The notes under the pieces were generated by a model. The model was not told the origin of the DNA and searched no databases. It saw nothing but the letters and a program-made list of their open reading frames with translations. 64,000 bases of DNA, taken from contig JAUCBJ010001234.1 of NCBI GenBank assembly GCA_032718475.1, forward strand, positions 17,366-81,365, given 5' to 3'. Shown here piece by piece: positions 1-64,000 of the stretch. The stretch comes from Nemertoderma westbladi (taxonomy: Eukaryota; Animalia; Xenacoelomorpha). The stretch's first letter is position 1. Each line of letters opens with the position of its first letter. The position numbers and the translations under genes were made by a program.

Positions 1-4
1 ATTT

Positions 5-2193
5 GGGCCAATAAGCTTAAAAGTGGCCAAAAAGTGGTACAAATTGACCGAAAAAATTTTGTCGGAAATTAGTGCAAAACCATTCGAAAGATAATTTCAT
101 GGCGAATCTTGTGATGGTAGAGGGAGAACATGACGCGCTGCTCAAAGGGAGATATATGGCAAAAACTAATGTCATATCTATAACGTTTTTGTCTACCACT
201 GTAACGCATTACAGTGATGACATTTATGGGACAAACCTCTGTAACGGCTATCTGTAACGGTAATTATGTTATATGGATTTTGCAGTATTTATAACTTATT
301 GCTTCGACAATAAGGTAATTTATTGGACAAACATCTGTAACAAACAGCGATATCTGACCATAACCATCGCATCCACTAAATTATATATGTACTTAATACA
401 CATGATTTCCAATAAATATAGAAAGAGTTTTTCACTAACATTTTTCTGTGTAACCGATAATCTTGTTTAACACGATTTTTTGTTATCCCGTATTAAATTT
501 TCTCAATCGCGCCGCTTTTTATATGCTTGTTTAAAATACTCTGTATAACAACCGCGGTCAATTTGTTATCTGTACTTATTTAACCGCTCCCTGGCGTTTC
601 TCTGCAACTGATTCAGAGACGTCCATTACCTCATCCAATAAACGGATCTGACTAAACTATCACAATAATATAAGTAGTGCACAAGTCCGTCATGTAAGTC
701 AGTAAGTGATGTTAAGCCAATGATTTCGAAATTGATAGTAAAATATAGGCCTTTTATACGCATTAGAGTATTTAATCATTAGAGTAAATTATAATCTTAC
801 ATTGAAGTTACACAAAGACTCACTGATAACAGTCACTGGATTATTTACTTTTGTTTATTTATTGCTTCATGTGAGATGAAATTAGATATACAAATTTATT
901 GAAGTCTATCTATATACGGACCCAGAAGCTCTGGATTCATACAATTTCATATGTGAAGTGAATCTGCGCTTTACTCCCCAGAATCCACAATCACCTCTTC
1001 CCGGATAGAGATAAACATGAATCCGTGTTTTACTCCCCTTACGGGATCCAGTAACACTTGGCAATGAAAATTAGCTTGAATTCGCATTTTGCATTCATTT
1101 CCGGATTTCATGAAAATCCGGATCCGCGTTTTAACCTCAAAATTCGAGAACCGATCCGGATCCTGCATCCAGTTCCGCGTTTTACACTTACCCATCCTAC
1201 ACTACCACATTACCATGAGCAGTAAGGATGTCAGTAGGAAGACGAAGAACGTATCAAACGAGTAGGCATTCAATATTGTCAGTGATGCCTTATTGTATTT
1301 CAGGATGACACTCCGTTACAGATAGGACTGTCATACAGATTGGACTGAAAACCTACAGTCTGTAACGCATCGATAACTGGTTATATAATGCGTTACAGAT
1401 GAGACATGCCCTATCTGTAACGCACTGCACTGTAACGGTGACGCGTTACAGATGGTTGACAAAAACGCTTACAACCGCTACACATCCTAGGTGTTTATTT
1501 ACCACATTAACTCTTGGGGTTAATGCGGCATAAATTAAAATTGCCTTTCCACACGTACCATTATACTTGTATGAGATTAATATTATCAAAATCTATGGCC
1601 ACATTTGTAGCGTTACAGATATGGACGTTTATGCTTTCTATATTGACTTTGTTAAACATAAATGCTTCCCAAATGAGCTTACCTTACCCTTTGTATGTGA
1701 TATTTGGCCTATATATGTTAGAAACCCTGTAGATTCTAAATATATCAAAATTGAAAACCTACAGTTACTACTTCAGATTCAAGACGTAAATGTTACATAT
1801 GTGACGCAAAAATTGAAAAATCCGTGCCCATTTTATGTATCGATCTCAAATGGTTCAACATGAATATTATGGCCTGAAATATATCGGAAAAGAAAGCAAA
1901 ACATCTAAGCTTCCCAACAATATATAGGTTTCCTATATATTTGCCACTTGGGGTGATAAAATTTACAGTTGTTTGTGGTCGTGTCATGTAAGGGACAACT
2001 GATTTTCACGATATTTCAGTCTTTAATGGGGCATATCTTTTGACTGCCTTAACAGATTTTCATAATTTTTAGTGCGTAAGCTGCGCAAATAAATTAGCTA
2101 CAAAATAATATATAACTTTATTACATACGAATAAATTACAGCATTTAAATTTTAACTTCCGGACAAACCATTGGCCACTTTTAAGCTTATCCC
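5..2193. mobile_element. Non-autonomous TIR DNA transposon remnant (superfamily unassigned)
   Basis: Perfect 20-bp inverted repeat ATAAGCTTAAAAGTGGCCAA at 11-30 and 2171-2190, with GGG/CCC just outside; subterminal TCTGTAACG/CGTTACAGA motifs in both orientations; no intact ORF. Confidence 0.5.
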
Positions 2194-3026
2194 ATTTACA
2201 TTTACAGTCAATTCTGATTTTGCTGTAAATAAACCTTGAGTGTAACAAAAGTCTAGGCCTAGGAATGTCAGTTTGCCGGAAATATGTTTTTCAAGGAGAT
2301 TTCCGGAAAAGCACTTTAGTTAAAGCCAGGACACATAACCACTTCCAACACCACTAGATAGGAATCACTTGTTTCTAGTCTTTACTCAACTTGTCTGATA
2401 GGGTTACAATCATAATAACAAATAAAAGATGAAATAAAAAAATATTTCAAAAAAAAATATGAAAGCCTGTATTACGAGATAGCATCTTGCTCGACGCCCC
2501 GGATTGAACACGGGATCTCTTACCTCTAGGTAGAAATAGATTGAGGAACTACAAAAAAACGATTTATAATATTCCCAATTTTGAAATAAATTATTAACGA
2601 CAAATTATGCCAATTAATTCCCGTCTTGTAGGCCTTCGGTAATTCCAAATTAACCTAGAAGATATAAAATAAAAATATAAGTCTGTTTCTCACTTAACCA
2701 AATAAATTACTTTATTGGTCGTTTCAAACAAACTTTAAAATACTCTTCGGTTTTTTCTCCCTGCTAAGGCAGTTTAAAGAAAAAACGTCATAAGCTGTTT
2801 GATTGAAACTAAAATAAAGAAATCTTGGAAATATATATTAACAATAAGATAACAACCGACAAAATAAACAATAAGTAATTCAATAGCGATGTTAGACAAG
2901 TTATATTCTACAAAACATAACTAAATTATAAAAGAAGGTAAAATTTGGGATTAAATACATCCCAGAGGTAACAATATTATTAGCACATAAAAGCTAGGTG
3001 TTCTTATTAATCAACTGTATTACACC

Positions 3027-3868
3027 ATGTCCTGGAATATAGTGTCGTAATTCAGTCATAAGGACCCTCCCAAATTTTTTTACAATTATAGTAATGTGAA
3101 CGTATGAAATTTGAAACAGCTATAGTTCACCTCCTTTCTCCCTAGTGGGTGAGTCAGAATTTTTATTTTTGCTTTTATTCTTTAGCTACAAGCGTTTGAA
3201 AAAAGTGCCTCCAGGATAGTCGTACTGCAGTTATTCCTCAATCTTATATTGTTGGTACCAATGGAAAGCTGGTCATGTAAGGATTCCAAATATGTAAAAA
3301 TATTTTAATTTGGTTTGGAAATAGGTTTGGACATATGGTCATTCGAATGTTGCATGTATTTGCTTCCGCAGCAGGCTAATAATTATTATATTTAATAAAA
3401 TACACAATATTCTGGAACATGTTGTTTATCTCAATAGAAGCTGGGCAACAATGCAATGGCTATATAATAATACAAGTACGTGGATATTCATACATAAACA
3501 AAATGTTCTAGAACATGGTGTGTTTATTAAATATAATAAAATGGCCAGCAGCGGAAGTAATACATGCAACATTCGAATGCCCTTTTAATTTCCAACCAAA
3601 TTTTAACATTTTTGGAATCCTTGCATGGCCAGCGCTACCAACAAATTAATGAAGAATAACTGTAGTACAACTGCTGCAATATCGCTGGAGACACTTTTTT
3701 TAAACACTTATAGCTAAAGAAAGCAAAAAAAAAAAATTCTGATTCACCCACTAAGGAGAAAGAAGGTGAACTATAGCTGTTTCAAATAACCCATTATGAA
3801 TATTTGTAGAAAACTTTGGGGGGGGGGGGGTCCATGTCACTGAATTATGACTCAATATTCCAGGACAT
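3027..3868. mobile_element. Foldback-type MITE with ~400-bp inverted arms
   Basis: ATGTCCTGGAATA...GAAACAGCTATAGTTCACC...GCATGTATT on the left is mirrored by AATACATGC...GGTGAACTATAGCTGTTTC...TATTCCAGGACAT on the right. Confidence 0.75.
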
Positions 3869-4069
3869 AAATGATATATTAATGAAATAATTAAAGGTTT
3901 TATCAGTGATTGTAAAACTAATTAATGTGAGTAATTATCAAATTGGATGAGAACAACCACCAATATATAAAAGAATTACTAAAATTAGCACATAAATAAC
4001 GCACCTTCAGGCAAAACGTTTAGTATTTAGTATAATTATTTAGCAGGATGTTCAAAGCTTTACCTTTTT

Positions 4070-5260
4070 AGGGTGGCCCACAAAATTTACCACGTTTTCA
4101 TTTATTAATACTCATCCCCATATGAATGAAGGAGACCAACTTTGACTTTGGTATATGTCTGGATAAAAATTGTTGATATGGAAACTTTTTACAATAATTT
4201 ACTAAGGTTGGTAGACCTCAACATGGATGGGCACCCCCGATGACACCACGACGAGCGATGCTCAGCAGGCATAGCATCAATCACCGTTTATATTGCACGC
4301 TGACGACGTTCACTTATATCCCTAACGGAGTGAACTGCGCAGGTCACACTGAGACGGACTGGAGAGCATGGTGACCAAGGGATGGGGCCATCCGTGGCAA
4401 TCCAACGGCCAGGGGACGTCTGGCTGTTGGAGTCACGAACAACAATGCGATGGGGATTGGGACTCCATCTTGCTGAAAAACGTATTCCATCTGCTAATTG
4501 AATTTCGGCAGCAGAAAGGTCCGCAGCATATCAAGGTAGACCTTGAGCGACCCTTCAACCAACTTATTTCGGTACTCTATCTCCAAAATTCAGAAATTCC
4601 ATATGTTTTCTCGGCCACTTCTTCATTGCTAAATTACACGTTATTGAAATCTCTGTCTTCTAAAAGTTCCAGAATTTCATCAGTGGCCATCACCCTCACC
4701 AGATAATAGTTTGGCTTTAACCCATGTAATAACTGATCCTTGTACAGCCTGAACTTCAGTTGGTTACTCACAGGATATGCTAACGATACGCGACGCACAG
4801 ATGTGTCTCGGGTGGAAAGTACGTTTTAATCTTACCGGCAGAAATCTTCGCTGGAGAAAGGGGCGGTCTTCCAGAACCTTTTTACGAAGCACAGATTTTT
4901 CCGTTTCAAACTTGTTTGTTAAGCGTGCGATCACTTTTGTCAGGTGGACGCACACCTGGATAAAAATGTGTGTAAATTTTAAACTAGTGAGTTTTTAGAG
5001 TTTGTCTGGTAAAATAACTTAATGATAAAGACCTTCTGTTTTCCAGGATACTATATTTTCTAGAATCTGGAAGGTCTAGCAACTAACAGGCGATTGGTAT
5101 CGTTACTTGTTTAAAATGTCTAATATTTTCAAACGTACTAACTCAATTCCCATAGCAACAATTTTTATCCAATTATTGTCTAGGCAACATCAAGTTATCA
5201 ACTTTACATTTATAAGGGGATGCGCTATTGAAAAATGAAAAGGGGGTACATTTATCATAA
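4070..5260 (-). mobile_element. Decayed Tc1/mariner-superfamily transposon
   Basis: Minus-strand fragments resembling this transposase family (RLTNKFETEKSVL..RP; FQQDG at ~4465-4480) broken by stops and frameshifts; diverged TIRs (GGATAAAAATTGTTG at ~4161 and inverted at ~5155-5170). Ends approximate. Confidence 0.6.
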
Positions 5261-5447
5261 CATGATTGAGATTAAAGGTTTTGCACCTAGTTACATAATT
5301 TAGGATATTATTTATTACAAACGACATTGATTAGTTCTGTTTTATAACAGTGAGCGGTTTCTAGTTTATGTAAAACTGGTTAAATCAAATCTCATTGATT
5401 TCAGACTTTTATTGGTGAAGTATATTACAACTCGCATTCCATTCCAT

Positions 5448-5538
5448 CTACGGCTCAGCTAAATCCCGGAGGGTCGCCAGCTGATCTTCGGAAACACCGA
5501 GTTCCAACAATGAAGGTTCTTCTTCGTCTAACCACTTA
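5448..5538 (-). CDS. MSRA: MsrA terminal coding exon
   Basis: Acceptor ...ATCTGTTTCAG at 5539-5549 (minus); phase-2 join gives I-KWLDEEEPSLLELGVSEDQLATLRDLAEP-TAG, resembling the LGL.E.Q helical tail of invertebrate MsrA. Confidence 0.75.
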
Positions 5539-8500
5539 CTGAAACAGATAAATAGTTAGTCAGTTCATCTAACCACTTACTGAAACAGATAAATAGTTAG
5601 TCAGTTAATCTAACCACTTCTGAAACAAATGAATAGTTAGTCAGTTCATCTAACCACTTACTGAAACAGATAAATAGTTAGTCAGTTCATCTAATCACTT
5701 ACTGAAACAGATAAAGTTAGTCAGTTCATCTAACCACTTACTGAAACAGATAAATAGTTAGTCAGTTCATCTTACCACTTACTGAAACAGATAAATAGTT
5801 AGTCAGTTCATCTAACCACTTACTGAAACAGATAAATAGTTAGTCAGTTCATCTAACCATTTAATGAAACAGATAAATAGTTAGTCAGTTCATCTAACCA
5901 CTTACTGAAACAGATAAAGTTAGTCAGTTCATCTAACCACTTACTGAAACAGATAAATAGTTAGCCAGTTCATCTAACCACTTACTGAAACAGATAAATA
6001 GTTAGTCAGTTCATCTAACCACTTACTGAAACAGATAAAGTTAGTTAGTTCATCTAACCACTTACTGAAACAGATAAAGTTAGTCAGTTCATCTAACCAT
6101 TTACTGAAACAGATAAATAGTTAGTCAGTTAATCCAACCACTTACTGAAACAGATAAAGTTAGTCAGTTCATCTAACCACTTACTGAAACAGATAAAGTT
6201 AGTCAGTTCATCTAACCACTTACTGAAACAGATAAAGTTAGTCAGTTCATCTAACCACTTACTGAAACAGATAAATAGTTAGTCAGTTCATCTAACCATT
6301 TACTGAAACAGATAAATAGTTAGCCAGTTCATCTAACCACTTACTGAAACAGATAAAGTTAGCCAGTTCATCTAACCACTTACTGAAACAGATAAAGTTA
6401 GTCAGTTCATCTAACCACTTACTGAAACAGATAAATAGTTAGTCAGTTCATCTAACCAATAAATGAAACAGATAAATAGTTAGTCAGTTCATCTAACCAC
6501 TTACTGAAACAGATAAATAGTTAGTCAGTTCATCTAACCACTTACTGAAACAGATAAATAGTTAGTCAGTTCATCTAACCACTTACTGAAACAGATAAAT
6601 AGTTAGTCAGTTCATCTAACCATTTAATGAAACAGATAAATAGTTAGTCAGTTCATCTAACCACTTACTGAAACAGATAAAGTTAGTCAGTTCATCTAAC
6701 CACTTACTGAAACAGATAAATAGTTAGCCAGTTCATCTAACCACTTACTGAAACAGATAAATAGTTAGTCAGTTCATCTAACCACTTACTGAAACAGATA
6801 AAGTTAGTTAGTTCATCTAACCACTTACTGAAACAGATAAAGTTAGTCAGTTCATCTAACCATTTACTGAAACAGATAAATAGTTAGTCAGTTAATCCAA
6901 CCACTTACTGAAACAGATAAAGTTAGTCAGTTCATCTAACCACTTACTGAAACAGATAAAGTTAGTCAGTTCATCTAACCACTTACTGAAACAGATAAAG
7001 TTAGTCAGTTCATCTAACCACTTACTGAAACAGATAAATAGTTAGTCAGTTCATCTAACCATTTACTGAAACAGATAAATAGTTAGCCAGTTCATCTAAC
7101 CACTTACTGAAACAGATAAAGTTAGCCAGTTCATCTAACCACTTACTGAAACAGATAAAGTTAGTCAGTTCATCTAACCACTTACTGAAACAGATAAATA
7201 GTTAGTCAGTTCATCTAACCAATAAATGAAACAGATAAATAGTTAGTCAGTTCATCTAACCACTTACTGAAACAGATAAATAGTTAGTCAGTTCATCTAA
7301 CCACTTACTGAAACAGATAAATAGTTAGTCAGTTCATCTAACCACTTACTGAAACAGATAAATAGTTAGTCAGTTCATCTAACCACTTACTGAAACAGAT
7401 AAATAGTTAGTCAGTTCATCTAACCATTTAATGAAACAGATAAATAGTTAGTCAGTTCATCTAACCACTTACTGAAACAGATAAAGTTAGTCAGTTCATC
7501 TAACCACTTACTGAAACAGATAAATAGTTAGCCAGTTCATCTAACCACTTACTGAAACAGATAAATAGTTAGTCAGTTCATCTAACCACTTACTGAAACA
7601 GATAAAGTTAGTTAGTTCATCTAACCACTTACTGAAACAGATAAAGTTAGTCAGTTCATCTAACCATTTACTGAAACAGATAAATAGTTAGTCAGTTAAT
7701 CCAACCACTTACTGAAACAGATAAAGTTAGTCAGTTCATCTAACCACTTACTGAAACAGATAAAGTTAGTCAGTTCATCTAACCACTTACTGAAACAGAT
7801 AAAGTTAGTCAGTTCATCTAACCACTTACTGAAACAGATAAATAGTTAGTCAGTTCATCTAACCATTTACTGAAACAGATAAATAGTTAGCCAGTTCATC
7901 TAACCACTTACTGAAACAGATAAAGTTAGCCAGTTCATCTAACCACTTACTGAAACAGATAAAGTTAGTCAGTTCATCTAACCACTTACTGAAACAGATA
8001 AATAGTTAGTCAGTTCATCTAACCAATAAATGAAACAGATAAATAGTTAGTCAGTTCATCTAACCACTTACTGAAACAGATAAATAGTTAGTCAGTTCAT
8101 CTAACCACTTACTGAAACAGATAAATAGTTAGTCAGTTCATCTAACCACTTACTGAAACAGATAAATAGTTAGTCAGTTCATCTAACCACTTACTGAAAC
8201 AAATAAATAATTAGTCAGTTCATCTAACCATTTAATGAAACAGATAAATAGTTAGTCAGTTCATCTAACCACTTACTGAAACAGATAAAGTTAGTCAGTT
8301 CATCTAACCATTTAATGAAACAGATAAATAGTTAGTCAATTCATCTAACCACTTACTGAAACAGATAAAGTTAGTCAGTTCATCTAACCATTTAATGAAA
8401 CAGATAAATAGTTAGTCAGTTCATCTAACCACTTACTGAAACAGATAAATAGTTAGTCAGTTCATCTAACCACTTACTGAAACAGATAAATAGTTAGTCA

Positions 8501-11500
8501 GTTCATCTAACCAATAAATGAAACAGATAAATAGTTAGTCAGTTCATCTAACCACTTACTGAAACAGATAAATAGTTAGTCAGTTCATCTAACCACTTAC
8601 TGAAACAGATAAATAGTTAGTCAGTTCATCTAACCACTTACTGAAACAGATAAATAGTTAGTCAGTTCATCTAACCACTTACTGAAACAGATAAATAGTT
8701 AGTCAGTTCATCTAACCACTTACTGAAACAGATAAATAGTTAGTCAGTTCCTCTAACCACTTACTGAAACAGATAAATAGTTAGTCAGTTCATCTAACCA
8801 CTTACTGAAACAGATAAATAGTTAGTCAGTTCATCTAACCACTTACTGAAACAGATAAATAATTAGTCAGTTCATCTAACCAATAAATGAAACAGATAAA
8901 TAGTTAGTCAGTTCATCTAACCACTTACTGAAACAGATAAATAGTTAGTCAGTTCATCTAACCACTTACTGAAACAGATAAATAGTTAGTCAGTTCATCT
9001 AACCAATAAATGAAACAGATAAATAGTTAGTCAGTTCATCTAACCACTTACTGAAACAGATAAATAATTAGTCAGTTCATCTAACCGCTTACTGAAACAG
9101 ATAAATAGTTAGTCAGTTCATCTAACCACTTACTGAAACAGATAAATAGTTAGTCAGTTCATCTAACCACTTACTGAAACAGATAAATAGTTAGTCAGTT
9201 CATCTAACCACTTACTGAAACAGATAAATAGTTAGTCAGTTCATCTAACCACTTACTGAAACAAATAAATAGTTAGTCAGTTCATCTAACCATTTAATGA
9301 AACAGATAAAGTTAGTCAGTTCATCTAACCATTTAATGAAACAGATAAATAGTTAGTCAGTTAATCCAACCACTTACTGAAACAGATAAATAGTTAGTCA
9401 GTTCATCTAACCATTTAATGAAACAGATAAAGTTAGTCAGTTCATCTAACCATTTAATGAAACAGATAAATAGTTAGTCAGTTCATCTAACCATTTAATG
9501 AAACAGATAAATAGTTAGTCAATTCATCTAACCACTTACTGAAACAGATAAAGTTAGTCAGTTCATCTAACCATTTAATGAAACAGATAAATAGTTAGTC
9601 AGTTCATCTAACCACTTACTGAAACAGATAAATAGTTAGTCAGTTCATCTAACCACTTACTGAAACAGATAAATAGTTAGTCAGTTCATCTAACCACTTA
9701 CTGAAACAGATAAATAGTTAGTCAGTTCATCTAACCACTTACTGAAACAGATACATAGTTAGTCAGTTCATCTAACCACTTACTGAAACAGATAAATAGT
9801 TAGTCAGTTCATCTAACCACTTACTGAAACAGATAAATAGTTAGTCAGTTCATCTAACCACTTACTGAAACAGATAAATAGTTAGTGAGTTCATCTAACC
9901 ACTTACTGAAACAGATAAATAGTTAGTGAGTTCATCTAACCAATAAATGAAACAGATAAATAGTTAGTCAGTTCATCTAACCACTTACTGAAACAAATAA
10001 ATAATTAGTCAGTTCATCTAACCATTTAATGAAACAGATAAATAGTTAGTCAGTTCATCTAACCACTTACTGAAACAGATAAATAGTTAGTCAGTTCATC
10101 TAACCACTTACTGAAACAGATAAATAGTTAGTCAGTTCATCTAACCACTTACTGAAACAGATAAAGTTAGCCAGTTCATCTAACCACTTACTGAAACAGA
10201 TAAATAGTTAGTCAGTTCATCTAACCACTTACTGAAACAGATAAATAGTTAGTCAGTTCATCTAACCATTTAATGAAACAGATAAATAGTTAGTCAGTTC
10301 ATCTAACCACTTACTGAAACAGATAAAGTTAGTCAGTTCATCTAACCATTTAATGAAACAGATAAATAGTTAGTCAATTCATCTAACCACTTACTGAAAC
10401 AGATAAAGTTAGTCAGTTCATCTAACCATTTAATGAAACAGATAAATAGTTAGTCAGTTCATCTAACCACTTACTGAAACAGATAAATAGTTAGTCAGTT
10501 CATCTAACCAATAAATGAAACAGATAAATAGTTAGTCAGTTCATCTAACCACTTACTGAAACAGATAAAGTTAGTCAGTTCATCTAACCATTTAATGAAA
10601 CAGATAAATAGTTAGTCAATTCATCTAACCACTTACTGAAACAGATAAAGTTAGTCAGTTCATCTAACCATTTAATGAAACAGATAAATAGTTAGTCAGT
10701 TCATCTAACCACTTACTGAAACAGATAAATAGTTAGTCAGTTCATCTAACCAATAAATGAAACAGATAAATAGTTAGTCAGTTCATCTAACCACTTACTG
10801 AAACAGATAAATAGTTAGTCAGTTCATCTAACCACTTACTGAAACAGATAAAGTTAGTCAGTTCATCTAACCATTTAATGAAACAGATAAATAGTTAGTC
10901 AATTCATCTAACCACTTACTGAAACAGATAAAGTTAGTCAGTTCATCTAACCATTTAATGAAACAGATAAATAGTTAGTCAGTTCATCTAACCACTTACT
11001 GAAACAGATAAATAGTTAGTCAGTTCATCTAACCAATAAATGAAACAGATAAATAGTTAGTCAGTTCATCTAACCACTTACTGAAACAGATAAATAGTTA
11101 GTCAGTTCATCTAACCACTTACTGAAACAGATAAAGTTAGCCAGTTCATCTAACCACTTACTGAAACAGATAAATAGTTAGTCAGTTCATCTAACCACTT
11201 ACTGAAACAGATAAATAGTTAGTCAGTTCATCTAACCATTTAATGAAACAGATAAATAGTTAGTCAGTTCATCTAACCACTTACTGAAACAGATAAAGTT
11301 AGTCAGTTCATCTAACCATTTAATGAAACAGATAAATAGTTAGTCAGTTCATCTAACCACTTACTGAAACAGATAAATAGTTAGTCAGTTCATCTAACCA
11401 ATAAATGAAACAGATAAATAGTTAGTCAGTTCATCTAACCACTTACTGAAACAGATAAATAGTTAGTCAGTTCATCTAACCACTTACTGAAACAGATAAA

Positions 11501-14500
11501 GTTAGCCAGTTCATCTAACCACTTACTGAAACAGATAAATAGTTAGTCAGTTCATCTAACCACTTACTGAAACAGATAAATAGTTAGTCAGTTCATCTAA
11601 CCATTTAATGAAACAGATAAATAGTTAGTCAGTTCATCTAACCATTTACTGAAACAGATAAAGTTAGTCAGTTCATCTAACCATTTAATGAAACAGATAA
11701 ATAGTTAGTCAATTCATCTAACCACTTACTGAAACAGATAAAGTTAGTCAGTTCATCTAACCATTTAATGAAACAGATAAATAGTTAGTCAGTTCATCTA
11801 ACCACTTACTGAAACAGATAAATAGTTAGTCAGTTCATCTAACCAATAAATGAAACAGATAAATAGTTAGTCAGTTCATCTAACCACTTACTGAAACAGA
11901 TAAATAGTTAGTCAGTTCATCTAACCACTTACTGAAACAGATAAAGTTAGCCAGTTCATCTAACCACTTACTGAAACAGATAAATAGTTAGTCAGTTCAT
12001 CTAACCACTTACTGAAACAGATAAATAGTTAGTCAGTTCATCTAACCGCTTACTGAAACAGATAAATAGTTAGTCAGTTCATCTAACCACTTACTGAAAC
12101 AGATAAATAGTTAGTCAGTTCATCTAACCATTTAATGAAACAGATAAATAGTTAGTCAGTTCATCTAACCACTTACTGAAACAGATAAAGTTAGTCAGTT
12201 CATCTAACCATTTAATGAAACAGATAAATAGTTAGTCAGTTCATCTAACCACTTACTGAAACAGATAAATAGTTAGTCAGTTCATCTAACCACTTACTGA
12301 AACAGATAAAGTTAGTCAGTTCATCTAACCATTTAATGAAACAGATAAATAGTTTGTCAGTTCATCTAACCACTTACTGAAACAGATAAAGTTAGTCAGT
12401 TCATCTAACCATTTAATGAAACACTAAATAGTTAGTCAGTTCATCTAACCACTTACTGAAACAGATAAATAGTTAGTCAGTTCATCTAACCACTTACTGA
12501 AACAGATAAATAGTTAGTCAGTTCATCTAACCACTTACTGAAACAGATAAATAGTTAGTCAGTTCATCTAACCACTTACTGAAACAGATAAATAGTTAGT
12601 CAGTTCATCTAACCAATAAATGAAACAGATAAATAGTTAGTCAGTTCATCTAACCACTTACTGAAACAGATAAATAGTTAGACAGTTCATCTAACCATTT
12701 AATGAAACAGATAAATAGTTAGTCAATTCATCTAACCACTTACTGAAACAGATAAAGTTAGTCAGTTCATCTAACCATTTAATGAAACAGATAAATAGTT
12801 AGTCAGTTCATCTAACCACTTACTGAAACAGATAAATAGTTAGTCAGTTCATCTAACCAATAAATGAAACAGATAAATAGTTAGTCAGTTCATCTAACCA
12901 CTTACTGAAACAGATAAATAGTTAGTCAGTTCATCTAACCACTTACTGAAACAGATAAAGTTAGCCAGTTCATCTAACCACTTACTGAAACAGATAAATA
13001 GTTAGTCAGTTCATCTAACCACTTACTGAAACAGATAAATAGTTAGTCAGTTCATCTAACCGCTTACTGAAACAGATAAATAGTTAGTCAGTTCATCTAA
13101 CCACTTACTGAAACAGATAAATAGTTAGTCAGTTCATCTAACCATTTAATGAAACAGATAAATAGTTAGTCAGTTCATCTAACCACTTACTGAAACAGAT
13201 AAAGTTAGTCAGTTCATCTAACCATTTAATGAAACAGATAAATAGTTAGTCAGTTCATCTAACCACTTACTGAAACAGATAAATAGTTAGTCAGTTCATC
13301 TAACCACTTACTGAAACAGATAAAGTTAGTCAGTTCATCTAACCATTTAATGAAACAGATAAATAGTTTGTCAGTTCATCTAACCACTTACTGAAACAGA
13401 TAAAGTTAGTCAGTTCATCTAACCATTTAATGAAACACTAAATAGTTAGTCAGTTCATCTAACCACTTACTGAAACAGATAAATAGTTAGTCAGTTCATC
13501 TAACCACTTACTGAAACAGATAAATAGTTAGTCAGTTCATCTAACCACTTACTGAAACAGATAAATAGTTAGTCAGTTCATCTAACCACTTACTGAAACA
13601 GATAAATAGTTAGTCAGTTCATCTAACCAATAAATGAAACAGATAAATAGTTAGTCAGTTCATCTAACCACTTACTGAAACAGATAAATAGTTAGACAGT
13701 TCATCTAACCCCTTACTGAAACAGATAAATAGTTAGTCAGTTCATCTAACCACTTACTGAAACAGATAAATAGTTAGTCAGTTCATCTAACCGCTTACTA
13801 AACAGATAAATAGTTAGTCATTTCATCTAACCACTTACTGAAACAGATAAATAGTTAGTCAGTTCATCTAACCACTTACTGAAACAGATAAATAGTTAGT
13901 CAGTTCATCTAACCATTTAAAGAAACAGATAAATAGTTAGTCAGTTCACCTAACCACTTACTGAAATAAAGAAAGTCAGTTTAATCAAACCAGTTTGTAA
14001 AAATGGTAAACAATTAATAAAAGTAGCAAATTTTTTAAGGGGAGATGGTACCCCAGGATATCTCCATACATTTTACTATTAACACATTGTACCCATTACG
14101 CTGGAACGATGGAATTTCATGAAAATTTCCAGAAGGGCGGAGTAACTATCGAGACACACCTGGAACCTAAAAAAAATTGAAATTTTGTTTAGTGTCTATG
14201 TTTGAGGGTCACTTAATTGCACCGAAAAACAAAAAATGACAAGTTTTCGAAGTTTATATTAGAAATACATTTGATAATTGTTTTAAACATATGTGTTTAG
14301 AGGTTCCACAATTGTGTCTCACTACAACAAACCTGCTGCGAAAATTTCAGCCAATTCCATCAAGACGTTCTCGAGAAAAAGGTACATTTATTTCTAAATT
14401 TCACGAAAAATAAGATGCTGAGAAAAACGCATTTTAAGTTTTCAAACATTCCCGCTAATTTTATGTAAAACGTGGGAAATTTCAAAAATAAGCCAAAATA

Positions 14501-17500
14501 TAATAAACTACTCCAGTGAACCAAAATTTACGATTTAGGGGTTTTTGTAGTCGCTGAATTCATTTCTGATATCTGTTTTAATGTTTGATGACATCTGGAC
14601 TGCCTGTCTGTCTGTTTGTCTGTCATTCTGTCTGATCTGTCTGTCAGACTGTCAATTTCACAGACAATAAATAAGTAAGTACACCACATCACTATAATTT
14701 ATGATATGGGGGTTTTCCTAGTCGCTGATTCCATTTCCGATGTAAATTTTAATATTTGACTGAACCTAGAATGTCTGTTTGTCTGTTTTTATGTCTGTCT
14801 GTCTGCCAGTCAAAATATAAGGAGGCATGTCACCTGAATTAAATTTCAGATATGGGGGTTTTCCTAGTCGCTTATTTAATTTCTAATACATGTTTTAATG
14901 TTTGATGACATCTGGACTGTCTTTATGTCTATCTGTCTGTCTGTCAGTTTGTCTGTCTGTCTGACTTACTCATTTTTAATAATTGCATGAACCTTGACTG
15001 TCTGTTTAAGTCTGTCTGTCTGTATGTCTTTCTTGACAGACAGATCGACTGACAGATAAATATACAGGCATAATAGACACCTCCAAACAGGAAAGATAAC
15101 ACCAGAATTGAAATCACCGACCTTAAAAACCCCCACAGTGAAAATTTTAGTTACGTAGTGTGATTCGTTATGTTTTTGACAGACAGACCGATAGACGGAC
15201 AAACAGACAGACAAACTAGATTACGTCAAATTTGAAAACTGACCCCGGAAATGAAATTTGCAACCACGAAAACCCATATAGCAATTATTTTAGTTAGGTG
15301 GTGTACATTTGTATATCCATAATTTGTTGACAAACAGAAAAACAGACAACTTAAGCTTACGATGTGATGTTAGGATTTCGATTTCTGAAATCTACGTTAA
15401 ATTCTGATTTAGAATTAATAAAAAAAAAATTCGAAAATTTTTCAATATTTGATAAGTTCTGGGGTACCATCTCCCCTGAAGAAATTTACATTTAATACGG
15501 ACATATTGAAAATCACTCGCGGTTCAAAATTACTAAAAGTGGCCAAAACTAAACACAAACATTAGACACGCAGTAACTTTTGACTTCCTCGATCATTTCC
15601 AATAAATTAAAATTTTAAAATGACCGACATTTTTTGGTATTACAGGTGACGATTATTTTGCAACGCTACCTTGTATTTATTTTTCAGAATATCTGCGCGA
15701 ATTCGAAAAGATTTTTCAGTGTAGACACTCAATACGTTAACAAACCAGATATGTTATATCTATATACCATTTGAAAGAGCGTAAAATTCTGCAGAAGCTA
15801 ATATATTATATATTGTTGTCCAATGTATTGGACAACAATAACGGGGGGGTTGTGTCATTGAATAGCGACATTATATCCCGGGCATTATGTATAGTGTGTA
15901 TTAGAATGACGCCGTGACATACCGGAAATACATAGTAAATGTATGGCGTATGTCGGTATGTCGGTATGTCGAACTGCGATATAAATTTGGAAAATAAATA
16001 TGTCACCCTGGCGATTTGGTGGAGCGAAATTAATTCCATATAAATAAATAAATTATGTACAAACATTGACAGTTGTATTTATGATTTTCTACTTACTACA
16101 GATAAGATAAATACACTCAGTGAACTTTGCCCGCCTCACAACAGTTAACATGGTTATTGCATTTATTAACAGCAAATTAATTACAAAACATTTAGGTTAA
16201 GAAATTCGGCATATCCCTTGAGTAGAACAATTATATTTATTTAAAAATTGAAATATTTTATAACTGAATAATATGTAGAACACGGTTGGGTGTATGTAAC
16301 CTTCACCAATACGGAGATTCGATCCTGTAACTGGTGCGCCAACCCAGCCCTATGGGATCTCTGCTGGGGGGAGTAAAAAAAAAGGGTTGAATAGTTACGA
16401 AGTGTTCACACCTAGGAGTTTGTGTGGTGACCTCCCTGTGTTACAGGTAACAGCCAAGAGAGAGAGAATAGTCTTTAGGCTCCCTCAGCACAACGATAAC
16501 TTTACTTTAATTATGGGGATGGTCGCTATTTTGTATTAATTGATTTGAAATTATTAAATTATTTAAATTAATTGTACAGAGTATAGGGATTATAAACTAA
16601 AGGACGACTTTTAGATATGTGTAAACTTGACCGACAAATACTACGATTAAAAACTCAAAAAAATGCTATTACCACAAGAAAGGAACACAATGCAATATAA
16701 CTAAAAAACACCGTTATAGCCAACAAGACCGTACAGAAAATAATGGACGCGCAGGTTCCATGTAAGTCGCCAATTCGTCGGATGTCTATGAGAAAGGCTA
16801 TTCTAGTTGGTTCACTCTATGGGGAGGAAGAAAACACAAAACTAATCGGTGTGTATGCGGAAGATAGGCAGCAGATTGATAATGAAAAGGAAGATCATAT
16901 AGATTATAGACTGACGAGGAAAGATGGGCTAGTAGAGCGGGAAGGGATGGTGGGAAATAGAAGAGGCACAGAGGGGAGACATCGGCGCCTGGGTAGTGGG
17001 GAAATGATCAGAATAGAGCGGGCGAGTCTAGAAGAAATCAATAGCGATGGAAACCGCAAGGGGAAGAACAACATGCAAAGATGGTCTAGTATGGACAGAG
17101 GGTTATCTAAAGTTGGTTCGGGAAAGTTGGACACATGGAGAGTGAAAGGTCGACAGCAGAGCAGCCCTGAGTCCAGAATGGGTGGGGGAGGGATCGAGAT
17201 CTGTCAGTTAACCTCGAGCGGACCGCAGCACGCTACGAGTGTCCCAAACTTCGCCGGGGGTGGCTTAACTCGTCGGTTCACCGCCAGCGAGTACTGCATC
17301 AAGGAGGAGCCACGAGACGAGGAGACCTTCCGCCGACGCGTCTCGAGCGTGGACGAGACGACCCGGTACCTGGACCTCGATGTGGGACGTGTGTCCCGGG
17401 AGCGGGACGTCGGGGGACAAAGACTCGCGAGGATCCACCGGGTCTGCACCGAGACGCCGGACCTGCTGCCCGTGTTCGGAGAAATCGAGAGAGCGCTGAG

Positions 17501-20500
17501 TATGCCCGCGGGGATCGACAAGGAATCCAGCAGGTTATCCCGCAAACCCGCCGCATCCACCGATGATCCCGTAGAACCAAACACTGCCCAAACTCTTGAT
17601 ATATCGCGGACAGCTGAATCACGCGGACGTCAAAAGATCCGTAGTCTATATACAGCAAACCGAGACCCGCAAATAAACTCATCACAGGAATTTAACTCCA
17701 GTGGGTTGCAGCGGACACAATTAAGATCATCGATGCCAACATTGAACAGAGGGCTAGGCTTTACGTTGAATGTCCCTTTTACAGCCACACCGAGCGCCAA
17801 GAACGATAAGGAGGAACTAGTAGCTAAAGCGTTGTGGGATCACGTGACCCTGGACTCGGAGGAGTTGACGTTCCGAGCGGGCGACGTTATCCGGGTTTTG
17901 GAACGAACCAACTCGACGTGGTGGTTCGGTGCCGCGCACGGACGGACCGGGTGGTTCTCCAGCGTTCACGTATTCGCTTTCGCGGCCAACCCCGTCGAGA
18001 CGTTCGAGGACTGTCTCGAACGACTCAGCGAGGCCCACATGCCGCTCACCAAGAAATCCCTGCGTCGATTCAGTTTCATTCGCCGGGCCCAGGTACGGGA
18101 GCACGTAGTCCGGGAAGTGATAAAAACCGAGGAGCTTTACGGAGCAGTACTCCTAAATTTATGTCACGGGTTCATTCTGGAATTTAAAAAAAGAACCAAT
18201 TTATTTTCGGTACCGGCTATAAATAGAATATTTGGCAATATGGAGGATTTATATGAATTGCATGTAAAACTATTAAAAGAATTGCGTCGCGCTGTGCTCA
18301 AAGCAGAATCGATGGATGATAGTCTCATAGGAGGGTGTTTCTTACGATTCGCTGATGATTTCGAATTGTACTCGATTTACTGTAACAACCATCCCGGGTC
18401 GTGTTCCTTGTTGGCTAAACTCGCGGAGAAACCGGAATACCCAGAGTTGTTCGAAGAGTGTCGTGTACGCCGGGGGATGCCGGAGCTGCCGCTAGGGGGC
18501 TTCCTATTGAAACCGGTGCAGCGCATCTGCCAGTACCCGCTGCAGTTGGCCGAACTGATTAAATACACGTCGCCCCATCACCAGGACTACGAGGAGACAA
18601 AGCTAGCGTTGGACGCAATGAGGACAGTGGCAACCAACATCAACGAGTCAAAGAGACGCCTAGAGATGATTGGCCAACTGCTGAAATGGCAGAAAACGGT
18701 TGACCAATGGGAAGGCGAGCCGATAACAGCCACCAGTTCCCAACTCATCAAATCCGGAGTCGCATATAAATACGTAAAGAAATCGCCGCAGGAACGGTGG
18801 CTGTATTTATTCGATCGCTTACTCGTCGTGTGTAAGAAGGACCTCCGAGGTCGGTTTGTCTACAAGGAGCGAATCGATATGAACTCCTGCTGGTATAAAT
18901 CCTTACCTAACGGCCGGGATAACCATTTACATGTGTTGCTAAGGAACGCATTCTGTATTTACGTTGACAACGCGAGCTGCGACTACCATGTATTCACGTC
19001 GAAGAACGCCAAAGAGGCGGAGGCGTGGGGCGAGGCGTTCGTGGAGGAGTTGCGAGTCCGGACGTCGACGGAATCGCCGCGGATAACGGCGGACGCCTCG
19101 ATGAACGCAGAGAGACTCTCACTCACCTACAGCGCGAGTTTCCGGGGCAACCAGAGTCGCCCTGTGCGGCACTCTGTCGCTGGGGGCGCTAGGAAAAAAC
19201 CCTTATTAGACAGAAAGAGACAGGGACAGGGACAGGAAAGTGGAAGAACTGGTTTAAAATTTTGGCAACGCTTTGGTTCTCTTAATAAACTTAGTAAGTA
19301 GGATTAGTATATAGTTTAGTTGTTAGCAATAACCAAACTTACGCATCTGTTCGAATTACTGTTAGGGAATTAATTATAAAATTACAAATGATTAATAAAT
19401 TTAAGTTGTTTAATGGCCTACTATAATAGTAATAATAATAGTAGGTCATGGTTGTTTTCAAACCATCAAATTAAAATCAACCATATCGACAAATATAATA
19501 AATAAATTCCGGTTTTATTAAAGGTACTAACATTTTTCCATTGCTTCCGGCATAGCCATTAAATCTTGTAGCGATATGAGATGCCGTTAATTGGGATTCT
19601 GTAAGACCTAATACCCTAAGTAAATCGGGGTGTCTCTTTAGAATATACTTTTGGTGGTACCTGAGGGAGAAAACAATAAATTATATTTAGGGCAATCTAT
19701 ATACATTCCATTCTCCTTTTCACTGACTACCCAATCTTGCCTTTATAAATAGTGATGCACTAGTTGCCCCCCCATGCGTGTATTTGCCCGGGGCAAACAA
19801 TTTATACTATTTATACTTTTCACCATTAATTTAGCGTTCAGGGTGTAACTTTTCTAATTAGATTATTTTAATCCTAAATTTAAACATTTAACGGAGTCTT
19901 CAGATTGGGTGACTTTTCTTCTTTCTCCATCAGTGGAGTTCCTAATGTTATAATTTTGGAAAAAAACCTACGCGTATCATTGTTGCAAATTATTTATCAG
20001 AGTTCGGTGGAAGTATTTTAATGTGTTTGTTTGTGAAACAATCCGCAAGGATCAGCACACTGCATGTACCATCACCATCTGTAATATGGTTATGGTAAAT
20101 AGGGGCTTGGGATTATTCCACAAACAATAACAATTATTGGTACATGTTTCTGTAGCAACGATCTATAAAGCTTCAACTGTCAACATATTACACTTGAAAG
20201 AGGGAAATCTACGGCATTATATTTACTACTGTTTTAATTTGGTGGTTAGAGAGAAACCGTGATCCAGATAATGGGTTTCATTAAATCGCAAATTCCTCTT
20301 TATTGATTTATAATCTAAAACTCGCTAATCATTAGAATCTATCCAAGACTTTCTCCGATAGATATCATTACAATATTTTCAACAAAACAAAACCGGTCAT
20401 TATATTCCTAATGTAAGTAGAAATGATTACATTATAGTATCAACCTATAATCCATTGAATAAAGAAAGTATCTGGACTCACCCTTCTGCATCGTAAAATC

Positions 20501-23500
20501 GATCCAACTGAATTAATTTAGTGCGGATCTTCGACGAATATTGGCGTTGGAACTCTGCCATCGATTCCTGAGCGACACTGAAAAGTAAATAAATGGGGAT
20601 ATTAAAAGTAAATCAATGGGAATATCAAAGGTAAATCAATGGGGATGTCAAAAGTAAATCAATGGGAATATCAAAAGTAAATAAATTGGGATATCAAAGG
20701 TAAATTCACAAGGATATCAAAACAGAGACACTGAAAAGTAAATCAATGGGGATATCAAAGGTAAATCAATGGGGAATGTGGAAATATCAAAAGTAAATCA
20801 ATGGGGATATCAAAAGTAAACCAATGGGGATATCAAAACAGAGACACTGAAAAGTAAATCAATGGGGATATCAAAAGTAAATCAATGGGGATATCAAAAG
20901 TAAATCAATGGGGATATCAAAACAGAGACACTGAAAGGTAAATCAATGGGGGATATGAAAAGTAAATCAATGGGGATATCAAAAGTAAATCAATGGGGAT
21001 ATCAAAACAGAGACACTGAAAAGTAAATCAATGGGGATATCAAAAGTAAATCAATGGGGATATCAAAAGTAAATCAATGGGGATATCAAAACAGAGACAC
21101 TGAAAAGTAAATCAATTGGGATAACAAGAGTAAATCAATGGGGATATCAAAATAGCGACACTGAAAAGTAAATCAATGGGGATATCAAAAGTAAATCAAT
21201 GGGGGATATCAAAACAGAGACACTGAAAAGTAAATCAATGGGGATATCAAAAATAAATCAATGGGGATATCAAAAGTAAATAAATGAGGATATCAAAGGT
21301 AAATCAAGGTACCATAAATGTAGCCAGTTCCTCATGACGTTGTTGTGTGACAACAAGTGGAAAAACTGATATTACTCCTGAAGTATAAGACATTCTCATA
21401 ATTTTTGCATTGACTCTTTCCTTATGAAATTGGCCAATCGCGTGAATTTTCGTAGGAGCATAGCTTTAGTGGTTTATCCAATGACGGGCGCTCAAACATT
21501 TGGTAAATCTTAATGAGGTACACCTTTGTGTTTGTTTTGTTACTAAGCTATGTAAAAGGCAGCAGAGGAGAAAGGATGCTGATTGGACAATGTCTTTAGA
21601 TAGACAATTAAATAAACTTTCAAATGATGTATTCAGTAAGGGTATTGTCCTAATGTTGTTTAGTACCTAAGTACCTAACATAAGACATTGGCAGCAATTA
21701 GTGCTGCGAACTGAATCAATATTTGACTAGTTTCAGTTTCAGTTCCAGTTTCAGTTCGAATAAACCTATTTATTTCAGTTCCAGTTCCAGTTTCCAAAAA
21801 AAAATAGTTTCAGTTTCAGTTCTAGTTTCAGTTTGAATGAGGCTGTTTATTTAAGTTCCAGTTTCAGTTCCGGAAAAAAAATAGTTTCAGTTTCAATTCA
21901 AGTTTCATAACAATAATAAGTAATAAGAAGGCCTACCGCTGTCATCCTATAGCAACCACAATACTGTATATATATATATTCAGTACTAACTGTATATATT
22001 TATATTTATGGACCAGTGTTGAGAATTCCAGAATTATACGAATATTAATTATTATCCTACAATAACTGAATAATAATTATAGTAGTAGTAATTTTATTGA
22101 CAGAATATAGGAATAATACCTGTATAAACCACCGCAAGGAAGTGCAGGTAATATTAACATTCGCAATACCTTCCCAAAAGTTAATAATTACAAACTCCGC
22201 TGGGAGGAGCTGAAAACAGGCCTTTACTTATGCCGTAACCGTATTGTTTTGTTTTTTTTATTCCCTGGGGGGGGGGGGGGGGGCATATTGTAATTTATGT
22301 TTACATTTATTTTCAATTTATTACTTCCAGTTTTCAATTTTCAGAATTCAGTTCCAGTTCCAGTATTTCAATATATCACGTTTCAGTTCTAGTTTCAGTT
22401 TCAGTTTTAAAAAAATTAAAGTTTCAGTTCCAGTTCAGAAAAAATGCCCAAAACAATTTCAGTTCGATTTCAGTTCCAGTTCAGTTTCAGTTTCAGTTCG
22501 CAGCACTAGCAGCAATGCTATCCCCGTTTCTCTCAGACATACACCTTGTGGTGAGGACAGTGATGTGCTATTGATTCGTTATTTCTTGGATTTTTGGTCT
22601 GTTACCTTACCGTTAACAGACAGACAGTCGAAACCAACATGAATAGCTCTGCTGAGTGCTGACACTCATATATAGGGGGGGATAAACATTGTTTAGCATC
22701 ATTGTTATATATCAAAATGATTATTAAACGACTTAAATATCTAAAGAAACGTAATAAATATATTATCTAACCTTAGCTGTTCCTGGTTTGTGTAAAATAT
22801 GGCCGACATATATTGGGGAGCGTGGGAAGCAGAACAATCGTGGTTGTTCCAAAAGATTCCGAGGAGGTGTTTGTAGGTGATCCTGGAGGGGTCGTACTCT
22901 ATGTGAACTGATTCCGTGTGGTCGCCACTACCAGATATAATGCAAACTTAATTGATATAATTACTGGTAAACCGGTAAACGAAGTGTGTGGGAACGAATA
23001 AAGAGTATTTTTAAACGGAAGGATCCTTCACTTTATATTGTCTGCAGCATGCAGACAGCCAGCATCGAACTTCACGGAAAGGCGCAACTGCTATCTCACC
23101 GATAATTTTCGGTCGCTACTGTAACTACTTCGCTAAATTCTATACAAACTGTGACAAAGATTGAATTGTTGTTTTAGTTTGAAGAGATAATATAAGAAGG
23201 TATGATTTTGATAGTGAGTGACATCCGACCAATAAAAATCAATCCCTCTCAGGAGAATAACAGCGGATTACTCTGAAAAATAAAACTGTAACCTGCCTAC
23301 TTAACTTTTGTTTATTGTTTTAGTTAGAATAATGTGCCACTGTAACTGGATCATTTCTCATAATTTACAATTTAACATTGATGAGATACTATTCCTTTTA
23401 TTCACCAGAAGCAGAAAGCGACTTCCAACTATTCGAGTAAAGTAATAATAATAACTTACAGACTCCTGTATGTTGGGTTAGCTTTGGCTCCACCGGTGTA

Positions 23501-26500
23501 GCCCACTTTAGTCCGTATGACACCCGGCATGGCACCAAACATCGCCTCGGGAAACCAAAATCAGCTCATTCCGAAAACCGCCACGCCGGAGCCCATTACC
23601 ACAGGTTCCCTTATTGACATTGGCTTAGCGGATTGAGTGGCGTGGACCTAAAATAAACAAGAAAGAGTCTAGTGAGCTAGTATATTGATATTTTACAATT
23701 AAATACTTGGGTATTAAATACTGGGCCCATCGTTTAATTCAACAGCCCCATTTGGTCAGAGCCGTAACACCAAATCTTTGCCCCCCCCCCCCCCCCCCCC
23801 CGCGCCCTGCCCCCAATATGCAGGATGGCAAACTGCTAGTTTAAAATTTAAGTGTTGATTTTTATGACAGAAATTTAGTTAATGTTTTCAAATAAGGCAA
23901 TTCAAATTTCTGATTTGGATGAAATAATCACGAAAATTATTAACTAAACGCAATGTAATAATGAAGAGATGGGGAGGGGTAGATAACTAACTCAGTCTGG
24001 TTGAACAAAGAAGGAACACAGGGCACTCACTGCTCACTAACAAGTATCAATATATAGGTAGGCAATTCAAGATCTCTTGGGCCTCTGTAATTTCCCCAGT
24101 ACAAAAGGAAGGATTTTATCAGTAATTTTATTGGGAGGGCCCCAAGCGTAGGAAGGCCCTACGCTAAAGCGAAATTAGCTTCCTTGTTAACACGGCCCTG
24201 CATTTGGTGTTGTCACATATATGATATAAAAATATGGTGAAATCATCATCTTATTGGAGAGGAAATAGTTGGATGGACTTCACCACCTTCACACACCATC
24301 TAGCTGGTCAAATAAGCCGCTCCTGGGCTCTTGTCCTGCGCAGAAACGAAAGGTTAAACCAACGAGGCAGATCAATAGAAGAGCGCTGTAAATTCCCCTG
24401 CTTTGTATAATTGTACAAAATGATATAATAGCGGACATATATATTTTCAACTTTTTATCCTTCACTCTTTCCGTCATCTAATGTTGTCCTTGCCACTCTG
24501 CTTTACGCCTACTGTTGGTTATAACTTTAAGATAACAAGATACGAATTTGTATTTAAGTTTTTAATTTCATTCATTCAGGTCTACAATTATTCAAAATTA
24601 CATTTTTTAAATCGTTACATCTTACCTTATACCGGTACCGTAATAATACCAGTTCTAACTAATTACACCATTTTACATTTAAAATCTACATCCTAAAACT
24701 TGACAGTATTCTGGGTCTGTGTCATTAATTAAGGCAATGTGTCATTTTGTTCAACGAGAGAGTGACAGTGAGCATGCGCGTGCATTAAAAGGCGAGGGGT
24801 TTGAAATTTATGTAAATCAGTACCGGTACCGGTAATCACCGAAACACGGGAGCGGGGCGGACTGCTGCTGGACTGGACCAGACAAACACCACAACAAACT
24901 GATCAACCAGCAATCGCCTCATCGCTGCTGTACCACAGTACTGCAGTAACTTCATGGTGCGGAACGGGCTGACCGTTACCGGAATGAATATTTTAAATTA
25001 GGAACTATGTCTGCTCACCGGATAAACGTTTGTTGCTCTGGAAGATAATCCTTTAACAATATCCCGAAACAAAGTTAACATCGAAAATAATACTGTAATA
25101 AATCAAAGTCAGAATGTACCGGTAGGTACAGTAAACAGGCCAATGTACCAGGTAACACAGACTCTACCTACAACGGTACTCGGGAACTGCAGTGTCGCAA
25201 TAGCGGCACGGTATGAACGTATATGGATTAATATAGCTGTACAGTGTAATAATTGGTCATACACCAATCAGCAAAGATTAGGTAGGCCTAAGACTGTCAC
25301 GGGTAGCGGTAGGTTAGATGTAGATTTAAGGAAGCATAAACAGACAAAGGGAGTTACCGGTATCATGAATCATTTTATCAAAACAGGTTGTTTGTTTAGG
25401 TTTGGTTGCTACGTTACGTGTGAAGTGGTCGGTGGTATATTGTGTACACCTTGGTGAAAGAGCTGGGATTTTCAGTTCCGTTACCGTGTATTTTTGTCAG
25501 CAGTATTTTTGTTTTGTCAGAAATATCAGTATGTTATCGTTATGTTTATGTACTATTTAGTACAGTATTTCGGGAGGACTTTCTTCAAGATGGCGGGACA
25601 ATAGTGCTATGCTGTAAAGATCGGAGGTCCGGTGACAAAAGTCTCGAATCCACTTTCTTATTATATAGCTCTGCTGGACTTTCGTCACGAAAATTTCAGG
25701 TGAAACCTCGACCGCACAAGACCAACTTACAGACGTTGGGCTGGGTATATCTAAAGTCTATAGCTGAACCGCCCTGGCACATGAGTATTTGAGTAGGTCG
25801 GTTAACTAGCACATACCAATTTAAAACACACACAAACTACAGTAAATGTGTTATTAAAATAAAATTCACGTGTAGGATTCTGTATGGCTTTCTGACAATT
25901 TTGTATATTATATTCTCACACACCCAATGCAATACAGGACTACAGCAATAACTTCGCTCTAAGTATCATTTATAAAATAACTTTGATTCACAGTGTTATA
26001 TTCCGTAGGCGTTAGAAAATAATTCGCCTCAACAGTGATCTGCAAAAATATAGTAGCAAACTTGGTCGTGGGGATATGGCATGGGATACATGATATATCC
26101 ATGCAATGAGTCGTACTGTATAATTAATAATAGAGTACGACATTGTCTTCCATTCCATACCTAACGCAGTACGCATTATGCAGTAAGTCTGGACTGACTG
26201 CAGTAAGTACTGTACTACATATACAGTATTTGAAGAGTACATGGCGCAGTGTACGTACTGTACTGCACTACTGTACTGTGCCGTACTGTTCAAGGTGGCT
26301 GCTATTGTAACCTATATTAATCGAACTAAAGTATTACATAAAATCAAGGTGGGCGTTGTTTTGTTAACCAGAAACGCATTAGTTAAATCACATCTCATCA
26401 CTTTTAAATCTCATAACTCTTTAAGTTAGCAGTTTACCTGATACCTTGTTGTCTGGAGTGTATGTCGAACCAAAGGATTCAATTTATTTTACAGAAAGTA

Positions 26501-29500
26501 CAACGGGGCGAACTGCAAGCAATAAGTTTATCAGAAGAGAATAAAAGCATAATATTGGAGATTTTAATGGTCATGTTTCTGGTCGGAAGAATTCGCATGG
26601 AAAGGGAAGTTCTTAGCATTTGCGAGGATTCGAATCTCGAGAAAATTAATAATGTACCGGTACCACCGTCTCACAAGGATCTCATGTTCAGGCGAAAGGG
26701 AATACTGTACCACCGTCTCACAAGGATCTCATGTTCAGGCGAAAGGGAATAATGTACCACCGTCTCACAAGGTTCTCATGTTCTGGCGAAAGGGAATAAT
26801 GTACCACCGTCTCACAAGGATCTCATGTTCAGGCGAAAGGGAATATTGTACCGGTACCACCGTCTCACAAGGATCTCATGTTCAGGCGAAAGGGAATAAT
26901 GTACCGGTACCACCGTCTCACAAGGATCTCATGTTCAGGCGAAAGGAAACAATGTACCACCGCCTCACAAGGTTCTCATGTTCAGGCGAAAGGGAATAAT
27001 GTACCACCGTCTCACAAGGATCTCATATTCAGGCGAAAGGGAATATTGTACCGGTACCACCGTCTCACAAGGATCTCATGTTCAGGCGAAAGGGAATAAT
27101 GTACCACCGCCTCACAAGGTTCTCATGTTCAGGCGAAAGGGAATAATGTACCACCGTCTCACAAGGATCTCATATTCAGGCGAAAGGGAATATTGTACCG
27201 GTACCACCGTCTCACAAGGATCTCATGTTCAGGCGAAAGGGAATAATGTACCACCATCTCACAAGGATATCATGTTCAGGCGAAAGGAAATAATGTACCA
27301 CCGCTGTACCGCGGTACTGTCTCACAAGGTTCTCATGTTCAGGCGAAAGGGAATAATGTACCACCGCTGTACCGCGGTACTGTCTCACAAGGATCTCATG
27401 TTCACGTGAAAGGGAATAATGTACCGGTACCACCGTCTCACAAGGATCTCATGTTCAGGCGAAAGGGAATAATGTACCACCGCTGTACCGCGGTACCGTC
27501 TCACAAGGATCTCAAGTTCAGGCGAAAGGGAATAATGTACCGGTACCACCGTCTCACAAGGATCTCATGATCAGGCGAAAATGAATAATGTACCACCATC
27601 TCACAAGGATCTCACATTAAGGCGAAAGGGAATAATGTACCACCGCTGTACCGCGGTACCGTCTCACAAGGATCTCAAGTTCAGGCGAAAGGGAATAATG
27701 TACCGGTACCACCGTCTCACAAGGATCTCATGATCAGGCGAAAATGAATAATGTACCACCATCTCACAAGGATCTCACATTAAGGCGAAAGGGAATAATG
27801 TACCACCGCTGTACCGCGGTACCGTCTCACAAGGATCTCATGTTCAGGTGAAAGGGAATAATGTACCGGTACCACCGTCTCACAAGGATCTCATGATCAG
27901 GCGAAAGGGAATAATGTACCGGTACCACCGTCTCACAAGGATCTCATGTTCAGGCGAAAGGGAATAATGTACCGGTACCACCGTCTCACAAGGATCACAT
28001 GTTCAGGCGAAAAGGAATAATGTACCACCGTCTCACAAGGATCTCACATTAAGTCGAAAGGGAATAATGTACCACCGTCTCACAAGGATCTCATGTTCAG
28101 GCGAAAAGGAATAATGTACCACTGTCTCACAAGGATCTCACATTAAGGCGAAAGGGAATAATGTACCACCATCTCACAAGGATCTCACGTTCAGGCGAAA
28201 GGGAATAATGTACCACCGTCTCACAAGGATCTCACGTTCAGGCGAAAGGGAATAATGTACCACCGTCTCACAAGGATCTCATGTTCAGGCGAAAGGGAAT
28301 AATGTACCGGTACCACCGTCTCACAAGGATCTCATGTTCAGGCGAAAGGGAAATAATGTACCACCGTCTCACAAGGATCTCATGTTCAGGCGAAAGGGAA
28401 CCTGCTAAGTCAAATAGACTCGAAAACATGTTTGTTCAAATCGAGTGTCATTGAATAGATACGTTGGCAAACATGATGAACGATTTGTGCTCCAGTAATT
28501 ACTATTTTTAGACGATACGGTAATTTTTTGCGGAGTAGAGGGAGTTGTGCTAAGCAAATAAATATATTTATTGAATTTTGTAAGTTGTTTAACATGAAAA
28601 TTAGTAGTAAAAAAACTAAATTTATGGTAACTAATGTGAGTGAAATAGATAAAAATGAATTTGAATTCGGCGACATTATAATAAAAAATACTGACAACTA
28701 ATGTACGTTTATCTTGGTGATGTATTCTCCTCACTAGACGGACTGTTACGCACAGCAAAACGGTTACATATAGAACAGTGTGCAAAATAAGTAAATTATC
28801 AACATTAATAATGCGCTAAATTAAAATTATGTTAAATGTAAGAATTGCAACGACAAATTAACTTTATTTACTGTAGTAATAATTAATGCGGCCAACGTTT
28901 CAGCTATTATTAATTCCAATATTAAGAAATCTTTTTTGAGGTTAAAAACAATTGGACTGAAGAAGCAGCTTATTTTGCTTACGAATTATTTAATTACGTA
29001 AATAAAATAGCAATTATAATAGCAATATATAATAGCAATTATATAGTAGATAGTATATAGCCAATATAAAGAATGAGGCGATTACAAAGAGTAAATTTAC
29101 TGTAAAACGTATTTATGATTAAATCCAATAGAGTTATCGGTACATGGTTAGGTACATGTTTAGGAGAATTTAATAAATTTATACCAGATATTACGATAAA
29201 AATTGTGTCAACGTTCCGTTTGAGTTCACATTAACTAAGAGTATAATGTTGTATACTGTATAATGTATACTGTTGCTAACAGAATCAGTACGTAGAAATT
29301 TTCCGGTTGTACTTACCGATAATTTTAATCATTTTATGCAATAATTGAATAGTCCAGAATTATTGATCTTACAATTTTTAGGTGCCGTTTTACATGAACT
29401 ACAGTAGATCTGTGATTTTTCCTCTGTAATAAAATTGAGATTTACCCGGAAATTCTAATTAATTTAGTAAATAGGCCAAAGTGTATGTTTTATTGTTTTT

Positions 29501-29881
29501 ATTTTTAAGCGATTAACTACAATGTATGGACTGATACTTTTTTCTTTGGACTTGTGTTCGTTAACCGGTATTCAATTACAAATTGTAACCTACAGTAGTA
29601 TCTTGGATTTATTGTGCATATTATATTATTGTGATGAATTGTCTATTATTTATATTGATCGCCGCAAGTCAATAAGTATATATATAGCCCAACATACATG
29701 TAGCGGGGTCTATGGACTTTACCTCTATGTGAGTGTCGGTGTTGTGTTCTAGTTCTACTGATAACAAGGAACTCCATTTTAGAAGAGGAGTGAGCATGAG
29801 CAATAACTCTCCCGAATAGCTGTAGAACAGCAATACTGCAACAAGGCCCCCAAGAATAGAGAGCAGTCCGTAAACAGCCAT
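5448..29881 (-). CDS. MSRA: Peptide methionine sulfoxide reductase A, probable selenoprotein; spliced CDS join(29723..29881,23460..23647,22772..22927,20482..20577,19532..19660,5448..5538)
   Basis: Manual translation: ...VAVFGMS(TGA)[64 protein letters not shown]...QYMSAIFY...|...FYDAEG|YHQKYILKRH...ATRFNGYAG...|KWLDEEEPSLLELGVSEDQLATLRDLAEP*. All introns are GT-AG with consistent phases (0,2,2,2,2). MsrA motifs xFW, GYTGG, PTY, GDHTE, SAIFY and FY.AE.YHQKY are present. Exon 1 is the least certain. Confidence 0.9.
5527..13975. repeat. Satellite array of 41-bp and 38-bp units (~200 copies) with higher-order repeats
   Basis: Unit TCTAACCACTTACTGAAACAGATAAATAGTTAGTCAGTTCA and a 3-bp-deleted variant, head-to-tail with no spacers. 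Confidence 0.98.
14039..15476. mobile_element. Non-autonomous TIR element, Kolobok-like (TTAA target, GG-starting TIR)
   Basis: TTAA|GGGGAGATGGTACCCCAG on the left and CTGGGGTACCATCTCCCC|TGAA on the right; internal repeats with (TCTG)n that are inverted in the right half. Confidence 0.65.
16285..16510 (+). mobile_element. Possible SINE-like remnant
   Basis: GC-richer island ending in an (ACTTT)n-type tail (AACTTTACTTTA); no diagnostic internal promoter confirmed. Confidence 0.3.
16743..19301 (+). CDS. ARHGEF4: SH3-DH-PH Rho guanine nucleotide exchange factor, ARHGEF4/SPATA13/ARHGEF9 (Asef/collybistin) family co-orthologue; intronless
   Basis: 852-aa ORF with SH3 (ALWDHVTLDSEELTFRAGDVIRV...WWFG...GWF), DH (VVREVIKTEELY...IFGNMEDLY...YSIYCNNHP...FLLKPVQRICQYPLQLAELIKYT...INESKRRLE) and PH (LYLFDRLLVVCKKD). 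The symbol is a family-level assignment. Confidence 0.93.
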   Translation: MDAQVPCKSPIRRMSMRKAILVGSLYGEEENTKLIGVYAEDRQQIDNEKEDHIDYRLTRKDGLVEREGMVGNRRGTEGRHRRLGSGEMIRIERASLEEINSDGNRKGKNNMQRWSSMDRGLSKVGSGKLDTWRVKGRQQSSPESRMGGGGIEICQLTSSGPQHATSVPNFAGGGLTRRFTASEYCIKEEPRDEETFRRRVSSVDETTRYLDLDVGRVSRERDVGGQRLARIHRVCTETPDLLPVFGEIERALSMPAGIDKESSRLSRKPAASTDDPVEPNTAQTLDISRTAESRGRQKIRSLYTANRDPQINSSQEFNSSGLQRTQLRSSMPTLNRGLGFTLNVPFTATPSAKNDKEELVAKALWDHVTLDSEELTFRAGDVIRVLERTNSTWWFGAAHGRTGWFSSVHVFAFAANPVETFEDCLERLSEAHMPLTKKSLRRFSFIRRAQVREHVVREVIKTEELYGAVLLNLCHGFILEFKKRTNLFSVPAINRIFGNMEDLYELHVKLLKELRRAVLKAESMDDSLIGGCFLRFADDFELYSIYCNNHPGSCSLLAKLAEKPEYPELFEECRVRRGMPELPLGGFLLKPVQRICQYPLQLAELIKYTSPHHQDYEETKLALDAMRTVATNINESKRRLEMIGQLLKWQKTVDQWEGEPITATSSQLIKSGVAYKYVKKSPQERWLYLFDRLLVVCKKDLRGRFVYKERIDMNSCWYKSLPNGRDNHLHVLLRNAFCIYVDNASCDYHVFTSKNAKEAEAWGEAFVEELRVRTSTESPRITADASMNAERLSLTYSASFRGNQSRPVRHSVAGGARKKPLLDRKRQGQGQESGRTGLKFWQRFGSLNKLSK
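19532..19660 (-). CDS. MSRA: MsrA exon 5
   Basis: Acceptor TTTTCTCCCTCAG, donor GTTAGT; encodes YHQKYILKRHPDLLRVLGLTESQLTASHIATRFNGYAGSNGK. Confidence 0.88.
20482..20577 (-). CDS. MSRA: MsrA exon 4
   Basis: Acceptor TTTACTTTTCAG, donor GTGAGT; encodes VAQESMAEFQRQYSSKIRTKLIQLDRFYDAE. Confidence 0.9.
20578..21306. repeat. Minisatellite of 23-bp units interspersed with a 15-bp unit
   Basis: AAAAGTAAATCAATGGGGATATC repeated, with AAAACAGAGACACTG inserted about 7 times. Confidence 0.95.
21699..22508. mobile_element. hAT-like MITE
   Basis: TIR TAGTGCTGCGAACTGAA / TTCAGTTCGCAGCACTA; perfect 8-bp TSD GCAGCAAT (21691-21698, 22509-22516); subterminal (GTTTCA/GTTCCA)n. Confidence 0.88.
22772..22927 (-). 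CDS. MSRA: MsrA exon 3
   Basis: AG/GT boundaries; encodes [51 protein letters not shown]. Confidence 0.92.
23231..23405 (+). repeat. Dispersed repeat, copy 1 (copy 2 at ~52681-52870)
   Basis: Shared blocks AATAAAAAT..TCCCTCT, ATAACAGC.GATTACTCT.AAAAATAAAACTGTAACCTG, GTTTATTGTTTT, GTGCCACTGTAAC and AATTTAACATTGA. Confidence 0.75.
23460..23647 (-). CDS. MSRA: MsrA exon 2 with catalytic Sec codon (TGA at 23561-23563)
   Basis: Acceptor TTGTTTATTTTAG, donor [67 protein letters not shown]. Confidence 0.92.
23757..24200. mobile_element. hAT-like MITE
   Basis: Termini CAGAGCCG...CGGCCCTG; perfect 8-bp TSD CATTTGGT (23749-23756, 24201-24208). Confidence 0.8.
26495..28425 (+). pseudogene. Decayed LINE apurinic-like endonuclease fragment split by a minisatellite
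   Basis: Across frameshifts: IGDFNGHVSGRKNSHG / EVLSICEDSNLEKIN before the array and GNLLSQID after it, matching the GDFN, N.NG..LL..C...L...N and SQID motifs of non-LTR retrotransposon APE domains. Confidence 0.55.
26651..28400. repeat. Minisatellite with 47, 53 and ~62-bp unit variants
   Basis: AATGTACC(GGTACC)ACCGTCTCACAAGGATCTCATGTTCAGGCGAAAGGGAAT repeated about 33 times. Confidence 0.97.
29723..29881 (-). CDS. Putative first coding exon with hydrophobic signal/anchor, phase-compatible with MsrA exon 2
   Basis: MAVYGLLSILGGLVAVLLFYSYSGELLLMLTPLLKWSSLLSVELEHNTDTHIE then donor GAG|GTAAAG in phase 0. The link to MsrA is inferred. Confidence 0.55.
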
Positions 29882-30619
29882 GTTATTGATTAAACCAAAA
29901 CACTGATAGTAACTGCATTATAGCCTATACCGACCGACCATACTGTACTGTAAATTATAACAGTATGTCTATATTTACGCACCACAGTAGTATAAGTACG
30001 GTACAGTACATGTCATGATGTGCACAGTAGGCCTACAGAGAAGTGCGCCATCTACTATAGAGTAACAAGAGTTAAATCTATATGATAATCTCTACATTAT
30101 GTGTCATCATTTATTTGACCAGAACGCCGCTATTATTTTGCACAATTATTAATTGATTAAATTGTTAATGAACAGTATGTGCAGTAAACAGTTCGACGTG
30201 TAATCATATGCGCTTTAGGCTACAATAATTAGCATAATCAGCTGTGCATTCGGGTTTTATATATAACCATATGGCGTACATGTGAGTTAATGTCAACAAT
30301 ATATCGGAATTGAGTTATTTATTGAGTCATACCGCGCTGCTTTTGGCCGCACCACATCATACTGTTATAGTATTGACAAGGAATAGGGTTGGGTTGGAGC
30401 GCGAAAAAATTGTTGGGGTATAGATAAAATTGACTAAGGGGTAACAAGGTGCCCTGAATCGAATGTCGGAGTGTATTTTTTGTAGAAATACGAGGAAACG
30501 GTCAAAATGGCGGGTTTAAGTAATCACGGAAAGCCAATTTTGAAACTCTACTGTGATTGGCTGAGGCTACAGATTTGACATCACTACAAAGTGCTCTGAT
30601 AATTTTTTATCTTGGTTTC

Positions 30620-31915
30620 TGTAAAAGCTTCTGTGGGATATAACTGGCCCCTTTGCTTCGCAATCCAGTTTCCCCCCAGGCGCTGGAATACTCTAAAAAG
30701 GTTCTATAACTGTATAAATATTCCCCTCGCCCTCAAGGTACCGTTACAGGTGTTTTAACGGACATAAAAGTCATTTTGCTATATACGTGTTTTAGCGGAC
30801 ATGGTAAGACAAAAAACCTGCAATGTGGCAAATACCTTTCATAGCTTAGCCGTGATGATTCATATTACAACATCTAACAGCTGGTTGCTGACATGGAAAC
30901 AGCCATTGGACGCATAGTTCTTTGTTTGGCTTGAGCCAATCAGAGCGATTTTTCCTGTCGACGTGTAGCTTTTCGGTCGATCATAAGGAGAGTGTTCAGT
31001 CTTACTGTTTTTTTTTCTTGATACTTTGTTGTTATTGCTGTCTAGGCCAGGAACAACGGCTCTAGAATCAATTCGTTTCATACTTTTATAAGAAACATTA
31101 GTAGGCTAAAATTATAGAGCGTATGACTGTTAACAATTCATATATCAACTCAATTCTTATCACTTCAATGCAATTCAATTCATATCAACTGGTTTCTATT
31201 TTTATATTATCGGTTCAATATACATTATTATACTGCTGTTTACTATTGTGTTTGGTTGAATATTATTTGGAGAACATATATAAAGAACCCAAATTTCCCA
31301 ATTTTCTTGATACACTACAGGTTAGAGAGACGGGTTATATATAGCGATTGCGACTTATATTGTTGTGGTTTGTAGTGAATTTAATGCTATTTGATAAGCA
31401 CTACATTGGTCCGTTGCTATTCTCTTTATATATGATAAAATTCATTAACGGTCGGCAAATTAGTGAGCAGTATTGTGTGTTACCGGTAGTGTGCATGATT
31501 GTGATTGATAACTAAGCATTTCCTAAAGAATGCGCCTCATACGTGAATCTTAAGCCTTACCGACTTACCGTTGTGATTAGTGTAAGTCATATCTCTGTTT
31601 ACCTAGATAGAGCGCAACGTCCTAAAGGAACTGTTAATATTTCCCGAAAGTAAATAATATTAGTCAGAAATTAATTATTAACGATCAATCGAATAATACA
31701 ATACCGTAAGCTTCACTGCAATAATAATTTAAGCCGACAGAATCCAGTCTCCTGGGATTATCCAGCGGGTGAATGGACGCGCACTAGGCTGGCTTCTGCT
31801 AATGTTGTGTTTATTGGTACTAAATATTTGTCTTCTTCTAAAAGTATATTTATAAACCAAAAGACATATAAATTTTGGCAGGTTAAACTGCTAAAGGTCT
31901 TCAAAAGCGCGTACA
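30620..31915 (+). repeat. 5' LTR
   Basis: Direct repeat of 48121-49416; three substitutions seen by eye (30869, 31616, 31753). CCAAT at ~30936 and TATAAG at 31087-31092. Confidence 0.97.
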
Positions 31916-31926
31916 ATAACAGTCAT
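31916..31926 (+). other. Primer-binding-site position, non-tRNA type (ATAACAGTCAT)
   Basis: Directly follows the LTR-terminal CA; no TGG; 31917-31926 is the exact reverse complement of LTR 31123-31132. Confidence 0.55.
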
Positions 31927-34148
31927 TGACTTTATTGCAGTAAGCAATAAAGTTGAAAGTACCGGTCAACCGGTAAACCTGAACCGGTACTTCTGTAGGT
32001 CAGTAGGCCCAACTGCCAGAACCGGTACTGCTGTAGGTCCGTAGGTCCAACTGCCAGAACCGGTACTTCTGTAGGTCCGTAGGCCCAACTGTCCTAACCG
32101 GTACTTCCAGTATAAGTACATTAGTATTATTCGATTTGATTATTGTATACCGGTAGGTCTCGATATTAAATCGGGGACGCCTGGTTTTTATTGGGATTTT
32201 ACTTAGGTCTATTTCTGTCAGTTTTATTTCCTAGTAAGTTAATATTGAGCTGAAGACGTGTAAGTCTGCTCAGATTGTTCAGATAATTGTAGGCCGGACT
32301 GTTGTCAGATTGTTGTTGGGTTTGGAGAGATTACGGCGTGTGTGGAGTTTGTCCGATAGAGTGCCAGTTAGTAAGTTGGGGCAGCCATTGCTGTAAGGTC
32401 AATCCCCTCTTAAAGAATAAGTCGTACTACCGTGTTAGAACGCATACTAACTAACAATTTTGGAATCTGCACATACTGTAGTTTATTTAGGCTTGACAGT
32501 ATTCTGCCAGCGTTTTGGCTTGTGTTTGTTTGTGTGGTCTGTTCAGATACCGTAATAGTTATTACTCAGATATTTTGTAGGCTGGATTGTTGTCTAGCTA
32601 TTATTAGGTCTGAAGAGATTGCTGCTTGTGTAGAGTTTGTCTGATAAAGTGCCAGTTAGTAAGTTGGGGCAGTCATAACTGTAAGGTCAATCCCCTCTTA
32701 AAGAATAACCCGTACTACCGTGTTAGAACGCATACTAACTAACCGTTTTGGAATCTGCACATACAGTAGTTTATTTAGGCTTGGTGGTAGTCTGCCAGCG
32801 TTTGGTTTGTATTTTGTTTGAGTATCCTGTACGGGTAGCGTAATATTTATTATTCAGAGTTTATGCGATTATTCGCAACATTCATGTCCCCAAGTTTATT
32901 CCTACAGTAATTGTGTTTGTTACACATACCGTTATAGTTAAATTAACCCCGGTACTACACGGGCTGCTTGGCGTAGGACAAGACTGGTGACTTTGTGCTC
33001 TGGTCACTCCAGCAGATGCCGTGGTTCTTTTAACTGTTCAAGTATATTTAACTACTGATTATTTGTTGTACCAGTACTTGTACCTAATTTAGGGTTTAGT
33101 GTACAGTGCTTTCCGAAAGTAATTAGTGTGTAGGCAATTATATTTGTGTTGTAAAGTGGTTAATAGGCACGCTGGATCTGGTAGTCCGCGGTAATTAACT
33201 TCCAGGTAGGAACACTCCGTGATACATAACGTAGTACCTATAGCGATACGGCTATAGGTCGTCAGGCGGTGGTATTTTCCTATCTGGACAGCGCAGTGTA
33301 TTTACTACTACTTATTATTTTCAAATACCGTAGTACCCTGTCCGTTGTAATAACCAGAATTCTAACCCTTTGTTAGACTGGTTTGTAGACTTCTTGTAAA
33401 ATTACCCTAAAAATTCGTACGTAATAATTTTTGTTGTGTTTAACTAGAGATTTAATCTCACCCGTATCGTAAGTAATTTGTAGTATTAAGTAACTTAGGT
33501 AAATTAGAAATATCAGTTTTAGTGTCAAATAAATAGCACTTCACTGAGAGCGCACAGCTTCTGTGTAGTGACCCCCAGAAATAATAACATTTATTTCAAA
33601 TATTGACAAAACCCATTTTAAACGGGTATATATCTATTATAAATCAATTCAAACGATTTATAAATAGTAGGCCTGCCATACAACAACTAGGTCTAAAATT
33701 CAGTTGGACTACTGCTTAAATAACGGTAATAAAGTAAGTTAAAGTAACCAAGTAACCCTAAATATTCAGAAAATCAATTATTCTAAAATAATTGACATAC
33801 CGGTATTTATCATAGGCTTATTATATTTATTTCTATAAATTTGAGCTGAAATCATACCGGTATTCTGTAATAATTCTAGTTCATAATTATACTTATATAT
33901 ACTATAAGTGTAAGCTGTATACCGGTATTCACGATAGGCCTATTATATATTTATATATATTTGTGCTAAAATTATATACCGGTACTCTGTGACAAACCTA
34001 GTTTACAATACTTATATATATATTATAAGCGCATACTGGTATTCTAATACTGTAATAAATTACCGGTACTAGGCCAACGGTCATACTGAATTACTAGACT
34101 TGCTTTAACTGTAACTATAGCAGTAGGCATTCAACTGTATAGCTAAAC

Positions 34149-37100
34149 ATGTCTGACACTCAGCAAACCCTGTCAGACAGCCTAATCGATACAACCATCT
34201 GTGACACAGATAGGAGTGTTGAGCGATTAAGAAAGGAGTTCAGCTCACCTCCTACTGAAAGAAAAGTCATCCCTCCAGTAGTGATATCGGACCCTAAGCT
34301 AATCCAACACCGTAGGTCCATCATCGGCACTCGGGCTCAAGTCAAACGGAACCAGGAAGCAGCTGTCCCACAGCAGCAACAGCCTAGTCAAGAAACTTGT
34401 TCCCAGCGATCAGATAGCTCCAGTAGTTCGGATACTGTCGAACTGACCCCCGAACGTGGATTGCAGATGACAGCTAAAGCTTACTCGGACCCCCTTCTCA
34501 CCCTTCCTGCCGCAGTGCTAACAACTATATTGATTGCGGTGGAAGAACATCAAGCAGATTGGGTGAGAAATAAGCGAGCGACCCAAGATAATTATGCGGG
34601 ATACGCCAGGGAAGAATTGATGTCTATTGTCGAGTCACAATGGAACTTTCCCGGACCCGGACTCCCGTTGGATCTGTCCGAGGCTACTTGGGAAGATATA
34701 CACAGGATGGGAGTGGCTAAAGATACGATGGATCCAGCTGTTTGGAAGAGGTCGGCAGCAGGATATGTGCAGGGATTCTTCGGCTCCTTAGAGAGATTAG
34801 AAGAACAACTGTTTCGACAACCACAAGGACCTCAAGAGCAGGAAGAACTGCTATATCAAGTACGCGAAAGAACCCTACGCATTCGACTAATCCTATCAGC
34901 TTTTGAGGAAACTTCCAAAAGAAGACAGGACACGTCACTGCAGGTTGCTGTCAAAACTTGGTTCCAGCGGATAGGTCTCCAAATCCAAGAAACAGACCAG
35001 TGGAAATCCCAGCTGTCTGAGAGACTAACTTATGAAGAACCAACCGATGCCACCCTTTCTCAAGTGGAAGGCGAAGAGACCTCAGAGAAACCACGAGCGA
35101 GAGACGCCATAGACATTTACCTGTCCGACTATCAGCGATTCCTAGGAGACGAAGAATTGAGGAGACGGCTGTCTGGACTTTCCCCCAATAGTGAAGGAAC
35201 CCAGCGTGTGTTAGATTCAATCGATGCTGAAATGTTAGCTGCTAACCAAGCAGAATTTGATGAAAAACTCCGCCTCGCTAGAGTCCAAGAAGAAAAAGTA
35301 AAGAAAAGACGGATAGAGGAACAAAAGGCGGCGGCTACGGCAGAAGCAGAAGTAGAAAGAAAAGCAGCGGCGGCAGAAGCAAAGGCGGAAAGAGCAGTGG
35401 CAGAAGCAGAACGGAGAGCATTTGAGCAGACTACCCAACTGGAGTTGGACAATCTGCAAGAGACGCAAGACAACATAAATAAACAGTTAACTGCTAGTCA
35501 CATGCAGATGATGAGAAAATCTACTCCCAAACGCCAGGGATACACATCCTCGGAAGAAAGTGAAACCACCGATCCTGAAGGCGGAGGAAATAGATCTCGT
35601 CTAAGCAGGCGTAGAAAAACATCTCATCGTCACAAATTGCCTGATTTGCCCCCAGCTGTTAGAAGACAACTAGCAAGCACAGACTTAGCGAGTACGGAAC
35701 CCACATACCAAACTATTCAGGTCAAAAGACTCCCTACAATAGTTGATGAGCCTGAAATAATTAGGCCTGTCGTTTCCAAAGTCACACCTGTGCTAGAGAC
35801 CCCTGTATTTCCAGAGCTTAACTCTAAGTTCCCTTTACACAGTACTACACCGCCTGTACCCGGTAGAACAGTCCATGAGAATATCCCTATCCTGGAAGCT
35901 GAGAGAGACATCAAAGATTTGTCTCCCGTCGTCCCACGTCAGCCCGCTACAATGTTGGCGACTCCCGCTTCGGCGGTCGAGTGGGTAGAGGAGGGACGGC
36001 GGGGGATGAATCTCCTGCTCGGACAGATGCAGGAGACTGTCCACCAGCTTAAGGGAACAGTAAGGGAAGGTAGAGCAGAGTTGCAAGAAGTGCAGCAAAG
36101 TATCGCGCTAGAACGCGACAAATTAGTCAATATCCAAAAGGGGATACCAATACCCCCTGTAAAATTGTGTCAACCTGTTAGGTCTGAAGTATTACATGCG
36201 CAAGGTGTGGAGCCTACACGCATCTATACTGCTAGTGAAGTAGAAACTCCTATAGCAAACCCTATTAAGGGTGATTATAGACCTGTTATTAATGATATTC
36301 CCTATAGACCTGATACTGATCCGAGAAATTTATATACCGATAATTCGATATTAAATAACACGATGGCCCAAGAAAGCTTTACGCGGCAGATGGCTAGAAC
36401 AGAAGCCCGCCAAGCGGTCAAAGTGGGAGAGATCGTCAAATTCAATGGAGATGAGATGAAATGGTTACCTTTCAACGAATATTACAAAGACAGCATACAG
36501 AACTCTGTGCTATCTAACGGAGAGAAACTTAGGTTCCTCATCAAGTGCTTGGAAGGACCTCCCAAGTTAATGGCGTTAAAGTTTATTGGACATCCAGAAG
36601 GATTAAGACAAGTATGGGATACATTAAACATCAGGTATGGTAATAAGGATAACATAGCTAAGTATTTGTATGCAAAATTAGTAGCCCCCCGACACTTCCT
36701 TAGTAGCGGGATTATAGAGTTTTCCGATGAAATTCAGGAGATCTGTAGACAATTGGACTGGTTGGGTAAGTCTTATGAATATCAGAGTTCAATGGTTATT
36801 GGAGCCGTAGTCTCTACTTTACCAAAAGGTGGAGTATGTACACGCTGGGACAAGAAAGTGTTGTACATGAATGAACAACAACGACGAAGTCCTACCATGG
36901 CTGATCTCATGTCCTTCTTAGATGGTGAGGTAAAACTACAACTCATCAAGCAGTCCAGAGAGAAAACATCGGAAAATAAGGTAAGTGAGAAACCCGCTTC
37001 TAGGAGAAGAATAACACCGGTGTGTTACACTGACGACGGCGAAAGCCAAGTTTCTCAAGAAGAGGACAGCGGGAAAGATACTGAGCGATCTTACTACGTC

Positions 37101-40100
37101 GAAAAAACCTCAAAAGATGTAAGTAAATACAAGGCTCGAAACAACGATAGGAGAGAACAGGTTGCTAAGACCCCTCCTCAGTCTCCTAACAGAATGCACC
37201 GAAGAAAACCCGAAGAAAGAACGAGAGTGCATCAAGTTACCCAAGGTAAAGTGAGTAACATAAAACCTAACTGTGCGCTGTGCGACAGGACCCACCGTTT
37301 GAGTACGTGTGCTGAATTTCTAAAGAAATCCCTTGTAGACAGACGTGCAGTTGTGTGGGACAAGCGGTTATGCTATAATTGCCTCAGACCAGGACACCAA
37401 CGGCGAACCTGTTACTCCGACATAAAGTGTGCAAAGTGTGGCGCGAAACATCACATCTTGTTACACAGTGAGTTTGAACGAGACAAACAGAGTCAGGTAA
37501 GTGAGCCCGAACTACATGTCCAATTCAGTGATGTAAATGACACTGATCAGGAGTCTGAGATGGAAGGATTCTATACTGACGAATTCTCCAACGCCAACGA
37601 ATCCTGTTATCTAATCAATACCGCAGTGTATCGAGCACTTACTTATGAAAAGGTCACCAATGATGAGTTTCCCCCAACTACTTTTGCCAAACAACCCTCT
37701 TGGAAAGCTCCAACCTCCAACGTAGGAATCAGAGAATTTCCTGTGGTGCAGGTAAGAGTTCATGGTCTTAATAAAAGTTACATAGTGAACGCCCTCCTTG
37801 ACTCTGGCAGCACAGGAACATTCATCGATCAAGAATTAGCCGAGGATATCTTTGCTGGACAACCCAAATTCCGGACTAAATTGAATATGTCAGGAATTAT
37901 GCAGGTTTGGAAATCTACCTTAACGGCAGATTACTATGTAGGTGTGTTGTCCACCCCCCAGGATAAGTTAGGAACACAAGGTATAAGGTCGGTAAAAATG
38001 GTGGCTATAAAGAACTTCGCTACTACTCAAGCAGACCTTTATAATTGGGACGAGGATGAGAGCATCCAACATCTTGAGATACCTCGATTCCAGACAGATT
38101 ATCCTGGAGTGCAAATCCTCATCGGCCAGAACGCGCATGAGGCGCTCGAAACATTGGAGAAACGGCCTGCTCAACCACAGCCACTGCAAACCTATGCAGT
38201 AAGAACTAGAGTAGGTTGGTACTTTACTGGCCCTTCCCGCAGGACTCTCGAAGAGAGAATGCCACAAGAACACACATACCAAGTACACGATTGGGAAGTG
38301 GAGAGCAGTGAGGTGGACGAACTAACTGAGGGAACACCATACTCCTCAGATAATGACGACATCTACCAACTCTTCGATGAAGAGAATACAATCGACCTAC
38401 TTACAGAAAACCAAACTTGGAAAAGTCAGGTGAACCTTTGTCAACTGATTCACCCATCGGAACCCATCGCTTACAATGACGAACTAAACGATGAGATAGA
38501 GCGCTACAACGCTAGAACTCGGGACGAACTAGCTGTACGATTCTTTACTCAGGAACTGGTAGAGCCCAATTCATATGATAAGGCTCTATCGATAGAAGAA
38601 GAAAGAGCCAAGCAAATCCAGGAAACAACTACACGTTTTTTAAAGGACCAAGGTAGGTATGAAATCGGCCTACCATTTCGAAAACGAGAACCTAGATTTA
38701 TAAATAACAGACCCTTGGCAGAGAAAAGAATCGCTCAATTATATCGACGCCTTACAGCTAATGCTTCAGCGAAAGAAATGTACCAAACTCAGCTGAAGAA
38801 ATTTATAACAAAGGGATACGCGGAGCGAGTACCGGAAGGAACACCAGTGACTGAGAGAACGTATTACTTAACACATCATTACGTTCCCAAACCCGGTAAA
38901 CCCCATGAAGTCCGAGTCGTATTTGATGGCTCTGCGCTATATATGGGCCAATCCCTCAATTCCGAGTTGTTACCAGGACCCAACTTACTCCAATCTTTGT
39001 TGGGAATACTATTAAGATTAAGACAATATTCCATCGCGTTCGCTTCTGATATAGAAGGAATGTTCTTACAAGTCAAGGCGCTGGATAGAGATAGAGATAG
39101 CCTGAGATTTCTGTGGTGGCCTGAAGGAGACCTCAACCAGAAACCGGTAGAGTACTGGATGACCATCCAGGCTTTTGGGATCATATCAAGCCCTTCCAAT
39201 GCCTGCTCCGTGGTGCGAACCACTGCGAATGACAACCGAGACTCCTTCTCCAAAGAAGTGATAGACAACATAAAACGCAATATATACATGGACGACAATT
39301 TAAGGTCCCTTCCATCAGTAGAAGAAGCCATAGCTGTCGCGAAAGGAACGGTAGAGTGTTTGAAAAGAGGTGGATTTCGACTGACGAAATTCACTAGCAA
39401 CTCCCGTGAGTTTCTGGAAGCCATACCGGTAGAAGATCGCGGAGCAAAAGACCTAGACTTAATAAAGGACGATCTTCCTGAAACCAAGACGCTAGGCTTG
39501 AAGTGGGACACTGAAAGAGACATCCTGTTTTTTCAGTTGAAACAGCGAGATAATCCAGTTCGGACCAAACGGATTTGTTTAAGTATCCTGAGCACTTATT
39601 TCGACCCATTGGGATTTATTAGCCCAGTTATATTGATTGCTCGGAGTTTAGTACAGCAGATGTGGCTTGAAAACCACTCATGGGACAATCCGCTTAAGGG
39701 AGAATTGTTGAAGAAATGGATGAAATGGGAAGATTCTCTACCTGCCATCGAGAACTTTATAATTTCCCGTGCATATTTTGGCCATGTTCTTCCTACGTAT
39801 TCCTATCAACTCCATGTGTTTGGAGACGCCAGCGATATGGGAATAGGTATAGTAGCATATCTGCGAGTCGAAACTCCGGATGGAATCAAGGTCGCCTTGG
39901 TTACCTCTAAGGCATTGATTAACAACAAGATAAAGGTTCCTCGAGCGGAGTTAAAGGCGGCTTTATACGCTACAGCCATCGGCCGGAACATAACGGAACA
40001 AATCGACTATCCACTGGAGAAAACGGTTTATTGGACCGACGCTTTACTCGTGTTGGAGTATCTCACGAAGTCTGTCAGTTTAGCGTTTTTGTTACTAACC

Positions 40101-40106
40101 GAGTAG
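34149..40106 (+). CDS. Bel/Pao Gag-protease-RT-RNase H polyprotein (5' part; frameshifted near 40070)
   Basis: Bel/Pao gag core (KFNGDEMKWLPF...EKLRFL...LNIRYGN), CX2CX3HX4C / CX2CX4HX4C / CX2CX3HH..LH, protease LLDSGS, RT (RVVFDGS, DIEGMFLQV, YMDD), RNase H (LHVFGDAS, PRAEL, YWTD). Confidence 0.95.
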   Translation: MSDTQQTLSDSLIDTTICDTDRSVERLRKEFSSPPTERKVIPPVVISDPKLIQHRRSIIGTRAQVKRNQEAAVPQQQQPSQETCSQRSDSSSSSDTVELTPERGLQMTAKAYSDPLLTLPAAVLTTILIAVEEHQADWVRNKRATQDNYAGYAREELMSIVESQWNFPGPGLPLDLSEATWEDIHRMGVAKDTMDPAVWKRSAAGYVQGFFGSLERLEEQLFRQPQGPQEQEELLYQVRERTLRIRLILSAFEETSKRRQDTSLQVAVKTWFQRIGLQIQETDQWKSQLSERLTYEEPTDATLSQVEGEETSEKPRARDAIDIYLSDYQRFLGDEELRRRLSGLSPNSEGTQRVLDSIDAEMLAANQAEFDEKLRLARVQEEKVKKRRIEEQKAAATAEAEVERKAAAAEAKAERAVAEAERRAFEQTTQLELDNLQETQDNINKQLTASHMQMMRKSTPKRQGYTSSEESETTDPEGGGNRSRLSRRRKTSHRHKLPDLPPAVRRQLASTDLASTEPTYQTIQVKRLPTIVDEPEIIRPVVSKVTPVLETPVFPELNSKFPLHSTTPPVPGRTVHENIPILEAERDIKDLSPVVPRQPATMLATPASAVEWVEEGRRGMNLLLGQMQETVHQLKGTVREGRAELQEVQQSIALERDKLVNIQKGIPIPPVKLCQPVRSEVLHAQGVEPTRIYTASEVETPIANPIKGDYRPVINDIPYRPDTDPRNLYTDNSILNNTMAQESFTRQMARTEARQAVKVGEIVKFNGDEMKWLPFNEYYKDSIQNSVLSNGEKLRFLIKCLEGPPKLMALKFIGHPEGLRQVWDTLNIRYGNKDNIAKYLYAKLVAPRHFLSSGIIEFSDEIQEICRQLDWLGKSYEYQSSMVIGAVVSTLPKGGVCTRWDKKVLYMNEQQRRSPTMADLMSFLDGEVKLQLIKQSREKTSENKVSEKPASRRRITPVCYTDDGESQVSQEEDSGKDTERSYYVEKTSKDVSKYKARNNDRREQVAKTPPQSPNRMHRRKPEERTRVHQVTQGKVSNIKPNCALCDRTHRLSTCAEFLKKSLVDRRAVVWDKRLCYNCLRPGHQRRTCYSDIKCAKCGAKHHILLHSEFERDKQSQVSEPELHVQFSDVNDTDQESEMEGFYTDEFSNANESCYLINTAVYRALTYEKVTNDEFPPTTFAKQPSWKAPTSNVGIREFPVVQVRVHGLNKSYIVNALLDSGSTGTFIDQELAEDIFAGQPKFRTKLNMSGIMQVWKSTLTADYYVGVLSTPQDKLGTQGIRSVKMVAIKNFATTQADLYNWDEDESIQHLEIPRFQTDYPGVQILIGQNAHEALETLEKRPAQPQPLQTYAVRTRVGWYFTGPSRRTLEERMPQEHTYQVHDWEVESSEVDELTEGTPYSSDNDDIYQLFDEENTIDLLTENQTWKSQVNLCQLIHPSEPIAYNDELNDEIERYNARTRDELAVRFFTQELVEPNSYDKALSIEEERAKQIQETTTRFLKDQGRYEIGLPFRKREPRFINNRPLAEKRIAQLYRRLTANASAKEMYQTQLKKFITKGYAERVPEGTPVTERTYYLTHHYVPKPGKPHEVRVVFDGSALYMGQSLNSELLPGPNLLQSLLGILLRLRQYSIAFASDIEGMFLQVKALDRDRDSLRFLWWPEGDLNQKPVEYWMTIQAFGIISSPSNACSVVRTTANDNRDSFSKEVIDNIKRNIYMDDNLRSLPSVEEAIAVAKGTVECLKRGGFRLTKFTSNSREFLEAIPVEDRGAKDLDLIKDDLPETKTLGLKWDTERDILFFQLKQRDNPVRTKRICLSILSTYFDPLGFISPVILIARSLVQQMWLENHSWDNPLKGELLKKWMKWEDSLPAIENFIISRAYFGHVLPTYSYQLHVFGDASDMGIGIVAYLRVETPDGIKVALVTSKALINNKIKVPRAELKAALYATAIGRNITEQIDYPLEKTVYWTDALLVLEYLTKSVSLAFLLLTE

Positions 40107-42166
40107 CTATTATTCTTAGTCGCACAAAGATAGATCAATGGAGACATTGCCCTGGTACGATTAATCCAGCCGATATCGCCTCCAGGGGAGCAACTCCACA
40201 GGAACTGATAGATACCCCAGATTGGTTGGGTGGACCCGACTTCCTGAGCAAGGAAGAGGATGAATGGCCTCCTCACCTTACTACGGCAGAGATTAGACAA
40301 GCCAAGGGAGCGGAGACAGTCAAACCTAAAACCCGGGCGAGTAAATCGAAGTTGTTTAAACCGACTATCGATCTATCTGTATTACATACTTCCGGGAATG
40401 ATGCTTCGGATCCACAATCCCTCAACACAAATAAGTCTGTTGTGGAAATTAGAGATAGAGATTGGAAATCTGGAATACCAGACGTCTCGCAGGGAATCTC
40501 ACCCATGCTGCAGAGAGCAATGCATCATTACAGTTCCTGGAATCGGCTCTGTAAAGCCGTCACATATTTAAGACGATGTTTTCATCATCACTGCTCCAGG
40601 ACGAAGACCATTAATGATCACGCTCCATTGACATCTGCACAAGTTCATGTTATTAAGAATTTACCCAAATATAGGATATCTGATCGTTTTCTAAAAGAGA
40701 AAATTAGTCACCAGGAGTATGAAGAAACAAATAAACAGATACTGAGACTCCTGCAATGCTATGAGGATTCCGAAAAGTACTTCCTGTTGTTGAGAAATCC
40801 ACAGATGCGCTTAAGGGATCGATTCTCGAGCACAATGATAGATGGGTTAATACGTGTTGGAGGAAGACTCACCAACGCGCCCTTATCCTTTGACACCAAA
40901 TTCCCCATACTTATTAGAAATCTTGAAGTACAAATCAAGATGATTGTAGACGTTCACTGTAAACTTTACCATGCTGGTAGAGAACGAATTCTTAGCGAAA
41001 TTCGAACTCGCTATTATTTTGATAAACCCCGTAGAGCTCTGAACCAAGTTCTTAGGAACTGCATACCCTGTAGGAAAGCATTCAGTAGGCCTTTAACACA
41101 GCGAGAGGCAGAATTACCTAGGGAACGAGTAAGCTTCTATGAACCACCTTTTACTAATACTGGTGTAGATTTATTTGGCCCTATTGAAGTATATCGTGCG
41201 AGGACTATAGTCAAGAGATGGTGTGTCATCTTCGTGTGCATGACTTGTAGAGCCATCCATCTCGATATGGTGAACGATCTATCTACTAACAGCTTCGTCT
41301 TAAGTTTACGACGACAGATCGCTCGCTTCGGGACGAGTAATACCATGAGATCGGATAAAGGAACGAACTTCATAGGTGCCAACAACGAGATACAGGCTTA
41401 CGTGAAGGACTGGAATCAAAGACAGGTGGACGACCAGCTAAGGATAACAGCGTCTAGCTGGACCTTCAACGCTGCCGACGCCCCTTGGTGGGGAGGAAGT
41501 TGGGAGAGATTAATTCGAAGTGTCAAAACCGCATTTCACTTTATAGTGCCATGCCGCGCGTATCTCACCGACGAACTTTTGCGGACGTTAATGGAGGAAA
41601 TCGCTGCCTATCTCAACGAGAGACCGCTTATGCCAGTCTCATCGAGTCCCGATTCCCTGGAAGCGCTAACACCCGCGCACTTCCTACTGAAGAAACCCGT
41701 AGCCATGCTCCCACGATCGGAGATTGCCGACGGAGACGAATACTGCCGTCGAACTTGGCAACTTATGCAGTTGCTATCCCGTCGTTTCGCTGACCATTTC
41801 GAGAAACATTATCTGCCCACGCTACAACTTCGAACTAAGTGGTTTGCGCAGCAAGAAAACGTCAGCGCCGGAGATATGGTGCTTATTGTAGATCCAGACC
41901 TCCCACGTAAACGGTGGCAGACAGGTCGTATCATCGAGACACACATTTCAGATGATGGTTTAGTACGCTCAGTAGAACTCATCGTCATGCGGCGTAACTT
42001 CAAGAAACCAGGCATCATCTTTGAGACGCAACAACTCAATCGCCCAGTTGGTCGTTTATGTTTACTGGAAAGAGACAGAGAACTCTCCGGGAACTATGGA
42101 AGGCAAGACACTCTTCCCACGACCACCTCCCTAATTCCTCAAACATCTAGGGACTCCCTAACGTGA
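40073..42166 (+). CDS. Bel/Pao RNase H C-terminus and integrase (continuation in the -1 frame)
   Basis: QFSVFVTNRV...WRHCPGTINPADIASRG; integrase H.X3.H...CIPC zinc motif, GVDLFGP, SDKGTNF, GGSWERLIRSVK; C-terminal GDMVLI...W..GRI...DGLVR. The ORF-track start at 40031 is not a real start. Confidence 0.93.
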   Translation, partial: CQFSVFVTNRVAIILSRTKIDQWRHCPGTINPADIASRGATPQELIDTPDWLGGPDFLSKEEDEWPPHLTTAEIRQAKGAETVKPKTRASKSKLFKPTIDLSVLHTSGNDASDPQSLNTNKSVVEIRDRDWKSGIPDVSQGISPMLQRAMHHYSSWNRLCKAVTYLRRCFHHHCSRTKTINDHAPLTSAQVHVIKNLPKYRISDRFLKEKISHQEYEETNKQILRLLQCYEDSEKYFLLLRNPQMRLRDRFSSTMIDGLIRVGGRLTNAPLSFDTKFPILIRNLEVQIKMIVDVHCKLYHAGRERILSEIRTRYYFDKPRRALNQVLRNCIPCRKAFSRPLTQREAELPRERVSFYEPPFTNTGVDLFGPIEVYRARTIVKRWCVIFVCMTCRAIHLDMVNDLSTNSFVLSLRRQIARFGTSNTMRSDKGTNFIGANNEIQAYVKDWNQRQVDDQLRITASSWTFNAADAPWWGGSWERLIRSVKTAFHFIVPCRAYLTDELLRTLMEEIAAYLNERPLMPVSSSPDSLEALTPAHFLLKKPVAMLPRSEIADGDEYCRRTWQLMQLLSRRFADHFEKHYLPTLQLRTKWFAQQENVSAGDMVLIVDPDLPRKRWQTGRIIETHISDDGLVRSVELIVMRRNFKKPGIIFETQQLNRPVGRLCLLERDRELSGNYGRQDTLPTTTSLIPQTSRDSLT

Positions 42167-43854
42167 TACGTCTGGAGTGGGTGTATGACTATATTATTTT
42201 ATCTATTTGTTATATTTTTATATGTGAACTTTATTATGTACTTTATTATAATCGTTTTTATTCAATTTTATTTAGTAGAATGTTATTTTTAGTGATTATT
42301 TAGTAGATTAGTGCAATATATTAGTGTTTATTACGTACGTAATTACTTATAATATATTTAGTGCGACGGCGAGAAATAATTTTTTCTCTTTCCTTACTGT
42401 CTGTATCATATTATAAATACGTGACTACAGTAAGATGAAATGTCCGTACTTATTAAAGTACAATAAAAGCCACTACTATATTTAAGTATTATTGGTAGGC
42501 AGAGTATTAGGAATGCAAAGTTCAGATCCTCGTGTCTCGGCTAAACCAAGCTCTGGGTAGACCTTGGAAACGACTTGCCTCTTCACACTGACATTGCTTC
42601 GTGCGATATTGCTCTTCTACCTTATATTAAATAATACATATAGTAGCGTGATGTCCATATAACAGTAGCGTAAAACGCAAATAAATCTGTTAAACCTTTT
42701 GACCATCTGTAATTCTAGTCGATTAAGATATCGCGGCACCCACCGATATACTTGAAAGACAAATTCTAGAATCAGTGGTTAACGTCACCAGACAAGTTCT
42801 GGAATAAATCGGTGCCCATCTTAAATATTAATTTAATATTTATTAAAATCTGTAAAATTCAGATCCGTTAACAATTCTAGTCGATTAAGATATCGTAGCA
42901 CTTCCCGATACTCTTAAAAGACAAATTTCATAGAATTAAGGATCCTATGTCCCCAGACCTGCTCTGGAATCAAATTGTGTCAATTTTAACATCAAATAAT
43001 AAAATTCACGGGAATAAATTTAAATTCATATTTTAAATGAATTTCATAAATTGTCATTTTGTACAATTTATAACATTCCCAAAATTCCATTAATTAATAG
43101 ATCATGGGAGCGGAGATTCATCCTGTTGAGTGTATTAGAGTGCGAGAATCTCCAACATATAGTCAATAGCCGATAAAATTAACAAAATCATGCATAAAGA
43201 GGATATTGACAATTAAAGAATTATTATTAAATAGCATCCCAGATCTGTATGCATGAGAATTACCCTAATTCTACCGCTAGCATTCCATAATGTCACCATA
43301 GCAACACCCACGCTAGAATTAGAAGCAAGTAAGAGAACAATAGAAAGCTTGTCACATTGCATAGCATAGAGAATACATAGCACACTGTTAGTATCCAAGG
43401 ATACACAGTAATAACGTGACATTCTGGAAGGCACTGACTAACGGACAAATGGCCTGTATGTGTACAATTGGTGACAGTTGTGTGGAATTTGTGCGTTTAT
43501 AGGTGAATGTTACTGCTAAAGTATGTTTACAGTAGCTAGTCGCAATTGTAAAAATAGCCCAACTCTCCTATAGATAGAACCTAAGTGGATCCAAGCCTTT
43601 GGGACGGACAGTGGAGTGACTTGTGCCGGTTATCGTTGTCGTGCTGTTGCTACATGTTGGCGTAAACACCGCGACGACGGTACATCGGCGCTGAGAATCC
43701 CACTGTCCGGGGGCAAAGAAAAGTAGGCAGCGACGCCCGCTCGCCTAAATACAAACTTATTTGATATTAATAAACTCAGATAGCAGATATGACGGAGTTA
43801 ATAGAAGATGATCTTGGTATTAGGGAGTGATATACTCTACCTTTACAAGCATTT

Positions 43855-46800
43855 GTGGATAGCTTAATACGCGGTGAGGCCGATCCAACCATTACGGAGG
43901 ACGATGGTCGTTATATCGAACCGCCGATGTCCCAAGAGCAACTTGCGCGTGAATTGGACTATCGAAAATTCACCACTCGCTATACGAATCGTAATGGTAC
44001 GTATATGGACTTCCTAACGACCGGCCATCCTATCGACTTACATGATACGGACGATGTAGATACAGAAAGGGAAATGGTTCTATTTAAATATCATACCCAG
44101 CGGAGTCGTAACGATAAACCGAGAATAGATCACGAAAATTCTATTCGTAATAGACTGGAAAGAGAAAACGTTGAAGAACCGGATAAACGCATCGACTTCA
44201 ACGAATACTTAGAGTTTTTGAGAGAAACCTATCTCAACGTCACTAGTCAGCAGAACTTAGAGACTCGATATCCTCAAGGTATCCATCACGACCCTGTAGT
44301 AGAACTCAAACGGCTCTATTTCACTATGATGTATCTTACCGCCGATCGTCCACTACCTGTTATCCCGGATAGTTTTGAACAAATGGAAGAATACTGCAAA
44401 ACTGGAGAACGAACACCCGCGTTTCCTCTACAGGACGTACGTCTTTGGTATTATTGTGACGAGTGTCCTAGACCTAACCAACAAACTGAAAGACATAAAC
44501 ATCCGCGGAGACGTTGCGCTAAACATAGTTTTACGCGTTACACTTACGGGAGTTTCGAGCGAAACCTGTTCGACATACCACCCACGATCGCTCGTCTTAA
44601 ACGATCACTGAATAAACCCATGATCAGAGTTCCGGAATACTCGGTCAGGCCTCCTCATTCCCTAGTGAGACCTCAAACTCTTGATCCTAACAGTATCACT
44701 GATCCTCCCGAACTATATTCCCTGTTCAAAGACTTAGTGTTACCCGAACAACTAATCGGTGGCGCTCCGGTAGTGGGTTCATTAGACATCCGCCCATCCT
44801 ACTTAGCCGGATTGGGACGCGGGCAGCTAATATCGCCCTTTGATCCTTACAATCGTCCAGGATTAAACCCGATACAACCCGCCACGGAAGTCGAGGGGAG
44901 TGTTATAAGAAACGCTTTAGACGCCATTCGACAGAAAATCGGAAAGGGGACACAAGATTGTTTAGAGAAACGTAAATTACAACAACAAGTACAATCGGTG
45001 AAGGAGTTAGCCTTGCCACAGTTTGATAGAGAAATCCAAAACCTCGAGGAAGATATCGAGCTTGGACGCACGTATTCTCTACAAGAATTTTTAGATGAAC
45101 GCTTACAGAGACAAGCGGAAGAAAATCTAATCGAAGAGAAACACACGAAACTGGAAGAAAGAGAAGAAGCCGCTTTAGCTCAACCTGAAGCTCAAATCCT
45201 CATGACGGACCTCTACTCTAAAACCGTTCATCATCCCTCTATGATTCCACATTTCGGAGACAAGCTCTTCGCGACGATACAACCTCAACCGGTTGATATC
45301 AGTACAGGATCGCAAAACCTTATCGCTGACGCCCCTATGTTACAGCGTCCGCCGATCGAGGCCGCTCGTGTTGACGGTATACTCGTTGAACCTCCGGACA
45401 ATCGAGCGGATCTTGTCCGTCGTATGGTACACGATGTCAACATACGCGCTAGACCTTTACAGAACTCGTTTTACGGGATTAAAGACCACCCTTATTACGT
45501 TAATCTGACTCAATATTATATGGTAAAACCAGAAGACCCGACACATGATTTAAAGTTTCTACCACTAATAAATCCTCTAGACATTGTCGAACTCGAACAA
45601 TTGCAGAAACATCTGGATCAGTTAGTAAAGGTAAACTCATTTAGAAAACCATATAACATTTCTCGAATCGAGAAAGATATAGAACCTCCTTATAACCTCG
45701 ATGGATTTATTAAAACTCGATTAGTCCATTGGAATCTAGATGTATTATTTGAAGAAGAGAAAATACAAAGATATGGAAATGTGGAGACGTATACCACTCG
45801 GCATATGAAGTATAGTGATCTCCCTGACGCTAACCAATGCGCCACCTTGTGGCATCCAGTAGGGATGACCCTAGAGAACGCCACCAAGGAGTGGAATGAA
45901 ACTCTTAATGTTATTGAGATGTATGGAGTTGTCACCTACGATAATGAAGGTAGCGTTCCGGTCGGAGAGCTAGGAACTACGCGCATGATCCACATCCGCG
46001 GATTAGCTGGTTCTACCCACGTGTTTACTCGAGCGTGTTCCGACTTGATTGATTATTCTTTTGAAACTCTCACCGAAACACAAAAGAATCTCCGACATGG
46101 ACAATTCGAACTCGCGCAGCGTTACGTCATTGACACCGAACGCAAACCGGCCATGGGCATCGATGGATCGATGTTACCCCAGCCCGTACTCGAGATGTTG
46201 TTCAACGAAAGAATCCTTAAAATCGGCTCAGCTGTTTATGGAGATCTCCAAAACGACTTTCGGAATATGGAGGACATTCCATACCCTTTCGTTGATACTC
46301 AGCTGATTGCTCCCTGGGCAGAAGGTCGAGGTTTCTTCCGCACCATGTATGCTAATACGTCTAGCAACATTACCAAGGTGCAACGAACTTCCATCGGACA
46401 TCTTGCCTTTCAGGAATACGGATGGAATTTCAAGATCGGAAATCCCATTAACTATCAACAGGTATACGGAGACCATTATTCTCGATTATACTTTGATGGA
46501 CCATTGACCGCACCTGGCGCCGTGTATAGCTTCATGAGTGTTCCACTCCGTCCCTCCTTAGCTATATACACGATCTTTGAAAACACCGCACTTGCCGGTT
46601 GGCTAGCCGATGTGTGCAGTCGTACTATACGTGCCCATCCATTAATACTTGGGACCAAACTCGCCAAGCTAGATGAACATAATAAATTCATCCGTTTCGA
46701 ATGTTTCCGGCGATTTTTAACCCCGTTTCGCAACGTGGATAGCCAATTTAAAGACCGCGCTTTGACCAAACTCAGCCTAAGAAACTCAGCTGCAGAGAAG

Positions 46801-48042
46801 TTGGATAGCGCTGGATTCGCCATTTTCCAAGAGATTTGTATATCGAACTTGCACTCCTCAGTTATACAAAGACCTCGAATCCCCACAGGTTATTCTGTCG
46901 TGGAAATTCAGACGATAGGTCCACCTGAAGAGACAGACACGCCCACTTCAGCTATGCACTTGGAAGACGAACCAATATGTCTAGAATCTGAAGAGATTCA
47001 GCCTATCGCGCCCCGGACCAGCGACAACGATTACATCATAGAATGGTATCAAGGCCCACAGTGTCTCACTGCGTACGATTATCGCCATGCCAACTATGTT
47101 TCTAGGCAACGTTGTCGGTTATGCGCCTCGAGAGACCACGATACGCCCATGGACACCAACGTCCGCTGTTCCTATTTCCAAGAACAACCGACTATGGAAA
47201 TTTATTGCGCATATTGCAGACTCAATAACCTGCATATCTTTGCGGTTTGCCCTCAATTTATGACTCAATGTCACCATTGTCAACTAAAGGGACATGCTAG
47301 TTTCGACTGCCCTTTTAATCACGATTTGGAAAGCGTAGATGAAATGATCACACTGCGTTACATCAGAGCTTGGGAAGCGAACGCTGATTTACATTGTGAT
47401 TCGCGCCATCGCTATTATCCCGGACGCGCTTACGAAGGAGTTTATGCGTTCCATCCTTATCTGTTCGCTTCTGTTGAACAGAAATCACGCATATCGAGTT
47501 ACGAGTTACTGAAGCGCGTCGGAGAATGTATTTCAACTAAATTCGTACGCAAATTTCTCAGGAGTGTTAATCCTAGCGACCTTCATTCCTATAACTTAAT
47601 CAATTATATCCGTCAGGATCCGGACTATGGAGACTTGTTTGTTAACTCACATCCCGAGTTGCAGGAAGTACATCGAAGGCCTTACGAATACCGAGCCCGC
47701 GAACGCGAGTTGGAAAGGACCATTAAACCCCGGAAGTTTCTAACTGCCTATGGTCCACCCACGGCCCTCGTTCAGACCACTCGTAAAGGACCCGTAAGAG
47801 CGGCTGTCTTGAAACGAGCTCTCAAAGCCGTTAGACCCCTCTCACCTGACGTTGACGTCAATCAACCCGGTACTTCGACTGGCGGATACACCGACCATAA
47901 TCCTACACCCTCTGATGCAATCATATTGCACCCTTCACCCAGGAGTTATAGCCCTCCTTGTAAAGTGGCTCGCCCCAAAGAGAAAAGGACTCTTGCTAGC
48001 TTTAAAAAACTGCGTAAACGCCGTCCGCGCAAGAAAGACTAA
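43855..48042 (+). CDS. Retrotransposon accessory ORF3: DEDDy 3'-5' exonuclease-like domain, CCHC zinc knuckles, basic NLS-like C-terminus (first in-frame ATG at 43927)
   Basis: Uninterrupted 1395-codon ORF inside the LTRs. ExoI-like VVTYDNEG, ExoII-like LPQPVLEMLFNERILKIGSAVYGDL, FVDTQLIA, SIGHLAFQEYG, ExoIII-like PLRPSLAIYTIFE; CRLC..H..C, CAYC..H..C and CHHCQLKGHASFDC; ends KKLRKRRPRKKD. Confidence 0.75.
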   Translation: MDSLIRGEADPTITEDDGRYIEPPMSQEQLARELDYRKFTTRYTNRNGTYMDFLTTGHPIDLHDTDDVDTEREMVLFKYHTQRSRNDKPRIDHENSIRNRLERENVEEPDKRIDFNEYLEFLRETYLNVTSQQNLETRYPQGIHHDPVVELKRLYFTMMYLTADRPLPVIPDSFEQMEEYCKTGERTPAFPLQDVRLWYYCDECPRPNQQTERHKHPRRRCAKHSFTRYTYGSFERNLFDIPPTIARLKRSLNKPMIRVPEYSVRPPHSLVRPQTLDPNSITDPPELYSLFKDLVLPEQLIGGAPVVGSLDIRPSYLAGLGRGQLISPFDPYNRPGLNPIQPATEVEGSVIRNALDAIRQKIGKGTQDCLEKRKLQQQVQSVKELALPQFDREIQNLEEDIELGRTYSLQEFLDERLQRQAEENLIEEKHTKLEEREEAALAQPEAQILMTDLYSKTVHHPSMIPHFGDKLFATIQPQPVDISTGSQNLIADAPMLQRPPIEAARVDGILVEPPDNRADLVRRMVHDVNIRARPLQNSFYGIKDHPYYVNLTQYYMVKPEDPTHDLKFLPLINPLDIVELEQLQKHLDQLVKVNSFRKPYNISRIEKDIEPPYNLDGFIKTRLVHWNLDVLFEEEKIQRYGNVETYTTRHMKYSDLPDANQCATLWHPVGMTLENATKEWNETLNVIEMYGVVTYDNEGSVPVGELGTTRMIHIRGLAGSTHVFTRACSDLIDYSFETLTETQKNLRHGQFELAQRYVIDTERKPAMGIDGSMLPQPVLEMLFNERILKIGSAVYGDLQNDFRNMEDIPYPFVDTQLIAPWAEGRGFFRTMYANTSSNITKVQRTSIGHLAFQEYGWNFKIGNPINYQQVYGDHYSRLYFDGPLTAPGAVYSFMSVPLRPSLAIYTIFENTALAGWLADVCSRTIRAHPLILGTKLAKLDEHNKFIRFECFRRFLTPFRNVDSQFKDRALTKLSLRNSAAEKLDSAGFAIFQEICISNLHSSVIQRPRIPTGYSVVEIQTIGPPEETDTPTSAMHLEDEPICLESEEIQPIAPRTSDNDYIIEWYQGPQCLTAYDYRHANYVSRQRCRLCASRDHDTPMDTNVRCSYFQEQPTMEIYCAYCRLNNLHIFAVCPQFMTQCHHCQLKGHASFDCPFNHDLESVDEMITLRYIRAWEANADLHCDSRHRYYPGRAYEGVYAFHPYLFASVEQKSRISSYELLKRVGECISTKFVRKFLRSVNPSDLHSYNLINYIRQDPDYGDLFVNSHPELQEVHRRPYEYRARERELERTIKPRKFLTAYGPPTALVQTTRKGPVRAAVLKRALKAVRPLSPDVDVNQPGTSTGGYTDHNPTPSDAIILHPSPRSYSPPCKVARPKEKRTLASFKKLRKRRPRKKD

Positions 48043-48110
48043 CTGTTTAGAGTATTTACGTATATTAGAAACTGTGATTTTGTATATTTTATAGACTCAA
48101 ATCCCATTTT

Positions 48111-48120
48111 CTGGGAGCGG
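48111..48120 (+). other. Polypurine tract before the 3' LTR
   Basis: CTGGGAGCGG immediately precedes TGTA, a typical short Bel/Pao PPT. Confidence 0.7.
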
Positions 48121-49416
48121 TGTAAAAGCTTCTGTGGGATATAACTGGCCCCTTTGCTTCGCAATCCAGTTTCCCCCCAGGCGCTGGAATACTCTAAAAA
48201 GGTTCTATAACTGTATAAATATTCCCCTCGCCCTCAAGGTACCGTTACAGGTGTTTTAACGGACATAAAAGTCATTTTGCTATATACGTGTTTTAGCGGA
48301 CATGGTAAGACAAAAAACCTGCAATGTGGCAAATACCTTTCATAGCTTAGCCGTGATGATTCATATTACGACATCTAACAGCTGGTTGCTGACATGGAAA
48401 CAGCCATTGGACGCATAGTTCTTTGTTTGGCTTGAGCCAATCAGAGCGATTTTTCCTGTCGACGTGTAGCTTTTCGGTCGATCATAAGGAGAGTGTTCAG
48501 TCTTACTGTTTTTTTTTCTTGATACTTTGTTGTTATTGCTGTCTAGGCCAGGAACAACGGCTCTAGAATCAATTCGTTTCATACTTTTATAAGAAACATT
48601 AGTAGGCTAAAATTATAGAGCGTATGACTGTTAACAATTCATATATCAACTCAATTCTTATCACTTCAATGCAATTCAATTCATATCAACTGGTTTCTAT
48701 TTTTATATTATCGGTTCAATATACATTATTATACTGCTGTTTACTATTGTGTTTGGTTGAATATTATTTGGAGAACATATATAAAGAACCCAAATTTCCC
48801 AATTTTCTTGATACACTACAGGTTAGAGAGACGGGTTATATATAGCGATTGCGACTTATATTGTTGTGGTTTGTAGTGAATTTAATGCTATTTGATAAGC
48901 ACTACATTGGTCCGTTGCTATTCTCTTTATATATGATAAAATTCATTAACGGTCGGCAAATTAGTGAGCAGTATTGTGTGTTACCGGTAGTGTGCATGAT
49001 TGTGATTGATAACTAAGCATTTCCTAAAGAATGCGCCTCATACGTGAATCTTAAGCCTTACCGACTTACCGTTGTGATTAGTGTAAGTCATATCTCTGTT
49101 TACCTAGATAGAGCGCCACGTCCTAAAGGAACTGTTAATATTTCCCGAAAGTAAATAATATTAGTCAGAAATTAATTATTAACGATCAATCGAATAATAC
49201 AATACCGTAAGCTTCACTGCAATAATAATTTAAGCCGACAGAATCCAGTCTCCCGGGATTATCCAGCGGGTGAATGGACGCGCACTAGGCTGGCTTCTGC
49301 TAATGTTGTGTTTATTGGTACTAAATATTTGTCTTCTTCTAAAAGTATATTTATAAACCAAAAGACATATAAATTTTGGCAGGTTAAACTGCTAAAGGTC
49401 TTCAAAAGCGCGTACA
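48121..49416 (+). repeat. 3' LTR
   Basis: Offset 17,501 from the 5' LTR; ends CGTACA followed by the TSD GTTTC. Confidence 0.97.
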
Positions 49417-49489
49417 GTTTCTACTGTATGGATAGTGATTTTCGATCCATTCAAATAGGTCTACACAGTAAACCAAGCGCAGGGGCCCA

Positions 49490-49965
49490 TAGTGAAAACA
49501 AAAACACACAATAGCACATTATATTAAAATTTATTACATACAGTATATTCACCTAACTCTCTGGCTACTAATACAGGGATTTTACTATGTACGCAGAGTA
49601 TTAAATCTGAGTATGCGAGATACGCATTTACATATATTGTATACAACACACAAAATAAATATTGCTGTACAGTACGCACGAAAAAGATAAATCTTAACTT
49701 TGACAGATGCATGACTAAACTTCCTAGACAAAATATTAACTCTGACATAAAGATGATGCCTCTGTCGGATAATATCAGGGTTATCATCAGTCGATGAGCA
49801 GATAATAAGCCCTAGATAGCAAAACTTCTCAACAATTTCTACTTTGGAGCCATACAATTTAACTCTCGCAAAAGAGGTGAGAGCACACGACTTAGGAATG
49901 AAGTACAAACATTTAGTTTTATTTGTATTAAAAATGATTGAATTTCTAGAAGTAAAAAGAACGTC
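49490..49965 (-). mobile_element. 5'-truncated LINE remnant (end of RT and C-terminal region)
   Basis: FNTNKTKCLYF...IVEKFCYLGLII...DIIRQ...VNILSRKF...VKIYLFRAYC resembles the post-RT region of CR1/L2-group non-LTR elements; frameshifted. Ends approximate. Confidence 0.7.
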
Positions 49966-50867
49966 TATACAGTATCTATTAACTACAGACGGGCCTAGCG
50001 GCCCGTGAAGCAAGTCGTAGGAGACAGTACGAGTCAAGTAATAACTATTTACATACTTGTGTGAAAAGTAGCACTTTACAGTGTGATGATCTGAGTGGCT
50101 TTGTTACACGAACGAACGTTAGTGAGTGAGTGAAAATAAAGCCACGAGGATCAGAACACTGTAAAGTACTTTGCAAGAATATAAGTATGTATGTAGTTTT
50201 ATTCCGAAATTTTAACATTACGAAATGATTGTACATATAAGTGCACATAAGTGATAGAAACTGCACAAATTACACCATAACCCTTAATACAACAACCATT
50301 TTTAGGGGGTCGGAGCCCCCCCCCCTAATTTTTTTCAAATTTCAATAAAATGCTACGAAATTTGGTATGATGATAGATCGACACCTTTTCTTACTGGTGG
50401 CCTGGCCGGATTTTTCAATTTCTCAGTTATTTCCATACAACAATCCCTTAAAAAATGTCTATTTAGCAATGTTTAACCACCTCCGTAGACTTTATTTTAC
50501 GTCTTTGAAATGTAATCTAGATATCATTCGAAGCGCCTTCGTCTGTAGATTCCGAATCTGAAAACCGTTTTAAATTTAACCAAAAATTGGTAAAGATATT
50601 ATCAAAATACTAATGTGTAAATTTAGAGAGTAAATCGCTATAATTCTGATGTTTTGTTGTCTTTATTCTAGAATATTAATTATTAATTAGCTGAGCGTTT
50701 AAACATGGCCTACTATATATACGGCCTAACAAGCTACTGCGGCCTCTTAAAAAAAAGAGGCCATTCATTTCAACAGTACAGTACAGTACAGTGTACAGCA
50801 GTGGCCTAGTATTGAGGTGGCAGTCTGTACTGCAGTTTGCAGTTGGCTTACACTGATCTGTTCGTAC

Positions 50868-53511
50868 CAAGGACTACTATACTACAGGACTGGCACACTG
50901 CCTGATCCGACTTCGCTAGCGAAGTCCATTAATTTCATACTGCTGTAAGCTGTACTACCTGAATAGCCTACTACTGTACTACCGTAGAATGATTAGTTAT
51001 AGCTGTATTATAGTCCTACCGCTACCTCTGGTATATGGGAATAGTACAGTTAGAAAGTCAGATAGTCTAGTTACAGTACATTCAACTGGACGGCTGTATG
51101 GCCCTACCCTGGTACAGTGGTAGCCCGTACTCGTATGATGCTACCGGTACGGTACCGCGACCGTTCCGGTACAGGTAGGCCTAGGTGGTACCATTTGGTA
51201 GTAATTAAATCAATTACTATAGGTAGGTATTTAAGGTGCCGTATTACAACATTAGGCTAAACTACCAACAGAACAAGTTATTTATTATTATTATGCCTAA
51301 TTATTGTTGCGTATTTGGCTGCGACGGCAATTACGCAGGAAATCCCGTTCGTGTAGTGAAACTTCCTCCTGTCGATGCCGAACGAGATCAGTGGATCGCC
51401 GCGCTACCACGATGCAGTGCAGATGACGGCTCTCTGTTTAAGTATGGAAGCACTGCCGTCATTTGTATTCAACGTCAACAGTGGCCAGAGTTTTCCAAGG
51501 GAATTCCGCACAAGAAAGTCCCTGGCGGTTCCTTGCGACCAACAATATTCCGTTATACTTCCCTGGACTTCCCTTATCGTGAGTTCCGCCGCGACCCCCC
51601 ACTCCACGAGACATCCCTCCCATTGAGGAACGCCAACTTCAGTTACTCAATGAGTGCATGGAGTGAGATTTAATTGGGGGCTTTTTGCAGCTGACTGAAC
51701 CTGCCTGCCTGTTGTTTCTACGTGGCTAAAGGGAATTGCAGGATACGGTCGCGTACTGACATTTTTGTGAAACTATCGCAGTTCCAAGTATTGCTCTTCT
51801 TTTTCCATAACGAAGTATACAGTATATTGGACAGGTTTCACTTTCATCAAAGAGTCAACTTTCCTCGGACATGTTTGTATCAGCCGATCGGCGGTTGATC
51901 AGCTGGGTTGCAGCTTGGGGTTTTCGCATTGCCTCGCTCGTAATAGCCAACTAATACGTTGGTCTCAGTTGGAAGAAGTCATTGCAGTCGTGAAACGTAA
52001 TGTTGGTACTACGACATCGCTACTTACGAAAGCTAAGGAGTACGTTAATGCCGCGATTGATCTTGAGTCATCCAAATATAAGTCTCAGCTTGAGTTTATA
52101 CTTTAGACTTTGTTCTATTAGACGATATCCCATCCACTTTGAAAGCACCTGAACATCCGAAAGTATGTCCTAATAACAACGGAAATGCTGAGAAAAATTG
52201 AACAGCTAGTGGATATTGAAGTCAGTTATGATGAGTTTCAGGCAGCTGGATACGTCGCAGGATTCCTGGTAAAGGTAATCCCAGAGTTAGACATCACAGG
52301 TGATATTTAAGAGGAGGATAATATATTTACCCAAGCCCTAACTCGTGGTGGATTACAACTTACTCCGCATCACCTGGTATGGTGGACCAGGACCATGGCG
52401 TCTGCTGCATGGGTGGATGCTGTACATGATGGAACTATACCTATACGGTACTACAAACAACTAACTCAAGTAATACACATTATTGCGGTCTATTACGGTA
52501 TATCCCAACTGCCACCAATAGCTGCTTGCTGTACCCTAGCAAACACCCTTCTTAATGGAGTACAAAAGCGATCTATGGAAAGGCAGAAACGGCGCGACTC
52601 ACATTCTGGTGATAAGGCAGCACAAACTAAATTCCTCCGAATAACGGGAAGGGGACAAAATAAGGGGGGGAAACTGGACGCAATAAAAATTCATCCCTCT
52701 CCAGGGGAAATTCGACGCAAATAACAGCTGATTACTCTCAAAAATAAAACTGTAACCTGTTATATTATGTTTAGTTTATTGTTTTGTTTAAAATAACGTG
52801 CCACTGTAACCTGCTCCTTTCCCTAAATTGAGAATTTAACATTGAGGCGGGATATTGATTCGCCTAGTTTCCCCAGGGGTGGGGAATATTGGGTCGGCAA
52901 TCGTAATAAATAATAAAGTAATAACATAAAGTACCTACTAGTAATATAAAGTAAGAACCTAATAATAATATAAAGTACCTAATAATAATAGCCCTATAAA
53001 GTAATAATATCAGAATGGCGGTTGGGAGTGGGGGAGGGGGGGGGGGGGGGGGGGGGGGTGGTGGTGGTTACCTGGAACCTGGCTTGAGAACTGCTAGGAT
53101 AGTAAATGACCAGAGATAAAGAATATATAGAGAGGTCCATGTATGTATATTGTATAGACAATTTACCGCTAGTTGAATCCGTTATCATCTGTGTCATGAC
53201 ATTACCCTGGGATAGGGATACTGTTCGTATCGTTTTTATGTCGCACAATGTACTAAACACGGTCGTTCAAGACTATAAAGAATAGTTGGTACACTACACT
53301 CGTCTCCTTTGTTACAAGCCTCGCTGTGCTCGTCCTTTATTTCTTGACACCAAAATATATTATGTTATTAATAATTACGATTGTGTACTAAATTTCATGA
53401 AAATCCTTTGATAACAATGTCTATAACAATATAAAGCAATACCAAACCAATGGACTTCGCTAGCGAAGTCGGATGAAGGGGTGTGCCAGTCCTGTAGTAT
53501 AGTAGTCCTTG
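50868..53511 (+). mobile_element. Decayed P-superfamily (THAP transposase) DNA transposon
   Basis: ~63-bp TIRs CAAGGACTACTATACTACAGGACTGGCACAC...GACTTCGCTAGCGAAGTCCATT, inverted at 53449-53511; degenerate 8-bp TSD GTTCGTAC/GTATATAC; THAP-like MPNYCCVFGC...W...VIC at 51293; C-terminal GYVAGFL...RGGL fragments at ~52250-52360. Confidence 0.75.
52681..52870 (+). repeat. Dispersed repeat, copy 2, inside the P-like element
   Basis: Similar to 23231-23405; its core is the reverse complement of the 70-bp satellite unit starting at 56480. Confidence 0.75.
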
Positions 53512-53598
53512 GTATATACAGATATATTGATATAATAAATGTATAATATACAGATATAGGCCTACTAAACTGCTAAACACTACTGCACTAAAGCAAAT

Positions 53599-55992
53599 AT
53601 GAATATAAATTCTATATCAGTTTGGTCGGAAAATAACGAGTTTAAAGGTATAAATTTGAAGAAGACGCCTTTGGATTGTTATTGTGTCTCCGTTTCCTGT
53701 CGGAATCTAGTTGCCTTCTACAGTTCTACGTTCACTATTGAGGATGATCTAACAACATCATGTCAAATATTTATTTGTCATTTGAGTAACATGGGAGAAA
53801 TTGCGACATTGCAACCCTCAAATGCAGATTTACATATAGTCGATCACCTGGAATGGAATCCGTCGGGTCTGCTTCTCTTGGCAGTCGATACTTTTGGAAA
53901 GTACGGCGTTTGGAATTGCGACTCTGGGTGTATAAATCAGTGGGGTTTGCTTTATGCTGGAAAACTTCATAGCAATAACGATCGCGTAATTGCAATAAAT
54001 TGGCTTCCGGAGAAATTAAATGTCGCCTTACGTTTCGAACCAGATAGTTCTGAGATGAACCTGAACGAGATGTTTCCAGTTATTGACGGGGATTTTACTC
54101 TGCACAACATAGCTGGACTGCCCGTGTCCGGTTTTTGTGCATTATCTGAGGCGGGAAAATTTACAATAACATATCAAGGTGAAGTGAACGAGAATGCAGC
54201 AACGCTCACACGTTACGTTTGCCGGGATTCCATATTTGCTGGCGACATCGCTATTAAACGAGACGGATCTATAGTCATTGTGTGCTGCAAAGACTCCGAC
54301 GTTAATTTTCCTATTGATATCATTCACTTGACTGTTATTGAAAATGACAAACCGGTCATAGACATAGCATCTTATTCCAAAATATATATTGAAGGCGGTA
54401 CAAATATATCTAACACTAGGTTAATAAGTAGGTCGGATGGCATGTTTGATTTATTAGTTGGCGTTGTTGATGGTAATAAACAGGGCACTTCTTTGCAACT
54501 CTGGACTTGCGCTACGAAATCATTTAAATTGGATCCAATATTCTTAGAGGAAGGCGACATGGAAGAACCCGAAACCTTCGATGTTTCCAAGTGGGAATTA
54601 ATTCACTCAATAAGAACTGAATCGCCAGTTTCTTGCGTGTCCGCTAGCAACCTGCCCGTGGTCTATTCATTAGGCCCGGGCTACCCCTCATCCTTTATAT
54701 TAATCGCTTTATCAGACGGTAGAAATAAACTTCTACTAAAAGATTCTCTGGAGGAAGTTGCCTTCATTGAAATATCGCCAAATGGCAAGTTGAATTCCGG
54801 TGCCCCGCTAATAAAAAAAGCGAAATTCGAAGAAACAAATGTAATTCGCGCTGTGGATTTTTCATCTTTGGCCTGCGCGGCGGTACTTATTGATGGGCTT
54901 TGCAACGTCTACCACCTAAACTTAACAGTTAATCGGCCCAGCACGTTGACGCGAATGCTCGAGTTCGCTATGTACACCGGAAATGACGTCACAGACGTCC
55001 TTCTGTTGGACAACCTCCAGTCGGACCCGGAACGAATACTCCAACTGTTTCTCGAGGGATTCAACAGGCATCCCAACGACTTGCAGACCCTCATGTGGTC
55101 GCGATATCTCTCGGTGTGTTCCGGGTTGATACGAGTCGGCCGCAATCTAGTTCGGATTGCCGAACAGCATTTCACCATGGTTCTAGAATGGATAGCAATG
55201 TTCCTTAAATCGTTGGCTCGGTCCACCAACATGGGGGAACGAACACCCGGGGAACGACTGTCCCATATCGTTGCGCGGAACGCCACAGCCGATCTCGACA
55301 AGGCGATGATGGCGCTGGAAGCCAAGGAATTCGTCATCGACGCCCACACCTTGCAGAGTCTGCAGCAGTTGATCCAATGGGTGTGCGACCTATGTCTCTA
55401 CATCGTCAGTGCTGTCCCGGTACCGCTAGGAGGAGCTACTAAGCCCGGCTCCGGTCTACTTCGGGACGTCTACATACTGAACCTTCTTCGGGAACTTCTA
55501 GTAGTTATCCGGGTCTGGGGAGTATTTAAATCAAACTGTTTGCCAGTGTTCACGGCGTCTTCCGACAGTCTGGATGTTTTGTCTTTGCTGTTCAAACTCG
55601 TTACCAACTTGTGGGCCTGCGCTAAGTCCGGCGATGCCATCGATGACTCTCTCATAGAGGAGTGCTACTACCTCTCCAACCAGGTTATGCCGCCTATCCT
55701 CAACGAGTTGGTGCCACGAGAGCGCGGTTCGTCCCGTTGTTTCGTCCGAATGGGTCGTAGACACCCTCCTCCCTACAGTTGGTACCCCGTGGACGTGATT
55801 CGGCGGACCCACCTCGGTAAGAATCCACCCCACGAACTCAAGCAGTGCCTCGTCTGCGGCAGTGTTTCCATTACCGGTACCTCGGAGGCTCCAACTAAAA
55901 CTGTCAGAGCGAAACTTTGGGATCGTAGATGGGATTTCAACTGTCTCTGTCTGGGCCAGTGGATTAAATTACAGAATAAACCAGTTTCCTGA
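53599..55992 (+). CDS. MED16: Mediator of RNA polymerase II transcription subunit 16; intronless
   Basis: SCRNLVAF N-terminal motif, beta-propeller region, TPGERL...EFVIDAHTLQSLQQLIQWVCDL, LLRELLVVIRVWG...CLPVF, and C-terminal DVIRR.HLG...CLVCGSVS...WDRRW...CLCLGQW, all characteristic of metazoan MED16. Confidence 0.95.
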   Translation: MNINSISVWSENNEFKGINLKKTPLDCYCVSVSCRNLVAFYSSTFTIEDDLTTSCQIFICHLSNMGEIATLQPSNADLHIVDHLEWNPSGLLLLAVDTFGKYGVWNCDSGCINQWGLLYAGKLHSNNDRVIAINWLPEKLNVALRFEPDSSEMNLNEMFPVIDGDFTLHNIAGLPVSGFCALSEAGKFTITYQGEVNENAATLTRYVCRDSIFAGDIAIKRDGSIVIVCCKDSDVNFPIDIIHLTVIENDKPVIDIASYSKIYIEGGTNISNTRLISRSDGMFDLLVGVVDGNKQGTSLQLWTCATKSFKLDPIFLEEGDMEEPETFDVSKWELIHSIRTESPVSCVSASNLPVVYSLGPGYPSSFILIALSDGRNKLLLKDSLEEVAFIEISPNGKLNSGAPLIKKAKFEETNVIRAVDFSSLACAAVLIDGLCNVYHLNLTVNRPSTLTRMLEFAMYTGNDVTDVLLLDNLQSDPERILQLFLEGFNRHPNDLQTLMWSRYLSVCSGLIRVGRNLVRIAEQHFTMVLEWIAMFLKSLARSTNMGERTPGERLSHIVARNATADLDKAMMALEAKEFVIDAHTLQSLQQLIQWVCDLCLYIVSAVPVPLGGATKPGSGLLRDVYILNLLRELLVVIRVWGVFKSNCLPVFTASSDSLDVLSLLFKLVTNLWACAKSGDAIDDSLIEECYYLSNQVMPPILNELVPRERGSSRCFVRMGRRHPPPYSWYPVDVIRRTHLGKNPPHELKQCLVCGSVSITGTSEAPTKTVRAKLWDRRWDFNCLCLGQWIKLQNKPVS

Positions 55993-56479
55993 GATTTATT
56001 ATCATGCACGCACGTACATAATACATAATGTACATAATACGTGTACATAATGTACACCCATGATGTACATGTACATAATGCATAATACATAACTCACTTA
56101 ATACTCGGTTAGTGCTTGAAAAGTAAAAGTGCGAAATTAAATATTTATCCTATACGTCGATTAAATTAACATTATTTTAAAATTTAAATTGATTTTAATT
56201 AAGTTATGCTATTTTTTACACCAGAATATCTAAATTATTTGTATTCCCATTTCCGATTCATTTCTATCTATTGTTATATTATGTCCACTTCCGTCTTCAT
56301 GGATAGCAGAGTGGGTCACTCATGGAATACAGGGAGTCTGGGAATTATTTGTTTACATAAACTAAACAGTTAAGGAAACCTTCAAGAGAATTTGGTAAAA
56401 AATACTAGAAATTTGATTAGTGATCGATTACGATATATATTAATATACAGCGGAGGTTTATATAGGCTTAAGTAGTGTA

Positions 56480-59400
56480 ATGGATCAGGTTACAGTGGTG
56501 GCCTTTCTAACCAAAACAATAAACGAAGTTGTTACATACCAATCGAGGGAAAGGAGCAGATCACTGCAGCGGGCATTTCTAATCAAAACAATAAACGTTG
56601 TTGTTATCTACCAATTGAAGGAAAGGATTAGGTTACAGAGGCGAGCTTTTCTAAACAAAATAATAAACGTTATGTTTACCTACCAATTGAGGGAAAGGAG
56701 CAGGTTACAGAGGCGGGCTTTTCTAAACGAAACAATAAACGATGTTGTTACCTACCAATCGAGGGAAGGGAGCAGGTTACAGAGGCGGGCTTTTCTAACC
56801 AAAACAATAAACGATATTGTTACCAATTGAGGGAAAGGAGCAGGTTGCAGAGGCGGGCTTTTCTAACCAAAACAATAAACGTTGTTGTTATCTACCAATT
56901 GAAGGAAAGGACCAGGTTACAGTGGCGGGCCTTTCTAACCAAAACAATATACGATGTTGTTACCTACCAATCGAGGGAAAAGAGCAGGTTACAGAGGCGA
57001 GCTTTTTCTAAACGAAACAATAAACGTTGTCATTATCTACCAATTAAAGGAAATGAGCATGTTACACAGGCGGCACACTAAACGATGTTGTTACCTACCA
57101 ATTGAGGGAAAGGAGCAGGTTACAGCAGCGGTATTTTCTAACCAAAACAATAAACGTTGTTGTTATCTACCAATTGAAGGAAAGGATTAGGTTACAGAGG
57201 AGGCTTTACTAAACAAAATAATAAACGTTGTTGTTACCTACCAATCGAGGAAAAGGAGCAGGTTACAGAGCCGGGCTTTTTCTAAACGAAACAATAAACG
57301 ATGTTGTTACCTACCAATCGAGGGAAGGGAGCAGGTTACAGAGCCGGGCTTTTCTAACCAAAACAATAAACGTTGTTGTTATCTACCAATTGAAGGAAAG
57401 GAGCATTTTACAGTGGCGTGCCATATCTAACCAAAACAATAAACGATGTTGTTACCTACCAATTGAAGGAAAGGAGCATGTTACAGGGGCGGCTCAATAA
57501 ACGTTGTTGTTACCTAACAACTGAGGTAAAGGAGCAGGTTACAGTGGCTGGCCTTTCTAACCAAAACAATAATCGATGTTGTTACCTACCAATTCAGGGA
57601 ATTGAGCAGGTTGCAGAGGCGGGCTTTTCTAACCAAAACAAAAAACGTTGTTTTTACCTACCCATTGAGGGAAATGAGCAGGTTAGATTGGCGGGATTTT
57701 CTAACTAATCAATAAACGTTGTTATTCCCACCTTCCCATTCACCTTCCCACATTTCCATCTTCCTACATTCCCAACCACCTTCCCACATTTCCACCCACC
57801 TTCCCACATTCCCTTCCACATTCCCATCCACATTCCCATCTTCCTACATTCCCACCCACCTTCCCACATTCCCATATTCCTACATTCCCAACCACCTTCC
57901 CACATTCCCATCCACCTTGCCGCACACCCAACTTTCCTCATTCCCACCCACCTTCCCACATTCCCTTCCACATTCCCACATTCCCATCCACATTCCCATC
58001 TTCCTACATTCCCACCCACATTCCCATCACCATTCCCACCCACCTTCCCACATTCCCATCTTCCAACAGTCCCATCCACCTTCCCATCCACCTTCCCACA
58101 TTCCCATCCACATTCCCATCTTCCTACATTCCCACCCACCTTCCCACATTCCCATCCACCTTCCCACATTCCCATCCACCTTCCCACATTCCCACCCACC
58201 TTCCCATCCATCTTCCCCCCACCCACCTTCCCACATTCCCATCCACCTTCCCACATTCCCATCCACCTTCCCACATTCCCATCTTCCTACATTCCAATTC
58301 ACCTTCCCATATTCCCATCCATATTCCCACATTCCAACATTCCCATCTTCCTACATTCCCACCCACCTTCCCATCTTCCCACATTCCCATCTTCCTACAT
58401 TCCCATCCACCTTCCCACACATTCCCATCCACCTTCCCATCTTACAACATTCCCATCCACCTTCCCATCTTCCAACATTCCCATCTTCCCATATTCCCAT
58501 CAACCTTCCCATCTTCACACATTACCATCTTCCTATATTCATATTCCCATCAACCTTCCCATCTTCCCACCCAGCCACCATCCCACATTCCCATCCACCT
58601 TCCCACTTTCCCATCTTCCTACATTCCCATCTTCCTACATTCCCACACACCTTCCCACCCATCTTCCCACATTCCCATCCACCTTCCCACATTCCCATCT
58701 TCCTATATTCCCATCCACCCACATTCCCAAATTCCAATCTTCCCACAATTCCATCTTCCTGCATTCCCATCTTCCTAGTAGGTTACAGATGCGGGCTTTT
58801 CTAAACAAAACAATACAAAGCAATAAACGTTGTTTTTACTTTCAATTGAGGGAAAGGAGCACGTCACAGCAGCGGGCATTTCTAACCTAAACAATAAACG
58901 TTGTTATTATCTACCAATTGAAGGAAAGGAGTAGGTTACAGAGGCGGCTTTAAAACAAAACAATTTAATTTTTTTACGTTGTTTTACCTACCAATTGAGG
59001 GAAAGGGGTAGGTTACAGTGACGCGCCTTTCTAACCAAAACAATAAACGTTGTTGTTACCTACCAATCGAGGGAAAGGAACAGGTCACAGCAGCGGGCAT
59101 TTCTAACCAAAATAATAAACGTTGTTGTGTTGTTATCTACCAATTGAAGGAAAGGAGTAGGTTACATAGGCGGGCTTTTCTAAACAAAACATTAAACGTT
59201 GTTTTTACCTACCAATTGAGGGAAAGGAGCAGGTTACGGAAGCTGGCTTTTCTAACCAAAACAAAAAACGTTGTTTTTACCTACCCATAGAGGGAAATGA
59301 GCAGGTAACATTGGCGGGATTTTCTAACTAAACAATAAACGATGTTATTCCCACCTTCCCATTCACCTTCCCACATTTTCTTCTTCCCACATTCCCATCC

Positions 59401-62400
59401 ACCTTGCCGCACTCCCATCTTTCCACATTCCCATCCACCTTCCCACATTCCCTTCCATCTTCCAACATTCCCATCTTCCAACATTCCCATTCACCTTCCC
59501 ACATTCCCATCCACATTCCCATCCAGATTCCCATCTTCCCACATTCCCATCCACCTTCCCACATTCCCACCCACCTTGCCACATTCCCATCCACATTCCC
59601 ATCCACATTCCCATCTTCCTACATTCCCACCCACCTTCCCACATTCCCATCACCATTCCCACCAACCTTCCCACATTTCCATCTTCCAACAGTCCCACCC
59701 ACCTTCCCATCCACCTTCCCACATTCCCATCCACATTCCCATCTTCCTACATTCCCACCCACCTTCCCACATTCCCATCCATCTTCCCACATTCCCACCC
59801 ACCTTCCCATCCATCTCCCCCCACCCACCTTCCCACTTTCCCATCCACCTTCCCACATTCCCATCCACCTTCCCACATTCCCATCTTCCTACATTCCCAT
59901 TCACCTTCCCATATTCCCATCCATCTTCCCAAATTCCAACATTCCCATCTTCCTACATTCCCACCCACCTTCCCATCTTCCCACATTCCCATCTTCCTAC
60001 ATTCCCATCCACCTTGCCGCACTCCCAACTTCCCACATTCCCATCCACATTCCCACATTCCCATCTTCCTACATTCCCATTCACCTTCCTACATTCCCAA
60101 CCACCTTCCCACATTCCCATCCACCTTGCCGCACACCCAACTTCCCACATTCCCTTCCACATTCCCACATTCCCATCCACATTCCCATCTTCCTACATTC
60201 CCACCCACCTTCCCACATTCCCATCACCATTCCCACCAACCTTGCCACATTTCCATCTTCCAACAGTCCCACCCACCTTCCCATCCACCTTCCCACATTC
60301 CCATCCACATTCCCATCTTCCTACATTCCCACCCACCTTCCCACATTCCCATCCACCTTCCCACATTCCCACCCACCTTCCCATCCATCTCCCCCCCACC
60401 CACCTTCCCACTTTCCCATCCACCTTCCCACATTCCCATCCATCTTCCCACATTCCCATCTTCCTACATTCCCATTCACCTTCCCATATTCCCATCCATC
60501 TTCCCACATTCCCATCCACCTTCCCACATTCCCATCTTCCTACATTCCCATTCACCTTCCCATATTCCCATCCATCTTCCCACATTCCAACATTCCCATC
60601 TTCATACATTCCCATCCACCTTCCCATCTTCCCACATTCCCATCTTCCTACATTCCCATCCACCTTCCCACACATTCCCATCCACCTTCCCACACATTCC
60701 CATCCACCTTCCCACACATTCCCATCCACCTTCCCACACATTCCCATCCACCTTCCCATCTTACAACATTCCCATCCACCTTCCCACCTTCCCATCTTCC
60801 AACATTCCCATCTTCCCACATTCCCATCAACCTTCCCATCTTCACACATTACCATCTTCCTATATTCCCATCAACCTTCCCATCTTCCCACCCAGCCACC
60901 ATCCCACATTCCCATCCACCTTCCCATCTTCCTACATTCCCATCTTCCTACATTCCCACACACCTTCCCATCCATCTTCCCACATTCCCATCCACCTTCC
61001 CACATTCCCATCTTCCTACATTCCCATCCACCCACATTCCCAAATTCCAATCTTCCCACATTTCCATCTTCCTGCCTTCCCATCTTCCTAGTAGGTTACA
61101 GATGCGGGCTTTTCTAAACAAAGCAATACAAAGCAATAAACGATGTTTTTACTTTCAATTGAGGGAAAGGAGCAAGTCACAGCAGCGGGCATTTCTAACC
61201 AAAACAATAAACGTTGTTATTACCTACCAATTGAAGGAAAGGAGTAGGTTACAGTGGCGCGCCTTTCTAACCAAAACAATAAACGTTGTTGTTACCTACC
61301 AATCGAGGGAAAGGAACAGGTCACAGCAGCGGGCATTTCTAACCAAAATAATAAACGTTGTTGTGTTGTTATCTACCAATTGAAGGAAAGGAGTAGGTTA
61401 CAGAGGCGGGCTTTTCTAAACAAAACATTAAACGTTGTTTTTACCTACCAATTGAGGGAAAGGAGCAGGTTAAGGAAGCTGGCTTTTCTAACCAAAACAA
61501 AAAACGTTGTTTTTACCTACCCATAGAGGGAAATGAGCAGGTGACATTGGCGGGATTTTCTAACTAAACAATAAACGTTGTTATTCCCACCTTCCCATTC
61601 ACCTTCCCACATTTCCTTCTTCCTACATTCCCAACCACCTTCCCACATTCCCATCCACCTTGCCGCACTCCCATCTTTCCACATTCCCACCCACCTTCCC
61701 ACATTCCCTTCCATCTTCCAACATTCCCATCTTCCAACATTCCCATTCACCTTCCCACATTCCCATCCACATTTCCATCCAGATTCCCATCTTCATACAT
61801 TCCCATCCACCTTCCCATCCATCTTCTCATATTCCCACCCACCCACCTTCCCACATTCCCATCCACCTTCCCATCCTTCTTACCATCTTCCCACCCACCC
61901 ACCTTCCCACATTCCCATCCACATTCCCATCCATCTTACCACCCACCCACCATCCCCCATTCCCATCCACCTTGCCGCACTCCCAACTTCCCACATTCCC
62001 ATCCACATTCCCATCTTCCTACATTCTCATTCACCATCCTACATTCCCATTCACCTTCCCATATTCCCATCCATCTTCCCACATTCCAACATTCCCACCT
62101 TCCTACATTCCCATCCACCTTCCCATCTTCCCACATTCCCATCATCCTACATTCCCATCCACCTTCAAACACATTCCCATCCACCTTCCCACATTCCCAT
62201 CAACCTTCCCATCTTCCAACATTCCCATCTTCCCACATTCCCATCAACCTTCCCATCTTCCCACATAACCATCTTCCCATCTTCCCACCCAGCCACCATC
62301 CCACATTCCCATCCACCTTCTCACATTTCCATCCACCTTCTCACATTCCCATCTTCCCACATTCCCATCTTCCTACATTCCCACACACCTTCCCACATCC

Positions 62401-64000
62401 CCATCCATCTTCCCACATTCCCATCCACCTTCCCACATTCCCATCTTCCTACATTCCCATCCACCCACATTCCCATCTTCCCACCCACCCACCTTCCCAT
62501 CCACCTTCCCACATTCGCATCTTCCTACATTCCCATTCGCCTTCCCATATTCCCATCCATCTTCCCACAATCCAACATTCCCATCTTCCCACATTCCCAC
62601 CCACCTTCCCATCTTCCCACATTCCCATCTTCCAACATTCCCATCCACCTTCCCACACATTCCCATCCACCTTCCCATGTTACCACATTCCCATCTTCCC
62701 ACATTCCCATCAACCTTCCTATGTACTACCTGTATAAACGTTGTTATTCCCACCTTCCCATTCACCTTCCCACATTCCCTTCTTCCTACATTCCCAGCCA
62801 CCTTCCCACATTCCCATCCACCATGCCGCACTCCCAACTTTCCACATTCCCACCCACCTTCCCACATTCCCTTCCATCTTCCCACATTCCCATCTTCCAA
62901 CATTCCCATTCACCTTCCCACATTCCCATCTACCTTGCCACATTCCCATCCACATTCCCATCTTCCTACATTCCCATCCACCTTCCCATCCATCTTCTCA
63001 TATTCCCATCTTCTTAACCACCCACCTTCCTACATTCCCATCCTTCTTACCATCTTCCCACCCACCCACCTTCCCACATTCCCATCCACATTCCCATCCA
63101 TCTTACCACCCACCCACCTTCCCACATTCCCATCCACCTTGCAGCACTCCCAACTTCCCACATTCCCATCCACATTTCCACATTCCCATCTTCCTACATT
63201 CCCATTCACCTTCCCATATTCCCATCCAGCTTCCCACATTCCAACATTCCTATCTTCCTACATTCCCATCCACCTTCCCATCTTCCCACATTCCCATCTT
63301 CCTACATTCCCATCCACCTTCAAACACATTCCCATCCACCTTCCCACATTCCAATCCACCTTACCATCTTCCAACATTCCCATCTTCCCACATTCCCATC
63401 AACCTTCCCATCTTCCCACATAACCATCTTCCTATATTCCCATCGACCTTCCCATCTTCCCACCCAACCACCATCCCACATTCCCATCCACCTTCCCACA
63501 TTCCCATCTTACCACATTCCCATTCACCTTCCCATCTTCCAACATTCCCATCTTCCTACATTCCCATCAACCTTCCCATCTTCTCACTTTACCATCTTCC
63601 CACATTCCCATCAACCTTCCCATCTTCCCACATAACCATCTTCCTATATTCCCATCAACCTTCCCATCTTCCCACCCAGCCACCATCCCACATTCCCATC
63701 CACCTTCCCACATTCCCATCTTACCACATTCCCATTCACCTTCCCATCTTCCCTCATTCCCATCTTCCTACATTCCCACACACATTCCCACATTCCCATC
63801 CATCTTCCCACATTCCCACCCACATTCCCATATTCCCATCTTCCCACCCACCCACCTTCCCATCCACCTTACCGCACTCTCAACTTCCCACATTCCCATC
63901 CACCTTCCCACATTCGCATCTTCCTACATTCCCATTCGCCTTCCCATATTCCCATCCATCTTCCCACAATCCCACATTCCCATCTTCCTACATTCCCACC
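56480..64000. repeat. Composite satellite: ~70-bp unit blocks alternating with C-rich (TTCCCACA/TTCCCATCCACC)n blocks; runs off the window end
   Basis: 70-bp unit TTTTCTAACCAAAACAATAAACGTTGTTGTTACCTACCAATTGAGGGAAAGGAGCAGGTTACAGAGGCGGGC at ~56480-57720, 58779-59345 and 61091-61580; C-rich blocks between and after. Confidence 0.95.

Follow-up and report, generated by a model that had tools for sequence, protein, structure and literature searches.

An intact gene, here called ORF3, occupies the place of env in an 18,797-bp LTR retrotransposon of Bel/Pao type from Nemertoderma westbladi, and we have little doubt that it encodes a DEDDy-type domain and is maintained as an accessory gene. Its predicted protein combines this domain, which in sequence most resembles RNase D, with three Cys/His knuckles. 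Gag-pol is enough for most Bel/Pao elements (PMC8742986), and ORF3 is therefore regarded as accessory. The window analysed is a stretch of 64,000 nucleotides (GCA_032718475.1, contig JAUCBJ010001234.1, positions 17,366 to 81,365), and all coordinates below refer to it.

A giant retrotransposon of Bel/Pao type

The element lies inside an LTR pair and contains the following features (ORF3 and its parts included).

30615..30619, no strand: target-site duplication, left copy (5 bp; the same bases stand at 49417-49421 after the 3' LTR)
30620..31915, + strand: 5' LTR, 1296 bp, with TG...CA ends
31916..34148, + strand: leader, 2.2 kb, with tandem repeats of 38 bp and 288 bp
34149..40106, + strand: Gag-protease-RT-RNase H frame, 1985 aa, with triple Cys/His Gag knuckles of Bel/Pao type
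39923..42166, + strand: remainder of pol, in the next frame (last part of RNase H, integrase with HHCC and DDE, DUF5641)
42167..43926, + strand: spacer, 1.76 kb, AT-rich, with one acceptor-like AG at 43849
43927..48042, + strand: ORF3, 1371 aa from the first ATG, intact, membrane segment absent
43927..45858, + strand: N-terminal half of ORF3, unexplained, without family match
45862..46641, + strand: predicted RNase D-type (DEDDy) 3'-5' exonuclease domain with two insertions (D696, E698, D797, Y905, E909)
47113..47451, + strand: three Cys/His knuckles, then a conserved aromatic/basic segment common to the homologues P0002 and P0003
48004..48039, + strand: basic tail, a putative nuclear localisation signal
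48113..48120, + strand: short purine-rich tract directly before the 3' LTR
48121..49416, + strand: 3' LTR, partner of the 5' LTR

The two LTRs show three differences (99.77% identity), and the element is a recent insertion belonging to a young family. Pol runs in the order protease, RT, RNase H, then integrase (motifs at 37794, 39285, 39819 and 40955-41501), with a single frame break near 40060-40070 in the present copy. Pfam recognised DUF1759 (E 1.2e-11), Peptidase_A17 (E 1.8e-35) and Asp_protease_2 (E 0.027) in the Gag-Pol frame, and Integrase_H2C2 (E 7.6e-07) and DUF5641 (E 2.8e-20) in the second pol frame; the curated cut-offs were exceeded by Peptidase_A17, DUF1759 and DUF5641, while RT gave no Pfam match in pol and was identified by motif alone. 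A triple Gag knuckle is a feature of Bel/Pao elements. The Gag and Pol domains, the motifs and the LTRs thus support a host element of Bel/Pao type, a description that makes no claim to formal ICTV membership.

Compared with published Belpaoviridae (PMC8742986, PMC3118150), the element is alike in its LTRs, three-knuckle Gag, PR-RT-RH-IN order, Peptidase_A17, DUF1759 and DUF5641. It differs in its length (18.8 kb, against a reported 4.2-10 kb), in its LTRs (1.3 kb, against 0.2-1.2 kb) and in a third gene that is nuclease-like where Bel/Pao elements would have env. A further, apparent difference concerns priming: the Bel/Pao primer site is 18 nt matching a host tRNA (ICTV profile), whereas TGG is absent from the first 45 nt of our leader and no tRNA primer site was recognised. 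Ten nucleotides of the leader do pair with LTR positions 504-513, as happened with 25 of 3000 shuffled LTRs. The spacer before ORF3 has a GC content of 0.36, against 0.455 in the ORFs, and no second LTR pair or duplication was found within the element.

The ORF3 protein

The earlier note had described an intact 1395-codon frame at 43855-48042 in the env slot, lacking a membrane segment. Translation bears out the frame, which is open without a stop within a stop-to-stop frame of 43831-48042; its count begins at a GTG codon (43855), from which our residue numbers are also counted, and the first ATG is at 43927. ORF3 does stand in the env slot, as the integrase ends at 42166 and the 3' LTR starts at 48121, and it has no membrane segment, because no 19-residue window exceeds a hydropathy of 1.21. 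The same maximum led us to reject an env-like identity, which would call for a membrane anchor. The protein does carry the Cys/His cluster in its N-terminal part (44455-44526) and the basic tail that the note had described, and all three knuckles lie at 47113-47310 as stated there, but only the third has the canonical CCHC spacing (CX2CX4HX4C): knuckle 1 has X10 before its last Cys and knuckle 2 has X5 before its His. For the N-terminal half, neither PHROG nor NCBIfam had a matching family at E<=10 and Pfam had nothing, and ORF3 in its entirety had no Pfam match at E<=1, a weak knuckle match from a piece being the only one.

A predicted RNase D-type exonuclease domain

Four sequence-level lines of evidence, together with a structural model that is partly circular, support the prediction that the domain is of RNase D (DEDDy) type. 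Among the 18,950 models of NCBIfam, the sole two domain matches at E<=10 were both to RNase D (E 0.0034 and 0.026). In the Atlas, 25 of 30 matches fell in the PF01612 set (best 0.92), a family found on 50% of the cluster's members, and the 166 features in common are just below the 170 typical of true family members. Searching 401 bacterial genomes with a profile built solely from ORF3 and its distant homologue P0002 yielded 62 matches, spread over 61 genomes; 60 of the 62 lie over the same ExoII stretch, and all 13 of the matches checked (from 30 fetched) were RNase D. The DEDDh control stayed below 1% probability, which is the shuffle level, as is the 0.8% obtained for ORF3 alone against DEDDy sets not picked by the ORF3/P0002 profile. 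PDB sequence searches with ORF3 returned no nuclease, and its PHROG matches were noise. A regular expression for the motif order matched none of 20,000 shuffles; it was discarded because it had been fitted to ORF3 and misses P0002. The earlier proposal of a domain of WRN/EXD/Mut-7/RNase D type is supported as to the DEDDy class, but in sequence RNase D, and not WRN or Mut-7, is the named family that comes closest.

The catalytic motifs lie where the note had located them (D696 at 45940, E698 at 45946, D797 at 46243, Y905 at 46567, E909 at 46579), and the assignments of ExoI and ExoII are secure. D696 and E698 align with the bacterial D-x-E of ExoI in every multi-family MAFFT run, and D797 with its flanking block was matched by NCBIfam, by hhalign and in the bacterial genome search. 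The claimed order of ExoI, ExoII and ExoIII stands for the first two; ExoIII is likely to be Y905-x3-E909, a placement that depends on the alignment, being found in three of four MAFFT modes with trimmed domains and failing with the whole of P0002, with Y871 or Y891 taking its place in other runs. At this motif the fourth acid is Glu in ORF3 against Asp in all 76 bacterial DEDDy sequences with the motif found (87 examined). Our literature search turned up no paper on what a Glu in this position does.

An alignment-guided model of the domain reached a pLDDT of 63 (about 86 in the ExoI strand, and below 50 for model residues 205-238, which include Y905). Its top fold matches were all DnaQ-like (Z 12.0, rmsd 3.1, 144 aligned), an agreement that is partly circular because the guiding alignment contained 87 DEDDy sequences; the unguided single-sequence AlphaFold model had a pLDDT of 30. 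With cellular DEDDy exonucleases (RNase D, NrnC/diDNase, Rrp6, WRN, EXD2, Nibbler/Mut-7, Exd1, Egalitarian), ORF3 shares the ExoI D-x-E, the ExoII D with its RNase D-like flanking block, and the predicted RNase H-like core. It differs from them in its low identity (10-23%), in a pair of insertions, each of about 30 aa, in the Glu of its ExoIII motif, in its fusion to knuckles and, by Pfam, in the lack of an HRDC domain.

Distant relatives, copy number and maintenance

Among 1.84 billion representatives, only two relatives of ORF3 were found, both distant, and none was a close cellular homologue. In P0002, which is 29% identical, D-x-E, D and Y-x3-E all recur at matching positions, and its ExoIII lines up with that of the bacterial sequences. 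P0003, on a 3.7-kb contig in which pol and LTR are absent, has a degenerate nuclease (most motifs are lost) and a duplicated knuckle module. The layout of exonuclease and three knuckles recurs in both, in one of them with a degenerate nuclease. Scans of viral contigs, genome contigs, phages and plasmids gave no further relatives, nor did word-index protein searches, which are weak blanks because one missed even P0002 and P0003.

In two organisms the family is highly repeated, and in all four runs from them 30 of 30 bins were covered. Among the contig records listed for ORF3, 12 of 15 were gap-free, with gap-free pieces down to about 80% identity, and 1 of the 12 listed indels fell in ORF3, against 6 in the 1.76-kb spacer. 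Synonymous changes made up 10 of 14 listed ORF3 differences, against an expected fraction of 0.22-0.31 (p 0.0001-0.002), although these 14 are a non-random sample, drawn from the best-supported 40 of 3,633. In three of the four runs there were copies without 44158-46961, and a frame-changing indel at 45801 was also listed in three of four. Copies in two organisms have the gene, and it looks constrained to judge from the sequence differences, although deleted copies exist. No listed contig joins pol to ORF3 in another copy, because the listed pieces are all short.

What might ORF3 do?

The likeliest role, and one that we put forward tentatively by analogy with other nucleases, is counter-silencing. 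ORF3 would be made from a separate, possibly spliced message and would bind RNA through its knuckles, and its predicted exonuclease would degrade or trim the host RNAs that silence the element; acting in trans on small RNAs, or on their antisense or double-stranded precursors, it might help the family to reach high copy number. In the available text of the sources, precedents for such roles are the immune evasion mediated by arenavirus ExoN (PMC7968707) and the part that Mut-7, Exd1 and Maelstrom play in pathways of small RNAs (PMC5408684). In the available text of the rotifer study discussed below, carrying a DEDDy ORF3 showed no clear link to copy number, and variation in those env-like and GDSL ORF3s that were sequenced was mostly neutral (PMC5408684).

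The degenerate nuclease of one homologue makes a second reading a serious rival: the domain may have little or no nuclease activity and serve as a surface for binding RNA (compare Egalitarian and Exd1). Together with the knuckles it would coat, shield or carry the 17.5-kb element RNA, or sequester small RNAs uncut. The replacement of the ExoIII Asp by Glu and the two insertions fit this reading, as does the doubled knuckle module of P0003. RNA binding by Egl does not need catalytic residues, according to the available text of PMC13186709, and the fold matches include Egl (Z 10.3) and Exd1 (Z 10.8), in a ranking that comes from the guided model. However, although ORF3 and P0002 share just 29% identity, each of them retains the Tyr as well as an acid at every one of the four positions. 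Dead domains usually keep fewer than these four acids and Tyr, and we consider pure binding possible yet doubtful. It is rather improbable that ORF3 matures the element's own nucleic acids, trimming a self-primer to its paired end or RNA or cDNA 3' ends in the particle. The leader without TGG and its pairing with the LTR would suit such a function, RNase D trims structured RNA, and Rodriguez et al. raised the possibility of 3'-end processing of element RNA (available text of PMC5408684); but 10 bp is short, and ORF3 lies outside Gag-Pol.

Proofreading for reverse transcriptase on a very long genome, in the way that ExoN serves the nidovirus polymerase, seems the weakest of the three functions proposed in the earlier note and is quite unlikely. 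The element is about twice the reported Bel/Pao range (PMC8742986), ExoN accompanies nidovirus genomes above about 20 kb (in the portion of the source available), and Pol I proofreading domains are DEDDy and occur among the fold matches of the guided model. Yet the affinity in sequence to RNase D is above that to Pol I (one RNase D comparison set having been picked by our own profile), much of the extra length is ORF3 itself, the gene is separate from pol, and no exonuclease is listed for the larger Ogre and Burro elements in the available part of PMC6431247. A recently captured passenger, from the host or another element and useless to the retrotransposon, would be consistent with the deleted and frame-shifted copies and with the short contigs that show no second pol-ORF3 link. 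This we find hardly credible: a 4.1-kb frame has stayed open with silent changes in excess and gap-free pieces to about 80% identity, ORF3 is present in a second organism with the same GC content as gag-pol, and neither an internal LTR pair or duplication nor a close cellular homologue was found in the searches above.

Precedents and significance

The earlier note's mention of DEDDy ORFs in Gypsy-type and Penelope-like elements of rotifers was correct: the available text of Rodriguez et al. (2017; PMC5408684) describes DEDDy ORF3s in the Juno and Vesta LTR retrotransposons and the Athena/Terminon elements of bdelloids. They resemble ours in that an RNase D-like DEDDy gene takes the place of env, a membrane segment is absent and a single acid has become Glu. 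The hosts there are Gypsy-type and Athena elements, in contrast to Bel/Pao-type here, and the text available mentions neither a triple-knuckle module nor an N-terminal extension of 640 aa. Their motif is DEED, the third acid being changed as that text writes it, whereas ours is D-E-D-E, with the fourth; ORF3 is therefore not placed in the rotifer DEDDy group, and an identity of its Glu with the DEED variant is ruled out as written. No Bel/Pao element with an exonuclease was found in the literature covered (subscription journals, Repbase, supplements and the Terminon paper lay outside it). DEDDy ORF3s as such are already known, and what appears to be new is DEDDy cargo in a host of Bel/Pao type.

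The finding brings Bel/Pao into the set of hosts of DEDDy cargo, beside Gypsy-type and Penelope-like elements. It also nearly doubles the length reported for Bel/Pao and adds a protein layout without a Pfam match that has just two distant relatives among the representatives searched. It is conceivable, if speculative, that an old and mobile family of exonuclease plus three-knuckle proteins has been exchanged among retroelements as a counter-defence against small RNAs, and that by capturing it a giant Bel/Pao family became able to multiply massively within the genome of an animal. If counter-silencing is indeed the role of ORF3, this would be a transposon-encoded nuclease attacking the piRNA/siRNA pathway. 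The gene bears on the question of whether transposons of animals code for enzymes that act against piRNA/siRNA silencing, and offers for it a candidate that is intact and apparently selected in a young, high-copy family, and that can be expressed alone and assayed.

Structure of the element and its third gene

Self-comparison of the window revealed two 1296-bp repeats (30620-31915 and 48121-49416; three differences, 99.77% identity) with TG...CA ends, the LTRs of an element of 18,797 bp that is flanked on both sides by an identical 5 bases; the insertion is recent. Domain content assigns the element to the Bel/Pao type:

Coding features upstream of ORF3
34149-40106, + strand: 1985-aa frame with DUF1759, a protease motif, RT motifs and Peptidase_A17
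next frame, to 42166, + strand: integrase and DUF5641 (Pfam domains and motifs)

Gag has three Cys/His knuckles, and about 760 aa upstream of DUF1759 (34149-36440) include a charged helical stretch and have no Pfam match. The single pol frame break, near 40060-40070 in the RNase H region, may be a mutation, an assembly error or a programmed shift. An 8-base purine tract preceding the 3' LTR reappears in the spacer after integrase (43106-43113), at 40306 and twice outside the element, and may recur by chance.

Downstream of this AT-rich spacer of 1.76 kb, ORF3 lies in an uninterrupted frame, 43831-48042 (1371 aa from the first ATG). It is as intact as the earlier note had it, and all the residues named there are in place. 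Its GC content (0.455) equals that of gag-pol, and the self-comparison gave no second LTR pair or duplication suggesting a nested insertion. One acceptor-like AG (43849) is a candidate splice site. Hydropathy windows bore out the claimed absence of a membrane segment and, lacking an anchor, ORF3 is not an env. It is an accessory gene in the sense that most Bel/Pao elements replicate without one like it.

Elsewhere in the window, two host-type proteins, whose genes flank the element and mark the host as an animal, are each encoded by a single long ORF, reflecting either an intron-poor genome or retrocopies:

Single-ORF genes outside the element
53599-55992: Med16, 797 aa
16743-19301: SH3-RhoGEF-PH protein, 852 aa

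Tandem arrays lie at about 5500-14000, 26550-28400 and 57700-64000; they comprise a higher-order repeat of some 760 bp built of 41-bp units, an array with units of 47/53 bp, and one with a strong C skew.

Identity of the nuclease domain

When ORF3 residues 600-1216 were run by phmmer against all 1.84 billion representatives, two proteins came up at E<=0.001, both unnamed singletons. P0002 (648 aa, 29% identical across the nuclease) carries D-x-E, the ExoII block, Y-x3-E and three knuckles, then an ORF3-like aromatic segment; in P0003 (633 aa) the nuclease is degenerate and the knuckle module duplicated. The nuclease-knuckle layout is therefore old and recurs in other proteins, which may or may not belong to mobile elements. 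No pol or LTR was found on the 3.7-kb P0003 contig (L001):

Features of the P0003 contig
L001:124-2022: P0003 gene
L001:3390-3685: start of an acidic ORF, 1.3 kb past the P0003 gene, running off the contig end

Four lines of evidence are independent of alignment choices. NCBIfam matched with only two models, both of RNase D and both on the ExoII stretch (E 0.0034 and 0.026), where P0002 has its second Pfam match, DNA_pol_A_exo1 (E 0.2). In the Atlas, 25 of 30 matches belong to the PF01612 set (0.92, 166 shared features, against a background in which 4-10 of 100 shuffled proteins attain 0.9), the two best clusters being unnamed. A two-sequence profile found 62 matches in 401 bacterial genomes at E<=0.05, 60 of them on the ExoII stretch; all 13 checked are RNase D and, in genomes also searched with PF01612, 8/8 fall within its matches.

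In profile comparison the pooled DEDDy sets, among them an RNase D set selected by the same profile, reached 94%. Against 58 unselected DEDDy sequences the comparison gave 34-46% (two-sequence profile or P0002) and 0.8% for ORF3 alone; against 30 DEDDh sequences, <1% (control: 12 shuffles per set, score <=18). ExoI (D696/E698) and ExoII (D797) align in every multi-family run, but ExoIII falls at Y905/E909 in three of four modes with trimmed domains and otherwise at Y871, Y891 or split; its assignment depends on the chain ORF3-P0002-RNase D.

The domain search and modelling suggested in the earlier note had a divided outcome. Pfam gave no match to ORF3, and AlphaFold without a guiding alignment gave no usable fold for the domain. 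Guided by 87 bacterial DEDDy rows, the model (pLDDT 63; core 83-94; residues 205-238 <50) starts a confident helix at E909 and best matches E. coli RNase D (E 1e-4) and diDNase, Pol I, RNase D, Exd1, Egl, WRN, Rrp6 and Nibbler (Z 12.0-9.6), which makes it compatible with a DEDDy fold, and no more than that. The domain is very probably a DEDDy exonuclease, and on balance we predict that it is catalytically active.

Copies of the family

Four public runs (four studies, two organisms; one, X1, possibly the window's own source) were compared over 34100-48120, and all four covered 30/30 bins. The family is highly repeated: 97,123 of the 8.9 million X1 contigs fit the element, many with 90-99% identity, summed depth being no measure of copy number. 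After 7 non-coding ones were removed from the best-supported 40 of 3,633 differences, a non-random choice, silent changes account for 10 of 14 in ORF3 (expected fraction 0.22-0.31, p 0.0001-0.002), 6/16 in gag-pol and 3/3 in integrase. Among the ORF3 records listed, 12 of 15 lack gaps while differing by up to ~20%; among the 12 indels listed of 156, six are in the spacer and one in ORF3.

Contigs joined at 44157/46962 carry a deletion within ORF3 (44158-46961), present in three of the four runs; joins at 38363/40131 mark another large internal deletion. Such joins occur in several runs, and the copies are non-autonomous derivatives without the nuclease domain or without most of RT. A one-base frame-changing indel at 45801, just upstream of the nuclease domain, occurs in three runs, including the second organism. 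The search for further copies showed a repeated family with silent excess in ORF3, but also deleted and frame-changed copies, and none of the contigs listed joined pol to ORF3, the linkage the earlier note looked for. ORF3 is a real, well-placed accessory gene and probably under selection.

Possible roles of ORF3

An RNA-type nuclease combined with knuckles and a basic tail suggests that ORF3 works on RNA. Acting on it in trans, the nuclease would counter host silencing, a role we suggest tentatively by analogy with arenavirus ExoN, described in the available part of PMC7968707 as serving immune evasion, and with Mut-7, Exd1 and Maelstrom, which act in small-RNA pathways (PMC5408684, in part). 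It is somewhat doubtful that ORF3 is instead an adaptor that only binds, for which Egalitarian, as outlined in the accessible text of PMC13186709, would be the model. That ORF3 processes the primer or ends of its own element is rather unlikely, although the leader (31916-34148) has no TGG-type tRNA primer site in its first 45 nt and its bases 31917-31926 pair over 10 nt with 31123-31132 (LTR position 504-513), as much being reached by 25/3000 shuffles. Proofreading is very improbable, and that ORF3 is a mere passenger is the least probable of all.

In line with the earlier note, rotifer Juno, Vesta and Athena/Terminons have DEDDy ORF3s, with DEDD changed to DEED and, in the portion of PMC5408684 available, no activity demonstrated; excerpts of two reviews restate this (PMC6431247, PMC5718144), and one of PMC6338049 lists DEDDy among known accessory domains. 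The N. westbladi ORF3 differs in being altered at the fourth acid, in its Bel/Pao-type host, and in its attached three-knuckle module and long N-terminal half. Bel/Pao elements are given as 4.2-10 kb, with env the sole third gene, in the available text of PMC8742986 and PMC3118150, in contrast to the size and nuclease-type third gene here. Like the earlier note, we found no Bel/Pao element with an exonuclease, in a literature whose coverage stops short of subscription journals and Repbase. The concept of DEDDy cargo is already published for other retroelements; here a new host group, the element size, the expansion and an unannotated protein family make ORF3 a good candidate, open to direct testing, for an anti-silencing enzyme encoded by a transposon.
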